From assembly GCA_963720045.1 (NCBI GenBank), contig CAVREC010000002.1, positions 69,361 to 133,360 on the forward strand: a DNA stretch of 64,000 nt. The letters are read 5' to 3'. The stretch is from an uncultured Actinomycetota bacterium (GTDB taxonomy: Bacteria; Actinomycetota; Thermoleophilia; Gaiellales; Gaiellaceae). Both the position numbers and the translations under genes were made by a program. Under the pieces are notes generated by a model. The model ran no database searches and was not told the origin of the DNA. It saw nothing but the letters and a program-made list of their open reading frames with translations. Shown one piece after another: positions 1-64,000 of this stretch; position 1 is the stretch's first letter, and each line of letters begins with the position of its first letter.

Positions 1-672
1 CGGATCGTGTGACTGACCGAGGCGGAGTAGCCGAGGTTGTCGACGACGGTGGCTTTGATTGGTTCTCCTGAAGATGGCGCTCGATCGGCCTCGGGCGCGA
101 GGCGGCTCTCCCTCGGTCGAGGGGTATGGCATTTCGGCCGGTGGGTCCAGACCGTTGGCCGTAGAGCGCGGTTCGCCAAGCGCCTACAACGAGAGGACAG
201 CGAAAGCGCGTCGTGCAAACGGCCTCTGCTGGATCTTTCGGGTTGGGACCCCATCGACCACCGATCGAATCAGGGACGCACGCACGTTCATGACCAGCCG
301 GATCGCCATCGTCCCCCGTCCGCCTCTTCGGAGGCGGTCGGCTGGGCGCCTGGAAAGGACGGTCGGTGTTGCCAAGACCGACCGGAACGTATTACATTGT
401 CGAGCCGTTGAAGCAGTCAGACCCGAGTGGCCTCTATCGGCCTTCCGCTTTCGGCCTCTCGGCGTTCTCGAACGTCGTGTACAGCTTTGGCGGCGGGCCC
501 GGCAAGATCGGCCTGTGCGGTACCGACGACCCTGCGGCTCCAGGCACTGATGTCAGTCACGGCTACATTCGCGCGGAGAACTCGAGAGTTGCGCCACTTG
601 CAGGCAGTCTTCCTTGGGGGGAAGAGGGGAGTTCGGTATGCGCGTAGGAGCTACGGACTAACCGAAGGCGAC

Positions 673-1245
673 ATGGGGTCTCTGGTCTCACAGGGGAGGC
701 GTCCCTGCCTCCAGCTACGGCTTGCCGCGGTCCTCGCGGTGCTCGCGCTCGCCGTCTCCGCCTCGCTCCTCGCGCCGGGCGGGGCCGTCGGAGGGACGCG
801 GACGCATTCTGCGGAGACCGCACTCGATGTGAGCGTCGTCGATCAGATCAACCAGCTCCGGCTCTCGCTCGGGCTCAGGCCGCTCACCTTCAGCACGGCA
901 CTCTTCGGCTCGGCGACCGTGCACTGCGAGCAGATGGTCGACGGCGGCTATTTCGGGCACCAGGCGCCGAACGGCTCGAGCTTCGCCTCGCGGGCCTACA
1001 CCTACTACCCGCAGCAACATCACTTCTACTACGCCGTCGGCGAGAACCTGCTCTGGAGCAAGGGCTCGATGTCCGGGGCCGCGATGGTCGGCCTCTGGAT
1101 GCGAAGCGCACCGCATCGGGCGAATCTGCTCAACCCGCAGTGGCGTCAGGTGGCAGTGGCAGCCCTCAGCACAGGCTCGGCCCCCGGCATCTACTCGGGG
1201 AATCCGGTCACGGTCGTCACGGCCGACTTCGGCGTCCGCCGCTAG
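673..1245 (+). CDS. secreted CAP/SCP (PR-1, YkwD-like) domain protein
   Basis: ATG at 673 inside ORF 427..1245. Hydrophobic signal-like segment LRLAAVLAVLALAVSASLLAPGG. CAP-type motifs YFGHQAPNG, GENLLWS and SAPHRANLLNPQWRQVAVA. Confidence 0.8.
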   Translation: MGSLVSQGRRPCLQLRLAAVLAVLALAVSASLLAPGGAVGGTRTHSAETALDVSVVDQINQLRLSLGLRPLTFSTALFGSATVHCEQMVDGGYFGHQAPNGSSFASRAYTYYPQQHHFYYAVGENLLWSKGSMSGAAMVGLWMRSAPHRANLLNPQWRQVAVAALSTGSAPGIYSGNPVTVVTADFGVRR

Positions 1246-1467
1246 CACCGGCCCGACGCCTGTTCGCGGCGACTGGTCGCCGGCGGGAAAATCGGTGCAT
1301 GGCACCGTTGTTGCCTGCCCGGTTCCGGTTGAGCTGCGGCTTCCCGGCTCACGGCGCGGCGCCTAACCGCGGTGCCCGGCACCGGCCTTTGGGCCCTCGG
1401 CAGCATGTGCTCCTGGAGCAGGCCGAGGCGGGCCGGCTCCCGAAGGAACCGGCCCGCTCCTCATCCC

Positions 1468-2288
1468 CTACGCGTGGAGGTTGACGTGGAACGAGACGAG
1501 CCGGCGGGCCGAAATGCCGCCGAGCAGGTCTTCGCCGCTCTTGCGGGCCCTGACGAAGATCACCAGCAGCTGCTGGTGGCTCGAGGCCGGGAAGCCGCGG
1601 AGCTCGTTCATCGAAAGGACGGCCGAGCCGTCCGCACCCGTCGTTGCCTCGGGCGGAATCGAGAACTGGTTGTAGGGAGTCGCGGTCACGTACACGAGCG
1701 CACCTTGCACCGGCCGTCCGCCACAGGCGGTGACCAGGAAGTGAACCTGGATCGTGCCGGACGTCCTCGTGATCGGGCTCGGGGTGACAGTCCCGCCGCC
1801 GATCAGCAGGTGGGCAGGCGAGCTCACGTCGGCGATCTGGATCGCACCGGTTCCGCTCGGGCAGCCTGTCGGCCCGGCCGCGGCGGTGACGACGGCCGTC
1901 GGAACCGAGCCCTCCGAGTCGCTCCCGTCGGAGTTCGTTCCGATGACGACGACCTGCAGGGTGTTACCGACGTCGGCCTTCTGAACCGTGTAGGTGTTGT
2001 TCGTCTGACCGGTGATCCCGGCGCAGCTCTTGCCGTTCGCGTCACAGCGATCCCACTGATAGGTGAACGTGATCGGCGTCGTTCCCGTCCAGGTGCCGTT
2101 GCCGGCGGTCAGGGTCGCGCCCTCCTGGGCGTTACCGGCGACGGTCGGAGGATTCTGGTTCGTGGGCTTCACCTTGATCGCGGCGTTTCCGTCTGAAGCG
2201 TGCCGAACACAGCGCCGATTGCGATCGCTGTGAGGGCAAGGAGCACCGCTTTGGTCGATCGGCGGCCGAAAAGTTGAGCATGGGTCAT
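1468..2288 (-). pseudogene. secreted Ig-like repeat protein with an apparent frameshift between signal peptide and mature part
   Basis: ATG at 2288 with GGAGG 8 nt upstream. It encodes the signal-like MTHAQLFGRRSTKAVLLALTAIAIGAVFGTLQ and hits TGA after 39 codons. The mature part (DGNAAIKVKPTNQNPP...TFTYQWDRCDANGKSCAGITGQTNNTYTVQKADVGNTLQVVV...) lies in another frame as the 3' end of track ORF 1468..4563, with no start codon of its own. Confidence 0.6.
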
Positions 2289-2475
2289 TCCATCGCCTCC
2301 TTGGTGGCGTATCCGTGCGGAGCGTAAGGGTTACCCAGATCCCGTGTGGACAACGCAAGGATCGTGTCAGGGGGAGGTTAGGCTCGGCTCGCGCGAAGCG
2401 CGAAATCGGGCTAAGCTCGGGCGTAATGGTCGAGGCGGTGGGCTCATCCCAGACGAACGCGGAAGACACGCCACC

Positions 2476-5400
2476 TTGGCGCTGATCCTCAAGCGCGTCG
2501 GCCGCTACGAGCTGCTGAGGGAGGTCGGGCGCGGTGGAATGGCGACCGTCTACCTGGCGCGCCAGACCGACCTCGACCGCCATGTCGCGCTCAAGGAGCT
2601 CGCGAGCCTCCATTCCGCCGACGAGGCCTTCGCGGAGCGCTTCCTGCGCGAGTCGCGGATGGCGGGATCGCTGAGCCATCCGAACATCGTCACCGTCCAC
2701 GACTACTTCGAGCACGAGGGGACGCCCTACATCTCGATGGAGTACATCGCGCGCGGTTCGCTGCGCCCGCTCGTCGGCCACCTCACCCTGGCGCAGATCG
2801 GCGGTGTGCTCGAGGGTTTGCTCGCAGGCCTCCAGCACGCGGCGAGCCGCGGGATCGTCCACCGTGACATGAAGCCGGAGAACGTGATGGTCACCGGCGA
2901 GGGCGGCGTGAAGATCTCGGACTTCGGGATCGGCCGAGCGCTCAACCAGGCCGGAAACGCCTCGAAATTCCTGACCGCGACCGGAACCGCGATCGGCACG
3001 CCCGCCTACATGGCGCCGGAGCAGGCGATGGCGAAGGAGGTCGGGCCCTGGACGGATCTCTACTCGCTCGGGATCATGGCCTACGAGATGGTGCTCGGCG
3101 AGGTTCCGTTCGCCGACTCCGAGACGCCGATGTCGATGCTCGTCCGGCACGTCAGCGAGACCGTCCCGGCGCCCTCGTCGATCGACCCGTCGATCGACCC
3201 ACAGCTCGGCGAGTGGCTCGAATGGCTCCTGAACAAGGATCCGAAGGACCGGCCGCCGAGCGCCAGCGACGCCTGGGACAAGCTCGAGGAGATCATCATC
3301 CATCTGCTCGGCCCGCGCTGGCGGCGCGAGGCCCGCCTCGGCGACGGCGAAGGTGAGCCGCACGCCGACGAGGACGCAAAGCCGCTCACGCCGGCGCCCT
3401 TCTCGGAGGAGCGCTCGAAGGTTTCGCTCGGGACGCCTCAACCCGAGTATGTGACGGTCGACCCGGGAGCGACTGACGCAGCTGCGGCGGCGGCCGCAGC
3501 GGGCGCCGCGGCGGCAGCGGCGGCGACGCCTTCGCTCGATGCTCCCGCCCCCGCCGCGCCTGGGCCCGCTGCGCCCGTGGAAGTCGAACCCTCCGTTCCG
3601 GTTGCCGAGGACCCGCCCGCGCCGGTGCCTGCTGCCGAAGCGCCGGCCCCGCCGGAGCCCGCGGTCGACGAGCCGGCCGCCGACGAGCCGGCCGCTCCCG
3701 AGGCGGCCAAGCCGGCAGCCGAGAAGCCTCCTTCCGCAGCCGATACCCCGGCGACGCCCGGAGGCTCGCTCGACCTGGGCGACGAGGAAGAGGACATGTA
3801 CCTCACCTTTGCGCCCGGCGCAAAGAAAGCCGTCGTTCCCCCGCCGGCCCCGGTTCCGGTCGCCGAGGCACCCGCCGCCCCGCCTGCGGCGCCCGCTGCG
3901 CCTGCGCCGCTTGAGCCGCCCGCGCCTGCCCCGGTTGCCGAAACCCCGGCCCCGGCCCCGCCGAGCCCTGCACCGGTCGAGACGCCTGCTCCGCCTGCTC
4001 CGGAGGCCGCTCCGCCGGTTCCCGTGGCGGCCGAGGCGCCACCGCCTGCTCCCGCTCCCCCTGTGGCCCCCGAACCGATCGCGCCGGACTCCGAGCCGGA
4101 ACCCGACCACGACCATTCGGCCGCTGCCGCCGCGGCGACCGGTGCCGTCGCCGGTGCCGCCGCAGCCGCTGCCGCAGCCAGTCCGAAGCCGAAACGCGGG
4201 CTCGGGAGGCTGAAGAAGCCGAACGTCCCGAAGCTGCCGAACATGCCGAACATCCCGAACCTGCCTCCGGAGGTCCAGCAGTTCGCGCCGGGTATCGCCG
4301 GCGAGATCGGCGGGGCAAACGCGGAGCTTGCGGCGGTGCCCCAGGAGATGCAGATCCCCTCGGCGGGCCAGGAGTTCAACGAGGCGATGCCGGATGTCGC
4401 CGGGCACGTCGCCGAGGCGCAGGCGGTCGTCGGCGACACGCCGGGGACGCCGAGCATCCCGACCCCCCATGTCTCGCACACGAGGGAGCCGGTCGCGCCC
4501 GCAGCGGCAGCCGCTGCCGCGACGCCGGAGGCGCCCGCCCCCGAGGTGCACGAGAAGAAGCACCGAGGGGCGAAGATTGCCGGGGCGGCTGCGGGCGCTG
4601 CCGTTGCCGGCGCCGCCGCGGCCGCCGCTGCTCCGGCTGCCTCCGCAGCTGCCCCGCCGGCAGCTTCACCACCTGCCGCGCCGCCAGAGCCGCCGCCTCC
4701 ACCTCCGCCCGAGAAGCCGCCGTCCTCCACGCCGCTTGCGCCGGATCTTCTCGTCACGGCCCCGCCGGACAGGGCGCCGAAGGCCGTCGAGCATCCGAGC
4801 TTCGTCCTCACCGACGCGGTCAAGGCGCTCGACCAGGAAAAGGAGACGAAGACCACGATCAAGCCGCTCTGGATCCTCGTCGCCCTCGGCCTCGTGGCGG
4901 TCGTGGTCGTCGCGGTGATCGTGCTCGCGGGTGGCGGGAGCAGCGGGAAGAAGGCGGCGACGACCTCGACGACCACTCCGACCACGACAGGCCGGACGTC
5001 GACGACCACTCAGACGACCACCCCCACGACTCCCGTCATCGCCGAGGTTCCGCCCACGGCGATCCAGCAGCAGTCGATCGCCGGTGCCGGCGGCGGATCG
5101 GTCGTCGTCGCCTCGCCGGGCGGTGCGATCGAGCGCCTCTCGGGTGCGACGCTCAAGCCGCAGGCCTCGACCACCGATCCGGGAAGGCCCACCTCGATCA
5201 GCCAGAGCTACGGCCGCGTCTTCGTGACCGACAACGGCACGATCGCGACGTACAAGCTCAACGACCTGAGCCCGATCGACGCGGTCAGCCTCCCGGGGGC
5301 CTACGCCCTTGCCGGCGGCGGCGCCAACCTCCCGCTCTATGCCCTCTCGCGGCGCGGCGTCGACGGCGGCCAGATCTGCACGGTCACCCCGCAGGCCGTC

Positions 5401-6513
5401 TCGCCGTGCGTGACGGTTCCGTTCGCCCCCTCGGGCGGCGGGGTTCACCGGATCAGCTCGGGTAAGAGCGTCGTCTATCTCACCGATCGCGCTTCGGCGA
5501 GCGTCGTTCCCTACACGGCGACGAAGACCGCCCTCACTCCGGGCACACCGATCAAGCTGCCGGCGCAGCCTCAGGGCGATCCGGTCGCGATCGGCAAGAC
5601 GCTCTACGTTCCTGTCCGCCGAGGGATCGCCGTGATCGACACGACCACCGGCAAGGTCATCTCGACGATCGCCCTTCCCGTCTCGCCGCTCTCCCTCGTC
5701 GCCAATGGCAAGAAGCAGCTCTTCGCTGCGCTCTTCTCCACGAATCAGGTCGCCGCGCTGACGCTCACCAAGCCCGGCGCGACCCCCGCGATCAAGCTCA
5801 TCAAGGTGCAGAAAGGCCCGGTCGCGCTCGCGGACTCCGGCGGCTCGGTCTACGTCGTCAACGGTGCCACAGACAGCGCGCAGAAGATCAACCCGGCGAC
5901 GCTCACGGTGACGAGCGTCTCGAAGCTCCCGTCGCTCGGGTCGAACACGCCGCCGATCACCGCGCTGGCCCCGAAGATCGTCGCGAACGGGCGCACCGTC
6001 ACCGTCACCGTGCCGCTCCACGGCGGGACGCTTCCGTCGTCAGGCCTCGTGGTCTCCAGCACGAAGATCTCGGGCGGGCATGCTGCCGCCACGCTCTGGC
6101 AGGGCGGGATCAAGACGAAGGGCGGCACGAAGAGCGCACAAGGCGTCTCGGTCACGACGAGCTCACATCCGGGGCGTGTCGATGTCGTCCTGCACACTCG
6201 TGCCGGCGATTTCGAGAAGGTCGTCGTAGCCCGCGCCGGAGACGGCCGTGCGGTGAGCTTCACCCTGACTGAGCCGCCTCCGCCTCCGCCTCCGACGACG
6301 CCGACGACGACGCCGACGACGACGCCGACGACGACGCCGACCACGACGCCGCACGACGACGCCGACGACGACGCCGACGACGACGCCGACCACGACGCCG
6401 ACGACGACGCCGACCACGACGCCCACGACGACGCCCACGACGACGCCGACCACGACGCCGACGCACACCACGACGCCAACGTCGACCGGGATCACCATCG
6501 GCTAGTCGAATGA
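2476..6513 (+). CDS. Hanks-type Ser/Thr protein kinase, single TM, extracytoplasmic beta-propeller-like domain
   Basis: Kinase motifs GRGGMATVYLA..VALK, HRDMKPEN, SDFG and YMAPEQ. These are followed by a long Pro/Ala linker and the TM helix LWILVALGLVAVVVVAVIVLAGG. Then come a Ser/Thr linker, repeated strand-rich segments (YVTN/propeller-like) and a PTTT repeat tail. The start is uncertain: TTG 2476 is chosen just before the kinase domain, while the track ORF starts at 2344. Confidence 0.85.
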   Translation: MALILKRVGRYELLREVGRGGMATVYLARQTDLDRHVALKELASLHSADEAFAERFLRESRMAGSLSHPNIVTVHDYFEHEGTPYISMEYIARGSLRPLVGHLTLAQIGGVLEGLLAGLQHAASRGIVHRDMKPENVMVTGEGGVKISDFGIGRALNQAGNASKFLTATGTAIGTPAYMAPEQAMAKEVGPWTDLYSLGIMAYEMVLGEVPFADSETPMSMLVRHVSETVPAPSSIDPSIDPQLGEWLEWLLNKDPKDRPPSASDAWDKLEEIIIHLLGPRWRREARLGDGEGEPHADEDAKPLTPAPFSEERSKVSLGTPQPEYVTVDPGATDAAAAAAAAGAAAAAAATPSLDAPAPAAPGPAAPVEVEPSVPVAEDPPAPVPAAEAPAPPEPAVDEPAADEPAAPEAAKPAAEKPPSAADTPATPGGSLDLGDEEEDMYLTFAPGAKKAVVPPPAPVPVAEAPAAPPAAPAAPAPLEPPAPAPVAETPAPAPPSPAPVETPAPPAPEAAPPVPVAAEAPPPAPAPPVAPEPIAPDSEPEPDHDHSAAAAAATGAVAGAAAAAAAASPKPKRGLGRLKKPNVPKLPNMPNIPNLPPEVQQFAPGIAGEIGGANAELAAVPQEMQIPSAGQEFNEAMPDVAGHVAEAQAVVGDTPGTPSIPTPHVSHTREPVAPAAAAAAATPEAPAPEVHEKKHRGAKIAGAAAGAAVAGAAAAAAAPAASAAAPPAASPPAAPPEPPPPPPPEKPPSSTPLAPDLLVTAPPDRAPKAVEHPSFVLTDAVKALDQEKETKTTIKPLWILVALGLVAVVVVAVIVLAGGGSSGKKAATTSTTTPTTTGRTSTTTQTTTPTTPVIAEVPPTAIQQQSIAGAGGGSVVVASPGGAIERLSGATLKPQASTTDPGRPTSISQSYGRVFVTDNGTIATYKLNDLSPIDAVSLPGAYALAGGGANLPLYALSRRGVDGGQICTVTPQAVSPCVTVPFAPSGGGVHRISSGKSVVYLTDRASASVVPYTATKTALTPGTPIKLPAQPQGDPVAIGKTLYVPVRRGIAVIDTTTGKVISTIALPVSPLSLVANGKKQLFAALFSTNQVAALTLTKPGATPAIKLIKVQKGPVALADSGGSVYVVNGATDSAQKINPATLTVTSVSKLPSLGSNTPPITALAPKIVANGRTVTVTVPLHGGTLPSSGLVVSSTKISGGHAAATLWQGGIKTKGGTKSAQGVSVTTSSHPGRVDVVLHTRAGDFEKVVVARAGDGRAVSFTLTEPPPPPPPTTPTTTPTTTPTTTPTTTPHDDADDDADDDADHDADDDADHDAHDDAHDDADHDADAHHDANVDRDHHRLVE
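6274..6480 (+). repeat. coding 12-nt tandem repeat (ccgacgacgacg, PTTT) with an internal frame switch
   Basis: Direct reading: the P7(TTPT)n tract changes to HDDADDDADH.. after an extra c in ccgcacgacgacg near 6350. In the other frame the PTTT repeat would continue to a TAG at about 6502. Confidence 0.8.
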
Positions 6514-6515
6514 CC

Positions 6516-6531
6516 GGCCCCGTCGGGGGCC
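6516..6531. terminator. short GC hairpin between convergent kinase and hydrolase genes
   Basis: GGCCCC-gtcg-GGGGCC lies in the 33-nt gap between the stop codons at 6513 (+) and 6547 (-). There is no clear U-tract. Confidence 0.35.
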
Positions 6532-6546
6532 AGGCCTACAGCGTGC

Positions 6547-9285
6547 TTACGCGTTCGGGTCGGGAACAGCCGGCAGGACCTGCACCGTGCTCCCGGTTCC
6601 GCCGCCCGGCTCCGGGGGCGGCGTGCCCGAACCGCCGCCCGAAACCGCGTCGAAGAGACCGCTGTTGCCGGTGCCCTGCTGAGCCGGCTCCGGGGTCGGT
6701 GACCCCGGGGTCGGTGCTGCGGGCGGCTCGACCGGAGGCGCCGCGCCCGCACCGGGCGGCTCGGGGGTGCCGCTTGCAAGGCCTGTGACGTCGCTTCCGC
6801 CTGCGAACTGCTCCTTGTAATACGGCTCGTCGAGGCTCGAGATCTTCACCACGTCGCCTGTGTGCGGGGCGTGGAGGAACATGTGGTTCCCGATGTACAG
6901 GCCCTCGTGGTGCACGTAGCCGGTCGAGTCCTTGAAGAAGACGATGTCGCCCGGCTTGAGGTCGTTCACGTTCGAGATGTGCTCGCCGACGTTGAACTGG
7001 TCGGCCGCGACGCGCGGGACGTGGATCCCGAGTTGGCCGTAGCTGTACTCCACGAGGCCCGAGCAGTCGAAGCCGGTCTGCGGCGTGTCGCCGCCCCAGT
7101 GATACGGCGTGCCGATGTATTTCTCCGCGATCGTCAGCGCCTGGACACCGGCCGCCGAGCCTCCGGCCGCGGCGCCCGTCGCGCCCTGGAGCGCTTCCGC
7201 TGCGGCAGCCGCGTCGGGCCCCGCGGTGCCTCCGGCTCCCGCCCCGCCCGGCCCACCTGCCGAAAGGAGGCTGTCGGCCTGGTCGAGGTGGGTCTGGTAG
7301 CGGCCGCGGTACTCGGCGGCGGGCTGCTCGACGTCCGCGACCCAGTCGCCCCACTTGCTCTTGTCCTGGCCGTAGCTCGCATCGCCCTGTGAGAGGCGTT
7401 CGCGCCGGACCTCGAGCGCCTGGTTGATGAACCACTTGAGCTGGAGCTCCGGGTGGTCGGAGAAGCCCTTGTACTCGCCCTGGTTCCAGATGCTCGTCCG
7501 CATCTGGAAGAAGCCGAGCGAGTCGCGGTCGCCGTAGTTGTCGTTCTTCAGGCCCGACTCGGTGAGCGCCGCCATGATCGGCAGCTCGGCCGGCAGCCCC
7601 GCCTTGTGTGCCTGCCGCGCCATCCACGCAGCGATCGCCTGCTGGGAGGCGTTGTCGCCGGGATAGGTGTCGCTCGCATCGGGCAGCCCGCCCGCCGCGT
7701 TCGGGTCGAATCCCTGGAGCGCCGACTCCGCGGCGGCTCCGCCGTGACCCGTGGCGGGCACCTCGAACTGGAAGGTCGAGTGACCCTCGCGGCCCTGCAC
7801 CGCTCCGATGACCATGCTCTGGTGCGTCGGCGGGGGTGGTGGCGCGCCGGGTGTCGTCACGGGCGTCACGGGCTCCGGCGGCGAGGTGGTCGGGGCGGCC
7901 GGCGGGGTGGTCGTGGGATCGGGCGGTGCGCCTCCGCCGGCGGGCGGCGTCGTCGGCGTGGGTGGAGGCGTCGTCGGCGCGGCGGGGGGAGTCGTCGTCG
8001 GATCCGGAGGCGGCGTCGAGGGCGCGGCCGGCGGGGTCGTTGCCGGATCGGGTGGCGTCCCGCCGGAAGGGGGCGTGGTCGCCGGGTCGGCCGGAGGCGT
8101 CGAACCGCCCTGTGGCTCTGGTGGCGTGGGCAACGGGGTGGGCGGCGGCGTCGTCGGCGCGGCCGGCGGCGTCGTGGTCGGGTCGGGTGGTGGTGTGGAG
8201 GGTGCGGCCGGCGGCGTCGTGGTCGGGTCGGGTGGTGGTGTGGAGGGCGCGGCCGGCGGCGTCGTGGTCGGGTCGGGTGGTGGTGTGGAGGGTGCGGCGG
8301 GCGGCGTCGTGGTCGGGTCGGGTGGTGGTGTGGAGGGCGCGGCCGGCGGCGTGGTGCTCGAATCCGGCGGCGTCGTGCCCGGCTCGGGCGGCGTCGTGCC
8401 CGGGGAAGGCGGCGTCGTTCCGGTGTCCGGCGTCGTCGAGGTGTCGACGGGGTCGTTCGTCCCGGCGACCATGTGCGTGGCCGGGGCCGAGGACGAGGGA
8501 GCGTCGAAGATGAGGTGGATCCGGTCGTCGTGGCCGCCGCCCTGCGTGAAGCCGTGCGCCTCGATCGGCCACGGTGTCACGATCTGCGCCGGCCGCAAGG
8601 ACGGGTCGAGCGAGGCGAGCTCGTTGGCCAGGTCGCGTGCGTAGATGTTCGACTGCGACACCCGCTCGCCGTCGACCGAGAGGATGTCGAACGAATCGCC
8701 TCCCGCCCCGTGGCTCACCTGGAGCGCCCCGATCTGGAGCTGGTGCTGCTTCGTCAGGTCGTCGAGCACCGACACGAGCCGAGCGTCGGCGCCGCCCCGT
8801 GCGAGGGCTGCGTGTGCCTCCGGCGAGAAGGTCAGGTGCGTGTTGTGAAGCAGGGTCGTGATGTCCGACGAGCTCGCGAGATGGGCCGATGAGCCCGAGC
8901 CCGCCAGATGGTCGGTGACGCCCGAGCCGTGGAGGTTGTCGGGATCGATCGCGTGCAGCTTCGGGCTCGTGAGCGCGTGATGGACGACCCGGTGGGCCTG
9001 GCCGTGAAGGTGGTTGTCATGGAGGTTCTTGAGGTGGTCGACGGCTCCGGTCCCCTCGGACGCGGCGGCCATGAACGCACCGGCGAGGCTCGAGCGGGAC
9101 TCGCGGATCTCGAGCGTGTGGAACATGCTCGCCGTGGAACCGCCGCCGAACTCGGTCGCGAGCTCCGGGAGGTCGAACTGCTCGCACGCGCTCGCCGGAT
9201 CGTGCCGGAAGCTCGCGCGGAACTCGTCGTCGGTCAGAAGCTTCTCGAGCAGCTCCGCAGCGCGTGCTTCGTCAGACGACTGCAC
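6547..9285 (-). CDS. multidomain cell-wall hydrolase: lytic-transglycosylase-like region plus NlpC/P60 endopeptidase; no signal peptide
   Basis: NlpC/P60 signature YIGTPYHWGGDTPQTGFDCSGLVEYSYGQLGIHVPR...GDIVFF...HHEGLYIG. SLT-like segment LPIMAALTESGLKN...DSLGFFQMRTSIW. Long TTPPAAPSTPPPDP repeats. The N-terminus MQSSDEARAAELLEKLLTDDEFRASF is hydrophilic. The start overlaps the upstream gene end by 14 nt. Confidence 0.85.
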   Translation of the reverse strand: MQSSDEARAAELLEKLLTDDEFRASFRHDPASACEQFDLPELATEFGGGSTASMFHTLEIRESRSSLAGAFMAAASEGTGAVDHLKNLHDNHLHGQAHRVVHHALTSPKLHAIDPDNLHGSGVTDHLAGSGSSAHLASSSDITTLLHNTHLTFSPEAHAALARGGADARLVSVLDDLTKQHQLQIGALQVSHGAGGDSFDILSVDGERVSQSNIYARDLANELASLDPSLRPAQIVTPWPIEAHGFTQGGGHDDRIHLIFDAPSSSAPATHMVAGTNDPVDTSTTPDTGTTPPSPGTTPPEPGTTPPDSSTTPPAAPSTPPPDPTTTPPAAPSTPPPDPTTTPPAAPSTPPPDPTTTPPAAPSTPPPDPTTTPPAAPTTPPPTPLPTPPEPQGGSTPPADPATTPPSGGTPPDPATTPPAAPSTPPPDPTTTPPAAPTTPPPTPTTPPAGGGAPPDPTTTPPAAPTTSPPEPVTPVTTPGAPPPPPTHQSMVIGAVQGREGHSTFQFEVPATGHGGAAAESALQGFDPNAAGGLPDASDTYPGDNASQQAIAAWMARQAHKAGLPAELPIMAALTESGLKNDNYGDRDSLGFFQMRTSIWNQGEYKGFSDHPELQLKWFINQALEVRRERLSQGDASYGQDKSKWGDWVADVEQPAAEYRGRYQTHLDQADSLLSAGGPGGAGAGGTAGPDAAAAAEALQGATGAAAGGSAAGVQALTIAEKYIGTPYHWGGDTPQTGFDCSGLVEYSYGQLGIHVPRVAADQFNVGEHISNVNDLKPGDIVFFKDSTGYVHHEGLYIGNHMFLHAPHTGDVVKISSLDEPYYKEQFAGGSDVTGLASGTPEPPGAGAAPPVEPPAAPTPGSPTPEPAQQGTGNSGLFDAVSGGGSGTPPPEPGGGTGSTVQVLPAVPDPNA
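8150..8345 (-). repeat. near-perfect 45-bp coding tandem repeat (TTTPPAAPSTPPPDP, about 4 copies) within a wider Pro/Thr tract (about 7860..8440)
   Basis: Direct reading of lines 8161-8340: the unit ggccggcggcgtcgtggtcgggtcgggtggtggtgtggagggygc recurs with 45-nt period. Confidence 0.85.
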
Positions 9286-10912
9286 CTTCGACTCCTGCCT
9301 CCCGGTCGCTTCGGCGTGCCGAGTACGCCTTCCAGAATACTGCCAGGATCGGGACGAGCATCAGGATGTAGAAGGCGATCAGCACCGCCCAGACGAGGCT
9401 CGCCGGGGCGATCGCGGTCATGTAGCCGTAGTAGCGCTGCGACATCACGACCGTGAACGCGGCGGTTGCGAGCGACCAGACGAGCGCGGTCACCGCGTAG
9501 GTGGCGAGCACGCCCGCGTCGTCGGGCTCCGCTTCCCGCCCGGAGAGGCGGTTCGAGAGCCATTCGCGCGAGCGGCGGCGCAGCCCGGGCTCGCGCATCA
9601 GGTCGACGAGGATGTGGTAGCCGTCGCGGTCGAGCAGCGGGTTCAGGTTGAAGATCGCGCCCGTGTAGGCGGCGAGGGCGAGCTGGAACCAGACGTCCTG
9701 CAGCGTCCCCGGCGACGAGAAGACGGCGAGGAGCGCGGCGGCGCCGGCGATCGTGAGGTCGCTGATCGGGCCCGCGGCGCTGATCGCGATCCGCCGGCGC
9801 GCCGGCTCGAACCACGCCTCCGAGGTGTCCACGTAGGCGTACGGGAAGATCAGCATCAGCTTGATCCCGGCCTTCGGAACCTTCCGGCCGAACGACTCGA
9901 CGGTCAGCCCGTGGGCGAACTCGTGCACGATCACGACGAGGAAGCGCCCGACGAGGAACACGATCCCTCCGACTCCGACCTTGCCCGCGACCACGAACGG
10001 GGCCACGGTGCCGCTGCCGATCAGGTCCGCGAACGCGACGATCCCGGCAGCCGAGATCAACGCGAACGCGATCAGCGGGGGCCGAGTGAAGAGCAGGAAG
10101 CCGCCGGCGCGATAGACCTTCGTGAAGACCGGGCCGAGCCAGGTGAAGTCCCACTGGCGCATCCGGAAGAGACGGGCAAGCTTCTTCTTCGAAGGCGGCG
10201 CCTTCGCCTCCTCGACCCCCTCGAGCAGGCCCCGCTCGCCGAGGTCTGCCAGCATCGAGGCGAGCTTGCTCGGGCCGTCGGCGCCGAAGCGCCCTGTCGC
10301 GGCCACGATCAGGCTCGACAGCGAGTTCTCGCCGTTCAGCAGCCCGAGCAGGTTTGCGTCCTCGGCGCTCAGCCGCACGAAACGGCCGTCGGGGCCGCGC
10401 AGGACGAAGCGGAGGTCGCCCTCGTCCGCGGCCAGCCGCTTCAGCTTCGAGCCGGCGCGCAGGCGGGGGAAACGGAGCGCGGCACCGTCCTCGTCGGGCA
10501 GGCCGGGGATCGCGCCGAAGACGACCGTGCGGCCGCTCTCCGACTCGTTGCGCTTTGCCTCGATCGTCAGTTGCACGTCGCCGAGCCCGAGCTTCGAGCC
10601 GTCGCGGAGCAGCGTCCGGCCGGTGATCTGCTGCCCGTCGACGAACGTGCCGTACGTCGAGCCGGCGTCCTCGACCGCCGGCCCGTCCGGGTCGATCACG
10701 ATCCGCGCGTGGTTACGGGAGACCGTCTCGCCCTGGATCCGGATCAGGTTCTCGCTGCCGCGGCCGAGCGTCAGCGGGCCGTAGACGAGCGGGATCCGGC
10801 GCCCGTCGCCGATGACGAGCTCGAGCGGCGCGCGGCCCTTGACGGGCGTGCCGCAGACGGTGCAGACGTCGTCGTCGCGTGCGATCTGGCATCGGCAGCT
10901 TCGGCAGAGCAT
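9272..10912 (-). CDS. zinc-ribbon + FHA domain + polytopic M50 (site-2-protease-like) metalloprotease
   Basis: ATG at 10912 lies 1 nt after the stop of the upstream gene (10914). Zinc ribbon CRSCRCQIARDDDVCTVCG. FHA signature LTLGRGSEN..VSRNHARIV..DAGSTYGTFVDG. Several TM segments. HEFAH (HExxH) and NLNPLLDRDGYH (NxxPxxxxDG) motifs. Confidence 0.8.
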   Translation of the reverse strand: MLCRSCRCQIARDDDVCTVCGTPVKGRAPLELVIGDGRRIPLVYGPLTLGRGSENLIRIQGETVSRNHARIVIDPDGPAVEDAGSTYGTFVDGQQITGRTLLRDGSKLGLGDVQLTIEAKRNESESGRTVVFGAIPGLPDEDGAALRFPRLRAGSKLKRLAADEGDLRFVLRGPDGRFVRLSAEDANLLGLLNGENSLSSLIVAATGRFGADGPSKLASMLADLGERGLLEGVEEAKAPPSKKKLARLFRMRQWDFTWLGPVFTKVYRAGGFLLFTRPPLIAFALISAAGIVAFADLIGSGTVAPFVVAGKVGVGGIVFLVGRFLVVIVHEFAHGLTVESFGRKVPKAGIKLMLIFPYAYVDTSEAWFEPARRRIAISAAGPISDLTIAGAAALLAVFSSPGTLQDVWFQLALAAYTGAIFNLNPLLDRDGYHILVDLMREPGLRRRSREWLSNRLSGREAEPDDAGVLATYAVTALVWSLATAAFTVVMSQRYYGYMTAIAPASLVWAVLIAFYILMLVPILAVFWKAYSARRSDREAGVEGAVV

Positions 10913-10913
10913 C

Positions 10914-13874
10914 TCACGGGGGTGTGACGTATTGCCAGGACGGGTTCTGGGCCCCGGAGGCGCGGAGCTGGGTGACCGTGCCCGCCGAGGCGAGCTGCAG
11001 CCGGGCGAGCGCGCCGAGGGCATTCGAGCATGCGTTGTCGGCCTGCGTGACGATCACCTCGCCGCCGTCGGCGCGCCACGTGACCTCGCAGGCGCGAACC
11101 GTCGGGGTGACGGGTTTCGGCGTGCCGAGCTGGCCGCTCGACCACGTGGCCGTGTAGAGCCGGAAGACCTGGTTGTTCGTCCAGTTGGCGACGAGCGCGA
11201 CCTGCGTCCCGTCGGGCGAGAACGCGGCGTAGATCACGGCGTCGCTGCCTTTCGAGCCGTGCATCTTGTCGGTGACGAGGCCCTGCCACACCCAGTCGCT
11301 CGGGCTCGAGGAGAACGGGCGGGCGGTCGTGTACTCGCCGAGCTCGATCTGGTTCTTGTCCTTCGGGTCGTGTGCGACGACGAGGATCGCCCGCCCGTCG
11401 GGCGACCAGGCCGGGCGGTCGACGTCGAACGCCGGGTCCTTGATGCACGCGCCCTGATGGAGGGTCGAGGCCGTGCGGACGAAGCAGAGGTCGCCGTCGG
11501 TACCCGTCGAGGTCTTGCGAATGAACGCGATCACCTTGCCGTCCGGGGAGAACGCGGGTCTGCGGTCGTTCGGGCCCGCCGTGATCGCCCGCGCGCTCGT
11601 CGCGCCCTTCGAGGTGTCGACCATCCAGACCTTTCCCGCGTTCGCGTTCCCCGCCGGGCCGCGGCGGAAGGCGACGAGATGGCCGTTCGGCTGCCAGCTC
11701 GGCTCGTCCTCGGCATCGCCCGACGCCGCGATCTTCTTCGCGGCGGCGCCGTTGACCGCGCTCATCGTGTAGATCGAGGAGCCGTCGGAGAAGGCGACCG
11801 GAGGCAGGCCGGCGGAGATGATCAGCTGGACGGTCGCGCCCTTCGTCACCGTCGCCGGGTTCGTGCCGACGACCGTCCCGGGCTTCGCAGCGTCGAACTG
11901 CTGGCTCGTGACCGCCGTCGCACCCGCGGCTTTCACCGCCGCGGCCGCAGCGGCAGCGCTCTGCCCGGCGAGGGCGCCGCCGGCGACGGGCGTCGGCGTC
12001 GTCGTCTTTGTCCCGCCGGTCGTGGGCGGCACGACCTTCGGCGGATTGACGTAGATCGTCACCGCCGAGCCGGCCTTCTCCCTCGATTGCGCCGTCGGAA
12101 CCTGGAGCGAGATCTTCGCGGTCGTCGGGTTCACGGTCGAGGGAATCGGGTTCAGGACCGGCGCCAGTCCGGCGCCCTTGATCAGGGCCGAGGCCTGCGC
12201 GATCCCCTGGCCGACGACGTTCGGCACGGTGCGGAGGCCGCTGCCGACCGCGACGACGATCGTGATCGTCGTCCCTTCCGCGACCGGCGTCTTCGCGGCC
12301 GGGCTCTGGGTGATGATCGTGCCGATCTTCTTCTTCGCCCGCGAGGCGAGCTCGGGCTTGGCGGGACCGAGCACGAGCTTCAATCCGGGCAGTACTTTCT
12401 GGGCCTGCGCCTGGGTGGCGCCCACGAGGTTCGGGACACGCGGCTCGGCGACGAAGAACGTGACGGTCTTCCCGGTCTTGATCCTGTTTGCGGTGAAGTG
12501 GCCGTTCTGGACGGGCCCCTTGTGCCAGCTCGGGTTCTGCCTGACCACATGGAGGTAGGCGACCGTCTTCGAGGGCACCTCGCCGGGCGGCTGCGAAGCC
12601 GGCTTCAGGTTTGCCTTCTGGATCGCGAGCTGGGCTGCTGCGATCGTCATCCCGTGCAGATCCGGCACCGTCGTCTTGTGCGGGATCAGCGAATAGAGCA
12701 GTACCGCCGCCGCGATCAGGGCCGGGATCACGATCGGCACCCAGAAGGGGATCCACGGCTTCTGGCGGAAGGTGCCCTGAAGCGGCCTCGCGGTGGACTC
12801 GCCGACAGCCCCCTTCGCCGTGACCTCGAAGCGGCGCTCGATGATGCGTCCGACCCAGTGGTTGTGTTTCGGCTTGACGGTGAACTTCGTTCCGTCTCGC
12901 CGCCCGGGCTCGGCGACGAAGCGCGGCTTCTCGAAGTTGAAGTTGAGCGCGTTCTGGTTGTCGACCGCGGTGATCTCGGTGTCGAGCGGGGCGTTCGCCT
13001 TGTTCCGCACCATCACCGCGTACTCTCCGCGCCGCCGGCCGACGACGATCTCGGGCCGCAGCTCGCTCTCGATCTGCTCGTACGGGGTGATCTCGACCTT
13101 GCCCGCGGTCAGGCCGGTCACCTCGTTCTGGGCACGCGAGAGGGCGATCACCTCGATCTCCCAGATCCGCGCCTCGGCCTCGGCGCTGCGCGGCGGGCTG
13201 AAGTTGATGTGGACGTCCTGCTCGTAGGTGCCGCTCGGTGCGCCGAACGGGACGAGGTAGACCGACGGGGGCGTGACGTTCCACCACTCCTCGGGCATCC
13301 CCTTCACCTGGATCTCGTAGTTGTCGACGATGCCGCTCTGGTTGCGGACGAGCGCAGGCAGCGGGACGTGGCCGCCGGCCTCGACGACGAGTTTCTGCTC
13401 TTTGCCGGGAAGCTCCGGGTAGTTCAGCGTGATCTGCACCGCCTCCGTGACAAGGAGCGGCGCGACGCCCGGGATGTTCGGGGCATTCGGATCGCCCGCA
13501 CGGATCACGGGCATGTCCATCGTGCGCATCACCGGCACGGGAATCTCGACCGCGTGCTGTTCCTCGGGCGGCGCTGCGGGCGGTTCGGGCGGCGCTGCGG
13601 GCGGTGCGGAAGCCGCCGGCGGCGGAGCGGCTGCGGGTGGCGGGGCGGTGGCGGCAGCCGCACCTGCCGCTGCTGCCGGCACTACCTCGGCCGGAGCGGG
13701 CTCTTCAGGAGGAGGTGCGACCGGCGCAGGCTCGGCCGGCGCAGCGGGCGCTTCGGCCTCGGGCAGCTTGACGGCGGGCTGGAGCCGTGTCGGGTCCCAG
13801 CGCAGGTAGGTGCCGCAGTTGACGCAGAAGTCGACGTCGTCGTTCTCGTGCGCGCACTTCGGACAAGGGGCCAT
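10914..13874 (-). CDS. bitopic membrane protein: N-terminal zinc ribbon and Ig-like cytoplasmic region, one TM, 3-4 PASTA domains, TolB-like beta-propeller
   Basis: Zinc ribbon CPKCAHENDDVDFCVNCG, then a Pro/Ala linker and the TM helix WIPFWVPIVIPALIAAAVLLYSLI. PASTA-like units (TVPDLHGMTIAAAQLAI.., RVPNLVGATQAQAQKVL.., RTVPNVVGQGIAQASALI..). Repeated FSPDG/WSPDG propeller motifs (RPAFSPDGKVIAF, RPAWSPDGRAILV, AAFSPDGTQVALV). Confidence 0.8.
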   Translation of the reverse strand: MAPCPKCAHENDDVDFCVNCGTYLRWDPTRLQPAVKLPEAEAPAAPAEPAPVAPPPEEPAPAEVVPAAAAGAAAATAPPPAAAPPPAASAPPAAPPEPPAAPPEEQHAVEIPVPVMRTMDMPVIRAGDPNAPNIPGVAPLLVTEAVQITLNYPELPGKEQKLVVEAGGHVPLPALVRNQSGIVDNYEIQVKGMPEEWWNVTPPSVYLVPFGAPSGTYEQDVHINFSPPRSAEAEARIWEIEVIALSRAQNEVTGLTAGKVEITPYEQIESELRPEIVVGRRRGEYAVMVRNKANAPLDTEITAVDNQNALNFNFEKPRFVAEPGRRDGTKFTVKPKHNHWVGRIIERRFEVTAKGAVGESTARPLQGTFRQKPWIPFWVPIVIPALIAAAVLLYSLIPHKTTVPDLHGMTIAAAQLAIQKANLKPASQPPGEVPSKTVAYLHVVRQNPSWHKGPVQNGHFTANRIKTGKTVTFFVAEPRVPNLVGATQAQAQKVLPGLKLVLGPAKPELASRAKKKIGTIITQSPAAKTPVAEGTTITIVVAVGSGLRTVPNVVGQGIAQASALIKGAGLAPVLNPIPSTVNPTTAKISLQVPTAQSREKAGSAVTIYVNPPKVVPPTTGGTKTTTPTPVAGGALAGQSAAAAAAAVKAAGATAVTSQQFDAAKPGTVVGTNPATVTKGATVQLIISAGLPPVAFSDGSSIYTMSAVNGAAAKKIAASGDAEDEPSWQPNGHLVAFRRGPAGNANAGKVWMVDTSKGATSARAITAGPNDRRPAFSPDGKVIAFIRKTSTGTDGDLCFVRTASTLHQGACIKDPAFDVDRPAWSPDGRAILVVAHDPKDKNQIELGEYTTARPFSSSPSDWVWQGLVTDKMHGSKGSDAVIYAAFSPDGTQVALVANWTNNQVFRLYTATWSSGQLGTPKPVTPTVRACEVTWRADGGEVIVTQADNACSNALGALARLQLASAGTVTQLRASGAQNPSWQYVTPP

Positions 13875-13888
13875 GAGTCAGCGAGCCA

Positions 13889-14542
13889 TCAGTCAGCGGG
13901 CGGCGGCGGCTTTTTCGCAGCTTTGACGCGCAGTCTGTAGGTCACATGCACCGGTTTTGTCTCCTCGATCACCCGCGCGATCGCGAGCTGGGTCTTTTCG
14001 GGAATCGGAGTGTCGCAGTAGACCACAAAGCTCGGTGGGGGAGCCTTCGTTCGTGTCTCAGGATTTGTCGACCACGTGACCCCGCCGCCGTCTTCGACCC
14101 GGAGCGGGATCTTCGGGAACGCGATCGAAAGCGCGAGCGTGAGGCCCGCTTTCGTCCCGCGCTGCCGCGAGAGCTCTCCTTCGCGGCTGAGCGCCTCGCG
14201 GAGCCGGTCGTCGGGCCAGCCTTCCTCGACGTTCAGGCCGAGCCACGAGGCGAGCAGGTCGAGCACGTCGCGCGGGGCGAGCGTCGGATGGAAGTAGAGC
14301 GAGAGCACGTCGAGCGTGCCCACGATCGGATCGAGCGCCGTCTCGAGCGCGCCCAGGAAGCGCAGGCCGAAATCTCCGTCCTGGTAGATGCTCGGCATGT
14401 TGTTGCGCAGGTAGCCGCGCATCGAGACGACCTCGGGCGCCTTTCCGGCCGAAAGCCGCGCCCGGAGGTTCGTCGTCGAGAAGCCACGGCGCGTCGTGAC
14501 CCCGTGCGCGAGCGAGGTGCCCTGAACGGTCGACGGGCTCAA
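13889..14542 (-). CDS. baseplate protein, phage tail protein I-like (P2 gpI / Afp12 position)
   Basis: Characteristic MPSIYQDGDFGLRFLGALETALDPIVGTLDVLSLYFHPTLAPRDVLDLLASWLGL. The start overlaps the upstream stop (14539..14542). An internal start at MRGYL is possible. Confidence 0.7.
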   Translation of the reverse strand: MSPSTVQGTSLAHGVTTRRGFSTTNLRARLSAGKAPEVVSMRGYLRNNMPSIYQDGDFGLRFLGALETALDPIVGTLDVLSLYFHPTLAPRDVLDLLASWLGLNVEEGWPDDRLREALSREGELSRQRGTKAGLTLALSIAFPKIPLRVEDGGGVTWSTNPETRTKAPPPSFVVYCDTPIPEKTQLAIARVIEETKPVHVTYRLRVKAAKKPPPPAD

Positions 14543-16545
14543 ATCTCTGCCCGCTCGGCCTTGATGATGTGCGTGCCGGACGCGATCACTTCGTCCTCGC
14601 CGATCTCGATGTAGCTGCCGGCCGGTTTCGGATCCTGCTTGCCGCTGGCAAGGTCGGTCTCGTAGACGCGGAGGATCTTGATGAACTCGACGCCCTCGAT
14701 CTTGCGGACGATCCCGTAGAGCTCACCCTGATTCAGCGAGCGCCCGAACTCCCAGCCCTCGCCGAGGCCGTCGGTCGAGCCGCCGACGAGTGGGTTCAGG
14801 TAGCTGTAGAGGGCGTAGCCGACGTCCTGCTCGACGCGCTCGAGGTCGGCGTTGATCGAGGCCTGGAGGTTCACGACGACGCTGACGCCGTGCAGCTTCA
14901 CCGGCAGCAGCTCGAGGCTCATCCCGATCACGCGCCGCTCGTCGAGGTACTCGGCGACCTCGGTCAGGAGCGCTTCGTCGGGCGACAGCTCGTCGACGCT
15001 GAGCTGACGGTCGGCGGGAGCGACCATCGGCAGGATGTGGACGCGCACCATCCCGTCCTCGCCCGGCGGCAGGCACACGGCGCGGGCGACCCGGGGCGAG
15101 GCCTCGCCGCAGAGGAACTCGAAGTCGTCCGGGGTGACGGCCCGGTAGCGCGTCCGGATCTCGAGCGCAGCCCTGTTCCTCGCGCTTTCCAGCGATTCCG
15201 GGTCGACTCCGCCGAACGCGGGCCGGAGGTTCGTCACCGTGTCCACGCCCGGGATCGCGCTCTTCAGCACCGACAGCGTGCCGCTGGAGACGTTCCCCTG
15301 GCGGCCACCGCCATGCCGGTACCGGGTGAAGCGGAGCGTCGCATCCTTCTTCGGGACGCCGCCGTACTGCTGCCAGTTGCCGTCGGGCGTGCGGATCGCC
15401 GGGCCGAACTCGAGCTGTCCCGCCGCGGCGTTCAGGACGTAATGCCGGGAAGTCGGCTTGCTCTCGACGAAGGACTCCACCTGATCCCAGCGCTCCCACG
15501 TCCCTGAGTCGGGGTCGAGCACCTCGAGGAACTCCTCGGGCGTCGGGTCGAGGATCGGGTAGTAGCGGAGCTCGAAGACCTGCCCCGGCGTCCCGTCGCT
15601 CGCGCCGACGATCTCCTCGTTCACGCGCTCGGAATGGGCGGCGGGGATGATCGCTCCGATCGGGGCCGCCGTGATCCCATGGATCTCCGGCGGATGGGAG
15701 TAGGTGGCCCCGCCGCTCGCGCCCGAGCGCGTCTTCGAGTCGAGCCGGCAGCAGACCCAGTAGGCGCGGTGGCCCGCGATCGGGACGGCGGTGTGCTCGG
15801 CGGGAAGCTGGATCGTCACCTTCCCGGACCCGTAGTTGAAGCCTCCGGTCAGGTCCTCGACCACCTCGGCCTCGAGCCACCCCGTCTCCTCCTCGGCGAC
15901 CGAGACCTCCCAGCGAAGCGGCGGATCCTCGGGATCGACGCCGGCGCCGCGGGCCTGGGAGCAGTCCACGTCGACCTCGAGCAGGATGTTCGCGAGCGGG
16001 ACGTCGAAGCCGAGGTAGAGGGCATCGCCGGCCTTCGGCGGGGTGCCGAAAGCGTTCTGGTCCGGCCCCTTCGGCTTCGCGACACCGTTCGCGACGCCGA
16101 TGTCCTTGACTGCGCCGCCCCGCTTGACCGCGTAGAAGCCCGGCCGCGCCGGGGGGATCGTGAAGTCCTGGGAGGTCTGGAAGACGATCGCCGCCTCGTT
16201 CGCGGTTCGGATCGTCCCGACCTCGGTCTCGCCGGCGGGGATCTCGACCGGCTCGGTGGGCGGTGCGGTGAGCTTGAAGCGAAGATGCGTCGTCGCGGCG
16301 ACCGGCGGCTCCAGCTCGATCCCGAGCAAGTTCAAGAGCGTCACATGCAGCTTCTCGGGAACGCGGTTCAGCCGGTAGATGATCGTCTCGGTCAGCCAGG
16401 CGAACAGCTCGACGAGCGTGATCCCCGGGTCGGAGACGTTGTGCTCCGACCATTCGGGACAGCGTTGCGAGAGCCGCTGGCGAGCCTCGTTCACGAGGTC
16501 CTGGAAGCCGCGGTCGTCGAGGGTGACCTCGGGGATCCGGCTCAT
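14539..16545 (-). CDS. baseplate J-like protein (Afp11 / gp6-like wedge)
   Basis: ATG at 16545 shares one nt with the gp25 stop (TGATG). The N-terminus IPEVTLDDRGFQDLVNEARQRLSQRCPEWSEHNVSDPGITLVELFAWL is typical of CIS baseplate assembly proteins. About 668 aa, the 3' part of track ORF 14539..18495. Confidence 0.85.
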   Translation of the reverse strand: MSRIPEVTLDDRGFQDLVNEARQRLSQRCPEWSEHNVSDPGITLVELFAWLTETIIYRLNRVPEKLHVTLLNLLGIELEPPVAATTHLRFKLTAPPTEPVEIPAGETEVGTIRTANEAAIVFQTSQDFTIPPARPGFYAVKRGGAVKDIGVANGVAKPKGPDQNAFGTPPKAGDALYLGFDVPLANILLEVDVDCSQARGAGVDPEDPPLRWEVSVAEEETGWLEAEVVEDLTGGFNYGSGKVTIQLPAEHTAVPIAGHRAYWVCCRLDSKTRSGASGGATYSHPPEIHGITAAPIGAIIPAAHSERVNEEIVGASDGTPGQVFELRYYPILDPTPEEFLEVLDPDSGTWERWDQVESFVESKPTSRHYVLNAAAGQLEFGPAIRTPDGNWQQYGGVPKKDATLRFTRYRHGGGRQGNVSSGTLSVLKSAIPGVDTVTNLRPAFGGVDPESLESARNRAALEIRTRYRAVTPDDFEFLCGEASPRVARAVCLPPGEDGMVRVHILPMVAPADRQLSVDELSPDEALLTEVAEYLDERRVIGMSLELLPVKLHGVSVVVNLQASINADLERVEQDVGYALYSYLNPLVGGSTDGLGEGWEFGRSLNQGELYGIVRKIEGVEFIKILRVYETDLASGKQDPKPAGSYIEIGEDEVIASGTHIIKAERAEI

Positions 16546-16952
16546 CAGAAAGCCTCCGAGGGCTCGGCGGGGATCACGTAGAACGGATAGACGAGGTTGC
16601 GGAGGTCGTTCGTCGCGCGCAGCCGGTAGGTGATCTCGATCGTCAGCACGCCCTCGGCCATCCCGGTGAGGTCGGGGTCGACGCCGAGCACGTCGATCCG
16701 GGGCTCCCAGCGATCGAGCGCCGAGCGGATGTCGTACTCGATCTTCGCGAGCGTGGAGGGGTCGATGTTCCCGAAGACGTGGTTGTGGATCCCGCAGCCG
16801 AACTCGGGCCGCATGGGGCGCTCGCCCGGGGCGGTGCCGAGGATGAGGTCGATCGCCTCCTGAACGTCGCTGTCGCCGGAGCTCAGCGCAAGCCCCCCGA
16901 GCCGGTCGACTCGGAGCGGAAACGCAATCCCGGTGCCAATGATGTCGGACAT
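16545..16952 (-). CDS. gp25/GPW-like baseplate wedge protein (Afp9-like)
   Basis: GTGIAFPLRVD...EAIDLILGTAPGERPMRPEFGCGIHNHVF. GGAAGGGG RBS upstream of ATG 16952. Confidence 0.9.
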   Translation of the reverse strand: MSDIIGTGIAFPLRVDRLGGLALSSGDSDVQEAIDLILGTAPGERPMRPEFGCGIHNHVFGNIDPSTLAKIEYDIRSALDRWEPRIDVLGVDPDLTGMAEGVLTIEITYRLRATNDLRNLVYPFYVIPAEPSEAF

Positions 16953-16970
16953 CTACCCCTTCCTGGTCTG

Positions 16971-18626
16971 TTAGCCGAGGCTGATCTGGGTGCCGGAGAT
17001 GGAGATCACGCCCATCGAGTTCATCGTGAACGAGGAGCTTCCGCACTTGATCTCGAGCTGGGTCGTGCCTTCGATCGAGATCGAGGTGCCGCCCTTGATC
17101 GTCACCGACTGGGCGCCGTCGAGCGTCATGTCCTGCTGGGGCTTCTGGTCGATCTTCCCCGTCGTCTCGAGGCTGAAGTCCTTGTCGGACTTGATCGTGA
17201 TCACGTCTTTCGCGTGCATCTGGATCTTCTGGTCGGATTGGAGCGAGAAGGAGCCGTCCTGGATCGCCAGATCCTGGCCGGGCTTGTTTTGCCCGTTCCA
17301 GACCGACCCGAGCACGTACGGGTGGTTGACGTCGTCGTGCTCGAAGCCGATCACGACCTCGTCGCCGACCTGCGGCATCATCATCAACCCCCGGGCGTTG
17401 CCGGCGTTCGGCCCCGTCACGCGTGCCCACCACCCCTCCGTATCCGCGCCGAGAGCCGGGTAGCTCACGCGCACCCGGCCCATGTTGTCGGGGTCGTTGT
17501 TGTTCGTGACGAGCCCGATCACGACGGAGTTGCCCCAGCCGCGCTTGCTCTTCGGGGTCATCAGGTCGACGAGGCTGCGCGCCGAGCGCCCCGAGGTGGA
17601 GAAGAGCGTCCGGTAGCCGTGCGAGCCCTGGAAGAGATGCGTGCAGGACGAAACGACGTACGTCCCGCCGAAGCTCGTGCCGATCCCGTCGATCTTCACC
17701 TTCGAGCCGGCCTTGATCGCCGGGTTGCCCTTGGCGACCCCTTCGGCCTCGAGATAGCCCGCTCCCATGTGCGAGGCGTACGCGCTCGAGAGGTCGGACG
17801 CCTCCTGCTGCGAGAGCACCGGCCGGTCGGCGACGACCATCGTTCCGCCGCTCAGCGCCGAGGCCGCCGCTGCGCGGGTGATCCCGATCGCGGAAGCCGG
17901 CTCCTGGATGCTGCTCGTCGACTCGAACGAGCTGTTCCCCTTGGGGTCGCGGGCTCGCACGGTGACCTGGTCGACCTGCTGGACGGCGGAGACGCGCGGC
18001 TTGAAGCTGATCAGGGTGTCGCCCCACTTGAGGCTGATGTCCTGCGTGCCCGCGGGCGGGCCGGCCTTGCGGAAGTAGAGCTTGTGGTCGATCACGAGCA
18101 CCTCGAAGTCGATCCGCCCGGCGAGCTTCCAGAGGAACTCCCAGTCGGTCTCGTTGTTCTGCTGGACGAAGTCGTAGGCGGAGCCGCTGCTGTCGATCTG
18201 ACCGATCTCGGTCCCGTTCCGGCCCGCGATCTTCTGGGCGATATCGGCCGCCGTCATGTTCTGGTACGTATCGGCGACCTTCGTCTGGTGGAGCAGGTGC
18301 GAGCCGTCGTAGGCCCTGAAGCCGAGCGTCGTGCCCTGGGCGAACTCGGGCTCGAGCGAGACGACCTTGCCCTTGAAGACGCTCGACAGCGAGGTTCCGT
18401 CGATGGCCGAGAGGAGCACCTCGATCTCGCTCCCGATCTGGATCGGGAACTTGTCGATCGTCGCGAGGCCCGGGTCGGTGAACCGCAGCAGGCACGCATC
18501 CGGCAGCCGCAGGTTCTCCTGGATCCGCGCCTCGACGAGCCGCTGCCCGACCTCGTCGTCGAGCTTCGTCCCGCTTACGCGCACCTCCGCTCCGGAGACG
18601 GCGCTCACGCCGGAACCTCGGTGCAT
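16971..18626 (-). CDS. VgrG-like spike (gpD + gp5 OB-fold; Afp8-like)
   Basis: gpD-like N-terminal half. gp5-like GLVTNNNDPDNMGRVRVSYPALG...GWWARV...MMPQVGDEVVIGFEHDDVNHPYVLGSVWN. Beta-helical C-terminus with no extension. An alternative GTG start at 18608 is possible. Confidence 0.9.
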   Translation of the reverse strand: MHRGSGVSAVSGAEVRVSGTKLDDEVGQRLVEARIQENLRLPDACLLRFTDPGLATIDKFPIQIGSEIEVLLSAIDGTSLSSVFKGKVVSLEPEFAQGTTLGFRAYDGSHLLHQTKVADTYQNMTAADIAQKIAGRNGTEIGQIDSSGSAYDFVQQNNETDWEFLWKLAGRIDFEVLVIDHKLYFRKAGPPAGTQDISLKWGDTLISFKPRVSAVQQVDQVTVRARDPKGNSSFESTSSIQEPASAIGITRAAAASALSGGTMVVADRPVLSQQEASDLSSAYASHMGAGYLEAEGVAKGNPAIKAGSKVKIDGIGTSFGGTYVVSSCTHLFQGSHGYRTLFSTSGRSARSLVDLMTPKSKRGWGNSVVIGLVTNNNDPDNMGRVRVSYPALGADTEGWWARVTGPNAGNARGLMMMPQVGDEVVIGFEHDDVNHPYVLGSVWNGQNKPGQDLAIQDGSFSLQSDQKIQMHAKDVITIKSDKDFSLETTGKIDQKPQQDMTLDGAQSVTIKGGTSISIEGTTQLEIKCGSSSFTMNSMGVISISGTQISLG

Positions 18627-18651
18627 GGCACCGTTGTTGTCTCGGAGCGGC

Positions 18652-19347
18652 TCATTCCTCGATCTTCGGGATCGAGAGGATAGAGCCGCGCTTCAGGTGC
18701 AGCGGGTCGTCGATCCCGTTCGCCTCGGCGATCGAACGCCAGCGGGTCGGGTCGCGGTAATGGAGAAACGCGATCGAGGCGAGGCTGTCGCCGTCCCGCA
18801 CCGTGTGCGAGCCGAGGCCGGGCTGGGATCGCGTCGTCGGGTTCTGTGGGGCCGCCGAGCCGTGTTGGCTCGACGGGTCCATCGCCCGCTCGGCCTGGAT
18901 CAGCGAGAGCTGAGCCTGCGCGCGCACGGGTGTGCCGTCCGCGCGGAAGAGCGTGTACTGAATGCTCAGGCTGTCGGCGACGGCCTTGAAGGAGACGACG
19001 CTGCCCCAGACGAAGGTGACCATCGGCGGCCGGCCACTGTTTCGGGCGGAGCCCGAGGCGAGCCCCGCCTGCACCTCCATCATGTTGAAGAGCTGCTGGG
19101 TCACCTGGGTGACGTCGAGGCTCTGGGAGTCGGTCGAGTCGAAGAGAAGCTGAAGCGTGAGCTTGCGGGGATGGCCGCCGCCGAACTGCGCGGGCGGAAG
19201 CGCCGTCCCGACGACCGGTTTGACCGTCCAGTCGTTCTGCTTGGCGATCGTGTAGTCCTTGGGGTTGAACCAGCAGTCGATCGGGTCGCCGCCGCCCTCG
19301 ATCTCGAGGCTCGCAAGTTCGAATCCGGTGAGGGGTGGTAGCGGCAT
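18652..19347 (-). CDS. LysM-domain tube-initiator/hub protein (Afp7 / P2 gpX-like)
   Basis: ATG at 19347 lies 2 nt after the upstream stop. C-terminal LysM HTVRDGDSLASIAFLHYRDPTRWRSIAEANGIDDPLHLKRGSILSIP. It sits between the tube-like and VgrG genes. Confidence 0.85.
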   Translation of the reverse strand: MPLPPLTGFELASLEIEGGGDPIDCWFNPKDYTIAKQNDWTVKPVVGTALPPAQFGGGHPRKLTLQLLFDSTDSQSLDVTQVTQQLFNMMEVQAGLASGSARNSGRPPMVTFVWGSVVSFKAVADSLSIQYTLFRADGTPVRAQAQLSLIQAERAMDPSSQHGSAAPQNPTTRSQPGLGSHTVRDGDSLASIAFLHYRDPTRWRSIAEANGIDDPLHLKRGSILSIPKIEE

Positions 19348-19349
19348 GG

Positions 19350-19829
19350 TCAGCTCGGGGGCATGAGGCCCTGGTGGGCGATCTCGAGGGTCTCGGTCGC
19401 GACATTCGTGGACCTGGCGCTGAACGACGGCCCCGACCACTTCACCGGGAACGCCGAGGCGAACGACCACGTGCGAACCTGCTGCCCGTCGTCGCCGAGC
19501 AGGTTGAGGGTGACGTTGCCGCGATCGTCGCGGTCTGAGTCCTGGTCGTAGAACCACTGGAGCAGCGCGTCCTCGTAGGTGATCCCGCGCTTGAGCACGA
19601 GGTTCGGATACTTGAGCGCACCGCGGAACTTGTGGACGTATCGCATCTCGCCTCCTTCCTGGTACTCGAAGATGTCGTACTCGACGCTGAGCCCGCTGCA
19701 CTCGGCGAACGCACCGATCACGGCGTCGTCGAGCAGCACCTGAAACCGGAGCTCGCCGACCGGGTCGGGCAGGCTCGCCGAGTCGCTCTCGGCGCTCGAA
19801 CGGTCGCTTGAATCGGTGTAGTCGGACAT
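19350..19829 (-). CDS. second tube-family protein (Afp5-like, T4 gp19 family)
   Basis: FQVLLDDAVIGAFAECSGLSVEYDIFEYQEGGE..YVHKFRGALKYPNLVLKRGI..WF is paralogous to the tube gene at 23126..23566. AAGGAGA RBS. Confidence 0.85.
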   Translation of the reverse strand: MSDYTDSSDRSSAESDSASLPDPVGELRFQVLLDDAVIGAFAECSGLSVEYDIFEYQEGGEMRYVHKFRGALKYPNLVLKRGITYEDALLQWFYDQDSDRDDRGNVTLNLLGDDGQQVRTWSFASAFPVKWSGPSFSARSTNVATETLEIAHQGLMPPS

Positions 19830-19844
19830 CGTCTCTCCTTGCTG

Positions 19845-22559
19845 CTACGGCAGGTCGCCGAGCAGGTCTCCCATCCGTTCGCGGTCTGCCAGGAGATCGC
19901 GGCGGAGCCGTTCGATCACCTGGGTGTAGATCTCCTCGATGTCCCCGCCACCCCCGCCGCCTCCTCCGCCCTGGGCGGGCGGCGGTGTGGGCGCCGGGGC
20001 GCCCTGGGATGCCGGCGCTTCGCTCGCCGCCGGCTGCGCTCCCGCAGCCGGCTCCGGGCCTGCAGCCCGCATCAGCGACATCGCGGGCGCGAACGCCATG
20101 CCCGCGGGCCGGGGGAAGACGACGGTCTCGTATCCCTCGTCGCCCTGCGAGATCGCGGCGCCGGTCGCTGCGGCGAGCCTCGCCCCGCTCGTAGGCGTCC
20201 GTCTGGAGCCGGGGCCTGCCGCGCCCCGCTGGAGCTGCTGCGGTGCTTCCGAGCGGGCGAGCGTCGCCGTCGCCGCGTGCGGCTCGTGCGCGGCGACCAG
20301 GCGAAGGGCGGGACGACCGCGGCGCGAGGCAACGGCGGAGCCGGAAGCGGCCGTCGCGGGTGCGGCCGAGCGGGCGAGCTGCGAGCCCGCCGCTCCGGTT
20401 CCCGTCGCGGCCGCGGCTTCGAGCGGCTCGGCCGCGAAGGCGGCTGCTGCCTGCGGGATCGGAGCTTCTTCGGCCGCGGGAACGAGCTCGCCGCGCTCGG
20501 CGACGGGGGCTCTGCCACGCGAGGCCCCGCGACGCCCGGCCGCACCGGGCTCGCCGGCGGCAGCCGACGCCGCGGCCTGCCCGACCGCCTGAACAACGAC
20601 CGGCGCCGGGTCGGCGGCGGGAATCCTGGCCGGGGAAGCCAGAGCCGGGGAAGCCGGTGCCTGGGAAGCGGGCGCGGTCTTCGGCGTCTCCGGTGCGGCA
20701 GAGCGGCTGAGCGCTCGGAACGGCCGCATGATCGCGCGGGCGACCGTGCTGCTTCCCGCTCCGACCTCTTCTTCTTCGGCGGGGGATCCGCTGACCGGCG
20801 AGGGCGTTGCCGCGGCGGAACGCGACGGAGTCGTGGCGGCCCCCTCTGCCGGAGCAGGCGGGCCGTCGGCGGCGGGCTCCGGCCCTTGTGCAGGAGGAGG
20901 CGTACCCCCGGCGGCGGGAGGGGGCTCGGGCGAGGACTCGTCGGTGACCGGCGCAGGTGTGCTCGGCGGCGATGCTTCCGGGCCCTGGCCGGGACCGGAT
21001 GCCGGGGCGGCTGCTTCGGAGGCGGTCGGCTCGACGAGCTCGAGCGGCACGGGCGTCGAGGCCGGCCCCGCGCTCTCGGGGCCCGCGGGCGCCGGCGGCT
21101 CCGTCCCTGACGACGGGCCTTCAGCGCTTTCCGCCTGCTCCCCTGCCGGAGCCTCGGCCTCGTTCGGGTACGGCACCGGAACCGGCCCGGCAGGCGGGGA
21201 CGGCGGCGTCTCGGGCCCTGTTGGCGACCCGCCTGGCGAGGCGGGCGGTGCCGGCGTCGGGGAGGGCCCGGCCTCGGACGGTGGGCCACTCGCGGGGGCG
21301 GAAGTTGTCGGCGCGGCGCCTGCCGGAGACTGCACGCTGTCTGCCCACGGGTCGCGGGAATCGCGTGCGAGCGCAGGGGTGAGCTGGGGCGTCGGCCGGG
21401 ACGTTGCCCCGACCGCCGTCGGGACGGCCGGGCCCGGCGTCACGGCCTCGGGCTCACGACGCAAGAGGGCATCGACGACGCGCTGCACGAGGCCACGCGC
21501 GGGCACCGCCTCGGCGGGAGCCGCAGGCGCGGGAGAAGGCGGCTCGTCGAGCTCAGCCTCGGGCTCGGCGGGCCGCCGGCGCACTTCGAGCGCTGGACGC
21601 TGCACGGCCTCGCGCGGTGCGGGTGCGAGGCTGAGCTTGGCGCGCGGCATCGGCGCGGCCGAAGCCGCCGGCGTTTCGGGCGGCGCAGCTCCTGACCCGG
21701 GAACGACGGGCGGTTCGGAGCTCAGCGGCTCCGGGATACCGGGTGCTTCCTGCGGCCCTCCACTTGGCGGCTCTCCACTGGGCTGCCCCGCACTGGGCTG
21801 CCCCGCACTGGGCTGCCCTGCACTGGGCGGCCCCGCACTGGGCGGCCCCGCACTGGGCGGCGCTCCAGCCACCGATTCTGGGCCCACCGACTGCGGGCTG
21901 CCTGACCTGGACGTCTCGGTCAGGGGCTCGACGGGTGCGGGAGCCCTGACCGCGGGCCGACGTGTCGAGAGGACGTTTCGCGGAGCCGGCGGAGTCGTGG
22001 TCGCCCGCGGCTCGACAGGCACCGGCGCGCTTTCGAGCTCGGCCGGAGCCTCCGGCTCCTCGGGCGGCGCCGGGGTTTCGGGAGCGGCGACCGGCGGAGC
22101 AGGCGACGGCCTGCGGGAGAGCTTGAACGACGTCACCTCCTCGACCCGTCCGCGCTGGACGGGCTGCGACCGCCGCTCGGTCTCGGCCTGGGCCGCCTGC
22201 GCCTCACGGGCGTCGCGCTGGTCGCGCTCGACGAGGAACGCCGGGCGCTCCCTGTCTACCGGCGCCATGTCCTTCAGTGCGGCCTCGCCCGCGATCGGGA
22301 TTCCCTCGGGTGGCCCGTCGCCGAAGAGCCACCGCGCTGCGAAGTCGCTCATCCCCGGCGGCCGCGGAATCGGAGCCTCTTCCACCCGTCCCGAGCGCGC
22401 GATCGAGCGGCCACGCGCCAGCCGCGTCGAGCTCTCGACGATCTTCTCCGGCGTCCGCGCCGCGACGACGCTCTGGGCCAGGCGCAGCCCGCCGACCCGC
22501 GGCGCGGAGGCATGCCGCGCGACGACCCGCCGTCCGAGCAGTCTGAGCCGGCCGGTCAT
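19845..22559 (-). CDS. tape-measure-slot protein, about 900 aa, mostly Pro/Ala/Ser/Gly low complexity
   Basis: It occupies the position between the chaperone-like ORFs and the distal tube/hub genes. The N-terminal roughly 130 aa and the C-terminal DIEEIYTQVIERLRRDLLADRERMGDLLGDLP look ordered; the middle is repetitive. ATG at 22559 lies 5 nt after the upstream stop. The functional call rests on synteny only. Confidence 0.55.
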   Translation of the reverse strand: MTGRLRLLGRRVVARHASAPRVGGLRLAQSVVAARTPEKIVESSTRLARGRSIARSGRVEEAPIPRPPGMSDFAARWLFGDGPPEGIPIAGEAALKDMAPVDRERPAFLVERDQRDAREAQAAQAETERRSQPVQRGRVEEVTSFKLSRRPSPAPPVAAPETPAPPEEPEAPAELESAPVPVEPRATTTPPAPRNVLSTRRPAVRAPAPVEPLTETSRSGSPQSVGPESVAGAPPSAGPPSAGPPSAGQPSAGQPSAGQPSGEPPSGGPQEAPGIPEPLSSEPPVVPGSGAAPPETPAASAAPMPRAKLSLAPAPREAVQRPALEVRRRPAEPEAELDEPPSPAPAAPAEAVPARGLVQRVVDALLRREPEAVTPGPAVPTAVGATSRPTPQLTPALARDSRDPWADSVQSPAGAAPTTSAPASGPPSEAGPSPTPAPPASPGGSPTGPETPPSPPAGPVPVPYPNEAEAPAGEQAESAEGPSSGTEPPAPAGPESAGPASTPVPLELVEPTASEAAAPASGPGQGPEASPPSTPAPVTDESSPEPPPAAGGTPPPAQGPEPAADGPPAPAEGAATTPSRSAAATPSPVSGSPAEEEEVGAGSSTVARAIMRPFRALSRSAAPETPKTAPASQAPASPALASPARIPAADPAPVVVQAVGQAAASAAAGEPGAAGRRGASRGRAPVAERGELVPAAEEAPIPQAAAAFAAEPLEAAAATGTGAAGSQLARSAAPATAASGSAVASRRGRPALRLVAAHEPHAATATLARSEAPQQLQRGAAGPGSRRTPTSGARLAAATGAAISQGDEGYETVVFPRPAGMAFAPAMSLMRAAGPEPAAGAQPAASEAPASQGAPAPTPPPAQGGGGGGGGGDIEEIYTQVIERLRRDLLADRERMGDLLGDLP
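21776..21860 (-). repeat. 15-bp coding tandem repeat (PSAGP/PSAGQ, about 5.5 copies)
   Basis: cactgggctgccccg recurs at 21776, 21791, 21806, 21821 and 21836, with a partial copy at 21851. Confidence 0.85.
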
Positions 22560-22564
22560 GTGCG

Positions 22565-22723
22565 CTAATAGCCCCCGACGCGGGCCGAGATCGCATCGGC
22601 CTCTTCGAGGAAGCGCCGGCGGTCGGGGTGTTCGAGGTCGAGGATCGTGTCGAGCGGCCAGTGGAAGTGATAGGCGAGCTCGGCCGCCTCCGCGATCAGC
22701 TCATGCGGAGACGGCCTGTTCAT
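22565..22723 (-). CDS. small 52-aa protein in the -1 frame relative to the preceding ORF (tail assembly chaperone E'-like position)
   Basis: MNRPSPHELIAEAAELAYHFHWPLDTILDLEHPDRRRFLEEADAISARVGGY. Its ATG overlaps the upstream stop as ATGA (22720..23). It is wedged between the tube side and the tape-measure slot. Confidence 0.5.
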   Translation of the reverse strand: MNRPSPHELIAEAAELAYHFHWPLDTILDLEHPDRRRFLEEADAISARVGGY

Positions 22724-23097
22724 TCCCCCAGGCGCCTGTCCTCGACCTCTGTCAGGTCCACTTCGAAGGACTGCGAGCAGGAAGGACACGTCACCGCCCC
22801 GACCGACTCGCCGTCGGTGTTCAGTCGCTCGTAGAGCCGTTGGAGGTGGTCGAAGTCGGCCGCGAAGAGGCCCTCGACAACGTCCGGCGTGACGTCCGAG
22901 ACGTCCCCGAGCTTCGTCACGACGCGCGACAGCAGGAGCACCGAGAGGTACGCCTCGTTCTGCCGGACCTCGACAGAACGGAGCGGCTCGATCTCGTCGC
23001 GCGCCGTGGCAAGGCGCATTGCGCCCTGACGATGGACGTTGCCTGCCGCGTCCACGTACCCCCGCGGCAGCGTGAACGGGAACTCTGTCTGCATCAA
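22720..23097 (-). CDS. small 125-aa CIS protein (tail assembly chaperone-like position) with a C-terminal CxxC
   Basis: MMQTEFPFTLPRGYVDAAGNVHRQGAMRLATARDEIEPLR...VTCPSCSQSFEVDL. It lies immediately downstream of the tube gene. The function is inferred from synteny with the phage G/GT or P2 E/E+E' genes. Confidence 0.6.
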   Translation of the reverse strand: MMQTEFPFTLPRGYVDAAGNVHRQGAMRLATARDEIEPLRSVEVRQNEAYLSVLLLSRVVTKLGDVSDVTPDVVEGLFAADFDHLQRLYERLNTDGESVGAVTCPSCSQSFEVDLTEVEDRRLGE

Positions 23098-23125
23098 GTG
23101 ACCTCCTCAACCCCCTCGTTGCTCG

Positions 23126-23566
23126 TTACTCCCTCGTGAACCCTTCGTGGCAGATGTGCAGTTCCTCGAGCGCGACGTTGTTCGTCGAGGCATCGAGGGT
23201 TGCGGCGACGTACTTGATCGCCCATCCCTGTTTGAACTGGTAGGTGGCGATCGTGCCGCCGTCGATGTCGAGCAGCTCGACCTTGCCGTCGACTCTCGCG
23301 GCGTCGGCGCCCTTGTTGATCACGTCGTCACGCCACTGCCAGATGTCCATGCTCTCGTCGACGCCGCGCTTGAGGACGATGTTCGCCCACTTGATCCCGC
23401 CCGCGACCTTGCGGGTGTAAGGGCGGCCGTTCGCGTCGATCGACTTGTGCTCGAGCACCTCGGTCTCGGAGTCGAATCCCGAGGCCTCCTTGAACACACC
23501 CACTGACTCCTTGCCGCCGAGCGTCAGGCGGAAGAATGACGCTGGGCGTGGCTCTCTGATCGGCAT
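23126..23566 (-). CDS. tail tube protein (Afp1-like, T4 gp19 family)
   Basis: FFRLTLGGKESVGVFKEASGFDSETEVLEHKSIDANG...KVAGGIKWANIVLKRGV. GGAGGAG RBS. Directly downstream of the sheath gene. Confidence 0.9.
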   Translation of the reverse strand: MPIREPRPASFFRLTLGGKESVGVFKEASGFDSETEVLEHKSIDANGRPYTRKVAGGIKWANIVLKRGVDESMDIWQWRDDVINKGADAARVDGKVELLDIDGGTIATYQFKQGWAIKYVAATLDASTNNVALEELHICHEGFTRE

Positions 23567-23588
23567 TTAGCTCCTCCTCTCTTTGTGT

Positions 23589-25136
23589 CTAGGCGATTTC
23601 GCTGACGCCCGCGGCGAACTGGCTGATCCGGAAGATCACGAACTCGGCCGGCTTCGTGGGGCAGATCCCGATCTCGACGACGACCTGGCCCGCCTCGATC
23701 ACGTCCTGGGGGTTGGTCTCTGCGTCGCACTTCACGTAGTAGGCGTCACTCGGCGAGGCGCCGAAGAGCGCACCCTGCCGCCACGTGCGGTTCAGGAAGT
23801 TCGCGGCCGAGATGCGCAGCGAGCTCCAGAGGCGCTCGTCGTTCGGCTCGAACACGGCCCACTGCGTCCCCTCCATGATCGACTCGGAGACGTAGTTGAA
23901 GAGCCGGCGGACGTTCACGTACCGCCACTCGGGATCGCTCGAGAGCGTGCGGGCGCCCCAGATGCGGATGCCGCGGCCGGGGAACGCCCGGATGCAGTTG
24001 ATCCCGCGCTGGTTCAGGCCGCCCTGCTCCTCGCCGGTGATCTGGAAGGCGACGCCGTTGACGCCGAGGGTCACTTCGTTCGCGGGCGCCTTGTGGACGC
24101 CCCGGGTTCCGTCGGTGCGCGCCCAGACGCCGGCGACATGGCCGGACGGCGGGACGAGCAGCGGGCGCTTGGAGATCGGATCCATGACCTCGAGCCACGG
24201 GTAGTAGAGCGTCGCGAACTTCGAGTCGTACCCCGCGGAGTTCATCCGCCAGTCGAGCGCGTCCTGCGGGTTCAGGTTCGGCGGCGGATCGAGGATCGCC
24301 ATCCGGTCGCCCATGTTCTCGCAGTGGGCGATCATCTTGCCCTGCAGGTCGCGGAAGCCCGTGTCGTCGCCGTTCCCGGCGAACGTCACGGCGTCGGGGA
24401 CGATCACCATCGTGACCTCGTCCACGGCCGCCAGGGCCCCCATGCCTTCGCGCTTGGCGACATCGCCCTCGAACTGCGTGGTGGTGATCGCGTCGCTCGA
24501 CTGCTTCGGCATCGAGAGCGTGAAGCTTCCGGTCGCGAGCGAGACGTCCGGGAGGCTCCCGCCCGTCTCCTCGAGCTTGATCAGCTTGGAGGTGGCGTTG
24601 ACCTTCGTGACGATGTAGGCGCGGCCCTTCTTGGCGCTGAGGCCGTCGAACTCCTCGGTAGCGCTTCCCGCGGTGACGACGAGCTTGTAGGTCGCCGGCG
24701 AGTCGTCGCCGTCGCCCCCGCCCGTTCCCTCGGTGGTCAGGTCGAGCTTGACGTCCGTGTCGACGCCCTTCTGGGCAACCGCGCGGAATGCCTCCGAGCT
24801 GCCGTCGCCCGCGGCCGGCAACGCGGCCTGGCGGACGCCGCCGTCGGAGCTTCCGACGCGGACGATCCAGCAGAGGCCGCCGCCGTTCTGGAACCAGCCG
24901 TAGACGCTGTGGGCGAGGTACGCGCCCTCCATGAACGGTCCGTTCTCCGGGTTCTGGGCGTCGCCGTAGATCGTCGCGAACTGTGTCCAGTTCGCAATCC
25001 GGGTCGGCCGGTTCACGGGCCCGCCGGGGGCCAGGCCGACGAACGCGGCGATCGACGTGCCCACCCCTTCGATCGGCTTGTTCGCCGAGGGAACCTCCTC
25101 GACGTACACGCCCGGGGTCAAATAACTTGTCGCCAT
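23589..25136 (-). CDS. contractile tail sheath protein (Afp2-like)
   Basis: Canonical N-terminus MATSYLTPGVYVEEVPSANKPIEGVGTSIAAFVGLAP and C-terminal sheath core (YYPWLEV.., GVHKAPANE.., INCIRAFPGRGIRIWGART). 515 aa. Confidence 0.95.
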   Translation of the reverse strand: MATSYLTPGVYVEEVPSANKPIEGVGTSIAAFVGLAPGGPVNRPTRIANWTQFATIYGDAQNPENGPFMEGAYLAHSVYGWFQNGGGLCWIVRVGSSDGGVRQAALPAAGDGSSEAFRAVAQKGVDTDVKLDLTTEGTGGGDGDDSPATYKLVVTAGSATEEFDGLSAKKGRAYIVTKVNATSKLIKLEETGGSLPDVSLATGSFTLSMPKQSSDAITTTQFEGDVAKREGMGALAAVDEVTMVIVPDAVTFAGNGDDTGFRDLQGKMIAHCENMGDRMAILDPPPNLNPQDALDWRMNSAGYDSKFATLYYPWLEVMDPISKRPLLVPPSGHVAGVWARTDGTRGVHKAPANEVTLGVNGVAFQITGEEQGGLNQRGINCIRAFPGRGIRIWGARTLSSDPEWRYVNVRRLFNYVSESIMEGTQWAVFEPNDERLWSSLRISAANFLNRTWRQGALFGASPSDAYYVKCDAETNPQDVIEAGQVVVEIGICPTKPAEFVIFRISQFAAGVSEIA

Positions 25137-25152
25137 CTCACTCCCTTCCTTC

Positions 25153-25506
25153 TTAGGTCGGTCGACCGGTATGGAGCTCCCGAATGAGTGCCTCGGAAGC
25201 GGAAGCTGGTATGCGTCTTGGTGAGGTGCTGCCGGGGTCGAACACCTGCATCTCCGCCTCGTCGCGCGGCCAGAGGATCAGCTTTGCCCCGGGTGCGGCA
25301 ATCCGGACGCGGTCGCCCAGGTCGGTCAAGCTGCTTCGCTCGAGGCCGAGGACGATCGCGTCGGGTTGAAGGGCCCGTGCCTGTTCGACGAAGGCGTCCG
25401 GAAGCTCGTCGTCGCCGACGACTTCGAGTCCTTCATCCTCGAGAACCCGTGTCATTCCGAGCCTGGCAACGGGCTCGAGGTTCCCGATCAGGGCCCGTCG
25501 AGACAT
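25153..25506 (-). CDS. stand-alone receiver-like (pseudo-receiver) domain protein
   Basis: ATG at 25506. There is an alternating beta/alpha pattern like CheY (ALIGNLEP / LEVVGD / DAIVLGLE / KLILW). The acidic pocket and phospho-acceptor Asp positions appear substituted (GNLEP, VLGLE). There is no output domain. Confidence 0.45.
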   Translation of the reverse strand: MSRRALIGNLEPVARLGMTRVLEDEGLEVVGDDELPDAFVEQARALQPDAIVLGLERSSLTDLGDRVRIAAPGAKLILWPRDEAEMQVFDPGSTSPRRIPASASEALIRELHTGRPT

Positions 25507-25689
25507 GGCGTGAACTGTGGTTTTTCCCGGCGCAGAGCGCCAGAGGCGCCGGTGCATCGAAGAGGGCAGCATTCGCGCCCCAATGGGGCAAGCGCCGGCG
25601 GTTCGTCAGCCGCTCGAAGAAGCTCCAACTCGATGAGCACGTTGCTGCCTGGACGCGCTGGGCACGCGCAGTCAGCGAGTGGGATTGAG

Positions 25690-26583
25690 TTAGGGCTTCG
25701 CGGCGGCGGCCTTCGCCGCGCCGCCGAGCACGAGCTCCGCGCCCTGGCCCGGAATCGCGAGGGAGGCCTTCGTCTCCTTGCCGTCGGGCCCGCGCGCAAC
25801 CACCGTGTATTTGCCGGAGTGGAGGCGATCGAAGCGGAAGCGGCCCTCGCCGTCGGTCACGGCGAGCTGCCCCGTCTCCTGGAGGAGAACCCACACGTTC
25901 CGGATCGCCTCACCGTTGCCGTTCACGACGGTGCCGCCGCTCCGGTGCATCTCGAGCAGCGTTGCGTTCCTGGCATCGCGGTCGAAGAGCCGGGTCGTCG
26001 CTGTCTTCACCTCGGGGCCGCGCTCGAGCGAGACGCCGGACTCGCAGGAAAGCGTCACCACGTAGTTGAAGGACGCCTTGTACTGGCCGCCGACCGCGCT
26101 CCAGAAGTCCGAGGCGTCCTCGTGGCGCTCCTGTGCGGTCGTCGTCTTCAGCGGGAAGCGCTGCGAGCCGTTCGCGAGCGAGGCCGCCAGCATCTCGGCC
26201 GGCAGGACCGGGAAGGCGTAGAAGATCGCCATCGTCTGCGAGAGCAGCCGGTGCTCGTCCTGCACGTCGCGCGTCCAGGCGGTCACCGCGTACGACGCAT
26301 CGATGCGGAGCGGGGGCCGTAGGTCGGTCGTGCGCCCTTCGCGAACCTGCTCCTGCCACTCGATCGGCCGAAGGTCCTTCGCCTCGCGGATGTCGTAGAG
26401 GAAGAGGTTCACCGCGGGGCTCGAGAGCGACGCCGCCCATTCCTTGTCGGGCGCGTCGAACTCGATCTCGACCCCGTCGAAGCCGTGGCGCTCGAGGTCA
26501 CGCTTGAGCAGGTTCTTCAGCGACTCGTCCAGGTCGGCGAGCATCGTGTTGATCGGAACCTGGATCTTCATCGGCAGCGCCAT
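25690..26583 (-). CDS. tail terminator/cap protein (DUF4255, Pvc16/Afp16-like) with C-terminal carboxypeptidase-regulatory-like beta-sandwich
   Basis: N-terminal INTMLADLDESLKNLLKRDL...PAVNLFLYDIRE is typical of DUF4255. C-terminal GTVVNGNGEAIRNVWVLLQETGQLAVTDGEGRFRFDRLHSGKYTVVA. Confidence 0.8.
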   Translation of the reverse strand: MALPMKIQVPINTMLADLDESLKNLLKRDLERHGFDGVEIEFDAPDKEWAASLSSPAVNLFLYDIREAKDLRPIEWQEQVREGRTTDLRPPLRIDASYAVTAWTRDVQDEHRLLSQTMAIFYAFPVLPAEMLAASLANGSQRFPLKTTTAQERHEDASDFWSAVGGQYKASFNYVVTLSCESGVSLERGPEVKTATTRLFDRDARNATLLEMHRSGGTVVNGNGEAIRNVWVLLQETGQLAVTDGEGRFRFDRLHSGKYTVVARGPDGKETKASLAIPGQGAELVLGGAAKAAAAKP

Positions 26584-26657
26584 GCAAGGAGTCTGTCAGA
26601 TCGGTGAGGAACCGATAGGGGCGGGTGGGGTAGCGCTTCGTGACCGAAAGGGCAGGT

Positions 26658-26682
26658 GATCGGGCATCGAGAATGCCCGATC
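26658..26682. promoter_or_regulatory. perfect 10-bp inverted repeat in the divergent intergenic region
   Basis: GATCGGGCAT-cgaga-ATGCCCGATC read directly. It lies between the cap gene start (26583, -) and the + strand gene starting at 26780/26786. Confidence 0.35.
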
Positions 26683-26779
26683 CGTCTCCCCGCCGAGCCT
26701 CATTTCGGCCCGCTCGGTTCCGAGGTCTCAACCGGGAACGCCCGCAGAGCGCCGAGGCCCTAGCGGTATCATCGGGTTC

Positions 26780-27628
26780 GTGGCCATGTACGCAGAGCGC
26801 GAGCGTCGGCCCCCTCGTTCGCGCGAGTCGAAGGGCCTCGGCCGCGCGACGCGCGACGAGCTCGAGCACCCGATGCTCGCCCTCCAGCACTCGATCGGGA
26901 ATCGCGCCGTGGCCGGTCTCGCGCGGTCGCTCCTTCTGCGTCAGCCTGACGGCCACGCCGCGCCGCAGGAGCTCCACGACGTGCCGATCGGCCAGCCGCC
27001 CCCGACGCAGGTCCCTGCGGCCGACCTCGCGTCCGCCGGGGGATCGCCGCCGGCCACCGTGACCTACACGGGGCCACCCGCCGCGGCTGCAACGACGGCT
27101 CCGACCACGCCCGCCGCTCCGTCGACGGCGCAGGCGCCGGCCCCCGATCCGGCTCAGGCTCCGGCGCAGACACCGGCGGCGACGCCGGCACCGACCGGCG
27201 ACACGAGCACCCCGCACAGCGACTGGACGCTGACGCGCGACCCGTTCAACGTCACGCTCACCTACACGATCGCCGACCTGCACCTCTGGCGCTCGCGCTC
27301 GCGCCTGCTCGACATCGACTTCCTCGCCGACCCGTCGGCCAGCATCTCGGTCGGCCTCGACGAGCCGCACGCAGCCGCCGGCGGCGCCGCGGTCAACCTC
27401 TTCCTCGTCCACGTGAAGCAGAACGGCGACAGCTTCCTCGATCTCGGCGTCGGCCCCTCGGTCGGCTTCGACGGCTCGTCAGCCACCGTCAGCGGCCAGG
27501 GCACGGCGGAGCTGCACCTCGACGCGACGACGTCGCTGACCTTCACCGCGACCTTCACGCCGACTCCGGGCCCGGATGGGCTCGGGCTGAACTCGACCGA
27601 GGTGCTCGGGTTCATGAAGCACTTCTAG
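26780..27628 (+). CDS. candidate CIS-associated cargo: DUF4157-type N-terminal leader motif, Pro/Ala/Thr linker, unknown beta-rich C-terminal domain
   Basis: LALQHSIGNRAVAGLARSLL resembles the leader motif preceding DUF4157 domains (compare LASTMGNQAFSTLARQ in 30751..31284). It has no HExxH. The C-terminal roughly 130 aa is unassigned. Possible starts: GTG 26780, ATG 26786, ATG 26873. Confidence 0.6.
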   Translation: MAMYAERERRPPRSRESKGLGRATRDELEHPMLALQHSIGNRAVAGLARSLLLRQPDGHAAPQELHDVPIGQPPPTQVPAADLASAGGSPPATVTYTGPPAAAATTAPTTPAAPSTAQAPAPDPAQAPAQTPAATPAPTGDTSTPHSDWTLTRDPFNVTLTYTIADLHLWRSRSRLLDIDFLADPSASISVGLDEPHAAAGGAAVNLFLVHVKQNGDSFLDLGVGPSVGFDGSSATVSGQGTAELHLDATTSLTFTATFTPTPGPDGLGLNSTEVLGFMKHF

Positions 27629-28155
27629 CTCGCCGTTTCGCCTCGTGCCTCGCGCAACGCGCGGATGTCGATCAGATCTTGGTTTCGCCCGGCGATGTTC
27701 TTGAAGTCGATGAGGTCATCGAAACCTACGAACGCGACGTCGCCGAACGGGTAGTGGGCAACGGCCGCGCGTTCCCTGAGCTCCGCGAAGTCTTCGGGCG
27801 TTTCCAACTTGCCCGCCACATACTGGAGAACGTCGAGCCGCCCGAACCTCGTTGCTAGATCCCAGTTCCCGTGATCGAGCAGGCTGTCGAGGCTCAACGG
27901 CGCAGCCAGTTCCTTCTCCTTGAACGCGCCCAGGGCAAGAGGCCGTGCCTCGAGTTCCTCGAGCGCCTTCCAGAGGCGGCTCAGGCTCTCGCGGTCGGGC
28001 GCAGGGATGATGTCGACGTCCTTCGTTGTCCGCGTGAACCCGTGATGGCTCACGGCGACACCGCCCATGACGAGAAAGTCCGTCCGATGTCGAGTCAGGA
28101 GATCCAGGATCTCGTCGATTTGAGGGATCGGGACCGAACTGCCGATGTGATTCAT
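27625..28155 (-). CDS. nucleotidyltransferase-fold protein (AbiEii/MNT-like, possible toxin-antitoxin component)
   Basis: DFLVMGGVAVSHHGFTRTTKDVDII matches the GG...D.D nucleotidyltransferase pattern. ATG at 28155 overlaps the upstream stop (ATGA). G+C is locally lower. Confidence 0.5.
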   Translation of the reverse strand: MNHIGSSVPIPQIDEILDLLTRHRTDFLVMGGVAVSHHGFTRTTKDVDIIPAPDRESLSRLWKALEELEARPLALGAFKEKELAAPLSLDSLLDHGNWDLATRFGRLDVLQYVAGKLETPEDFAELRERAAVAHYPFGDVAFVGFDDLIDFKNIAGRNQDLIDIRALREARGETAS

Positions 28156-28676
28156 GACCCCGCCGCCAGTCTGTTCAGCGAACGATGGAGGGCTGCCAGC
28201 TGAAGCACACGCTCCTCGGGGGTCGTCCGCTCGTACTCGTAGCGGAGCTCGTCGTAGCTCTGATTGGGGCGGGGAAGAGCGGCGAGTTCGGAGCTGTAGA
28301 CCAGACGTCCCCCGCGGTCGGGCCACCTGAGCTCCTGGAAAGCCCGCGCTAGAAGGCCGCGCTTCACGCCCTCGCGCTTCAGTGTTTCGACCTGCACCGC
28401 AAGGTCGAGCAGCGCGCCGGTTTCGACGGCGAGCCGGGATGAGTGCGGGTAGGCAACCGCCGGTAGCCGCCCGCGATCGACCCAGCGGTCAAGGGCGGTG
28501 ACGCTGACACCCAGGAGTTGGCCGGCCAGGCCCTTCTGAATGCCCGCTGGAAGTTCGCGACGTAGACCGACCTCGATTTGCCGCAGTTCCTCGCGGAGCT
28601 CCGCGTCGCGTGTCTGCCGGATCGCCAAACGCAGTCGGACGACGGCATCAAGAATCGAGGGGACGGGCGAGGCCAT
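28152..28676 (-). CDS. helix-turn-helix DNA-binding protein, putative partner of the nucleotidyltransferase
   Basis: GLAGQLLGVSVTALDRWVDRGRLPAV is HTH-like. It is translationally coupled to the downstream gene. Confidence 0.5.
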   Translation of the reverse strand: MASPVPSILDAVVRLRLAIRQTRDAELREELRQIEVGLRRELPAGIQKGLAGQLLGVSVTALDRWVDRGRLPAVAYPHSSRLAVETGALLDLAVQVETLKREGVKRGLLARAFQELRWPDRGGRLVYSSELAALPRPNQSYDELRYEYERTTPEERVLQLAALHRSLNRLAAGS

Positions 28677-28748
28677 GCCCAGATCCTAGCCCAAGTTTGT
28701 CTTACGGCCTTATGTTGACCAACTTAGAGGATCGTGGTCCCCGCAGAA

Positions 28749-30803
28749 CTAGGGAACCGCCGGGAACGCGCCCGTTGTCGGCTTGATCACTTCGAGGAAG
28801 TGCTCGAAGTCGGCCTCGATAGTGAGGCGGCCGAGCTTGTTGTACTCGAGGGCGACCGCGCGGACGAGATGCTCCATTCCGATCGGGGTGCCGGCGTCGG
28901 CGGCCATGAACGCGCCTGAGAGGGAGCAGTTGCGGATGCTCCCACCCGAGAGCCGGAAGCGTTTGGCGAGGAAGTGGAGGTCGATGTCGTCGGCCTGCGG
29001 TGCCTCCGTCGGGAGGACGAGCTTCCAGATCCGCTCGCGGTCCTCGGGCTCGGGGAACGGGAAGTCGACGACGACGTCGAGACGGCGCAGGAAGGCGTCG
29101 TCCATGTTCTGGCGGAAGTTCGTGGCGAGGATCACGGCGCCGGGGTAGCCCTCCATCTTCTGGAGCAGGTAGGCGACCTCGATGTTCGCGTAGCGGTCGT
29201 GCGCGTCGCGAACCTCGGAGCGCTTGCCGAAGAGCGCGTCGGCCTCGTCGAAGAAGAGGATCGCGTTCGAGCCTTCCGCGGCGCCGAAGACGCGGTCGAG
29301 GTTCTTCTCGGTCTCCCCGATGTACTTGGAGACGACCGTCGCGAGGTCGAGGCGGAAGAGGTCGAGGCCGAGGTCGCGCGCAAGGACCTGGCCCGCCATC
29401 GTCTTCCCGGTTCCCGACTCGCCGGCGAAGAGCACCTTGATCCCCTGGGTGCGCGCGACGGTCTTCTCGTAGCCCCATTCGGAGAGCACGAGGTCGCGAT
29501 GGCGTAGGTAGGCCGAGATCGAATGGAGCACCTCGAGTTGGCGCTCGGCGATCACGAGGTCGCCCCAGCCGAACGGCGAGTCGAGGCGGGTGGCGAGCTC
29601 GGCGAGGCGGGTGCTCGAGGCGCGGCGGGCGCCGAGGTCGAGGTCGGCGCGGACCGGCACGGTCTCGCCGCGGGTGCCGGCGGAGAGTCGCGCGACGGCG
29701 GCGGCGTCGTTGATCTGGCCGATCGAGAGCCGGAACTTCGCGGCGACATCGTCGATCTCGTCGCTGCCGGTCGCGCTGACCCAGGCCCGACGGCGCTCCG
29801 CGAAGCTCGGCTGCGAGGCCTCGACGACGATCGCCGTGGCCTCGCCGAGCGTCACGACGGCCTGCGCGGAGGCGGCGACGATGAGGACTCCTTCGCCGCG
29901 GGCGGCGAAGGCGCGCTGCACGCGGAGGTGCTTGTCGGGCTCGAGGTCGTCGAGGCCGTCGAAGCAGAGCTGGCGGCCTTCGAGCAGCGCGGTGACGGTG
30001 GCGTCGCGCATCAGCTCGGCATCTCCGGCATCGACCGCGTCGACGAGGAGCAGCGGCCGGCCGACCGTGGCCGCGAGGAGCGCCTCGGCGTCGGGGCCTA
30101 CGAGAAGAATCGGCAGGCGGGTCGAGGCGTCGAGCAGCGGGCGGAGCTCGGCGATCGTCGCGGCCCGGCCTGGGTCGTAATCGGGAAGAGGCACCGGACG
30201 GAGCCGTCCGTCGCGCGCCGGTTCGTCGAGCCCGCTCGCGAGCAGGTGCGCTGCCAGCCGGTCGGAGACCTTCAGCAGCCGGTCGGCGACCGGGAGCTGG
30301 CTTCCGGACTCGAGCAGCCGGACTGCGCCGGTGCGGCGAAGCGGCGCCTCGTGATCGAAGCAGTCGAGCGCCTGCGCCGCCGAGAACCCCGAATCGGCCA
30401 GGAGCCGGGCCACGAGCCGCGGGCTCGCGAGCTTCCGCGTCACGTCGTCGTGCAGGTAGGCGAAGAGACGGCCGTAATGCGGGCCCAGCTCGGGTGCGGC
30501 GCAGAGGGCCATCGCTGCCGCCTCGGCGTCGCTCAGTCCGAGGAGGTGGGCGGCGCGGGCGATCCGGTCATCGAGATCCTGGCCCGGGCCCTCGCGCGAG
30601 AGCTCGACGGCGAGCTCGTCGGAGATATAGAGGCCGCGAAACGGGTCAGCCGGGTTCGGATCGGTGGCCGCGACCGCCTCGACGGCGGAGCGGATCCGGC
30701 CGTCGAGTGCGTCGAAGGTATGGAGCGCAGTGTTGAGCTCGGGGACCGGGTCAGCCGACGAGGTCACCGGCCGCTGCCTCCGCCTCGTTCTCGAGCGCAT
30801 CAC
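28749..30803 (-). CDS. CIS AAA+ ATPase (Afp15-like)
   Basis: C-terminal AAA module GIKVLFAGESGTGKTMAGQVLA (Walker A), AILFFDEADALF (Walker B) and ILATNFRQNMDDAFLRRLD. Large N-terminal domain. The start is uncertain (GTG 30767 is possible). Confidence 0.9.
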   Translation of the reverse strand: MMRSRTRRRQRPVTSSADPVPELNTALHTFDALDGRIRSAVEAVAATDPNPADPFRGLYISDELAVELSREGPGQDLDDRIARAAHLLGLSDAEAAAMALCAAPELGPHYGRLFAYLHDDVTRKLASPRLVARLLADSGFSAAQALDCFDHEAPLRRTGAVRLLESGSQLPVADRLLKVSDRLAAHLLASGLDEPARDGRLRPVPLPDYDPGRAATIAELRPLLDASTRLPILLVGPDAEALLAATVGRPLLLVDAVDAGDAELMRDATVTALLEGRQLCFDGLDDLEPDKHLRVQRAFAARGEGVLIVAASAQAVVTLGEATAIVVEASQPSFAERRRAWVSATGSDEIDDVAAKFRLSIGQINDAAAVARLSAGTRGETVPVRADLDLGARRASSTRLAELATRLDSPFGWGDLVIAERQLEVLHSISAYLRHRDLVLSEWGYEKTVARTQGIKVLFAGESGTGKTMAGQVLARDLGLDLFRLDLATVVSKYIGETEKNLDRVFGAAEGSNAILFFDEADALFGKRSEVRDAHDRYANIEVAYLLQKMEGYPGAVILATNFRQNMDDAFLRRLDVVVDFPFPEPEDRERIWKLVLPTEAPQADDIDLHFLAKRFRLSGGSIRNCSLSGAFMAADAGTPIGMEHLVRAVALEYNKLGRLTIEADFEHFLEVIKPTTGAFPAVP

Positions 30804-31284
30804 CCGGCTCGGAGACCTGGAGCGGGCCGCTCGTCGCCGCGCCGCGCTGCTGGACGACGTGCGTCAGCTCGTGCGCGAGCAGTTGCTGGCCCTCGCTCGA
30901 GCCCGGGTTGTGCTCGCCCTTGGCGAAGTAGACGTCGCTGCCGGTGGTGAAGGCGCGGGCGGAGACCGACTGCGCGAGCGACGCGGCGTGGTCGTCGGTG
31001 TGCACGCGGACGTCGTGCAGCGAGTCGCCGAGTCCGCCGCCGATCTGCTCGCGCGAGCTGTCGTCGAGCTTCTGGCCGCTGCCGCGCGTCTGTGCGATCG
31101 CCGACTCGACGTCGGGATGAGCGCGGCCGTCGGGCAGGATCCCGGCGCCCTGGCGGGCAAGTGTCGAGAAGGCCTGGTTGCCCATCGTCGAGGCGAGGCG
31201 CTGAGCCTCGGGGATGTCGGGAGTCTGCGCAGCGGGGCGCTTTGCGCCCTGCGACTGCTCGAGCTCTCGTTCGTAGCTCGACAT
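30751..31284 (-). CDS. DUF4157 (eCIS-associated, HExxH metallopeptidase-like) domain protein
   Basis: LASTMGNQAFSTLARQ...DVRVHTDDHAASLAQSVSARAFTTGSDVYFAKGEHNP...LLAHELTHVVQQ. ATG at 31284 shares one nt with the upstream stop. Confidence 0.85.
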   Translation of the reverse strand: MSSYERELEQSQGAKRPAAQTPDIPEAQRLASTMGNQAFSTLARQGAGILPDGRAHPDVESAIAQTRGSGQKLDDSSREQIGGGLGDSLHDVRVHTDDHAASLAQSVSARAFTTGSDVYFAKGEHNPGSSEGQQLLAHELTHVVQQRGAATSGPLQVSEPGDALENEAEAAAGDLVG

Positions 31285-31967
31285 CAGGTAACGCGCACGT
31301 CCTGGCGCTTGGCGATCTTGCCGTTCACGACCAGCGTCGCATACCAGGTGCCCTTCGGAAGGGCCTTGGTCGACTTCAGGAACGAGTAGACCGTCGTCGC
31401 GTACGGCTTGGTCACCGCGCCGAGGTAGGTGAAGCTCGGCGTGCGCCACTCGATCTTCACGGTCTTCGCGCCCGGCGGTGGGACGAGGAAGTGGAACCGC
31501 GCCCAGAGGATGTGAGTGCTGCTCGGGACGGACCTCGTGGCCTTCCCGTTCTGCGTGGAGCTGACGACCCCGTTGTCGACGACGCCCTCGGAGGGGGTCG
31601 GCACCGTGAACTTCGCCGTCGCGCTACCGACCTTCAGGACGTAGTCCCGTGGCGGGAGCCGCGCGGGGAGCTTGATCGTCTCGGCGGCAGCGCCGGACTT
31701 GGTGAACGAGTACTGCTTGACCGCCGCCACCGGGCCGGGCACGACCGGGCGGACCGAAGCCTGGACGCTCGCCGGGCCGCTGACCGTGATCGTGAAGTGG
31801 AGGTTCCCCGTGAGCCAGCCCTGATTCCAGACCGCGCTGACGTGGACATTCGAGAGTCCCACCGATGCGGCAGGTGTCGCCGACGCCGTCGCCGGGAGCA
31901 GCAGCACGGCGATCACGAAGATCACCCCGGCAAGCCGTGCGCCCTTTGGCGCGTGCCCGCGTTTCAT
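31284..31967 (-). CDS. secreted protein of unknown function, first gene of the ATPase sub-operon
   Basis: MKRGHAPKGARLAGVIFVIAVLLLPATASA is signal-peptide-like. The mature part is beta-rich. Alternative starts at 31976 and 32003 (TTG). Confidence 0.55.
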   Translation of the reverse strand: MKRGHAPKGARLAGVIFVIAVLLLPATASATPAASVGLSNVHVSAVWNQGWLTGNLHFTITVSGPASVQASVRPVVPGPVAAVKQYSFTKSGAAAETIKLPARLPPRDYVLKVGSATAKFTVPTPSEGVVDNGVVSSTQNGKATRSVPSSTHILWARFHFLVPPPGAKTVKIEWRTPSFTYLGAVTKPYATTVYSFLKSTKALPKGTWYATLVVNGKIAKRQDVRVT

Positions 31968-31973
31968 GTGCCC

Positions 31974-31994
31974 CATCGTACGTGCCGTACGATG
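31974..31994. promoter_or_regulatory. 21-bp perfect palindrome between divergent start codons
   Basis: CATCGTACG-tgc-CGTACGATG read directly. It lies between ATG 31967 (-) and ATG 32003 (+). Confidence 0.35.
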
Positions 31995-32002
31995 CGCGCG
32001 CA

Positions 32003-33481
32003 ATGCCGCAAGGTGGGGATCAAGGGCCGAGGTGCGACGACCTCGAGGGGATCGCGCGTCTGCGCTCGGTCCTCGTCGAAGCGGGCTACACGCCCGACGG
32101 CGTCCGCGACGCGCTTCTGACCGAGGTTTCGACCGGCCGTGACTCGGCGGAGTTGCCGCTCTACCTGCGGATGCTCGAGGGCGGCGGAGCGCTCGCGACG
32201 CTGATCAAGTTGTTCCTGCTCGATCTCGACGTCCCGGCGGCGGACGCGGAGACGGCGCTGCCGGGCCTTTCGCTCGAACGGCTCGAAACGATGGGCGTGC
32301 TCGGGCGCCTCGGCGATCGGGTGTCCTCGGCGCTCGAGCTCGTCCCGTTCGACGACCTCGTGATCGCCTGCGATGCCTTCCAGAAGGAGCTCGCGACGAG
32401 CGACCACGTGCTCGGGGTGTCCTCGCCCGCACGCGTGCTGGCCTGGCTCACGGTTCGGTCCCCGGCCGGCCGCGCGCTCGACCTCGGGACGGGCAACGGA
32501 CACCAGGCGCTCCTCGCCGCCCGGCACGCCGAGCAGGTCACGGCGATCGACATCAACCCGCGTGCGCTGCGGTTCGCCGCGTTCAACGCGGCGCTGAACG
32601 GCGTCGGCGGAATCGATCTCCGCGAAGGAAACCTGTTCGAGCCGGTCGCGGGCGAGCGGTTCGACCTGATCGTCTGCAATCCCCCGTACGTCGTCTCGCC
32701 CGAGACGGACATCGTCTACCGCGACGGCGGCCTTCCGGGCGACTCCTTCAGCGAGAAGATCGTGCGCGAGCTGCCGGGCTACCTGGAACCAGGCGGGATC
32801 GGGGAGGTGCTCGTGAGCTGGCTTCACCCGCTCGGCGGCGACTGGATCGCACCCGTCCGGCGCTGGGTCGAGGACAGCGGCTGCGATGCAATCCTGATCC
32901 GATATGCCGCGCACGAGCCGCTCGACTACGCCGCCGCGTGGAATCGGCCGTTCCGGACGAACCCCGAGCTGTACGCGGAGAAGATCGCCCGCTGGATGGA
33001 CTACTTCGACCGGATCGGCGTCGAGGAGATCTCCTGGGGCGCGCTGATCCTGCGCCGGCGGGAGGGGAAGAACTGGTTTTTCCCCTACACCTCGACGACC
33101 GAGCGGATCACGGGCGCGAGCGACCAGATCCTGCGGCTGATGGCGGCCCAGGACTATCTGGCGGCGACCGGCGACGAGGAGATGCTGGATGGGGTCTTCG
33201 CGCTCTCCGACGAGCATCGAGTCGACCAGACCTTCCGGATCGAAGACGGCCGCGAGCTCGTCGACCGCAACGTCCTGCGCCTGAGCGCGGGGCTTCGCTT
33301 CGAGGTCGCACTCGGCCAGTCGACCGAGCGGATGCTCTTGCTCCTCGACGGCGAACAGCCGCTCGGGGCAGTGCTCGTGGAGGCCGCGGACGGTACGGGC
33401 CTCCCGCCGGAGGAGTTCATCGGACGGGCCCTTCCGATCGTGCGGCGCCTGATCGAGCTCGGCTTCGTGATCCCGGCGTAG
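32003..33481 (+). CDS. class I SAM-dependent methyltransferase (NPPY-type)
   Basis: ALDLGTGNGHQAL (SAM-binding motif I) and DLIVCNPPYV. ATG at 32003. Confidence 0.8.
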   Translation: MPQGGDQGPRCDDLEGIARLRSVLVEAGYTPDGVRDALLTEVSTGRDSAELPLYLRMLEGGGALATLIKLFLLDLDVPAADAETALPGLSLERLETMGVLGRLGDRVSSALELVPFDDLVIACDAFQKELATSDHVLGVSSPARVLAWLTVRSPAGRALDLGTGNGHQALLAARHAEQVTAIDINPRALRFAAFNAALNGVGGIDLREGNLFEPVAGERFDLIVCNPPYVVSPETDIVYRDGGLPGDSFSEKIVRELPGYLEPGGIGEVLVSWLHPLGGDWIAPVRRWVEDSGCDAILIRYAAHEPLDYAAAWNRPFRTNPELYAEKIARWMDYFDRIGVEEISWGALILRRREGKNWFFPYTSTTERITGASDQILRLMAAQDYLAATGDEEMLDGVFALSDEHRVDQTFRIEDGRELVDRNVLRLSAGLRFEVALGQSTERMLLLLDGEQPLGAVLVEAADGTGLPPEEFIGRALPIVRRLIELGFVIPA

Positions 33482-33809
33482 CCTGGCTTGGCCTGGATCC
33501 ACGAGGCGCCGGCAGCTGCTGCCATCTCGATCCGGACCCATCGCCGGTCCTCCCTCTGTGGACAAACCGGTACACGCGCGTCACGCATTCCGGAGTAGCC
33601 TTGACGGCATTGGGGCGGGAGGTGGGTACCCGAAAACTGACAGCCCGGAAAGCCCGGCGTCGTCGATTCTGGACATGTCCCTAGCTATCCGGCCGAGCCG
33701 GAGCCCGGAGGAGGAGCGGCGGCGAACCCCAACGGGCGATGGATCCGGGCTCAGGAGCTCTCACTGAATGCCACGCCCAGGCGGCACGTGCTCACTCAGT
33801 TAGAGCTTC

Positions 33810-34448
33810 TTAGATCAAGCCTTCGCGAACGGCGGCCGCGACGGCCTGTGAGCGGCTGCGGGCGTTGAACTTCGTGACCACGTCGTGGATGACGTTCTTC
33901 ACGGTTCGCTCGCTGTAGCTGAGCCGTTTTGCGACCTCGCGCGTCGGGTGCCCCTCGGCGACGAGGCGCAAGACCTCCTGCTCACGTACGGTCAGCGGTG
34001 AGAGCGAGAGGCCGCGCGGCTCGAGCGTCTCGTTCGAGGCGCGGGCGATCGTGCGGAGCAGATCTCCGAGCATGTCCGGTGCGATCACGCCCGAGCCGGT
34101 CGCAGCGGTGCGAAGGCTCGCGACGAGCGCGTCGGGAGTGAGCGTCTCCTTCCACAGATAGCCCACCGCGCCGGCCTGCACGGCCGCGAGCAGCTCCCGC
34201 TGCTCCGAGCGGCCCGAGCAGACGAGGACGCTCGCAGCAGTCCGCTCCCGGAGCTCCCTGATGAACTCGTGCGCCCCGTCGAGATCGTGGTCGACGAGGA
34301 CGACATCCGAGTCGAAGAGCTCGGGCTGCCTCCAGGCGGCCTCGGCCGTTGCCGAGTCCATCACCGAGTCGATCCCGTCGGCGCCGTCCAGGCAAGCAAC
34401 GAGCCCTCGGCGATAGATCGAATGCGGGTCCACGAGGAAAATCCTCAT
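33810..34448 (-). CDS. NarL/FixJ (LuxR-type) response regulator
   Basis: Receiver domain MRIFLVDPHSIYRRGL..DVVLVDHDL. C-terminal LuxR HTH LTVREQEVLRLVAEGHPTREVAKRLSYSERTVKNVIHDV. Confidence 0.9.
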   Translation of the reverse strand: MRIFLVDPHSIYRRGLVACLDGADGIDSVMDSATAEAAWRQPELFDSDVVLVDHDLDGAHEFIRELRERTAASVLVCSGRSEQRELLAAVQAGAVGYLWKETLTPDALVASLRTAATGSGVIAPDMLGDLLRTIARASNETLEPRGLSLSPLTVREQEVLRLVAEGHPTREVAKRLSYSERTVKNVIHDVVTKFNARSRSQAVAAAVREGLI

Positions 34449-34632
34449 GAATTAGTGCCTCGGGCCTGCCCCAGAGCCACGTTACTCCTTTCCCCGTACC
34501 TTGACCCGCAGCGCTGCGCACGATTTCATGCAAAGGGTCTCGTGTCAAGCAAGTTCACCATTCCGGGGCATCTTTGCTGCCGTTTGGTCTCGCCCATGGC
34601 TCCCGCCCGGCCGCCTCGTTTACACTCGAGTT

Positions 34633-35292
34633 GTGGACGTGACGTTCGAGGTCGGAGGCGAGACATACACCGTCGCTGAGCCCCAGGCGACGATCCTCGC
34701 GGAGAACCTCCGTATCCTCTCGAAGTCCGAGTTCGCGACCGCGTCGGAGCCGGCAGCCCTGATCGGAGCCGATGACGATTGGCGCGCGGGCGCGAAGACG
34801 GTTGCGGAATCGATCGAGACGACACTCGTCGATCGCAGCACCAAGCCGCTTCACCTCGAGGGCGGTGCCGCCGACGCCACCTACTGCGTCCTCCGCCTGA
34901 TGGTCGGCCTCGACACGAACGGAGCGACGGGCCTTCGCGATGCGCTCGGCGCTCCGGTCGCGAGGGATCCCGACCTTGCGATCCCAAAACGTCGCGGCGG
35001 GATGATCGAACCCCTGCGGCATCTGTCCCGGCCCGAGTTGCTCGAGTTGCTCGTGATCCTCTTCTTGCTTGCGGTGCTCACCGTCGTGCTCGGGTTCGCC
35101 TGGACCGGCACCTGGTGGGTGCTCGCGCCGGTGATCGCCGGGCTCCTCGGGTTGCGGGTCGCGACGACCCGAACGAGTGGACGGCTCGCCTGGACGGTTG
35201 CCTCGGTCGTGTGGTGGGGCATCTTCCTCGTGCCCGCTGCGGTGCTGGTGACGCTCGTCGGCCTGCTCGTGGTCGCGATCCTGAACTCCTGA
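34633..35292 (+). CDS. hypothetical membrane protein
   Basis: Soluble N-terminal part followed by about 4 hydrophobic helices (LLELLVILFLLAVLTVVLGFAW.., WWVLAPVIAGLLGL.., VVWWGIFLVPAAVLVTLVGLLVVAIL). GTG start chosen by eye; the track ORF begins at 34501. Confidence 0.45.
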   Translation: MDVTFEVGGETYTVAEPQATILAENLRILSKSEFATASEPAALIGADDDWRAGAKTVAESIETTLVDRSTKPLHLEGGAADATYCVLRLMVGLDTNGATGLRDALGAPVARDPDLAIPKRRGGMIEPLRHLSRPELLELLVILFLLAVLTVVLGFAWTGTWWVLAPVIAGLLGLRVATTRTSGRLAWTVASVVWWGIFLVPAAVLVTLVGLLVVAILNS

Positions 35293-35486
35293 CTCGTAAC
35301 GGTCCCGGAACTCCGCAGCCGTCGTGGGCCGCGCTTCCGGCTCGCGACTCCGACGGCCGGCGGCTCGCTCGGCGCGCGCCTGCTGGCCGCCGTCGAGCCG
35401 CGACTCCGCTCGCGTTGCTCGCGCACGTCGCGCGGCAGCGGATCGCGCTTCCCGCGTGGCCTTACCGCCTGAGCCCGGCGAGGTTC

Positions 35487-36749
35487 TCAGTGGTGCAGCG
35501 CCGCAAGCGGCGTCGAGGCGACCCCTTCTGCCAGCGTGTCGCCGCCCGCGCTCGTGAAGTTGCCGCCCGCGTACAACTTGCTGCCGAGGGTCGCGAGCGC
35601 GAGGCCGTAGCCGACCCACGGGCCGTTCGCGCCGTTCGCTCCCAGGGCATGCCACGCGGTGCCGTCGAAGTAGGCGATCTGGTCGGCGTGGGGATCGCCG
35701 CCCGCATTCTGGAACGAGCCCGCCGCGAAGATCAACGAGCCGTAGTGAGCGAGGCCGTAGATGAACCCGGTGCTCGGAAACCAGCCGTCGGAGCCGGCCT
35801 TGTTCGCGCCGAGGGCGCTCCACGCCGAGCCGTTCCAGCGGGCGACGTGGTCGGCCTGGGCGATCCCGCCGATGTTCTTCGAGTCGGTGCCGACGTAGAG
35901 ATTCGAGCCGCTCGCGGTGAGGCTCCGGACGAAGTCGTCGATCGAGCCGCCGTTCGGTCCCGGGCCCGTTCCGAGCGCATGCCAGCTGCCGCCAGAGTAG
36001 GCGGCAAGGTCGTCCGCGCCGGGGACTCCGCCGAGGTTCGTGAACCCGCCGCCCGCATAGAGCGTCCCGTTGCTGGTTGCCGCAAGCGCGTAGACCGCGC
36101 CGCTGAAGTCCCCGTCTTTCTGCATCGTCGAGCTTGCGACCCCGGTCGTGAGGTTGCAGGCGAGCAGGTAGTCGGCCGAGTCGATGCCGGCGCCGTTTGC
36201 GAACGAGCCGCCGATGTAGAGCGTCGAGCCGACGATCTGGAGCGCGCTGACGCTCGCCGTCACGAGCGGCCCGGAAGAGGCGCACACGGGGCCCCACTTG
36301 ACCCCGTTCCACTCCGCGACGAAGTCGAGGTTCGGGTTGCCGCCGGCGTTCGTGAAGACACCGCCCACGATCAGCTTTCCGGGGCTATAGGCGATCGCGT
36401 GGACATCGCCGTTCAGGCTCGGCGAGCCGACGGCCGCCCACGTCGTGCCGTTCCAGCGGGCGAGATGGGACGCCTTCGGGTTGCCTCCGGCGCTTGTGAA
36501 GCTGCCGCCCGCAAAGAGAACTCCGGGATCCGAGGTGTTCAGCGCGTAGACCGCGCCGTTCAGCGACGAGGTGCCGGCCTTTCCCGCATCGCCGACGTGC
36601 GACCAGGCGACCGCGACCTTGGCCGGTGGCGCGGCGCCGGCGCGACCGGGTGCACCGGCCGAGAGAGCGAGAACGAGCAGTAGAGCCGCGAGGCCCTTGA
36701 CCGCCGTCGACCGAGTGGGCTTGCTCGAGCTAGGGCGCGACCGGTGCAT
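35487..36749 (-). CDS. secreted beta-propeller-type repeat protein
   Basis: Signal-like GLAALLLVLALSAGAPGRAGA. About 7 repeats of roughly 50 aa with the pattern LYAGGxFTxAGGxxAxxxAxWNGxxWxALG. GGAGG RBS. Confidence 0.7.
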   Translation of the reverse strand: MHRSRPSSSKPTRSTAVKGLAALLLVLALSAGAPGRAGAAPPAKVAVAWSHVGDAGKAGTSSLNGAVYALNTSDPGVLFAGGSFTSAGGNPKASHLARWNGTTWAAVGSPSLNGDVHAIAYSPGKLIVGGVFTNAGGNPNLDFVAEWNGVKWGPVCASSGPLVTASVSALQIVGSTLYIGGSFANGAGIDSADYLLACNLTTGVASSTMQKDGDFSGAVYALAATSNGTLYAGGGFTNLGGVPGADDLAAYSGGSWHALGTGPGPNGGSIDDFVRSLTASGSNLYVGTDSKNIGGIAQADHVARWNGSAWSALGANKAGSDGWFPSTGFIYGLAHYGSLIFAAGSFQNAGGDPHADQIAYFDGTAWHALGANGANGPWVGYGLALATLGSKLYAGGNFTSAGGDTLAEGVASTPLAALHH

Positions 36750-36927
36750 CGAAGCCTCCGTCCTGATTGGACCGGCGTCACCGGGATGGCGGCGCGGCTC
36801 GTGCGTTCGCTGCTCGTACCACCTAGCCTGATAGGGCAGTCGGAGAGGGTGCCTGCCTCGACGGCGTCCGCGCCAGGTCTGGGCGCAGACGGATTCTAGT
36901 ACAGGCCTCCGCGCGCCGTGAAGCGCC

Positions 36928-39675
36928 TCACCACTCGACGAGCTTCCAGATCTCTGGCTCCATCACGCCGTCTTCGCCGATCTCGGCGAAGATCATGACC
37001 GCCTGCTTCAGACGTTCGAGTGCTTCCTCGCGGCGGCCGGCGGCGTTCAGCAGATCGGCCGCATTGTTCGCGAGCGCCGCCTCACGGTGGCGATCGCCGA
37101 CTGCCGCGCAGAGGGCCAGCGCCTCCTCCGTGAGCTCGAGGGCGAGCTCGAGCTGGCCCTCGGCGCGGTAGGCGAGAGCCAGGTTGTTCAGCGCCGCGGC
37201 GCGCGCCGACGGGTCGCCCTCGGGTGAGAGCGCAAGGCTCTGCTCGAGCCGGCGCCGCGCCTCTGCGGGCTCGGCACGTCCCGTGGCGAGGATCCCGAGG
37301 ATGTTCAGAGCCTGGGCGAGAGCGCGGCGATCCTCGGCCGCGGCGGCGAGCTCGAGTGCCTGCTCGGCGAGCTGCTGTGCCTCGCCGTCGGCTCCCCGCC
37401 GGTGGGCGTTCAAGCTGCTGTCGGCGAGGACGCGCGCACGCTCGACATCGTCAGCTTCGGCGAGGGCGGCGAGGGCGCGCTCGAACGACGTGTCCGCGAG
37501 CTTCCACTCGCCGCGCCGGTGGTGGACGAGCCCGATGCGGTGCTCGAGCGATGCGAGGTGCTCCGGCTCGGCCAGAGCCGCTGCTGCCTCGAAGCTCGCG
37601 AGCGCGCCGCCGTAGTCGCCCGCCAGCGTGAGCAGGTCACCGACCTGCTCGTGGATGAGCGCCGGCTCGGGATGGCCGAGAGCGAGCGCCTCTCCGAGAT
37701 AAGCGAGCGCCTCGGCGTTCGCATAGAGATCGCGCGCCCGTTCCCCCGCGAGGCGGTACCACTCGGCGGCGTCGGTCTCACGCCCCGCGAGGCGAAGGTG
37801 CTGCGCCACCGTCCCCGCCAGCCCCGGGGCCTCGGCGCGTGCGGACAAGGTCTCGGCGGCGCGGCCGTGCAGGAGGCGGCGCCGTCCCCGGCTCGTCCGC
37901 TCGTAGGCGACTCGCCGCGACTGCTCGTGCCGGAAGTCGTAGGCGCCGTCGGTCTCGGCGAGGAGGCCGCGGCCGGTGAGCTCCTCGAGCGCGACCACCG
38001 TCTCCTCCTCGCCGCGCCCGCTGACGTCGCGCACCGTCTCGTGGGTGAACGACCGCCCGATCACGGCTCCGGCGGCCAGCACCTGGCCCGCTAGCTCGCC
38101 ACTCGAGGCGATTCGCGCCTCGAGTACCTCGCGCACACCCGGCGGCACGGGCCAGTCCGGACCGGCGTCGGCGAGGACGTCGAGGTACTCGACGACGAAG
38201 AACGGAATGCCCTGCGTCTCCTCGAAGAGCCGGGCGGCCAGCTCGTCGCCCGCTCCGGCTGCTCGCGCGAGCGCGGCGACCTCATCGGCATCGAGCCGCT
38301 CCGGCGCGATCGTCCGGCCGAGCCCCTCGCGGGCGGCGTCGGCGAGGACGCGGCGGGCGGGATGTCCGGGCGGTGTCTCCTCGGGCCGCCAGGCCACAGC
38401 GAGCAGAACAGGGTTGCCGCGCAGTCGGCGCGCAAGGTAGGCGAGCGCCTCGAGCGAGGGCGGGTCGGCCCAGTGCAGGTCGTCGACGAACAGCAGCGCG
38501 GGCTTCTTCCCCGCCACCGCGGCGAGGACGGCGCGCCCGATCCCGTCGAAGAAGCGGGCCTGCGCGCCGGGATCGTCGAGCGACGGTGTCGGCGGCGTCC
38601 CGAGCTCGGGCACGATCCGCGCCGCCTCGGCGGCCGCGGCCGGGTCGATCGCCTCCCGGTTGCCCTCGTGAACGGCGCCGCGAACGAGCTCCATCGCGGT
38701 TCCGAAGGCGAGCCCGGCTTCGTGCTCGAAGCAGCGGACGCCCACCGTGATCGCGCCGTTCGCGCGCGCCCAGGCGAGGAGCTCGTCACCGAGGCGCGTC
38801 TTGCCGATCCCGGTTTCACCTTCGATTGCGACGAGGAGCCCGTCGGGCCCGACGGCTCCGTAGGCGTCGCGGAGCGCGCGCCACTCGTTCGAGCGTCCGA
38901 CGAGAGCGTGCTCTGCGCGCTCGCCGGGCGGCTCCGGCGCCTGCTCCGTGGACTCGCCGACCTCGCCTTCGAGAATCGCGCGATAGAGCGAGGTCGTGCT
39001 CTCGATCGGCGCCACCCCGAGCTCGCGGTAGAGGACGCGCACGCAGTCGCGGTACTGCCCGACGGCTGCGTTCCGCTCGCCGTTTCCGGCGTAGAGCTCG
39101 ATCAGCCGGCGGTGCGCGGGCTCGTGCAGCGGATCGAGTGCGAGCCGCCGCCGCGCGTGCTCGATTGCCGCCCCCGGCTCGTCGCAAGCGGCTCGTTCGT
39201 CGGCGGCCCGGTCGAGGAGCGCGCCGAGCTCGCGTGCGAGCGTCGCGGCGCGGAACGACTGCCAGGCGTCGAACGCGGCGCTGTCACGGAGCCCGAAACC
39301 GGCGAGGAACGGGCCGCGGTGGAGGGCGGCGGCCCCCTCGATTGCCTCGAGGCTCCCCCCGGCGGCAAGCCGGCGCGCTTCGTCCACGTCGAGCCAAACG
39401 CCGTCCGGGTCGAGCGAGACCGAGTCGCGTTGGACGACGACCCATCGCGCGCCGAGCGCGGCACGCAGTGTCGAGAGCGTCCGGCGCAGAGCCGCGCGCG
39501 CCCGCTCGCCGTCGTAGTCCGGCCAGAGCAGCCCGGCGAGCGAATCGCGGTTGTGCGCCCCGCCTTCGACAGCGAGATAGGCGAGGAGCGCAGTGGCCTT
39601 GCGGGTATCCACCGCGAGCGGCACGCCGTCCACCTCGGCCGTCGCGGTGCCGAGGAACAGGAGTCGCAGTCCCAC
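36928..39675 (-). CDS. large BTAD (SARP-like) + NB-ARC/AAA ATPase + TPR regulator
   Basis: The N-terminal winged-helix/BTAD region is LLAYLAVEGGAHNRDSLAGLLWPD...LALDPLHEPAHRRLIELYAGNGERNAAVGQYRDCVRVLYRELGVAP. The P-loop is IEGETGIGKTRL. The C-terminal part carries TPR-like repeats. GTG start. Confidence 0.85.
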   Translation of the reverse strand: MGLRLLFLGTATAEVDGVPLAVDTRKATALLAYLAVEGGAHNRDSLAGLLWPDYDGERARAALRRTLSTLRAALGARWVVVQRDSVSLDPDGVWLDVDEARRLAAGGSLEAIEGAAALHRGPFLAGFGLRDSAAFDAWQSFRAATLARELGALLDRAADERAACDEPGAAIEHARRRLALDPLHEPAHRRLIELYAGNGERNAAVGQYRDCVRVLYRELGVAPIESTTSLYRAILEGEVGESTEQAPEPPGERAEHALVGRSNEWRALRDAYGAVGPDGLLVAIEGETGIGKTRLGDELLAWARANGAITVGVRCFEHEAGLAFGTAMELVRGAVHEGNREAIDPAAAAEAARIVPELGTPPTPSLDDPGAQARFFDGIGRAVLAAVAGKKPALLFVDDLHWADPPSLEALAYLARRLRGNPVLLAVAWRPEETPPGHPARRVLADAAREGLGRTIAPERLDADEVAALARAAGAGDELAARLFEETQGIPFFVVEYLDVLADAGPDWPVPPGVREVLEARIASSGELAGQVLAAGAVIGRSFTHETVRDVSGRGEEETVVALEELTGRGLLAETDGAYDFRHEQSRRVAYERTSRGRRRLLHGRAAETLSARAEAPGLAGTVAQHLRLAGRETDAAEWYRLAGERARDLYANAEALAYLGEALALGHPEPALIHEQVGDLLTLAGDYGGALASFEAAAALAEPEHLASLEHRIGLVHHRRGEWKLADTSFERALAALAEADDVERARVLADSSLNAHRRGADGEAQQLAEQALELAAAAEDRRALAQALNILGILATGRAEPAEARRRLEQSLALSPEGDPSARAAALNNLALAYRAEGQLELALELTEEALALCAAVGDRHREAALANNAADLLNAAGRREEALERLKQAVMIFAEIGEDGVMEPEIWKLVEW

Positions 39676-39762
39676 CGGTCGGATCGTAGTTGCAACGGGC
39701 TTGCGGTCGACTTCGATTCCGTAACGTTCTCGGGACGCTTCGTGTTGTAGAACAGCGCTGAC

Positions 39763-41349
39763 ATGGCCTCCCGGATTACCCGTCTCGTGCGGCGCACCGG
39801 TTCCGCGGAGCCGGCGGCTGCCCCCGACGGCCCGTCGGTCGCGGCGTCGTTCCCGGAGCTCGAGCAGCTCGAGATCGCGCCCAACGACCCGATCGTGGCG
39901 TTCTTCCAGGGTGCTTCCGGCCCGGTTGCGATTGCCGGGCTCGAGATGGACTCGCCGGCCCTCGTTCAGCTACGCGAGGCCGGCGTCGAGCTCGTCGCAC
40001 CGCTCGTGAGCCAGGGTGAGCTCGTCGGCGTCTTGAACCTCGGGCCTCGCCTGTCGGGGCAGGAGTACTCGAGCGACGACCGCAAGCTGCTCGACTCGCT
40101 CGCCGCGCAGGCCGCGCCGGCGCTCCAGGTAGCCCAGCTCGTCCGGCGCCAGGAGGCCGAGGCCCGGTCGCGGGAGCGAATCGAGCAGGAGCTTCGTGTC
40201 GCGACGCTGATCCAGCAGAACTTCCTGCCGAAATCGCTTCCGGACAAGCCGGGATGGCGCGTCGCAGCGCATTACCGCCCCGCGCGGGAGGTCGGCGGTG
40301 ACTTCTACGACTTCCTCGACCTCGCCGACGGCCGGCTCGGGATCGTGATCGGCGATGTCACCGACAAGGGCGTGCCGGCGGCGATGGTGATGGCCGCGAC
40401 CCGCAGCGTGCTGCGTGCGTCCGCCCAGCGGATGGTTTCGCCGGGCCTCGTGCTCGAGCGCGTCAATGACCTGATGTGCCCGGACATGCCCCCGAAGATG
40501 TTCGTCACGTGCCTCTACGGTGTGCTCGATCTCAAGTCCGGCCGGCTCGTGTTCGCGAACGCTGGGCACAACCTGCCCTACGTGCGAACGGGCTCGGGCA
40601 CGGTCGAGCTCCGTGCAACCGGGATGCCGCTCGGGCTGATCCCAGGGATCGAATACGAGGAGACCGAGGCCGTGCTCGATCCCGGCCAGACGATGCTCCT
40701 GCACTCCGACGGCGTCGCAGAGGCGCACGGGGACGGCCGTGAGATGTTCGGCTTCCCGCGTCTGATGGATGTCGTCGGCGCGCGCCGTGGGAACGGCGAC
40801 GTGATCGGACGCGTGCTCGCGGAGCTCGACCGATTCACCCCGGATGGGTGGGAGCAGGAGGACGACATCACGCTCGTGACCCTCACCCGCGAGTCTGCCG
40901 GATCGGTGCCGGAGCTCGACGTGATGTTCTCGATCCCGAGCGTCCCCGGCACCGAGCGTCAGGCCGCCGAACGGGTCATCGAGGCGATCTCTGCGGTCGG
41001 CCTTGCGCCCGCCCGGGCAGAGAAGCTGAAGACGGCCGTCGCCGAGGCGACGATGAACGCGATCGAGCACGGCAACGAGTCGAACGCAGAGCTGGCGGTC
41101 GAGATCGCCGTTCACGCAGACGGGGAGCGCATGACCGTGAGGATCACCGACCGCGGCGGCGAGCGGCCGGTTACCGAGGCCGAGACACCAGATCTCGAGG
41201 CCAAGCTCGAGGGGCTGCAGAAGTCACGCGGCTGGGGCCTCTTCCTGATCCGGAACATGGTCGACGACGTCAGCGTCGAGACCGACGGATCCGACCACAC
41301 GATCGAGCTCGTGATGGAGCTCGAGGAGGGCGATCATGAACACGACTGA
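39763..41349 (+). CDS. GAF + PP2C (SpoIIE-type) phosphatase fused to an RsbW-like anti-sigma kinase (HATPase) domain
   Basis: GAF-like SQGELVGVLNLGPRLSGQEYSSDDRKLL. PP2C YRPAREVGGDFYDF..GIVIGDVTDKGVPAAM. C-terminal AVAEATMNAIEHGN...SRGWGLFLIRNMVDDV. Confidence 0.85.
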   Translation: MASRITRLVRRTGSAEPAAAPDGPSVAASFPELEQLEIAPNDPIVAFFQGASGPVAIAGLEMDSPALVQLREAGVELVAPLVSQGELVGVLNLGPRLSGQEYSSDDRKLLDSLAAQAAPALQVAQLVRRQEAEARSRERIEQELRVATLIQQNFLPKSLPDKPGWRVAAHYRPAREVGGDFYDFLDLADGRLGIVIGDVTDKGVPAAMVMAATRSVLRASAQRMVSPGLVLERVNDLMCPDMPPKMFVTCLYGVLDLKSGRLVFANAGHNLPYVRTGSGTVELRATGMPLGLIPGIEYEETEAVLDPGQTMLLHSDGVAEAHGDGREMFGFPRLMDVVGARRGNGDVIGRVLAELDRFTPDGWEQEDDITLVTLTRESAGSVPELDVMFSIPSVPGTERQAAERVIEAISAVGLAPARAEKLKTAVAEATMNAIEHGNESNAELAVEIAVHADGERMTVRITDRGGERPVTEAETPDLEAKLEGLQKSRGWGLFLIRNMVDDVSVETDGSDHTIELVMELEEGDHEHD

Positions 41350-41674
41350 GTTCGCGGCGCAGGTCAGGCACGACGACGGGGTCGCGGTGATCGCCCTCTC
41401 CGGGCAGATCAGCGGGGCAGCCGAGGGCGGGATCCAGGCGGCCTACGCCGGCCTGGCAGGGGAGCCGAAGGTTCTCCTCGACTTCTCGGGGGTGGACTAC
41501 ATCAACTCGACGGGGATCGCGGTGATCGTCGGGATCCTCGCCGAGGCCCGCAAGAACGGACAGACCCTCGAGGCCGGCGGCCTTGCAGAGCACTACCGGG
41601 AGATCTTCCGCATCACGCGGCTCTCGGACTTCATGACCATTCTCGACGACCCCATTCTCGACAGCAGGGAGTAA
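41336..41674 (+). CDS. STAS-domain anti-sigma-factor antagonist
   Basis: VLLDFSGVDYINSTGIAVIVGIL..FRITRLSDF. Overlaps the upstream gene by 14 nt. Confidence 0.85.
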   Translation: MNTTEFAAQVRHDDGVAVIALSGQISGAAEGGIQAAYAGLAGEPKVLLDFSGVDYINSTGIAVIVGILAEARKNGQTLEAGGLAEHYREIFRITRLSDFMTILDDPILDSRE

Positions 41675-41681
41675 AGCGGCG

Positions 41682-42032
41682 ATGACTGAAGACGGGATGA
41701 CGGTGCGCCATCCGGACCCCGGTGTCAGCGTGATCGAGATCCACGGCGACCTGACCGCGGGATCCGAAGAGGCGCTGATGGCGGCCTATACGGAGGCGAC
41801 CGAAGGCGAAGTACGCGTTGTGCTTCTTGACTTTGCGGAGCTCGAGTACATGAACTCGGGTGGGATCGGGCTGCTCGTGACGCTGCTCGTCCGCGCGAAC
41901 CGGCTGAAGCAGCGGCTCCTCGCCTGCGGCCTCTCAGACCACTACAAGCAGATCCTCGAGCTGACCCGGCTCGACGAGGCGATCTCGATCTACGACGACG
42001 AGGCCGAGGCGCTGGCCGCGTCGGCGGCATAG
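41682..42032 (+). CDS. STAS-domain anti-sigma-factor antagonist (second copy)
   Basis: VLLDFAELEYMNSGGIGLLVTLL..LELTRLDEAISIY. Confidence 0.85.
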   Translation: MTEDGMTVRHPDPGVSVIEIHGDLTAGSEEALMAAYTEATEGEVRVVLLDFAELEYMNSGGIGLLVTLLVRANRLKQRLLACGLSDHYKQILELTRLDEAISIYDDEAEALAASAA

Positions 42033-42041
42033 GAGGCTCTG

Positions 42042-42758
42042 ATGGGCGAAAAGCAGACACGCGACGAAGCGAACTGGGCGAAGCCGGTCGATCGGCTCGA
42101 GGCGTCGCACGTTCCGGACGGGGCGCTGAACACGGTCGGCGGCAAGCAGGTGCTCTCGCCGATCCAGGGCTTCGGGAAGATGTGGCAGAAGACCTACACG
42201 ATCACGCTTGCCGGCTGCGAGGCAACCCCGCAGGAAGTGGTGGCCGCCTGGAAAGCAGAGTTTCCGGCGTTCTGGCCGAAGGGGAACCGCTTCTACGCTC
42301 CGCTCACCGGGATCGAGCCGGGAGAGGTGGCGCTGATCCAGGGCTCGGTCGGTGGCGGCCTCAAGCTCTCGACCGGCGTCTTCGTGCTCTACGCGGACGA
42401 GGAGTCGTTCACCTTCATGACGCCGCAGGGGCACGTCTTCGCGGGGTGGGTTACGTTCAGCGCGTTCTCCCAGGACGGCGTGACGGTGGCGCAGGCGCAG
42501 ATCCTGATGAGGGCACAGGATCCACTGACCGAGATGGGCCTGACTCTCGGCGGCCACCGCAAGGAGAACGCCTTCTGGGCCGCGACCCTGGAGGCGCTGG
42601 CTCGGCGCTTCGATGTGGAGGCCGAGCCGGAGACGAGGATCGTCTGCATCGACCGGCGGCGGCAGTGGTCGCGCGCAGGGAACGTACGGCACAACGCGGG
42701 GTTCAGGTCGGGCGTGCACAGCGTCACCTCGACCTTCCGGAAGAGCCCCGACGGGTAG
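42042..42758 (+). CDS. conserved hypothetical protein (possibly DUF1990-like)
   Basis: Non-repetitive, protein-like composition. AGGAGG RBS. The segment VFVLYADEESFTFMTPQGHVFAGWVTFSAF resembles DUF1990 from memory only. Confidence 0.55.
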   Translation: MGEKQTRDEANWAKPVDRLEASHVPDGALNTVGGKQVLSPIQGFGKMWQKTYTITLAGCEATPQEVVAAWKAEFPAFWPKGNRFYAPLTGIEPGEVALIQGSVGGGLKLSTGVFVLYADEESFTFMTPQGHVFAGWVTFSAFSQDGVTVAQAQILMRAQDPLTEMGLTLGGHRKENAFWAATLEALARRFDVEAEPETRIVCIDRRRQWSRAGNVRHNAGFRSGVHSVTSTFRKSPDG

Positions 42759-42770
42759 CGTCTAACCCGG

Positions 42771-44178
42771 ATGCCGGATGCGATCGTCGTCGGTTCGGGG
42801 CCGAACGGGCTCGCCGCGGCGATTGTTCTGGCTCGTGCGGGACGCTCGGTGAGCCTGCTCGAGGCCGAGGAGACTGTCGGCGGCGGCTGCCGCTCGGCAG
42901 AGCTGACCCTGCCGGGGTTCGTGCACGACGTCTGTGCGGCGGTGCACCCGCTGGCCGTGGCTTCGCCGTTCATGCGCTCGGTGCCGCTCGAGCGGCATGG
43001 GGTGGACTGGATCCATTCGCCGGCGGCGCTCGCGCATCCCTTCGACGACGGGACTGCGGCGCTGCTTCTTCGGTCCGTGGACGAGACCGCGGCGGGGCTC
43101 GGTGAGGACGCGGCGCGCTACCGCCGGCTGATGGCTCCGCTCGTCGAGCGCGCAGATCTGCTGCTCGACGAGTTGCTCGCGCCGATCCGGGTGCCCCGGA
43201 GTCCGGGGACGATGGCGCGCTTCTCGGCGCGGGCGGCGCTGCCTGCGAGCGTCCTTGCGCGGCGTTCGTTTCGCGGCGCCGCACGCGCGCGGTCTCTTCG
43301 CCGGGCTCGCGGCCCATTCGATGCTGCCGCTCACCCGGCTCCCGTCCGCCGCGTTCGGGCTCGTGCTCGGAGTGCTGGCGCATTCGGTCGGCTGGCCGTT
43401 CGCGCGCGGCGGCTCCCAGCGGATCGCCGACGGGCTCGTCTCCTACCTCGAGTCGCTGGACGGCGAGGTCGAAACGGGCCGACGCGTGGCCGGGCTGGCC
43501 GAGCTCGGGGCGCTGCGGCCCGCGCTGTTCGACGTCTCCCCCCGCTCGCTCGTCGAGATCGCGGGGGGTGCGCTTCCGTCCGGCTACCGGCGGAAGCTCG
43601 AGCGGTTCCGCTACGGCCCGGGCGTCTTCAAGCTCGACTGGGCCCTCGACGGGCCGATCCCGTGGCGCGCGGCTGAGTGCGCGAGCGCGGCGACCGTCCA
43701 TCTGGGCGCGACGCTCGAGGAGATCGTCGCTTCCGAGCGAGAGCCCTGGCGGGGCGGGATCTCGGAGCGGCCCTTCGTGCTGCTGGCCCAGCAGACGCTC
43801 TTCGATCCCTCGCGGGCGCCGGCGGGGAAGCACACGGCGTGGGCCTACTGCCACGTCCCGAACGGGTCGCCGGTGGACATGACAGAACGGATCGAGGCGC
43901 AGGTGGAGCGGTTCGCGCCCGGGTTCCGGGAGCTCGTGATCGGGCGCTCGGCGATGGGCCCGGCGGAACTGGAGGCCCACAATTCGAACTACGTGGGCGG
44001 AGACATCAATGGGGGCGCGGCCGATCTGCGGCAGACGCTCGCGCGGCCGGCGTTGGGCGCCTCGCCCTACGCGAGCCCGCTCCCCGGCGTCTTTCTCTGC
44101 TCGGCCTCGACCCCGCCTGGCGGGGGCGTTCACGGCATGTGCGGCTTCCACGCGGCGCGGGGGGCGTTGCGCTCGTGA
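42771..44178 (+). pseudogene. FAD-dependent oxidoreductase (phytoene-desaturase/CrtI-like family), split by one frameshift near 43260
   Basis: Dinucleotide-binding N-terminus AIVVGSGPNGLAAAIVLARAGRSVSLLEAEETVGGG in ORF 42771... The remainder (HARGLFAGLAAHSMLPL...FLCSASTPPGGGVHGMCG) is in ORF 43255..44178 in another frame. Confidence 0.7.
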
Positions 44179-44921
44179 TGCGGCCGAGGTTCGATCAGCG
44201 GCGGCTCTCGTTCGGCCCTGCCGCCTCGTTGTACGACGAGATCCGCCCCTCGTATCCGCCGGCGGCGGCGCGCTTCATCCTCGGAGACGTTCCTCTCCGG
44301 GTCGTCGATCTCGGCGCCGGGACCGGAAAGTTCAGCCGCGTCCTCGCGGCACTTGGCCACGACGTGATTGCGATCGAGCCCGACGCCGGAATGCGCGCCG
44401 TGCTCGAAGAGGCCTCCCCCGGGGTGACGGCCGCCGCCGGCTCGGCGGAGTCGATGCCGCTTGCCGATGCAAGCGTCGACGCCGTTGTCGCCGCGCAGTC
44501 GTTCCACTGGTTTGCCAACGACCTGGCGCGCGACGAGATCGCTCGGGTCGTCCGCGTCGGCGGCGTCTTCGGCCCGCTCTGGAACGTTCGCGACGACTCC
44601 GTGCCGTGGGTTGCCGAGCTCACGCGGAGCGTCCTTCAGGGCGACGGCTCGAGCTCCGTCGAAGCCTTCGAGAGCAATGACTTCGGTCCGGCGTTCCCGT
44701 CTCGCGAGCGGGCGGAGTTCCGCTTCAGCGTCGAGCACACGACCGCGACGCTCGTCGATCTCGTCAAGAGCAGGTCGAAGTACCTCACGGGCGACGAGCG
44801 GACGCGCCTGCAGATGGTCGCTGCGACAGAGGCGGTCACTGCCGGCCTTCCCCAGCCGTTCGAGCTTCCGTACACGACGATCGCCTTCCGCGCCGTCCGC
44901 GTCTCGGCTGTCAGGCCGTGA
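44178..44921 (+). CDS. class I SAM-dependent methyltransferase
   Basis: VVDLGAGTGKFSRVLAALGHDVIAIEPD..ADASVDAVVAAQSFHWF. ATG at 44178 overlaps the upstream stop. Confidence 0.8.
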   Translation: MRPRFDQRRLSFGPAASLYDEIRPSYPPAAARFILGDVPLRVVDLGAGTGKFSRVLAALGHDVIAIEPDAGMRAVLEEASPGVTAAAGSAESMPLADASVDAVVAAQSFHWFANDLARDEIARVVRVGGVFGPLWNVRDDSVPWVAELTRSVLQGDGSSSVEAFESNDFGPAFPSRERAEFRFSVEHTTATLVDLVKSRSKYLTGDERTRLQMVAATEAVTAGLPQPFELPYTTIAFRAVRVSAVRP

Positions 44922-46194
44922 GCGGTTCCAGCACACCCCCACGGACGGGCTCCGACCGGCCAATCCGGAGCGATAGCCCCGCCGCGAGCAGGCACAGGGC
45001 GCCCGCGCCGACGAAGGCGTAGCTGTATGTGCCCGTCCACTGGCGGGTCGCGCCGGCGGCCCACGCGGCGGAGGCCGCTCCGATCTGGTGGGCGGCGAAG
45101 ACCCAGCCGAAGACGATCCCGACGCGCTCCTTGCCGAACGCGTCGGCCGTGAGCTTCACCGTGGGCGGCACGGTCGCCACCCAGTCGAGCCCGTAGAAGA
45201 TCGCAAAGAGGACGAGCGCCCAGCCGGCCCCGAACGCCAGCGGCAGAGCGATCACCGCGATCCCGCGCAGCGAGTAGTACCAGGCGAGCAGGTACCTCGG
45301 ATCGACCCGGTCGGTGAGCCAGCCCGAGCACGTCGTGCCGACGACGTCGAAGAGGCCCATCAGGGCGAGCAGCGAGGCGCCCGTCACCGCGGTGAGGTTG
45401 TGGTCGATCGCCGCCGGGATGAAGTGCGTGCCGATCACGCCGTTCGTCGAGAGGCCGCACACGAAGAACGTCCCCGAGAGGAACCAGAACGTCCGCGATC
45501 GCAACCCGAGCGTCAGTCCGTCGATCGCCGGCCGGAACGGATGAGGGGAGCGCTCCGGCACCGGCACCGGCGCCGTCGCTCCGAACGGCTCGAGTCCCAT
45601 CGACTGCGGCCGGTCGCGCACGACGATCGCGACGATCGGGAAGACGAGCAGCATCGCGACGGCCGCGACGGCGATCGTCGCGTACCGCCAGCCGTAGGCG
45701 GTCGCAAGCCACGCGAGTGCCGGCAGGAAGATCAGCTGGCCGCTCGCGTTGCTTGCGGTCAGGATCCCCGTAACGAGGCCCTGGCGCTTCTCGAACCAGC
45801 GGTTCGCGACCGTCGCCGCAAGCGGCACCGAGACCGCACCCGTCGCGGCCCCGACGACGAATCCCCAGAGGAGGATGAACTGCCAGGCCTCCGTCATCCA
45901 GGTGGTCGCGGTCGTGCCCGCGGCGATCGTCGCGAGCGCGATGAGCATCACCCGGCGCACGCCGAAGCGGTCCATCAGCGCCGCCGAGAATGGAGCCGAG
46001 AGCCCGTACATCAGCAGCCCGAGCGAGATTCCGAGCGAGATCGTCGAGCGCGACCAGTGGTACTCCTGCTGCAGCGGGACGATGAGCACGCCCGGTGCCG
46101 CGCGGAAGCCGGCCGTCGTGATCAGGGTCACGAACGTGACCACCACGATCAGCCACGCGTAGTGGAGCGGCCGGCCGATCAGGCGGTCGATCAC
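44911..46194 (-). CDS. MFS transporter
   Basis: About 12 hydrophobic segments. MFS loop motif ALMDRFGVRRVM. 427 aa. Confidence 0.9.
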   Translation of the reverse strand: MIDRLIGRPLHYAWLIVVVTFVTLITTAGFRAAPGVLIVPLQQEYHWSRSTISLGISLGLLMYGLSAPFSAALMDRFGVRRVMLIALATIAAGTTATTWMTEAWQFILLWGFVVGAATGAVSVPLAATVANRWFEKRQGLVTGILTASNASGQLIFLPALAWLATAYGWRYATIAVAAVAMLLVFPIVAIVVRDRPQSMGLEPFGATAPVPVPERSPHPFRPAIDGLTLGLRSRTFWFLSGTFFVCGLSTNGVIGTHFIPAAIDHNLTAVTGASLLALMGLFDVVGTTCSGWLTDRVDPRYLLAWYYSLRGIAVIALPLAFGAGWALVLFAIFYGLDWVATVPPTVKLTADAFGKERVGIVFGWVFAAHQIGAASAAWAAGATRQWTGTYSYAFVGAGALCLLAAGLSLRIGRSEPVRGGVLEPLTA

Positions 46195-46622
46195 GTTCCG
46201 GCTCCGGCGAGCGCGTTCAGTTCCCCGACGAGCGCGGCTGTCCGGTCGGCTCCGAACTCGGCGGCCAGGCTCCGCTGCGCCGCCTTCCAGAGCGGGTAGG
46301 CCTCGCGCACCTTGCGCTTCCCGGTAGGGCTCAGCGCGAGTACGCGGCGGCGCCGGTCGCCCGAGTCGGCCGTCGTCTCGATCAGCCCGGCCTCCTCGAG
46401 CGGCGCGATCTCACGGGAGAGCGTCGAGCGGTCCATCCCGAGCGTGGCCGCGAACGCGCCGAGTGGAAGCGGCCCGTGCTCCCCGAGCCGCACGAGGATC
46501 GAGTAGCCGTTCGTCGAGATTCCGGCAGGTGCGAGCGCGTGGTCGTAGTGGCGCGTCACAAGGCGCGTCGCCATGCGGAGCGACGCGCACACACAGACAG
46601 ACGGCGAGGGCCCGCTCTCCAT
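46191..46622 (-). CDS. MarR-family transcriptional regulator
   Basis: YSILVRLGEHGPLPLGAFAATLGMDRSTLSREIAPLEEAGLIETTADSGDRRRRVLALSPTG. The stop overlaps the MFS start (ATGA). This is the 3' end of track ORF 46191..48386. Confidence 0.85.
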   Translation of the reverse strand: MESGPSPSVCVCASLRMATRLVTRHYDHALAPAGISTNGYSILVRLGEHGPLPLGAFAATLGMDRSTLSREIAPLEEAGLIETTADSGDRRRRVLALSPTGKRKVREAYPLWKAAQRSLAAEFGADRTAALVGELNALAGAGT

Positions 46623-46735
46623 CGGATAGGAGCATATACACGCTTCCCTCAGCGAACTCTGATGCGGCTCTGGGGAACCTCCCAGCCGCGGGTGGTCTCC
46701 TGGACTTACCGACCAGATCCCGAAAGGAGAACCGG

Positions 46736-46891
46736 ATGTCCATCTTTGCCGTTGCGCTTCTGAACGCCGCCCTCGCCGTCGCCCTCGTCGCCGGGCTCGC
46801 CGCCGTGATGCTCGTGCCGCTCCGTGCAGGGCGCTCCGTGGAGGTAGTCGAGCTGTCGCAAGGCCGGGAGCGGATGGATCTCGCGGCGTAA
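46736..46891 (+). CDS. possible 51-aa hydrophobic peptide
   Basis: AAAGGAGA lies 5 nt upstream of ATG 46736. MSIFAVALLNAALAVALVAGLAAVMLVPL. I recognise no homology. Confidence 0.3.
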   Translation: MSIFAVALLNAALAVALVAGLAAVMLVPLRAGRSVEVVELSQGRERMDLAA

Positions 46892-46918
46892 CGCCCGGCC
46901 GGGGCGGGGCGACCGTTC

Positions 46919-48040
46919 TCAGCGTGCGACGGGTTCCCTGTCGGCCAGGTTCGAGTCCGCGTTCTGTGAGTCGCAGCGCGCGTCGGGCGTCGTCGTCCCG
47001 CCCGGCCCGGGCCCTTTGACGATGCGCACGACGACCGATCTGGTGGTCCAGTTGCCGTCGACGTCGGAAGCGGTGACCTCGACGCGGTAACGGCCCGGCG
47101 GAAGTCGCGAGACGTCCATCAGGTTCGGGGTGAGGTCGAACAGATAGCGGCCGGCCTTGCCGTAGTGGAAGGTGCCGTCGACCGCCGCGAAGTTCTGCTC
47201 GGTGCCCGGCGCGTAGACGGTGCAGAAGGCCTGGCGCGGTGGCTCGCCGTAGCGGAAGTCGACCGCGGTGTTCTTCGCGACGAGCCGCCCGCCGAGCGTC
47301 GTCAACCGCCAGCTGACGTGGTTCGGCGCCACCGGCAGCCGCTTCCACGGGTACGGGCTCCGGAGCTCCGGCGTGTCGAAGGCGTCGGCGATGATCCGGA
47401 TCTTCCCGGCCAGGGCCTCGGGGCTGAGCGGCTCGCGCGACCGGGTCTGGAAGAGGATCGCGCGGATCGTCGGCTTCGTCGTGTCGCGATAGGGCTCGAG
47501 GTGATGTGGCATGAGGGGGTTCACGGCGCAATCCTCGCGGAGCTCGGTCAGGTGGATGTGGTTCCAGCGCGGCCGGACGAGCCCGAGCACCGTCTTCAGC
47601 GCCGTCACCTCCTCGCCGACCTGAACCTCGGGCGCGAGATGGATGTACTGGAACCGGCGGCCACCGGGCGTCTCGATCGAGACGAGGTCGCCGGTGACGC
47701 GGACGGCGATCCCCGACTTGACCGGATACACCTTGTTGCCCGGCCAGGCCGAGATGTCGATCCCGTTGTGGAACGAGAACGCGCCCTCGTCCGGCCCGGT
47801 GAACACGGTGCGCGGGTCGCCGAAGTCGCCCCTCACCGGATGCATGCGATGGAACGGTTTGACCGGCCAGGGGTAGGCCGCCAGCCGGTCGCGGGCGAGG
47901 TAACGGCAGCGGTGCTGGAGCTGCTGCCAGAGTGTGAGGCGGGGGAGCGGGGCCGGCGACGGTGCCGCCGAGGCAAGTGTCGCGCAAACGAGCCCGAGCG
48001 CGACGAGACCCCCCACCTGTCCGATCCGCTTGCGTCCCAC
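46919..48040 (-). CDS. secreted M23-family peptidase-like protein
   Basis: Signal-like VGGLVALGLVCATLASA. FHNGIDISA (HxxxD) and WNHIHL (HxH) motifs. GTG start. Confidence 0.7.
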   Translation of the reverse strand: MGRKRIGQVGGLVALGLVCATLASAAPSPAPLPRLTLWQQLQHRCRYLARDRLAAYPWPVKPFHRMHPVRGDFGDPRTVFTGPDEGAFSFHNGIDISAWPGNKVYPVKSGIAVRVTGDLVSIETPGGRRFQYIHLAPEVQVGEEVTALKTVLGLVRPRWNHIHLTELREDCAVNPLMPHHLEPYRDTTKPTIRAILFQTRSREPLSPEALAGKIRIIADAFDTPELRSPYPWKRLPVAPNHVSWRLTTLGGRLVAKNTAVDFRYGEPPRQAFCTVYAPGTEQNFAAVDGTFHYGKAGRYLFDLTPNLMDVSRLPPGRYRVEVTASDVDGNWTTRSVVVRIVKGPGPGGTTTPDARCDSQNADSNLADREPVAR

Positions 48041-48093
48041 CGGCAGGCCTGACCCTACTCAAACCGCCCCGACCCCCACCGCGGATCCTCCCG

Positions 48094-48400
48094 AGCCATG
48101 TCCCCGCAGGACCGGTCCGGGGACTGTCCCCGGCCATGTCTCGCGGGGGCGTGGCTCGCAAGGCCACCGTCGAAACTTCGATCGCCCTCGCGGACCGGTC
48201 CGGGGACTGTCCCCGGCCATGTCTCGCGGGGGCGTGGCTCGGAAGGCCACCGTCGAAACTTCGATCGCCCTCGCGGACCGGTCCGGGGACTGTCCCCGGC
48301 CATGTCTCGCGGGGGCGTGGCTCGGAAGGCCACCGTCGAAACTTCGATCGCCCTCGCGGACCTGTCCGGGGACTGTCCCCAGCCATGTCCGGTTCGGCCA
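48094..48400. repeat. intergenic 83-bp tandem repeat, about 3.5 copies, each unit containing short palindromes (MIRU/VNTR-like)
   Basis: accggtccggggactgtcccc recurs at 48111, 48194 and 48277, and as a variant at 48360. Each unit holds CCGGGGAC-t-GTCCCCGG, GTGGC..GCCAC and TCGAA-ac-TTCGA. The period is not a multiple of 3. Confidence 0.85.
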
Positions 48401-48466
48401 GGTGCGTCGGCGGCCGAGTTGGCGTGGCGGGGTGGCGGGACAGGGCGCATCCGTAGACTGGCCGCC

Positions 48467-50179
48467 GTGGCCTCGCGCATCAGCCGAGGGCTCGCCGGTC
48501 GGCGCGGGGGGACGGCCTTCGCGCTCTATCTCGTCCTCGCTTTCGCGTTCATCGGTGTCCGCGTGGCCGAGCATCCCGAGCGCCGCATGGTCGGCGGCCT
48601 CTTCACCGATCCGCAGATCTTCATCTGGTCGTTTGCCTGGTGGCCGCACGCGATCCTCCACGGCCAGAACCCGTTCTTCACCCACGCGATCTGGGAGCCC
48701 GACGGCTTCAACCTGACCTGGGCGACGAGCGTTCCCGGGCTCGCGATTGCCTTCGCGCCCCTGACGCTCCTCTTCGGGCCGATCCTCGCCTACAACGTCG
48801 CGAGCATCCTGATGCCGGCACTCGCTGCCTGGACGGCGTTCCTGCTCTGCCGGCGGCTGACCGGGAAGGTCTGGCCCTCGCTCGCCGGCGGCTACCTCTT
48901 CGGCTTCTCGACCTACGTGCTCTCGGCAGAGCTGACCCACATCTTCAGCGCCTCGGTGTTCCTGCTCCCGGTCGCCGTGCTCCTTGCGGTCCGATTCTTG
49001 GAGGGCGAGCTGAGCAGGCGCGGGTTTGCGTTGCGGCTGGGATTCGTGCTCGCAGGCCAGATGCTCCTCTCCACGGAGATCCTCTTCACGCTGACGCTCG
49101 CGATCGCGACCTCGCTCGTTCTCGGGTTCGCGCTCGTTCCGGCTCGGCGCAGGCGAGTCGTCCAGTCGCTCCTGCCGCTCGCCGGCGCCTACGTGCTCGC
49201 CGCGCTGCTCACGCTCCCGTTCGTCTACTACGTGGCGACGGGGACGAGCTCCCGTCCGCCCTCGGGGGCCGAGGCGTTCTCCGGCGACCTCCTCAACCTG
49301 GTCGTCCCGACGGAGGCCTCGCTCGGGGGCTGGTGGGGGCGTCACATCGCGACCGCCTTCCCGGCGAACGACTCGGAACGCGGCACCTATCTCGGGGTCC
49401 CGCTGCTCGCGATCGTCTGTCTCTTCGCCTGGCGCTGGCGGCGCTCAGCCGCCGGGCGCTTCCTCGTGGTCGGCTTCGCGCTCGCCGTGCTCTGCTCGCT
49501 CGGCACCTGGCTCACGGCCGACGGCCATCAGGCTCTGACCCTGCCGTGGGTGCATCTCGCCGAGCGCCCGTTCTTTCGAAACGTCATGCCGGTTCGCCTG
49601 ATGGTCTACGCCGCCCTCGCCGCCTCGCTGATGACGGCTCTCTGGGCGGCGTCCTCGGCCCGCCCGCGCTGGCTGCGGATCGCCCTTCCCGCGCTCGCGG
49701 CGGTCGCGATCCTCCCGAACCTCGCCTGGGGCAAGTGGGCCCGCACTCCCGAGGTGCCCCGCCTCTTCACCACGAGCCTCTACCGAAGCTGTCTCGGCCG
49801 GCACGAGAACGTGTTGCTCCTGCCCTTCGGCACCCGCGGCGACGCGATGATCTGGCAGGCGAAGTCTGGCTTCTGGTTCGAGGACGCCGGCGGCTACGTC
49901 TCGCCGTACCCGCCCGGCGGCTACACCACCGTCGAGGGAATGGGGCGAGTCGCAACCGAGGACATCCCGCCCGACGTCTCGACCGGCGACGTGCTCCAGC
50001 TCGTGCGCCTGAAACACGTCACGACGATCGTGCTCGACGAGCTCGAAGCTTCGCTCTGGGGACCGGTGCTGCGCCCGTTCGCGCGTCCCCAGCTTGCAGG
50101 CGGCGCGCTGATCTACCGGCTCCGGGACGCCCCACCTCTCGAGGCGAGCTGCGCGGCCGCCGCGGCACGTGGCGCTTGA
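48467..50179 (+). CDS. polytopic membrane protein with a C-terminal extracytoplasmic domain (possible glycosyltransferase-type fold)
   Basis: Ten or more hydrophobic segments (FALYLVLAFAFIGV.., ILAYNVASILMPALAAWTAFLLC.., etc.). In-frame GTG at 48467 just downstream of the repeat array. Function not recognised. Confidence 0.65.
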   Translation: MASRISRGLAGRRGGTAFALYLVLAFAFIGVRVAEHPERRMVGGLFTDPQIFIWSFAWWPHAILHGQNPFFTHAIWEPDGFNLTWATSVPGLAIAFAPLTLLFGPILAYNVASILMPALAAWTAFLLCRRLTGKVWPSLAGGYLFGFSTYVLSAELTHIFSASVFLLPVAVLLAVRFLEGELSRRGFALRLGFVLAGQMLLSTEILFTLTLAIATSLVLGFALVPARRRRVVQSLLPLAGAYVLAALLTLPFVYYVATGTSSRPPSGAEAFSGDLLNLVVPTEASLGGWWGRHIATAFPANDSERGTYLGVPLLAIVCLFAWRWRRSAAGRFLVVGFALAVLCSLGTWLTADGHQALTLPWVHLAERPFFRNVMPVRLMVYAALAASLMTALWAASSARPRWLRIALPALAAVAILPNLAWGKWARTPEVPRLFTTSLYRSCLGRHENVLLLPFGTRGDAMIWQAKSGFWFEDAGGYVSPYPPGGYTTVEGMGRVATEDIPPDVSTGDVLQLVRLKHVTTIVLDELEASLWGPVLRPFARPQLAGGALIYRLRDAPPLEASCAAAAARGA

Positions 50180-50213
50180 CGCTACCCCTGGGGACCGTGA
50201 CAATCGACCCGGG

Positions 50214-50966
50214 ATGCGCTACTACGTCGCGATCGACGACACGGACCAGGAGGGCGACGACGGCCAGAACAAGGGCACGGGCGCCAAGTCGCGCGCGCTC
50301 GCGAAGGAGCTCGTCGAGCTGACGGGCGCGCTGCATCTCGGGATCACGCGTCATCAACTCCTGCTCGACCCGGCGATCCCGTACACGTCGCACAACAGCT
50401 CGGCCTGCATCGTGCTCGGGAGCGACGCCGACCCTGAGCAGCTGATTCTGCGCCTTCTCGAGGCGAGCTCGACCTACCTGACCTTCATCGCCTCGCCCGG
50501 CTCCGATGTTGGGCTCTGCGTCGCGGAGGAGTCCCAGATCTCGCCGGCGGAGGTCGAATGGGGGCACCGCGCAAAGGCCGAGGTGCTGACGATGGCGGAG
50601 GCCTACTCGATCGCAGCCGACGACGGCATCGAGCTCGTCGGGCTCACAGGCGAGAAGACCGGAGTGGTCGGCGCGCTCGCCGCGGTGGGTCTCCGGCGCA
50701 GTGGCGAGGACGGGCGCTTCCTCGAGCTGATGGGCCTCCGCGGCCTCGTCGGCGAGCAGCCGGCGGCCGTCTTCATCGAGGCCGGCGTGGAGCGGTTCCT
50801 ATCGGGCACGCTCGAGGTCGAGCTGGAGCCCGGTGAGCTGATCGCGGTCGGCCGGAAGCATGCCCAGCCGGTTCTGCTCGACGGCCGGCCGACGCTGCTC
50901 CTCGACCCGGACTCGAGGCGACCGGACTGGCGCGCGATGCCGCGCGAGCACGTCAAGCAGTACTGA
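50214..50966 (+). CDS. TiaS-N-terminal-like (DUF1743-type) protein
   Basis: MRYYVAIDDTD...LLLDPAIPYTSHNSS...KTGVVGALAAVGL resembles, from memory, the N-terminal domain of archaeal tRNA(Ile2) agmatidine synthetase (GIDDTD.., NPxIPYKTRGNG.., GLIGALAAVG). No OB-fold or zinc ribbon follows. Confidence 0.45.
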   Translation: MRYYVAIDDTDQEGDDGQNKGTGAKSRALAKELVELTGALHLGITRHQLLLDPAIPYTSHNSSACIVLGSDADPEQLILRLLEASSTYLTFIASPGSDVGLCVAEESQISPAEVEWGHRAKAEVLTMAEAYSIAADDGIELVGLTGEKTGVVGALAAVGLRRSGEDGRFLELMGLRGLVGEQPAAVFIEAGVERFLSGTLEVELEPGELIAVGRKHAQPVLLDGRPTLLLDPDSRRPDWRAMPREHVKQY

Positions 50967-51879
50967 CGGGACCGGCGGCGAGCGTCGCGCGCTCCTGTCG
51001 AAGCCGCTCGCCCATCGAGATCTGGTGCGGCTTCGGGCCATCGCCCGGATAGATGCGCGCGACGAGCGAGAGCCTCACCGAGTCCGACTTGCACGGGAGC
51101 CCGCAGTGGATCATGTCGGCGCTGAAGAAGAGCGCGTCGCCGGGCTCGAACGACCCGGCGAGCCACTCGTCGTCGTCGACCGTCATCCGCAGGCCGTGGC
51201 CCGCGTTGATCTTCGGGCCCTGCCCCGGCCCGAGTGCCGCGCGGCGGTCGGAGCGAGAGACGCGGCCGGTCTGCTTCCGGCCGCGGTAGGCAGGAAGCTC
51301 GTCGTTGCGCTCGTCGCCGTATTCCGGGATCGGATCGAGGTGCGAGCCCGGCAACAGCGAGAGCCCGCCGTCGGCGAACGCAATCGGCGCGAGCGGCACC
51401 CAGAGCGTGCAGTAGTCGCCCTTGCCGAACCAGGCGCGGCCGAACGCATCGCGATGCGGCGGGGTGATGTGGGCCGGGTCGTCGGGGAGCGCGAAGAAGA
51501 AGATCAGGTTCTTGCCGACCCAGACCGGCCCGCCGTAGAGCCGCTCGCAGAGCGAGGCGAAACCGTCGGTGCTCGAGAGCTCCTCGACGGCCGGGAGCGT
51601 GTACAAGGGGAGCGGGTCGTAGCTCGGCAGCTCGATCCCCGTCCAGCGAAGCTCGCGGCCGGCGCGCTCGGCGACGCCCCAGCCCTCGAGGACGGCGGCG
51701 GCCTGATCGAAAACCGTGTCGACGACCGCCGCCGGCACGACGTCGTGCACGAACAGATAGCCGCCCTCGGCGCGGCGCTGCTGCAAGCGCATGGGCTCGT
51801 CGAGCAGCGCCGTCGAGTCCTCGTAGCCGAGGAAGCGCGTCTCCGCGAGCGTTGCCGGGCTCAGCTCGCGCAGGGTCAT
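50953..51879 (-). CDS. phytanoyl-CoA dioxygenase (PhyH) family Fe(II)/2-oxoglutarate oxygenase
   Basis: ITPPHRDAFG...YCTLWVPLAP...GGLSLLPGSH...GDALFFSADMIHCG. ATG at 51879 overlaps the upstream stop (ATGA). This is the 3' part of track ORF 50953..52530. Confidence 0.7.
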   Translation of the reverse strand: MTLRELSPATLAETRFLGYEDSTALLDEPMRLQQRRAEGGYLFVHDVVPAAVVDTVFDQAAAVLEGWGVAERAGRELRWTGIELPSYDPLPLYTLPAVEELSSTDGFASLCERLYGGPVWVGKNLIFFFALPDDPAHITPPHRDAFGRAWFGKGDYCTLWVPLAPIAFADGGLSLLPGSHLDPIPEYGDERNDELPAYRGRKQTGRVSRSDRRAALGPGQGPKINAGHGLRMTVDDDEWLAGSFEPGDALFFSADMIHCGLPCKSDSVRLSLVARIYPGDGPKPHQISMGERLRQERATLAAGPVSTA

Positions 51880-53413
51880 TTCGAGAGCCACACGTCGTCG
51901 AGAACGGTACGCACGTCGTGCAGGCCCTGCACGCGCGTTGCCCGGCCGATCAGGCGGTCGAACACACCGGCTTCGGCGCCGGCCCACGTGGTCGTGACGA
52001 GCTCGCACATGTCGGCGACGAGCCGCTGCTGCACGCCCTCGTCGTTCGGGGTCGCGAGGAGCTTCAAGAAGAGCTTGTCGAATCGGGCGTTCGAGTAGTG
52101 CGTGTAGTTCGTCGAGCCGCCGGTGAAGTAGTTGTTTCCGAGCGCCGTCACGGCGTGCTGGCGCTGGCCGCTCCGGGCGATGTTCTGGTTCCCGGGCACG
52201 GTGCTGTTGAAGATCGTGCCGGGCTGCGGGACGATGTTCACGGTGATTCCGGAGGCCTTCGCGATCGACTGGTAGGTGGTCGCGATCGCGTTCGTGACGT
52301 TGCCGTTCGCGCAGTAGAGGTTGAAGGTCAGCCCGTCGCCCAACCCGGCCTGCGCGAGCAGAGCCTGAGCCTGCTCGGGGTCGTACTTCCTCGGAGCGAG
52401 GCCCACGGGGTAGAACACGTCTCCGGGAGGCACGACCTCGAAGTCGGGCGTCACGAAGTGGTGGCCGAACGACGAGGTGGTCTGAAGGAGCTAGCAGGCG
52501 GTTCATCGAGAACTGGACGGCGCGGATCACCCGCGGGTCGGTGAACGGCGGCCTGGTTCCCGAGCAGGTGGACGCCCGCCCACGAGCCGCCCCGCAGCAC
52601 GACCGGGGCGACGTTGTGCGCCGCCGCGATCGCCGAGCCCGAGGTCGGCAGGCCGTCGGCGAGGTCGATCGCGCCTCCGAGAAGCGACTGCAGCCGCGCC
52701 GACTCCATCTGGAGCGCCTCCATCTGGATCCCGTCGAGGTAGGGCCGGCCGCCGCGCCAGTAGCGCGTGTTGCGCAGGAGGACGGCGTTCGTCCCGGCCT
52801 GGAACTCCTCGAGCTTGTAGGGGCCGGAACCGAGCGGCCTGTCGCCGCGTTTCCAGCCGCTCGGGACGGCCCCGAACTGTTGGCCCGACAGCAGGATGTC
52901 GAGGAACGCGTTCGGGCGCTTCAGCTCGAGGCGAAGCGTGTGCCGGTCGGGCGTGTGGATGCCGGTCGGCGCGAGAAACGGGGCGATCGCCGAGGCATAC
53001 GGCGACAACGTCGCGCCGTCGAGGATGCGCTTCAGAGAGTAGGCGTAGTCGGCCGAGGTGAGCGGCCTGCCGTTCGAGAACGTCGCGCCCCGGCGGACCG
53101 AGAAGGTCCAGACCGATGCGGTCCGATTCGGGCTCCAGTCCGAGCAACCGCCCGGGCGCAGGTTGAAGAGCGGGTCGGCCCGGAGCGGTGGGTCGTACAG
53201 GTTCGGGATCAGGAACTGGCTCGTCGCGATCGCCGGGTCGGGCAGGTCGGTGGTCGGCATGTTCGTGCCGACCCGGAGGACCCCGCCGCGCGCCGGAGAC
53301 GTCGCGGCGCGTGCGAAGGAGGGCCGCACGGCGAGACCGACCGTGGCCACCGCTCCCGCTCTCAGCAGGGTGCCGCGGTCAATCGTCCTGTGCTGATCTA
53401 GATCGCTTGGCAC
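51876..53413 (-). pseudogene. family-5 (peptide/nickel) ABC substrate-binding protein with Tat-like signal, frame-disrupted near 52480-52560
   Basis: The N-terminal part is in ORF 52451..53413 (RGTLLRAGAVATVGLAV, SGPYKLEEF). A short middle piece, VIRAVQFSMNR, is in a second frame. The C-terminal part is in ORF 51876..52454, preceded by an in-frame TAG. Confidence 0.75.
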
Positions 53414-53440
53414 TATTCACACGTAAGGCGACCTTCACCT

Positions 53441-54449
53441 ATGCACTACATACCGTACATCGACCCGGGCACACGAGCGGCGGCGCTGCCGGCGGCCGTG
53501 CGCGCGGTCGGCGGCGGCGCGATGAAGCTCGTGGTGACGCTGCTTGCCGTCAGCCTGCTCGTGTTCGCGCTGACCGAACTGCCTGGCGATCCGGCGCGCC
53601 GCACGCTCGGCGAGGGCGCAACCCCGGCGCAGGTCGCGATCTTCAACCACGACTACGGGCTCGACAAGCCGTTCCTCACGCGCTACGCCGACTGGCTCGA
53701 AGGCGCCGTGCAGGGCGATTTCGGCCGCGCAGTACGTCACGAACGAGCCGGTCTGGTCGGTGATCCGGCCGCGTCTCACCCGCTCGCTGCCGCTCGTCGT
53801 GCTCGCCTGGCTCTTGATGGTGCTCGTCGGCGTGCCGCTCGGATTGCTCTCGGGGCTGCGCGGCGGACGGGTCGACGGTCGTCCTCTCCGCCGGCTCGCT
53901 CGGCCTCGCGGCTGTCCCCGAGTTCGTGGCGGGGACGCTCGTACTCTGCGCTCTTCGCGGTTCGGCTCCACTGGGTGCCGGCGAACTCGTCGGCGGCGGG
54001 GTTCGTCTCGAACCCGTTCGACGCCTGGTCCGCCTACCTGCTTCCTGCGATCACGATCGCGATCGGCGGGGCCGTACACACGATGCGGCTGACGCGGGCG
54101 AACGCACGCGACGTCGCCGGCGAGCCGTACGTCCGCGCGGCGCGGCTGCGCGGGCTCGGTCCCGGGCGCGCGTCGCCGTGCGTCACGTGTTGCCGAACGC
54201 GGCGCCGCCGGTCATCGGCTCGCTTGCGCTCCGGCTCGCGGCGCTCTCGGCGGGATGGTGATCGCCGAGAACGTGTTCGGCTTTCCCGGGCTCGGCCAGT
54301 TGCTCGTCGACTCGGCCTCGTCGGGGAACGTGCCGGTCGTCCAGGCGGTCGTACTGCTCGTCGCCGGGACATATGTAATCGTCAACCTGCTCGCCGACGG
54401 GCGTCGTGGGCTTCATCGCGCCGTGCGGCGGTACGGTGACGCGCGGTGA
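53441..54449 (+). pseudogene. DppB/OppB-like ABC permease, at least 5 frame switches
   Basis: Recognisable pieces alternate between three frames: LLVFALTELPGDPARRTLG..DWLEGAVQGDFG; VIRPRLTRSLPLVVLAWLLMVLVGVPLGLLSG; LAAVPEFVAGTLVL; LFAVRLHWVPA..LPAITIAIGGAVHTMRLTRANARDV; HVLPNAAPPVIGSLAL; VIAENVFGFPGLGQLLVDS. Confidence 0.75.
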
Positions 54450-55253
54450 AGCCGCGGTCGGCGCGTTCTGCCTGCTCGGCGAGATGCTCCTGCTCGTGCG
54501 TCCTCGGGCCGTGGCCGCTCTCGCGCCGCACGATCCGACCGCGATCAGCGCGGACACGGGCGCAGGGCCGTCGTCGGCGCACCTGCTCGGGACGGACACT
54601 GCCGGGCGCGACATCCTGAGCCGCGTGCTCGCGGGCGGGCCGACGGTGATCGTGCTGCCGCTGATCGCCGTCGTGATCGCGCTCGTCGTCGCGACCGCCG
54701 TCGCGGTCGTCTCCGGCTATCTCGGCGGCGCCACGGACCAGGTCGCGACGCGCGTGTTCGACGTGATCCTCGCGTCCCGGGCGTGCTGCTGGCGCTGCTC
54801 GTGATCACCGGTTTCGGCCGTGGCGCCGCAGCGGTCGTCGCGGCGGTCGCCATCGTCGAGGTTCCGCGCTTCGCGCGAGTCCTACGTGCGGCGACCCAGT
54901 CGGTCGCCTCGCGCGATTACGTTCTCGCGGCCCGCGCTCGCGGCGAATCGGTTCGGTGGATCGCCTTCGGCGAGATCCTTCCCGGGATCGTCCCGACGCT
55001 CCTCGTCGAGGCCGCGCTCGGGATGGCGACCGCCGTGCTCGCGATCGCCGCCCTCTCGTTCCTCGGCCTCGGCGTCCAGCAACCGACGTCGAACTGGGCG
55101 GTGATGGTCTCCGAGAACCGCTCGCTGCTCTTCACCCACCCGTTCGGCGGAGTCCTCGTCCCGGCTGCGCTGATCGCCCTGCTCGCGATCGCGATCAACC
55201 TCACCGCCGACTCCGTGACGAAGGCGCTCGGGGCGCGGGGCCGAGCCGCATGA
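54406..55253 (+). pseudogene. DppC/OppC-like ABC permease, at least 1 frame switch near 54780
   Basis: LAPHDPTAIS..HLLGTDTAGRDILSRVLAG..VSGYLGGATDQVATRVFDVIL is in one frame. LLALLVITGFGRG...EVPRFARVLRAATQSVASRDYVLAARARGES is in another. Confidence 0.75.
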
Positions 55254-57043
55254 GCGTGCTCGAGGCCTGCGGGCTCACGGTCGGCTACCGGGCTGGAGAG
55301 CGGGTGGCGGTCGCGGTCTCGGAGGTCTCCGTGGCGCTCGAGCCAGGACGGATCTCGGGGCTCGCAGGCGAGTCGGGAGCGGGGAAGTCCACGCTCGCTC
55401 TGGCGCTCGCGGGCTACCTCCCGCCGGGCGCGACCGTGGCCGGCGGAACGGTGCTTTTCGCCGGCGAAAACCTGCTCGAGGCGTCGCCCGAGCGCCTCCG
55501 GAGGCTGTGGGGGGCCGAGATCGCTTACCTGCCGCAGGACAGCTCGACGTCGCTCAACCCGGCGCTCCGGGTCGGCGGCCAGCTCGCCGAGGTGCTGCGG
55601 GCTCACGGGCTTGCCGGCAGGGCCGACGCCGAGCGCCGCGCACTCGCGTTGCTCGATCGCGTAGGACTGCCCGACCCGGAACGCGCTCCTGCGGCGCCGG
55701 CCGAACGAGCTGAGCGGCGGCGAGCAGCAGCGGGTCGCGCTTGCGCTCGCCGTCGCCTGCGAGCCCGAGCGCGCTGATCCTGGACGAGCCGACGACCGGC
55801 CTCGACGCGCGAACGCAGGCGCACGTCGTCGCGCTCGTCGAAGAGCTCACGCGCGAGCTCGCAGATCGCGACGCTGCTCGTGAGCCACGACCTCACCTGC
55901 TCGCGACGGTCTGTGACGAGCTGCTCGTGATGTACGCGCGGCGAGCTCGTCGAGCGCGGCCCGGCCCGCGCGGTCTACTGCGACCCGCGGCACCCGTACA
56001 CGGCCGCCCTGCTCGCCGCGCTTCCCACGATCACGACGGACGACTCGCCGCGGGGGCTCTCGGGTGCGGCGCCGCTCGAGACGCTCGGCTACCGCTGCGG
56101 GTTTGCTGACCGGTGCGCGTTCGTGACCGACGGCTGTCTGACGAAGATCGAGCTGACGGCCGGTCGCGCCTGGTCGCGACGTGCGCTGCATCCGGGCGGC
56201 CGACCCGGCGGCGCTCCGGCACGCTTCGGTTCAGCCTCGGCCGCGGCAGCCGGAGAGGCCGGAGCCGGCGGCGACCGCGTTGCTCGCCGCCGACGGCCTC
56301 CGCTGTACCTACGGCCGCACGGTCGTCACTCGAAGGCGTGTCCTTCGCCCTCGACGCGGGCGCGTCGCTCGGCATCGCCGGTGAGAGCGGTAGCGGCAAG
56401 ACGACGCTCCTCCACGCGATCGCCGGGCTGCTGAAGCCGGCGGCCGGCGGCCTCGCGCTCTCCGGCAGGCCACTCGCGGCCCAGGTCGGCGGCCGCTCCC
56501 GCGGCGAGCTCCGCGCGATCCAGATCGTCTTCCAGAACCCCGACTCGACGCTCAACCCGAGCCACAGCGTGCTCGACGGCACTCGGCCGGCCGCTGAAGC
56601 TCTTCCGCGACCGACGTCGAGCCCGCGCGGCGCCGCGACGCCGCGGCCGCGATGCTCGAGCGCGTCGAGCTCTCGCCCCGCCTTCTCGACCGCCGCCCCG
56701 GCGAGCTGAGCGCAGGCCAGCGCCAGCGCGTCGCGATCGCCCGTGCGCTGATCGCCGGCCCCGAGGTGCTGCTCTGCGACGAGATCACCTCGGCGCTCGA
56801 CGTCTCCGCCCAGGCCGCCGTGCTCGAGCTGCTGAACGGCCTGCGCCGCGAAGAGGGCTCGCGCTCGTCTTCGTCAGCCACGACCTCGGCCTGCTGCGCC
56901 ACGTCGCCGACGACCTCCTCGTGCTCGAGGCCGGCCACGTCCGCGAGCGCGGCCCGGCGCTCGAGGTGCTCCGTAATCCCGAGCATCCCTACACGCGCGA
57001 GCTGATCGCCTCGCTCCCGGACCCCGGTGTCCGCGCCGGATGA
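55250..57043 (+). pseudogene. two ABC ATPase domains (DppD/DppF-like, possibly one fused gene), about 10 frame switches
   Basis: Walker A GESGAGKSTL and GESGSGKTTL. Signature LSGGEQQRVA and [15 protein letters not shown]. Walker B LILDEPTTGLD and [15 protein letters not shown] motifs. These are scattered over all three frames (ORFs 54956, 55741, 56113, 56123, 56652 and others). Confidence 0.75.
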
Positions 57044-57969
57044 AAGCCGCCGTGCTCCTCGTCGTGTTCGTACTTGCCGCCACCGCGACCGCCGCAGCCC
57101 CGAGGACGCTGCATCTCGCCGAGCGCACGCCGCCCAACCTCGATCCGGCGCTCGCCCAGAGCCCCGACGCGGTGATGCTCCAGAACGCGATCTGCGACCG
57201 CCTCTACACGGTCTCCCCGACCGGCGCAGATCGTCCCGCAGATCGCAACCGCGCTACCCGCGTCGGGCCGGAACGCCCAGCGCCCGAAGCAGTGGACGAC
57301 CTACACGATCAAGCTCAGCCGGCGGTACCGCTTCCAGGACGGCTCGCGCGTCACCGCCTACAGCTTCGCCGAGGCGTTCGCCCGCGACGCCGACCCCGAC
57401 ATGGCCTCCCCGCCTTCGCAAATGAAGGAGCGTCGTCGGCGTAGCCGCCGTTGCCGCGAGCGAGGCAAGCGCCGTCTTCGGGCGTCCGCGCCGCGAACGA
57501 CACGACGCTCGAGATCGCGACAATGCGGCCGGTCGCCGAACCTGGCAGCACTCCTCGCCGAGCCGTATTTCTGCCCGCGTCGAGGAAGGCACCCCGGACG
57601 CGCCCGGCGGCGTCCGGATCCCGCCGTCCGCGGGCCCGTACGAGGTCGACGCGCAACGCGGCGGCCGAGATCGTCCTGGAGCGGAACCCCCACTACGGCG
57701 GCGCGCGCAAGCCGAAGTTCGCCGAGATCGACCTCCGCTCCGGCGTCGGTTTCGACCCTGCCGTGCCGCCGTCGCCAAGGGCAAGGAAGACATCTGCCTC
57801 GACGCGCTTCCCCAACACGCCGCGAGCCGCCGACCTGGCCGAGCTCGCCGACCCAGGGCTGGCTCTGGAAAGCATCGGCTGCCTGGCGTGGCTTCCCGCG
57901 ATGCGACTCGACCTGACGGGCTCTGCCCGAGCTGATGTGGACAAGCCCGATTTCCGAACACCGTCGTAA
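57040..57969 (+). pseudogene. second family-5 substrate-binding protein, frame-disrupted and apparently truncated
   Basis: Signal-like MKAAVLLVVFVLAATATAAAP and NLDPALAQSPDAVMLQNAICDRLYTV. The continuation (WTTYTIKLSRRYRFQDGSRVTAYSFAEAF and others) is in other frames. Only about 930 nt remain before opposite-strand coding begins. Confidence 0.65.
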
Positions 57970-57988
57970 GCGGGCCGGAGGCCGGCAG

Positions 57989-58507
57989 TTAGCCGTGCGA
58001 CCCGGGAATCCCGCCGCCGGTCCCCGCGCCGGTTCCCACGCCGGTGCCCGCCCCTGGCCCGGCCGTCGGCACCGGGATGTAGGTGATCGTCTTCCCGGTC
58101 GTGATCCGCAGCCCGGCGACGAGCCGCCCGCTCACCGGGGAGGACGTCGATCGCGAGCTGGATGCAGTAGAGGTCGGCGGTGCTGCCGACTGGATAGCGC
58201 TTCTTGCAGAGGCGATCCCGCTCCTGGGCGGTCTGCGGCCATGATCGACCTGGCAGCCCTTCGCCGTCTTGAACGTCTTCGCGAACCGATTTCACCGACC
58301 CGGCGCCCGCATGTCGGTGCACGCCGCCTTCCCGAGCGCGAGGGCCTGCGGGCCCGGCTTGGGGCTGCCCTTGGTCGTGATCACGGCAGCCGACCGGTCG
58401 CCGTGGGCGAATGCGAGCGAGGCGATAGACGCCCGCCAGAGAACGCACGCGGCAGCGCGAGGTAGCGGCGCGAACGTGATCCGGCGCCAGGATGAAGGAG
58501 GGATCAC
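57989..58507 (-). pseudogene. remnant of a small secreted Cys-containing protein (uncertain)
   Basis: Pieces in three frames: ASIASLAFAHGDRSAAVITTKGSPKPGPQALALGKAACTDM; DRLCKKRYPVGSTADLYCIQLAIDVLP; ..ITTGKTITYIPVPTAGPG..GSHG followed by TAA at 57989. Confidence 0.3.
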
Positions 58508-58560
58508 GGTCGGTGCGCATACCTGTGCAAGAGTCTCGTGGCAAGTAGGTTAGCGTGCTA

Positions 58561-59472
58561 CTACTCGGCTGCCATGAGCGCCTGAGCGCTAGCCGTTCGA
58601 ACGGCTAACCACCGCGCGGCGCGGGCTCGCGGACTGCGCGACGTCGGCGATCTCCCCGACGACCGGATCATCGACATGCGCCGTGGCGACGATGATGCCG
58701 CCGGCTCGTGATCGCCGAAGCGGAGGATGATCGTCGCGCTCTCGGTCTCGCCGCCGAGCTCGCGCCCCGAGAAGTCGCTGACGGCCACCGACCTCTCTCG
58801 CCCGCGCCGGACGCCGCGGCCCTTGCCGTCGCCCGCTCCTCCGCCGCGCACGGAGCCGGGCGCGGCGTGCTCGACCGCGCCTAGCAACGGTGCCGAACCA
58901 GCCGGCCGCCCGTGCGTCTGCACCGTCTGGGAACGCGTGGCGGACGCGTTGATCAGGTCGTCGATGAAGTTCAAGAGCGCACGCGTGGTCTCCAGCCGGA
59001 GGCGCAGGTGGATTGCGTGCTCGGCGTCGGTCGCACGTACCTTCGCCTGCGAGCGACTCCATGGCCGCGACCACGGTCGCGCGCTGCGCCGCGAGCAGCG
59101 GCGTCGGGTCGGGCCCGGCCCGCTGCAGGAAGACGAGCTTCAGCACGAACGTCGAATGGGCCTCGCGCATGTGCTCGACCGGCTCGTGGAGCCAGCTCTT
59201 CAGTGCGCGTCCGGCCCGTACGGGTCGGACGGAAGACGGTGCGGTAGGCGCCCTCGCCGGGCTCGGTCAGGTCGCCTCGATCAGGCCCTAGCTTCGTTCA
59301 GCTTGCGGAGCGCCCGGTAGACGCGCTGCCGGTCGCCGGACCAGATCTCGCCGATCTCTGCACCAGGAGCGACCTCGCGGCTGAGCGCCCAGCCGTGCGC
59401 GGGCCGCTCGGCGAGAAGGGCGAGCACCGCCATCTCGCCGCGCGCGAGTGCTCGGTCGTCTCGGGGCATCAC
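58561..59472 (-). pseudogene. PadR-family transcriptional regulator, frame-disrupted
   Basis: Winged-helix N-terminus GEMAVLALLAERPAHGWALSREV...IWSGDRQRVYRALRKLNEA (ORF 59281..59472). PadR C-terminal-type helices are in ORFs 58589..59170 and 58561..58974, in different frames. Confidence 0.6.
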
Positions 59473-59582
59473 CGGCGAGCTTACGACCCGCGGCGGTCAG
59501 AGGCAAGACGAACCCGGCCCGTCGGTCATGCCTAGACAACTCCTTGCCTCTATTAGATCTGCTTGGTACTACTGACGATCGG

Positions 59583-60684
59583 ATGGGGAAGGGTCTCGGC
59601 AGGTACGTGATCGGCTTGCTGCTCGCGACGGCAGTCGTCTCGGCGGCGCTCGCGCTCGGCGGCGGACGAGCGGCGAGCGCCGCGCCGTGCAGAGCGGTCG
59701 ACGTCGGCGGCGGCGCCCGCGCCGTGCCCGCTGTCGTCCAGGTGCACGTAAGCCAGGCGCCATGAATCCGGCCGCCGCATCCGAGACGCCGGCAACCGCG
59801 ACCTGCACGAGGGGGACGACGCTCGTCGGCGGCGGGATTCTCCAGGACCGCGACAACGGCTCGCTGCCGACGAATGGCCTGCGGGTGCACGGCGACGTAC
59901 CGTCCTCCCCGGCCGGCGCGTTTGCGAAGAACGGAGCCGCAACCCGACCTCCTGGACGGGCGTCGGAGGGTTCGGCGGCACGGGCGAGACGGGTGACGAG
60001 GTCAAGGCGTTCGCGCTCTGCGCGAGTGGCGGTCCCGACAAGACACTCGTCGTCTCGAAGACCGTCAAGGGCGCCGATGGCGCCGCGACGAGCAGAAGCT
60101 GACCGTGACCTGCCCGTCCGGCACCTGGCTGTTCGGCGGCGGTGGCGCGACCCATCCGCCGTCGGAGCCCGAGCCTGAAGACGATCGGAAGCTATCCGAG
60201 CACGGCAAGCGGAAGCCGTTCAAGTCGCCGGCCAGCTCGATCCGCGCTCGTGGACGGCGGTCGGCGCCGCCGGGCGGCATGCGCTTCGGCACGGGCCAGC
60301 CGACCACGACCACCGTGTTCGCCCTCTGCTCGGTCGGCACGCCCGTCCACACCGTCGTGGCTCGGAAGGACGTGATCGACCACCCGGCCGGCCCCGGCAG
60401 CCTCCAGCCGGGCAGCGACCCGTTCGTGATCCTGACCGCGACCTGCAAGCCCGGGACGACGCTGCTCGGCGGCGGCGTGCTCGCCGACGGCGACAAGCCG
60501 GGCCCCGACGGCGGTGTACCGCAGCAGGGCGTCCACGTTCGTGGCAGTTATCCGAGCAACGCGAAGGGCCTCGCCGTCGGGCGACCAGGCGACGGGCGTG
60601 TCGTCGTGGACCGGGATCGTCCAGTCCGGCGGCCAGCCGACACCCGGCACGGACTCGCATGTCTTCGCGCTCTGCGAGGAATAG
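59583..60684 (+). pseudogene. secreted protein with three Cys-framed repeats (C-x-x-G-T-x-L-x-GGG ... FALC), frame-disrupted
   Basis: Signal-like MGKGLGRYVIGLLLATAVVSAALALGGGRAASAAP. Repeat pieces TATCTRGTTLVGGG..VKAFALCAS, LTVTCPSGTWLFGGGG..TVFALCS and TATCKPGTTLLGGGV..HVFALCEE-stop are spread over more than one frame. Confidence 0.5.
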
Positions 60685-61600
60685 CGCCGCTGCTGGCTGG
60701 CGGCGCTCGCGGCTTTGCTGGCGCTGGCCGGCTGCGGGCACAGCGCGGTGGGTTCCCGGCGAGCCCGAGCCCGCCTCGTCACCGACGACCAGCTGAGCAC
60801 CGACGTCATGCTCTCGCTCGGTTTCCGTCCGGTCGGCGCCGCCGGACTGACCTCGACCGCATGGCCGCCCGCCCTCGCGCCTTACCTGGCCCGGGCGCGA
60901 GAACGTCGGCTCGCGCACCGGCGGTTCGGCCAACCTCGACGCGATCGCGGGCGCGCAAACCCGACGCGATCCTCGGGCCGATGTCGCTGAAGAGCGGCGG
61001 GTGGGGATCCCAGCTCTCAGCGACGGCGCCGACCTTCTACTACGCGCGCGGCCAGGAAGCGACGAGCTGGCAGGCCGCCGTGCGCGCCGTCGCGGCTCCG
61101 CTCGGCCTGACCGAACGGGCCGACGGCGTGATCGCCGGGCTCGAGCTCCGCGCCACCGCGATCCGCGAGCAGGTGCGCGGGAAGACGATCGGCCTGTTCC
61201 GGATCGTCGCCCCGCAGTCGTTCTCGACGGTGGACGACTACGACCCGGCCGCGACCGTCTTCGAGCAGGACCTCGGGCTTCGGAACGTGCACCTGCGGCC
61301 ACAGCAGTACGGCAATCGGTGCGCCGCCCGTCCCTCGCCGCCGACGGGCGTGCTCGACGGACGAGCTCTTCGTCGGCGTCCTTACCGTCGTGCCGCCGGT
61401 CGATGCGCTCCTGCTCGAGACCGGCTCGGTAAGCCGGTCCGGCCGTGGCCACCTTCGAGTCGAGCCCGTACTTCCGCAGGCTAGCTGCGGTGCGCGCCGG
61501 GCACGTCGCCTCGGCGCCGACCTATGAGGACGTCGGGCCGCTCGGCGTCGCCTACCTCTACTCGGCCGTCGAGCGTGCCTTCGGTCTCGACGAGCTGCAC
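60685..61600 (+). pseudogene. siderophore/cobalamin-type (FecB-like) periplasmic binding lipoprotein, frame-disrupted, start codon unclear
   Basis: Lipobox LAALAALLALAGCGHS lies directly after an in-frame TAG. LVTDDQLSTDVMLSLGFRPVGAAG, PDAILGPM.., GKTIGLFRIV and ESSPYFRRLAAVRAGHVASAP..GPLGVAYLYSAVERAF are in different frames. The 3' end is approximate. Confidence 0.55.
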
Positions 61601-61911
61601 GGAACGGTCGCGGGCCGGAGGGTCGAGCTCACCTTCGACCCCGCGAGCCGCCGGCTCTGCTGGGCCGGTCTGCCGGCCGGCGCGGCGCCGTCTTCTCCGC
61701 GGCCGGAGCCGCGCAAGTCGCTTCCTTCGGCGGCCGGCTGCGCCGCGCTCCCGGGCGGCGACCTCCCTCGCATGGGCCCGGCTCGGCGGCGCCGCGCTCG
61801 AGCGCGGAGCACCGACGCCGATCGAGCGAGTAGTGACACCCGAGTACGTATCGTCTAGGAAATGCCTATCGAGAGCACGCGGGGGAACGCGATGAGCAGA
61901 TACGGCGAGAA

Positions 61912-63477
61912 ATGGACACGCGCGGCCTTCTCCTCGCCGCCGGTCTCGTCGCAAGCCTGGCGCCTTCTCGCCGGGACGTCCCCGGGCGAGCCGCGAGCTT
62001 CGTCGGTCTCGATCGTCACCGCGAGCACGCCGATGCCGAGCATGACGAACTTCAGCACCGCGCACGCGACGGCTGCCTGCCCGTCCGGCTCGACACTCGT
62101 CGGTGGTGGAGACGAGCTCACGCGCAGCGGCACACCGGTTCCGAACGACGGCGCGGTCACACTCGGCCTCAACCCGAGCGACTCGTCGGGAACTCCGTCG
62201 CGCGGCGGAACGACCACGCCGACGAACTGGACGGCGTACGCGGGCTACTCGGGAATGGCTCCCGGCCTCGACACCGTGACCGCCTATGGAATGTGCCTGA
62301 GCGGGGGGCCCGCGGCCACGGTGATCGAAGCCGCGACGACCTCGACCGACTCGCTCGGCCCCGTCACGGCGGTCTGCCCGTCCGGCAGCTCGCTCGTCGG
62401 CGGCGGCGGCGGCTACACCTCCTTCCCGGGGAGCAACAACACGAAGGTCTACGACAGCTTCCCGAGCGACGCGGCCGGCGACGTCCCGCCAACGGGATGA
62501 GCCGGCCCGACGCGCCTGGACGTTCCAGGGCAACAGCAACGACGCCACCGCCGAGACGACAACGGCGATCGCCTTCTGCGCCACCGACGTAGCGGTGCCG
62601 ACCCAGGTCGCCGCTTCGAGCCAGACCGCCAACGCAGTGACCGGCGGATCAACGCTGCCGGCCACGGTGAGCTGCCCCTCCGGGACGACCCTGCTCGACG
62701 GCGGCAGCATCATCGCGAACAATCCCGAGCGGGCCCGGCACGGGCGGCCAGGGCGTCCACGTCATCGGCGACTTCCCGAGCGACGGGTCCGGCAGTCCCG
62801 TCACGAGCTCCGCCGGGTCGTGGACGGTGATCGCCGAGGACGGCGGTCAGAACCTGACTTCGCTCAGCACCAGGCGCTCGCGCTCTGCGCCACGGGCTCT
62901 TCCGGTGGCGGTCCGGCGGCGGGACTCCGACGACGACCGAGACGACCACGGCTCGACATCCGACCACGACCACGACGACCGCGACGCCGCCCGCGGCACG
63001 GCGGCGGCCCGGGCGGCCTCGAGACGGTGGCACCCGCAAGTCGAAGACCGCGAAGCTTACATGCCGGGAAAGCCGGGCTCGCTCACGGTCGGCTCGGGTT
63101 CGCGAGGCCGTGACCGTCAGCTGGCCGAAGGCGGCAACGGGAGGCACGTCGCTGACGGTCGTCCACGGCGACGCCATTCGTCCCCGAGTCGCACGGCGTC
63201 GCCGCAACGACGGCCGCCGTATCAGGTCGTCGTCAAGAAGGGCAAGCGGGACACTGACGCGCCTCGAGCGCGCCGCTCGAGATCACCTTCCCGGGCGCGC
63301 CGGGCAACGTCACCCCGCGTTCACTGTCGACGGAACGCACTGGACAGCGATTCCCGAGCTCCGGGCTCCTCGACGCTGCTCCCGGGACTGACCGACGGCT
63401 GGTACCGCGACAGCCGTGGCGAGCTCCACATCCTGGCGCTGCACGCGACGATCTTCGGCCTGCTGCGGTCAAGGTAG
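61912..63477 (+). pseudogene. paralogue of 59583..60684: three Cys-framed repeats plus a Thr-rich linker and C-terminal domain, frame-disrupted
   Basis: Signal-like MDTRGLLLAAGLVASLAPS. Repeat pieces ATAACPSGSTLVGGGDEL..TAYGMC, VTAVCPSGSSLVGGGGGY..AIAFCA and ATVSCPSGTTLLDGGS..ALALCA, then TVSWPKAATGGTSLTV.. The pieces lie in all three frames. Confidence 0.5.
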
Positions 63478-64000
63478 CGGTTTGACGGCGCGCAGCGAGC
63501 CGGCTGCGCTCGGCTACAGGTCGGCGGCGGCTCTCCCCGGCGGGAGCACTTTGGTCACGTGCAACCGACCCGCTCCGAAGCACTCAGGCCTGGTCGCGAC
63601 AAGGGCCGGAATCATGGCGTCGTGGATCGGAGCTCCGCGCGTCGCACGTGCTGAGCTGCCCTGCCGCGCGCCGCGAAGTGGCCGGCGCTGAACGGTCTCG
63701 GTCGTAGGCGGCGGGCAAGAGCGTGACCCACTCTGTCGCGTCGGGTGGTCGGCTCTCTTCGGCCAGCCCGCCTTCCCGTCGCGGCTTCCGCCCGCCGCGT
63801 CGCTGCGAGGCTCCGGTCGCGGTCCAGCGATCCGAACGGAACGGTCGGAACGACACGCGGCGAGGTTGGGGGGCAGATCGGGTGCCCCGGGGTGACGTCG
63901 ACCTGTGGAAGGTTGTGTCCGAACGAATAGTGTTGACGGAGCATATGGACACGTGATACTAGTCACTCGGGTATCGCATAGGCGAGCTCTGTCACATGTA

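Follow-up and report, generated by a model that had tools for sequence, protein, structure and literature searches.

What occupies the position in a CIS gene cluster at which a tail fibre would be expected? In the window analyzed here, the whole stretch of 64,000 nucleotides, the minus strand carries in this order VgrG (16971-18626), gp25/W (16545-16952), baseplate J/Cis11 (about 14539..16560), gpI/Cis12 (13889..14542) and our target gene (10914..13874). Cis11 matched TIGR02243 (E 3e-126) and shares, over its N-terminus, 50% identity with S. coelicolor Cis11 (BLASTP E 5e-43 against a Cis11 fragment). The 217-aa Cis12, a baseplate wedge protein, matched Tail_P2_I (E 3e-10) and TIGR02242 (E 1e-21). 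The remaining CIS structural cluster (16545..31449, minus strand) comprises gp25, VgrG, a LysM tube initiator, two gp19-type tube proteins, sheath, Pvc16 cap, an AAA+ ATPase and an eCIS_core protein. The target start codon, an ATG backed by conserved homologue N-termini (MAPCPKC...), follows the gpI/Cis12 stop at a spacing of 14 nt and opens a reading frame of 986 aa plus stop. This frame has a clear coding signature (GC3 0.91 against GC2 0.53 in a genome of 70% GC), 230 homologues were found, and the AF2 model of the full-length protein reached a pLDDT of 81. Positions 10914-13874 are a genuine gene, as the initial annotation had observed.

That annotation read the product as a bitopic protein rather than an ordinary fibre, with zinc ribbon, linker, Ig-like modules, transmembrane (TM) helix, PASTA units and a TolB-like propeller. 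All of these are present, and both the position directly after gpI and the single N-in TM helix bear out the reading. The N-terminal zinc ribbon (residues 1-27, 13794..13874, minus strand, as for all target segments) has cysteines at positions 4, 7, 17 and 20, followed by G-x-Y-L-R-W-D. Its motif CxxC...FCxxCG is nearly invariant among 32 homologues; the Pfam family Zn_ribbon_3 matched it at residues 4-21 with E 0.009 only. A disordered Pro/Ala-rich cytoplasmic linker follows (residues 28-142, 13449..13793; pLDDT below 50, conservation 0.36), and then, on the cytoplasmic side next to the membrane, two tandem Ig-like domains ending in FRQKPW (residues 143-375, 12750..13448). Residues 376-398 (12681..12749) form the single TM helix, modelled as helical at 379-393. 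They contain the sole 19-residue window in the whole protein with a Kyte-Doolittle hydropathy above 1.6, and conservation of this hydrophobic 23-residue helix is strong. In 32 sequences its flanks show a positive-inside bias, with 73 K/R on the N-side versus 31 on the C-side; a signal peptide was not found in the target. PASTA domains are, to our knowledge, extracytoplasmic in every case studied. Because of the K/R bias around the only TM helix, together with this domain logic, we predict an N-in, C-out topology with a cytoplasmic N-terminus and the PASTA and propeller domains outside, in line with the orientation first proposed.

In the ectodomain, Pfam PASTA matched four stretches (E 1.8e-26) and the model contains four helix-plus-sheet units, settling an earlier count of three to four. 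Units 1-3 span residues 402-611 (12042..12671) and unit 4, after an Ala-rich disordered linker (612-628), residues 629-688 (11811..11990). Foldseek matches included PrkC and PknB PASTA structures, and the NCBIfam model PknB_PASTA_kin (E 8e-26) matched only with its TM and PASTA part. The TolB-like beta-propeller (residues 689-986, 10917..11810) was recognized by PD40 (E 1.4e-10) and partially by the TolB NCBIfam model (E 3e-13). It contains five motifs of the FSPDG/WSPDG type, [FW]-x-[PA]-[DN]-G, at residues 727, 775, 823, 885 and 933. Against the PDB, the best 11 Foldseek matches were all TolB (E 4e-14, rmsd 3.3-4.5 Å over about 305 columns).

In Streptomyces, the slot after cis11-cis12 harbours cisA (PMC12237407). 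S. coelicolor needs its product, first noted as Sco4242 (PMC10020575, PMC10066040), to fire its CIS: in a cisA deletion CIS stay extended and CIS-dependent death is abolished, and Cis11 is the predicted binding partner of the cytosolic part of CisA (PMC12237407). CisA itself was not seen when purified particles were mapped by cryoEM (PMC12237407), which counts against the adaptor reading of the target. Aligned with hhalign to the profile of our family, CisA residues 4-37 matched with 90% probability (E 1.6e-6). With the family zinc-ribbon HMM, S. coelicolor CisA scored 19.9 bits; the slot protein of S. clavuligerus (23.3 bits) and the CisA homologue in the slot of S. cattleya (49.6 bits) were scored as whole ORFs with two ribbons summed. 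In contrast, about 80 neighbouring FHA-M50 zinc ribbons, without the L-x-W part, reached only 8-16 bits. These alignments indicate that the target ribbon is homologous to the N-terminal ribbon of CisA, with the caveat that the ribbon has only about 28 residues, that CxxC...FCxxCG occurs in zinc ribbons of many kinds and that only the L-x-W-[DE] tail and its spacing make the match specific. The adaptor idea thereby gains direct homology support.

The likeness goes beyond the ribbon. Both proteins lie directly after cis11-cis12 in a common CIS lineage, as the 50% identical Cis11 illustrates, and both are bitopic, N-in/C-out. They have identical ribbon spacing (C-x2-C ... F-C-x2-C-G-x2-L-x-W-[DE]), long disordered linkers, Ala/Pro/Gly-rich in CisA, and extracytoplasmic C-terminal domains. 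That of CisA is reported to resemble sugar-binding or carbohydrate-degrading proteins (PMC10066040, PMC10020575) and is compared here by this description. The earlier view that the CisA architecture is different thus holds in part. CisA has 468 aa and a second zinc ribbon just before the TM helix, where the target has two Ig-like domains. Its C-terminal domain, also likened to substrate-binding proteins, measures roughly 150 aa, whereas the PASTA units and the TolB propeller of the target together take up about 590 aa. In the S. clavuligerus CIS region, its CisA-type slot protein included, a PASTA/propeller profile found no match. Vladimirov et al. proposed the second ribbon of CisA as the baseplate attachment site, and its absence from the target counts against an adaptor function. 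Taken together, we put the probability that the target is a CisA-type membrane adaptor or trigger with a peptidoglycan-binding ectodomain at about 60%. Most likely it is the Thermoleophilia version of such an adaptor, one that would dock the injector to the cell membrane and might sense the wall.

The family is confined to Thermoleophilia, and the cultured Miltoncostaea marina has the module. In 72 of 77 informative genomes, gpI/Cis12 lies directly upstream of the target homologue, in a set that spans Gaiellales, Solirubrobacterales and Miltoncostaeaceae at protein identities of 28-89%. The architecture is hence kept beside CIS baseplate genes in three orders, down to about 30% identity. That the target is an unrelated envelope protein next to the CIS cluster by chance, for which one could cite full-length members (loci L051, L077) and three short forms (L082, L084, L085) away from CIS genes, is effectively refuted by this synteny (72/77), by the tight coupling on both sides and by homology to two CIS-specific Streptomyces proteins. 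Among metagenome loci seeded with Cis11 and with sequence past gpI, a zinc-ribbon ORF begins at the gpI end in 34 of 53, and the complete ORFs among these 34 encode zinc ribbon, low-complexity linker, one TM helix and a variable C-terminus. Mean pairwise identity within the family is highest in the zinc ribbon (0.63), with 0.55 in the first Ig-like domain and 0.36-0.41 in PASTA units 3 and 4 and the propeller. Conserved cytoplasmic modules versus diverged outer ones would fit a constant intracellular partner and a faster-evolving ectodomain.

Downstream, the target stop is followed after 1 nt by a gene for a protein with zinc ribbon, FHA domain and a multi-TM HExxH (M50-like) membrane protease (9272..10912, minus strand); of 74 loci, 73 have such an FHA/M50 gene as the next one downstream. 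The second companion (6547..9285, minus strand; 912 aa) contains an NlpC/P60 peptidoglycan endopeptidase domain by Pfam and NCBIfam, an NHLP-leader-like N-terminus and Pro/Thr repeats, and inspection by eye revealed neither signal peptide nor TM segment. An NlpC-like gene is found downstream in 59 of 59 loci, and M. marina has a Peptidase_M23 in its place. Convergent to these genes runs one for a receptor Ser/Thr kinase (2344..6513, plus strand; Pkinase E 3e-50) with a long Ala/Pro region; read by eye, its sequence further shows a TM-like hydrophobic stretch and a C-terminal region rich in beta structure. Of 59 loci, 41 have a kinase within 10 kb downstream and 18 lack one.

The Ig-like pair (about residues 143-375), a beta-sandwich pair modelled with pLDDT 90.8, was also part of the initial annotation. 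A Pfam search assigned it no family, the sole match being FixG_C at E 0.1, and Foldseek matched its model to RbmA, FimC-type chaperones, CEP192 and ASH domains. These are the published structural templates of domain 1 of Sco4256. Sco4256-58 were published as effectors or putative toxin of the Streptomyces type IId CIS; when they are deleted, more particles are empty and nisin no longer induces death, and in E. coli they prove toxic (PMC10066040, PMC10020575). Our Ig-Ig HMM (A3) found Ig-Ig-TM ORFs in two CIS clusters, that of S. clavuligerus at 116.6 bits (E 5e-38) and that of S. cattleya at E 1.9e-35. On this evidence, the Ig-Ig-TM unit of the target is homologous to Sco4256-type proteins of Streptomycetaceae CIS clusters, the alignment covering the architectural equivalents of Sco4256 in these two species. 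The Ig-like modules are thus present as first described; they are not anonymous, however, and correspond to the N-terminal domain of the Sco4256-58 family. In both groups two Ig-like (PapD/RbmA/CEP192-like) domains lead straight into one TM helix, beyond which the C-terminal domain varies, and the membrane-proximal F-x-Q-x-P motif is found in the matched Streptomyces ORFs, too. In contrast to the target, Sco4256-type proteins begin at Ig-Ig, without zinc ribbon or linker, are encoded elsewhere in the CIS cluster, end in ricin-lectin, toxin-like or PG_binding_1 domains and are read as luminal cargo. Their ectodomains include ricin lectin in Sco4257/58 and the wall-binding PG_binding_1 in S. clavuligerus. 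Together with the C-terminal domain of Sco4242, these give the Streptomyces relatives outer parts linked to glycans, carbohydrates or the wall as well, a point in favour of the adaptor reading. Judged by sequence, the target is a fusion of two known CIS accessory modules with a new ectodomain, which predicts that CisA-type and Sco4256-type proteins act together. Outside CIS, too, the Ig-Ig module is widespread: the set counts 5,413 representatives, among them many kinase or FHA fusions, which weighs against an adaptor-specific role.

That the Ig-Ig module belongs to published effectors, not adaptors (PMC10066040), counts against an adaptor. The target could itself be a Sco4256-58-type effector or cargo, in which Ig-Ig would load the protein onto or into the particle, and TM helix and ectodomain, as toxic or membrane-disrupting part, would cause cell death after firing. 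The homology, the common templates and the deletion and toxicity phenotypes all favour this. Nonetheless we hold it to be unlikely: Pfam, NCBIfam and Foldseek found no toxin-like domain among the four PASTA units, the propeller and the rest of the 986 aa, the protein has the slot and the zinc ribbon of CisA, and a tube lumen could hardly accommodate a protein that sits stably in the membrane and has an ectodomain of 590 aa. Moreover, the cluster already contains a payload candidate in the signal-less NlpC/P60 hydrolase.

PASTA domains sense muropeptides and lipid II. The target might hence be a wall sensor in a Ser/Thr-kinase/FHA module that controls CIS assembly or hydrolase activation with no particle docking, in analogy to PknB signalling or the T6SS threonine phosphorylation pathway. 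The neighbouring FHA/M50 and kinase genes would suit such a role, as would the recurrence of the TM-adjacent Ig-Ig unit in kinase- or FHA-fused proteins, which take the post-Cis12 slot in loci L154 and L164. However, the target itself lacks catalytic and phospho-binding domains, the CisA-type ribbon is its best-conserved part, and kinase-free loci exist. Short paralogues that keep zinc ribbon and Ig-Ig, their sensor ectodomain swapped for 3-4 TM helices, are still CIS-linked (L083 after Tail_P2_I, L086 before eCIS_core). We regard this role as rather improbable, ranking behind that of a cargo. Far less probably, the target serves an extracellular CIS released by lysis as a genuine tail fibre or as its receptor-binding protein, the hydrophobic segment being no membrane anchor. 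PASTA units and propeller would then bind Gram-positive target walls, the gene is in the tail-fibre slot, Sco4242 was itself first termed a putative fibre by Vladimirov et al., and the genes next door, for a membrane protein and a peptidoglycan hydrolase, resemble a lysis pair. Yet the AF2 full-length model contains no fibrous, coiled-coil or beta-helical region, the hydrophobic helix is conserved with positive-inside bias, and the short forms carry several TM helices.

As a CisA-type adaptor, the target may work as follows. At the end of a long flexible linker, the zinc ribbon would capture the peripheral Cis11/Cis12 wedge of the assembled CIS, perhaps assisted by the membrane-proximal Ig-Ig pair, and hold the baseplate at the inner face of the membrane. 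This contact would permit or trigger sheath contraction, as with CisA in S. coelicolor. The ectodomain might use peptidoglycan or lipid II as an anchor for the adaptor, or report wall damage or sites of wall growth, and so set the site or timing of firing. With the FHA/M50 protease, the peptidoglycan hydrolase and the receptor Ser/Thr kinase, the target could form one module that gates firing through phosphorylation and opens the thick wall, or serves as delivered payload.

Further known systems resemble the target in part. PASTA kinases (PknB, PrkC, Stk1) and PASTA-bearing PBPs likewise carry extracytoplasmic PASTA repeats right after a single TM helix; the target, however, is without kinase or transpeptidase domain, its cytoplasmic part consists of zinc ribbon and Ig-Ig, and the separate receptor kinase nearby is without PASTA. 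The propeller superposes on TolB of Tol-Pal and has PD40 repeats, whereas the TolB N-terminal domain and Tol-Pal genes are absent, the TolB equivalog score is 49 bits against a cut-off of 343, and the host, of actinobacterial lineage, is presumably monoderm. The T6SS threonine phosphorylation pathway (PpkA/PppA/Fha1, TagQRST) also combines a contractile machine with a receptor Ser/Thr kinase, an FHA protein and envelope-facing sensors, and anchorage of the machine at the cytoplasmic membrane, in the T6SS through its membrane complex, would be a further parallel. In contrast to that pathway, FHA is fused to an M50-like membrane protease here; no homology was found between the components of the two, and we use the parallel as a working analogy only. 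Anabaena offers, as cited in PMC12237407 (Weiss et al. 2022), an intracellular CIS that is attached to a membrane by TM-bearing baseplate-associated proteins. There, according to the same account, extensions of baseplate proteins anchor to the thylakoid, whereas the target would be a separate putative adaptor across the cytoplasmic membrane.

In the window, which has a GC content of about 70%, the ORF at 10914-13874 (minus strand) starts with ATG and encodes 986 aa. Its GC3 of 0.91 against a GC2 of 0.53 follows the pattern of the neighbouring genes and marks it as a real gene. It lies in an operon of a contractile injection system (CIS), entirely on the minus strand, that in reading direction comprises an eCIS_core protein (30751-31449), an AAA+ ATPase (28749-30803), a Pvc16 cap (25690-26583), the sheath (23589-25136), two gp19-type tube proteins (23126-23566 and 19350-19829), a VgrG-related spike (16971-18626), gp25/W (16545-16952), baseplate J/Cis11 (about 14539-16560; TIGR02243, E 3e-126) and, directly upstream of our target, gpI/Cis12 (13889-14542). 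The gap between the gpI stop and the target ATG is 14 nt, and a further 1 nt separates the target stop from the ATG of an FHA/M50 gene. The position after cis11-cis12, called the slot in the following, is that of the tail fibre in P2-type gene order. At the tape-measure position (19845-22559, minus strand) there is a 904-aa ORF with a GC of 0.78 (GC1 0.80, GC2 0.71) and no Pfam match; in a close relative (L001), gene calls split this region differently, into 201 + 219 aa on one strand and 371 aa on the other, and in Miltoncostaea marina it is one 803-aa gene. Beyond the CIS cluster, the window has genes for a response regulator of LuxR type at 33810-34448 and for an SARP/AfsR-like regulator with BTAD, AAA and TPR domains at 36928-39675; 39763-41349 encodes a protein with GAF, SpoIIE phosphatase and HATPase domains. 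The Streptomyces clavuligerus CIS cluster is likewise flanked by BTAD regulators.

The target protein starts with a zinc ribbon (Cys 4, 7, 17 and 20) and a disordered Pro/Ala linker (residues 27-142), followed by two Ig-like sandwiches (about 143-375; AF2 pLDDT 90.8), a hydrophobic helix (376-398), four PASTA units (Pfam E 1.8e-26) and a PD40 propeller with TolB as best PDB matches in Foldseek (E 4e-14, rmsd 3.3-4.5 Å). Pfam, AF2, Foldseek and the sequence itself thus recovered all domains that the initial annotation had named. The helix is the sole hydrophobic window, we found no N-terminal signal sequence, and in 32 homologues the 15 residues before the helix hold 73 K/R, the 15 residues after it 31. 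From this we predict a bitopic protein with a cytoplasmic N-terminus and with PASTA units and propeller outside the cell, where PASTA domains are expected, in agreement with the single-pass orientation initially proposed. Since Pfam was nearly blank on the cytoplasmic region alone (FixG_C at E 0.1 only), we used structure and profile searches to identify it.

A word-seeded search returned 230 homologues, nearly all of 800-1040 aa and none functionally named. Scanning one genome per species gave 80 loci, all from Thermoleophilia or unclassified Actinomycetota MAGs, with Gaiellaceae/Gaiellales, Solirubrobacterales and Miltoncostaeaceae as named carriers. The closest of these, at 86-89% identity, stem from Gaiellaceae-type soil MAGs, which makes a Gaiellales member the probable source of the window. 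When the window proteins were searched by tblastn against the homologue loci, gpI immediately preceded the target homologue in 72 of the 77 loci that were informative, so that the expected conservation of this architecture beside CIS baseplate genes is indeed seen. The FHA/M50 gene was directly downstream in 73/74 loci, an NlpC/P60-like gene followed in all 59 loci with enough flank, and a Ser/Thr kinase was found within 10 kb in 41/59, convergent in 37. Exceptions are three Solirubrobacterales loci (L056, L062, L079) with about 5-6 kb between gpI and the target homologue; three ORFs occupy the L056 insert (about 4800-10000), one of which encodes Big_3_5 Ig domains, and such ORFs may be additional baseplate-distal components. 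The cultured M. marina (CP064655) has the whole arrangement, with a Peptidase_M23 instead of the NlpC/P60 hydrolase. Its adaptor gene (10001-12692 of locus L087, CP064655.1) is called as two overlapping ORFs in different frames (681 aa with PASTA, 268 aa with PD40); the gene may truly be split there, or a frameshift or sequencing error may lie behind it. Two more PD40-propeller genes follow the hydrolase in this species.

In an alignment of 32 homologues, mean pairwise identity was 0.63 for the zinc ribbon, 0.55 for the first and 0.44 for the second Ig domain, 0.36-0.41 for PASTA3, PASTA4 and the propeller, and 0.26-0.36 for the linkers. Invariant residues are concentrated in the Ig-Ig pair (RNQSGIVDNY, VYLVPFG, PPRxAEAEAR) and in a membrane-proximal FRQKPW motif; the cytoplasmic side is hence the more conserved interface. 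Among 1.84 billion representatives, 5,413 proteins, including kinase- and FHA-fused ones, matched a profile HMM of the Ig-Ig region (A3) with E-values of at most 1e-3, which rules out a CIS-specific module. In the fused proteins examined, which carry the kinase or FHA domain N-terminally, Ig-Ig stands directly N-terminal of a predicted TM helix and is hence a cytoplasmic, membrane-proximal module. It is widespread and unnamed (P0184, P0226, P0232, P0254 and P0249 among the representative proteins found with A3), often stands between a kinase or FHA domain and a TM helix, and sometimes occurs in 4-7 repeats; Pfam barely touches it (FixG_C, Cep192_D3, NPCBM_assoc). Foldseek templates of the Ig-Ig model were RbmA, FimC-type chaperones, CEP192 and ASH domains; against viral structures, the model gave generic Ig-like matches and no baseplate or fibre match.

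RbmA, FimC-type, CEP192 and ASH templates were also reported for domain 1 (residues 2-212) of Sco4256 (Vladimirov et al., PMC10020575). Sco4256-58, CIS-associated effectors of Streptomyces, share an N-terminal domain and one TM helix and vary in their C-terminus (PMC10066040). In the plasmid CIS cluster of S. clavuligerus, the sole A3 match is WP_003963535, annotated as a 'hydrolase' and absent from published tables. Its Ig-Ig pair spans 12-217 (116.6 bits, E 5e-38), with a TM helix at 215-249 and PG_binding_1 as C-terminal domain. It is linked to Sco4256 by its architecture, by its place in the cluster and by HHpred/Foldseek templates that are identical. In the CIS cluster of S. cattleya pSCATT, again a single ORF, of Ig-Ig-TM type, matched A3 (E 1.9e-35), and this plasmid was listed with homologues of both Sco4242 and Sco4256 (Vladimirov et al., PMC10020575).

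Sco4242 is CisA, which is encoded in the same slot in S. coelicolor and is needed for CIS contraction and CIS-dependent cell death; its topology is N-in/C-out, and its cytosolic part is predicted to bind Cis11 (PMC12237407). For comparison we used CisA residues 1-310, taken from the AF3 model in the supplement of that paper. CisA begins MTTQNCAECGTPAEPGQSFCDACGAVLSWDQ and the target begins MAPCPKCAHENDDVDFCVNCGTYLRWDPT. In hhalign, CisA residues 4-37 aligned with the target family profile at 90% probability (E 1.6e-6). A zinc-ribbon profile (ZnR HMM) built from the first 33 columns of the family alignment matched CisA 5-32 with 19.9 bits (i-E 3.8e-4, background 15,682 ORFs). The slot proteins of S. 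clavuligerus and S. cattleya pSCATT scored 23.3 and 49.6 bits, respectively, as whole ORFs with two ribbons summed, and the first pSCATT ribbon alone had an i-E of 5.7e-11. In the FHA/M50 proteins encoded beside the target homologues, the zinc ribbons reached only 8-16 bits and matched the CxxC...CxxC core only, not the L-x-W tail. Homology of the target ribbon with the CisA N-terminal ribbon is thus probable from these profile matches, rather than certain, because the motif is short. Over its first 133 residues, S. coelicolor Cis11 shares 50% identity with the window baseplate J, and the two CIS machines are therefore related. We also considered whether the Ig domains might offset a peculiarly short Cis12 of 217 aa; this was ruled out, as S. 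clavuligerus Cis12 is similarly short, with 222 aa.

The window contains exactly one such zinc ribbon and one Ig-Ig module, both in the target; hence we read it as a CisA-type head fused to a Sco4256-type Ig-Ig-TM body with a new ectodomain. In 77 of the 80 Thermoleophilia loci, there is a single Ig-Ig ORF; in the remaining three, the ORFs resemble pieces of one gene broken up by frameshifts. The A3 matches also include short forms, 435-472 aa long, which combine zinc ribbon, Ig-Ig and 3-4 TM helices and have neither PASTA nor propeller. One stands directly after Tail_P2_I (L083, 6716-8134) and one directly before eCIS_core/AAA (L086, 8001-9323). Three more (L082, L084, L085) are away from CIS genes, one of them in an integrative-element-like region with RepSA, FtsK and TpcC. 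With two of the five short forms examined being CIS-adjacent, this subfamily is only partly CIS-linked.

As a reverse test, we scanned metagenome contigs with an alignment of Cis11 sequences, the S. coelicolor fragment among them, and obtained 80 loci, 53 of which had a gpI match and at least 150 nt beyond. In 34 of these 53, an ORF begins within a few nt of the gpI end and matches the ZnR HMM at its N-terminus, with the motif ...DFCxCGEYLRWEPT in a close lineage (Cis11 55-67% identical) and ...FCGxCGxFLEWxGE in distant ones (Cis11 38-41% identical). Complete slot ORFs are 326-992 aa long from the ribbon; in most of them the ribbon precedes a low-complexity linker, in many cases another ribbon, then a single TM helix and a C-terminus that varies, and several match CisA 1-310 in phmmer (e.g. 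L165, 3.5e-10; L141, 2.7e-9). Their ectodomains include F5/8-type-C-like domains (L152, L147), and L162 (11948-14266) encodes a zinc-ribbon/Ig/TM/PASTA/NPCBM protein. Elsewhere, a kinase(+FHA)/Ig-Ig/TM(+Big_2) protein fills the slot (L154, 3746-7294; L164, 3254-6310), or Ig-Ig-TM has a gene of its own a short distance downstream of the zinc-ribbon gene (distant loci such as L115, L152 and L140). Ribbon, Ig-Ig, kinase, FHA and wall-binding ectodomain are thus reshuffled around the post-Cis12 slot in distant CIS lineages. From the counts and the variety of ectodomains, we conclude that this slot as a rule encodes a bitopic protein headed by a zinc ribbon and that the ectodomain is lineage-specific.

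The FHA/M50 gene coupled to the target (9272-10912, minus strand) encodes a multi-TM HExxH protease with a zinc ribbon at the N-terminus and an FHA domain (E 7e-15). Among NCBIfam models, it matches NF041824 best, a daptide (RiPP) intramembrane metalloprotease, with a score below cut-off (E 1.7e-35); the literature searched contained no FHA-fused M50-like protease beside a CIS. The next gene (6547-9285, minus strand) encodes a 912-aa protein with an NlpC/P60 domain (E 5e-28), long Pro/Thr repeats and an SLT-like ESG...GFFQM stretch; by eye we saw neither a signal peptide nor a TM helix in it. Its residues 7-42 pass the NHLP-related RiPP leader model TIGR04509 (36.4 bits, cut-off 34). The protein could serve as the CIS payload, or it could open the wall as an enzyme from which the neighbouring RiPP-type protease cleaves the leader. 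Convergent to these genes, 2344-6513 (plus strand) encodes a receptor Ser/Thr kinase of 1389 aa. Its kinase domain spans 55-305, an Ala/Pro-rich region covers about 600 aa, and by eye we noted a TM-like hydrophobic stretch and a C-terminal part rich in beta structure. Its last 60 or so codons form odd HDDADDDAD repeats.

We hence propose that the target acts as a CIS membrane adaptor. The ribbon, on its flexible linker of about 115 residues, and the membrane-face Ig-Ig pair would bind the peripheral Cis11/Cis12 wedge, and this contact would bring the baseplate to the membrane and license contraction, as for CisA. PASTA units, whose ligand class is peptidoglycan or lipid II, and the propeller could bind peptidoglycan or lipid II and thereby immobilise the adaptor or report wall state, and kinase, FHA/M50 protease and hydrolase would act with it. 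To this mechanism as a whole, i.e., docking, wall binding and companions, we assign a probability of roughly 0.6. What the analysis shows is gene position, translational coupling, predicted topology, the two homologies, the conserved module and the greater conservation of the cytoplasmic side; the mechanism is inferred.

The main rival is that the target behaves like the published Sco4256-type effectors. Sco4256-58 are toxic in E. coli, and their deletion leads to more empty particles and to loss of nisin-induced death (PMC10066040). The target shares their Ig-Ig-TM body and carries in the same chain a CisA-type ribbon; this fusion questions a pure 'effector' reading even of Sco4256-58, and we regard the rival as unlikely. 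A little less probable again is a role in signalling only, in line with the kinase- and FHA-fused Ig-Ig proteins and the conserved companions. A true fibre is very unlikely. Gene position is all that the target shares with phage or eCIS tail fibres of the P2 gpH or Afp13/Pvc13 type, which are soluble, elongated trimers bound to the baseplate by their N-terminus; neither tail-fibre Pfam families nor fibrous repeats were found in the target, and we reject this reading because of its conserved TM helix and globular model. Two homologues (L051, L077) lie away from any CIS gene, L077 coming from a MAG in which another copy is CIS-linked, but next to the prevailing gpI linkage a bystander is very unlikely as well.

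If the adaptor reading is extended, we may speculate that kinase, adaptor, FHA-M50 protease and the signal-less, leader-bearing hydrolase form a wall-gated platform that turns a cytoplasmic CIS into an outward-firing T6SS-like weapon or autolysis device, presumably of a monoderm host. The ectodomain would read peptidoglycan state, phosphorylation would recruit the FHA protease, the protease would mature the hydrolase, and the docked CIS would fire via the locally opened wall. This scenario is doubtful. If true, a single membrane docking complex would have CisA as one half and the Sco4256-type 'effectors' of Streptomyces as the other, in place of adaptor and cargo. Kinase and FHA protein beside a contractile machine recall the threonine phosphorylation pathway of the T6SS.

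These results address how cytoplasmic Gram-positive CIS meet the membrane and what triggers them. To our knowledge, CisA is the sole known adaptor of such systems. A short ribbon with an L-x-W-[DE/G] tail is common to post-Cis12 proteins of Streptomycetaceae, Thermoleophilia and distant metagenomic CIS lineages and thus is a concrete candidate docking element to mutate. Furthermore, a CisA-type ribbon and a Sco4256-type Ig-Ig-TM in one chain provide a Rosetta-stone argument for joint membrane action of the Streptomyces proteins. The PASTA ligand class and the conserved kinase, FHA protease and hydrolase make a coupling of firing to wall state experimentally approachable, with M. marina as a cultured carrier. 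As a kind, CIS membrane adaptors encoded in the fibre slot are already known; the architecture, the fusion and the conserved companions are new. As the initial annotation had supposed for a PASTA/TolB-bearing adaptor, the literature searched contained nothing linking CIS with PASTA domains, nor with FHA domains in Actinobacteria or with Thermoleophilia, and the genome set of the CisA paper contains no Thermoleophilia (PMC12237407).

Compared with known families, the target differs from PASTA Ser/Thr kinases (PknB/PrkC/Stk1), which have a Hanks-type kinase N-terminal to the TM helix; it has no Pkinase match, and NF033483 gives 91 bits against a cut-off of 450 over model positions 331-562 only. 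TolB combines an N-terminal domain with the propeller in a Tol-Pal operon. The target has the propeller fold only (TIGR02800, 49 bits against a cut-off of 343, model positions 304-418 only), and no Tol-Pal neighbours occur in the window. With Sco4256-58, the target shares a PapD/RbmA-like double-Ig N-domain of about 200 aa, aligned via the S. clavuligerus and S. cattleya ORFs and for Sco4256 by templates, and a TM helix directly after it (FRQKPW and TM 376-398 in the target, FDQRPV and TM 215-249 in S. clavuligerus). Their C-terminal domain is lectin/toxin-like, in contrast to PASTA and propeller, and their family traits also include toxicity on expression and a contribution to luminal density. 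CisA has been described as largely unstructured at its N-terminus, with a predicted contact to the particle. HHpred zinc-ribbon matches were reported at Sco4242 residues 5-28 and 219-244, the second, Cys-rich region being proposed as a possible baseplate attachment (Vladimirov et al., PMC10020575); the words zinc and cysteine do not appear in the main text of the CisA paper (PMC12237407). The initial annotation had considered CisA to be of different architecture. This holds for the second ribbon ('domain 2', CisA 223-240, about 50 residues before the TM helix), which the target lacks, having no Cys cluster between residue 21 and its TM helix, where instead the Ig-Ig pair stands. It also holds for the carbohydrate-/substrate-binding-like C-terminal domain of about 150 aa, in place of which the target has four PASTA units and a propeller; a PASTA/propeller profile searched against the CIS region of S. 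clavuligerus, slot protein included, gave no match. It does not hold for the N-terminal ribbon ('domain 1', Sco4242 about 5-28), for the gene position directly downstream of cis11-cis12 in a CIS-Sc-type cluster or for the predicted bitopic N-in/C-out topology, all of which the target has in common with the CisA family.

Follow-up and report, generated by a model that had tools for sequence, protein, structure and literature searches.

The + strand gene at 26780..27628 of the window (the whole 64,000-nucleotide stretch of DNA analysed here) probably codes for an accessory cargo protein (effector) of the eCIS, an injection system resembling a phage tail, that is present in this Gaiellaceae-like (Thermoleophilia) genome of a soil actinobacterium. 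Four parts make up the candidate protein: a charged tail at the N-terminus, a conserved leader, a linker rich in Pro, Ala and Thr and, at the C-terminus, an all-beta domain of 140 aa. The original prediction of a possible novel effector is supported in the form of a putative eCIS cargo, with the effector role suggested by protein architecture and genomic context. eCIS particles are now engineered as protein-delivery devices.

Gene assignment and protein architecture

The ORF 26780..27628 is a real gene. Its GC content by codon position (GC1/2/3 = 0.71/0.58/0.91) has the signature typical of real genes in a 70% GC genome, and 22 homologues were found at identities of 37-100%, with conserved motifs in the family alignment and indels restricted to the linker. 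At this GC content long spurious ORFs are common, and the interval contains six overlapping listed ORFs, as would be expected of a chance ORF in GC-rich DNA; however, such an explanation is already refuted by the correct frame periodicity of the candidate and its GC3, compared with 0.68 in the long antisense ORF, as well as by homologues conserved down to 37% identity and a confident AF2 model of the beta domain. The antisense ORF 26498..27412, which overlaps the candidate, was rejected for this GC3 of just 0.68, and the antisense ORF 27262..27615 was rejected for being nested within a + strand gene that has homologue support, its high GC3 (0.96) being no more than a reflection of the third positions in the + frame. 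The homologue N-termini (pattern MA[RM]YAERERR) agree with a start at the GTG of 26780, with an ATG at 26786 as the alternative start for a 280-aa form. The parts of the gene and its product are the following.

26780..27628, + strand: candidate gene, 282 aa plus stop, GTG start
26780..26866, + strand: N-terminal charged hydrophilic tail, aa 1-29; 29% mean pairwise identity; pLDDT about 40
26867..26944, + strand: leader motif, aa 30-55, HPMLALQHSIGNRAVAGLARSLLLRQ; 70% mean pairwise identity; helix predicted at 31-52
26978..27073, + strand: family-specific conserved block, aa 67-98, DVPIGQPPP...PPxTVTYTG; 61% mean pairwise identity
27074..27199, + strand: Pro/Ala/Thr-rich disordered linker, aa 99-140, of variable length; 44% identity
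27200..27625, + strand: C-terminal all-beta domain, aa 141-282; predicted up-and-down barrel with 9-11 strands at 146-280

The tail is poorly conserved in sequence, yet its richness in Arg and Glu is constant. The first 35 aa of the candidate have a mean KD of -1.16, a net charge of +3 over aa 6-21 and an early aromatic residue (Tyr4), no Sec signal or TM segment was found in the N-terminus (maximum 19-aa KD window of 0.86), and AF2 gave a pLDDT <50 for residues 1-76. These N-terminal physicochemical features also occur in other ORFs of the high-GC window. No other segment of the protein is as conserved as the leader, which has the family consensus HPxLxLQ[RH]xxGNRAVxxL. Its residues G40, N41, R42 and A43 are nearly invariant in the family alignment, and G71, P73, P91 and G98 of the following block are invariant. 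A Pro/Ala/Thr linker followed by a beta-rich C-terminal domain had been anticipated in the original prediction, and this layout is borne out by the disorder over residues 93-131 (pLDDT <50 in AF2) and by the strands at 146-280. The absence of the HExxH core from the candidate, also noted there, holds as well, and the protein has no Pfam match at E <= 0.01, hence no eCIS_core (PF13699). Judged by its sequence, the candidate is outside the DUF4157 family, having in common with it just the motif upstream of the domain. Searches of the whole candidate against Pfam, NCBIfam and PHROGs gave no match, including no DNA-binding or known immunity domain.

The eCIS locus and the cap-ATPase slot

The candidate is flanked by the following features.

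25690..26583, - strand: eCIS cap / tail terminator gene (Pvc16_N plus CarboxypepD_reg), divergent from the candidate
26584..26779, no strand: divergent intergenic region separating the candidate from the cap-sheath operon, several blocks conserved in related loci
27625..28676, - strand: weak DUF6036 nucleotidyltransferase plus HTH pair, neighbours of the candidate
28749..30803, - strand: eCIS AAA+ ATPase (WHD plus AAA), a Pvc15/Alg15-type candidate cargo loader
30751..31284, - strand: small DUF4157 (eCIS_core) protein, PF13699 E = 5.5e-29; diverged leader PEAQRLASTMGNQAFSTLARQG at nt 31141-31206

This arrangement agrees with the earlier description of the candidate as located between the cap gene and a toxin-antitoxin-like insertion, here the Pvc16_N cap gene and the DUF6036/HTH pair, and as the sole + strand gene of the locus, since no other + strand gene between 6547 and 31449 has GC3 support. 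The PF13699 match likewise confirms that the 30751..31284 protein continues into DUF4157. The nucleotidyltransferase/HTH pair is a window-specific insertion, and the DUF4157 gene of the window is separated from the candidate by this two-gene insertion and the ATPase gene; in related loci that lack the insertion, the ATPase gene alone is between them.

The association of the candidate with CIS loci in other genomes, proposed as a check on the prediction, is very strong. The family was found in the cap-ATPase slot of the eCIS in 14 of 14 loci (the window and 13 related ones), in a fixed position and always divergent from the cap gene, and in most loci it is the sole gene of the slot. Distant relatives of the beta domain adjoin eCIS or T6SS genes or are fused behind DUF4157. 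The length of the slot varies between 4 bp and 9.5 kb, and the close relatives L010, L014 and L043, whose ATPases are 82-90% identical, lack the candidate; it is therefore accessory and not core. It is also absent from all Solirubrobacteraceae loci. No cognate immunity gene was found downstream of the candidate, and no neighbour is conserved across the related loci.

The position and orientation beside the cap gene are more orderly than those of typical variable cargo, and an assembly or structural role could follow from them. An unlikely alternative is that the candidate is a non-toxic eCIS accessory or assembly component, for example a factor for docking, plugging or anchoring, or a protein that partners the cap, ATPase or DUF4157 proteins in the manner of a chaperone; its motif would then bind the same hub without injection of the protein as an effector. 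This fixed placement in all 14 loci speaks for such a role, as do the lack of an immunity partner, the conserved divergent intergenic region, which suggests co-regulation with the structural operon, and the occurrence of the motif in the small DUF4157 protein, which is nearly universal and regarded as an adaptor and not a toxin (PMC13277306); however, the loci without the candidate indicate that it is dispensable for the machine.

A perfect inverted repeat of 10 bp is also present in the intergenic region (26658-26682). About 10 nt upstream of the candidate GTG there is a -10-like TATCAT, which suggests a leaderless mRNA. A scan for consensus promoters and terminators in this region gave no match.

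Distribution of the leader motif

An N-terminal motif common to the candidate and the 30751..31284 protein had been claimed from inspection, and both copies were found, LALQHSIGNRAVAGLARSLL at aa 33-52 of the candidate and LASTMGNQAFSTLARQ in the minus-strand DUF4157 gene. A direct BLASTP between the two proteins gave 12/28 identities, with E = 0.003 for that single comparison. An HMM built from the candidate family only did not match DUF4157 proteins in the window and in the loci closest to it, and in a scan of 62 sequences it had one DUF4157 match (E = 1e-3), in the Acidimicrobiales locus L057, where an LQ-type leader is found immediately before the eCIS_core domain. A 24-aa profile made from LQ-type leaders matched six DUF4157 proteins at iteration 0 and reached that of the window at iteration 2 (E = 1.2e-5), while its reversed-sequence control had 0 matches at every step. 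The motif is thus significant in family and profile alignments, including those with DUF4157 proteins, a link demonstrated in Thermoleophilia and Acidimicrobiia loci only.

In the 62 sequences (about 1.2 Mb), the leader profile had 82 matches, all of them adjoining the ATPase and none elsewhere in the flanks. In addition to the candidate family, the leader was found at the head of Het-C proteins (L026, L030), of DUF5995 and YkzU proteins (L003) and of unassigned proteins in L005, L006, L014, L016, L038, L039, L042 and L045, and about 50 loci have a diverged version at the head of the small DUF4157 protein that directly precedes the ATPase. The leader is therefore joined to beta-barrel, Het-C, DUF5995, YkzU, eCIS_core and unassigned domains, as in a modular effector architecture. 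A 44-aa leader profile searched against a set of 5.8 billion proteins found just 5 short fragments, and a literature search with motif strings found no paper on the motif sequence.

The same slot collects clearly unrelated genes, such as the nucleotidyltransferase/HTH pair of the window and the methyltransferases and membrane proteins of L022, L024 and L034, and some beta-domain relatives are located away from CIS genes, as might be expected if the candidate were an unrelated hitchhiker, or an immunity or regulatory protein, in an insertion hotspot, with a lineage-specific motif that has no loading role. This explanation is improbable, given the confinement of all motif matches to the vicinity of the ATPase, the conservation of the leader above any other part of the candidate, the repeated fusion of the beta domain to eCIS_core and the lack of a DNA-binding or known immunity domain.

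The C-terminal beta domain

The domain-only model (pLDDT 84.5, pTM 0.73) is predicted to belong to the up-and-down barrel fold class. Foldseek with the full-length model was uninformative because half of it is disordered. With the domain-only model, the best PDB match was 6x9z (E = 5e-3, TM 0.44/0.51) and the best BFVD match had a marginal E-value (2e-4, TM 0.47); overall TM scores were 0.44-0.53 and avidins score similarly, so that a membrane barrel and a soluble avidin-like barrel are not separated by them. The modelled likeness to 8-stranded outer-membrane barrels and avidins is at the level of fold class only.

No match to the domain was found in Pfam, NCBIfam or PHROGs, PDB sequence-profile searches gave no credible match, and the candidate with 22 superfamily members had no OMP-family match among Pfam and PDB sequences. 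A match to a housekeeping family, which would have spoken against the original prediction, was not found in these collections. The domain represents a rare, previously undescribed family of predicted small beta-barrels, in which H211 and E244 are invariant and D180, P185, H246, S252 and G277 nearly invariant across the superfamily, and the candidate ends in ...GxxxHF. In metagenomes, a scan for the superfamily gave only 3 short contigs, on which no CIS genes were seen. We know of no enzyme-like relative of the barrel, and its activity is therefore worth testing.

The domain was found behind leaders in P0026-29, P0031, P0037, P0040, P0046 and P0053, and behind eCIS_core in five proteins, four of them with an OmpA domain (P0030, P0036, P0038, P0049) and one with eCIS_core alone (P0050). 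In L063 relatives adjoin eCIS genes, in L066/67 genes for sheath and tube, and in L069 T6SS genes; the distant relatives at L068 and L071 have no CIS genes nearby. As the region behind DUF4157 is where toxins sit (PMC8213781), the occurrence of the domain as a C-terminal module there in other lineages argues against a role in assembly. The modular shuffling and an orphan C-terminal beta-domain fragment in L003 (12764-13072), both typical of effectors, point the same way. The fragment also recalls polymorphic-toxin loci.

Proposed loading and delivery

Here it is proposed that the candidate is a cargo of the eCIS. As in other eCIS cargos, its gene is inside an eCIS cluster, its N-terminus is hydrophilic and disordered with no Sec signal, and a DUF4157 domain is encoded in a neighbouring gene; the disordered, hydrophilic and positive N-terminus also fits the published features of eCIS loading sequences (PMC11297309; 10.64898/2026.05.27.728243). 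In the proposed mechanism, the first ~60 residues would be the loading sequence, a disordered Arg/Glu-rich tail followed by the helix LxLQ[RH]xxGNRAVxxL, which would bring the protein to the particle, most likely via the adjacent AAA+ ATPase, a candidate cargo loader of the Pvc15/Alg15 type (10.64898/2026.05.27.728243; PMC11495950), and/or via the small DUF4157 adaptor with its related motif. The Pro/Ala/Thr linker would allow threading of the protein into the tube, and the C-terminal ~140-aa beta-barrel, which recurs at the C-terminus of proteins that have either a leader alone or DUF4157(-OmpA) and are encoded close to contractile injection systems, would be the functional payload. This payload may act on the envelope of the target cell, possibly as a membrane-inserting barrel. 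Particle loading of the candidate, recognition of its leader by a partner, delivery into a target and an activity of the barrel are all inferred. A periplasm-dependent activity has been described for another cargo, BDI_2459 of Parabacteroides (PMC12210884), to which this domain could not be linked.

In the literature, the eCIS loading signal is characterised by physicochemical features only, with no conserved sequence detected. In a bolder and doubtful version of the cargo proposal, the ~25-aa helix LxLQ[RH]xxGNxA[VF]xxL would be a sequence-defined actinobacterial eCIS loading signal, with either the AAA+ ATPase or the DUF4157 adaptor as its reader. The payload would at the same time be an OMP-like membrane-active barrel. 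The barrel would be unfolded in the tube and then self-insert into the target membrane or, alternatively, hijack or jam the barrel-assembly machinery of the target via its C-terminal GxxxHF end, which resembles a beta-signal. Hints in this direction may be seen in the modelled strands, with polar faces in which Gly, Thr, Ser and Asp would abound and Lys or Arg would be missing and opposite faces of Leu, Val, Phe and Ile, as well as in the fusion of relatives to OmpA peptidoglycan-binding domains. The producer, from its actinobacterial affiliation, probably has no outer membrane and, if the second part were true, would not need an immunity protein. The first part would contradict the current view of eCIS signals as devoid of conserved sequence, and the second would make the payload a new class of membrane-active effector.

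In this lineage each DUF4157 adaptor and a number of otherwise unrelated ATPase-adjacent proteins carry the leader, across >50 loci, which provides a simple rule for cargo prediction, a minimal tag for loading tests and a defined peptide for mapping the binding site on the ATPase or adaptor. The beta-barrel domain adds a payload family that recurs in DUF4157, OmpA, eCIS and possibly T6SS contexts. The case for leader-tagged cargo is wholly computational.

Comparison with known systems

The predicted up-and-down antiparallel arrangement of long strands in the C-terminal domain is similar, at the level of fold class, to that of eight-stranded outer-membrane barrels (OmpW, OmpX, OmpA-TM, AlkL, NspA, phage OMP_b-brl proteins) and of avidins, from which the top Foldseek matches in PDB and BFVD came. 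Its ...G-x-x-x-H-F end resembles an OMP beta-signal, and its relatives are fused to OmpA-like peptidoglycan-binding domains. Unlike outer-membrane barrels, the candidate has no sequence or profile match to them and no N-terminal Sec signal peptide, and its producer is an actinobacterium.

The MIX, FIX and RIX modules of T6SS are conserved N-terminal modules on effectors with unrelated C-terminal toxins and are usable for cargo prediction (PMC10435454). These are folded domains of ~100 aa or more, whereas the leader is a ~25-aa motif of eCIS loci with no sequence relationship to them.

The PVC/Afp payloads (Pdp1, Pnf, Afp18) have N-terminal signal peptides, and their loading depends on the Pvc15 ATPase (PMC11297309, PMC11495950). 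Like them, the candidate has no DUF4157 and a hydrophilic, positive and disordered N-terminus with an early aromatic residue; Pdp1 begins with MPRYANYQ and the candidate homologue P0006 with MPRYARERR. In contrast to the candidate, these payloads are known enzyme toxins of Gammaproteobacteria with no conserved motif reported.

In the SLP of Streptomyces lividans, the small DUF4157 protein Sle2 binds the N-terminal region of the DUF4157-less cargo Sle1 as well as the spike/tube-initiator complex (PMC13277306). Both are actinobacterial CIS with a DUF4157-less cargo, putative in the case of the candidate, and a small stand-alone DUF4157 protein in one locus. Sle1 is a coiled-coil protein that resembles a tape measure and has a transmembrane hairpin, whereas the candidate combines a short leader and a predicted beta-barrel; the gene positions also differ, and the sequence motif common to the candidate and its DUF4157 protein has no reported counterpart in Sle1/Sle2.

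The AlgoCIS cargos Cgo1 and Cgo2, from the eCIS of Algoriphagus machipongonensis, have mutually similar NTDs, and their loading needs the AAA+ ATPase Alg15 (10.64898/2026.05.27.728243). The candidate resembles them in being encoded in an eCIS locus and in having a disordered, putative loading sequence at the N-terminus and a variable payload at the C-terminus, and differs in that they carry DUF4157 in cis, which the candidate lacks, in that its payload is a predicted beta-barrel and in that its cargo status comes from computation alone. While published NTDs have been described as not conserved, the leader of the candidate is a sharply conserved motif found in >50 loci and in several protein families.

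Candidate gene and the eCIS locus

The ORF at 26780..27628 (+) encodes a protein of 282 aa. The window has a GC content of roughly 70%, with a GC3 near 0.9 in genuine genes; the candidate has GC1/2/3 values of 0.71/0.58/0.91, on par with the sheath, cap and ATPase genes, and the long antisense ORF over it has a GC3 of 0.68. The GTG at 26780 is backed as the start codon by the N-termini of the homologues (MA[RM][YH]A.ERERR). The candidate had no matches in Pfam, NCBIfam or PHROGs, and neither a TM segment nor a Sec signal was found in it. Both N-terminal motifs quoted in the original prediction are present in the sequence, gene 30751..31284 (-) does encode a DUF4157 protein (PF13699 eCIS_core, E = 5.5e-29), and sequence and Pfam search agree with the prediction that the candidate lacks the HExxH core; counting GC3-supported genes, it is also the sole plus-strand gene of the locus.

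Features of the eCIS locus in the window
13889..31449 (-): complete eCIS locus, with Tail_P2_I, gp25, a VgrG-like spike, two gp19 tube proteins, sheath, Pvc16_N cap, AAA ATPase and the DUF4157 protein
within 6547-13874 (-): 986-aa protein with three PASTA domains and a TolB/PD40-like propeller
within 6547-13874 (-): 583-aa protein with an FHA domain and an M50/daptide-type intramembrane HExxH protease
within 6547-13874 (-): 912-aa protein with NlpC/P60
25153-25572 (-): 139-aa small ORF in the sheath-cap gap, with faint response-regulator-like NCBIfam matches (E about 0.06-0.1)
26584-26779: intergenic region that separates the candidate from the divergently transcribed cap-sheath operon
27625-28676 (-): two overlapping ORFs in the gap from the candidate to the ATPase gene, with GC3 of 0.72 and 0.75, vs about 0.91 in neighbours
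31284-32003 (-): 239-aa protein, hydrophobic in an N-terminal segment, no Pfam matches

The three large cell-envelope-related proteins at the distal eCIS end (6547-13874) may have fibre or receptor-binding, anchoring, lysis or effector roles. The 239-aa gene, whose end coincides with the start of the DUF4157 gene, seems to belong to the eCIS operon as a conserved but uncharacterised gene; unannotated proteins of about 228 aa occupy its position in the related loci L004, L005 and L006. The 904-aa ORF at 19845-22559 is a probable tape-measure protein, because it is located between the tube genes, and a GC peak (0.78 vs about 0.70, 20001-22000) lies inside it. Loci L001, L003 and L005 have unannotated genes of 741-903 aa at its position, and of 116-124 aa where the window has the 139-aa ORF.

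Candidate family and leader motif

A search of 5.8 billion proteins gave only 22 relatives of the candidate (37-100% identity), all of them hypothetical proteins and one labelled Gaiellaceae. Five segments were drawn from the family alignment and AF2 models, among which the leader is the most conserved (70% mean pairwise identity).

Segments of the candidate
aa 1-29: Arg/Glu-rich tail, variable, disordered
aa 30-55: leader, HPxLxLQ[RH]xxGNRAVxxL..LLLR, predicted helical
aa 67-98: family-specific block, DVPIGQPPP...TVTYTG
aa 99-140: Pro/Ala/Thr linker, disordered, of varying length
aa 141-282: all-beta C-terminal domain, 68% mean pairwise identity

A leader HMM built from the candidate family alone matches non-homologous proteins in the slot between the cap and ATPase genes of related loci, namely the YkzU-domain protein of L003 (E = 2e-6) and proteins of L002 (6e-4), L045 (7e-4), L057 (1e-3), L006, L030 and L042. 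By sequence reading, the motif is also present in the DUF5995 protein of L003 and in proteins of 534 aa (L005), 504 aa (L006), 1081 aa (L014) and 404 aa (L016). According to Pfam, the leader is followed by a Het-C domain in L026 and L030, and in the Acidimicrobiales locus L057 an LQ-type leader is followed directly by eCIS_core.

Features of the slots in related loci
L026, 11932-13854: Het-C protein with leader (Pfam E = 1e-19)
L030, 11539-13596: Het-C protein with leader (Pfam E = 4e-21)
L003, 8553-15187: 7.4-kb slot with candidate homologue, in the most divergent locus
L003, 12764-13072: 102-aa orphan fragment, a copy of the beta domain's C-terminal half

The two Het-C proteins, whose genes directly follow that of the ATPase in eCIS loci of Solirubrobacterales, are likely phospholipase-type effectors. 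The L003 slot, which contains the leader-bearing DUF5995 and YkzU-domain proteins as well as a 483-aa gene upstream of the candidate homologue (4-nt overlap), resembles a cargo island in which a duplicate is decaying.

Starting from LQ-type leaders, a 24-aa profile was run for three rounds, with a reversed-sequence control, on 62 sequences (about 1.2 Mb in total). Already at iteration 0 it matched 6 DUF4157 proteins, and after three rounds 82 of 11,948 ORFs (49 DUF4157, 13 candidate-family and 20 others), all 82 adjoining the ATPase gene and the 49 DUF4157 proteins directly upstream of it; the control gave no matches in any round. The window's DUF4157 protein was significant from iteration 2 (E = 1.2e-5), and BLASTP of the two window N-termini head to head gave 12/28 identities (E = 0.003). 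The motif link drawn between these two proteins in the original prediction is therefore real, and is best visible via intermediates. A literature search found no paper on the leader motif; a conserved sequence has so far not been detected in eCIS signal peptides (PMC11297309), and eCIS NTDs have been described as disordered and specific to each system (10.64898/2026.05.27.728243).

C-terminal beta domain

Modelled alone (pLDDT 84.5, pTM 0.73), the beta domain is predicted to be an up-and-down meander of nine long strands. Foldseek against the PDB gave no matches at E <= 1e-3; the best was the designed transmembrane beta-barrel 6x9z (E = 5e-3, TM 0.44/0.51), followed by OmpW, AlkL, OmpX, NspA and OmpA-TM, and avidins had a TM of about 0.5. 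The top BFVD match, at E = 2e-4, was a Tenacibaculum phage protein that is uncharacterised; many phage "outer membrane protein beta-barrel" proteins came next. The model resembles OMP barrels and avidins at the level of fold class, which does not amount to evidence that they are homologous.

In an exhaustive profile search, 36 proteins were found among 1.84 billion cluster representatives, and no superfamily member had a Pfam or PDB sequence match. The distant relatives form two groups, one behind an LQ-type leader (P0026-29, 31, 37, 40, 46, 53) and another behind eCIS_core, mostly with an OmpA domain (P0030, 36, 38, 49, 50); many have an extra C-terminal extension of about 150 aa. In the superfamily alignment H211 and E244 are invariant, and D180, P185, H246, S252 and G277 near-invariant. 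The L063 relative is in an eCIS locus that also encodes CIS_TMP, a second eCIS_core and a Peptidase_S74 fibre, those of L066/67 adjoin sheath and tube genes, and no CIS genes were found near those of L068 and L071. In L069, the relative P0043 has T6SS genes (VipA, VipB, ImpA_N) at a distance of 4-7 kb, and the beta domain may travel with T6SS too; P0043 is distant, and Y1 transposases surround it (L069, 759-9029).

Genomic context and accessory distribution

All six homologues looked up are on the opposite strand, with the Pvc16_N cap gene on one side and the eCIS AAA ATPase on the other. An ATPase-based genome scan gave 55 further loci in Gaiellaceae, Solirubrobacteraceae, Miltoncostaeaceae and one Acidimicrobiales genome. 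The beta-domain HMM found the candidate family in 7 of them, each time abutting the cap gene (two of the seven, L012 and L015, duplicate the contigs of L001 and L004); the family was not found in the close relatives L010, L014 and L043 (ATPase 82-90% identical) or in any Solirubrobacteraceae locus scanned. The patchy presence, together with an ATPase-cap interval of 4 bp to 9.5 kb, shows that the candidate belongs to a hypervariable slot as an accessory gene and is no part of the structural core. The very regular position beside the cap gene and the lack of an immunity gene would also suit an accessory or assembly factor that is not injected, which is the main alternative and which we consider unlikely.

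The low-GC3 pair at 27625-28676 is an insertion, as stated in the original prediction, and is unrelated to the candidate; the closest loci (L007-L009) lack it and have the candidate directly against the ATPase gene. The pair has the look of a recent arrival, toxin-antitoxin-like or defence-like. One member has a weak DUF6036 nucleotidyltransferase match (E = 6.8e-5, just under Pfam's cut-off) and the other a weak HTH_17 match. At 26658-26682 the divergent intergenic region contains a perfect inverted repeat of 10 bp, GATCGGGCAT/ATGCCCGATC, at whose position related loci have another palindrome, GGGGCAAC...GTTGCCCC; GAGTCTCTCAGATCGA and GGTCGGGTAGG are among the blocks conserved across them. 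A -10-like TATCAT/TATGAT about 10 nt 5' of the start codon suggests that the candidate mRNA is leaderless.

Proposed function and comparison with known systems

Here it is proposed that the candidate is probably eCIS cargo loaded through its leader. Together, the evidence matches the known cargo pattern: an architecture of leader, linker and swappable C-terminal module, placement beside the AAA+ ATPase with accessory distribution, the orphan fragment in L003, and the recurrence of the beta domain behind DUF4157, where toxins sit. Four features hint that the beta barrel acts on the envelope or a membrane: the strand faces alternate (sequence and DSSP strands), the polar ones being free of Lys/Arg and rich in Gly, Thr, Ser and Asp; the best structural matches are OMP-like; the C-terminal GxxxHF resembles the OMP beta-signal; and OmpA domains are fused in relatives. 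The data would fit a soluble avidin-like barrel just as well.

As a kind of element, eCIS cargo that carries an N-terminal loading sequence is already known; the candidate family, the beta-barrel superfamily and the conserved leader motif have apparently not been described before. The most useful by-product is the motif, which allows cargo recognition in this lineage to be tested directly. Among the closest analogues are AlgoCIS Cgo1/2, whose NTD is required for Alg15-dependent loading, the PVC payloads, which like the candidate have an N-terminal signal and lack DUF4157, and Streptomyces Sle1/Sle2, where cargo without DUF4157 is accompanied by a small DUF4157 adaptor (PMC13277306).
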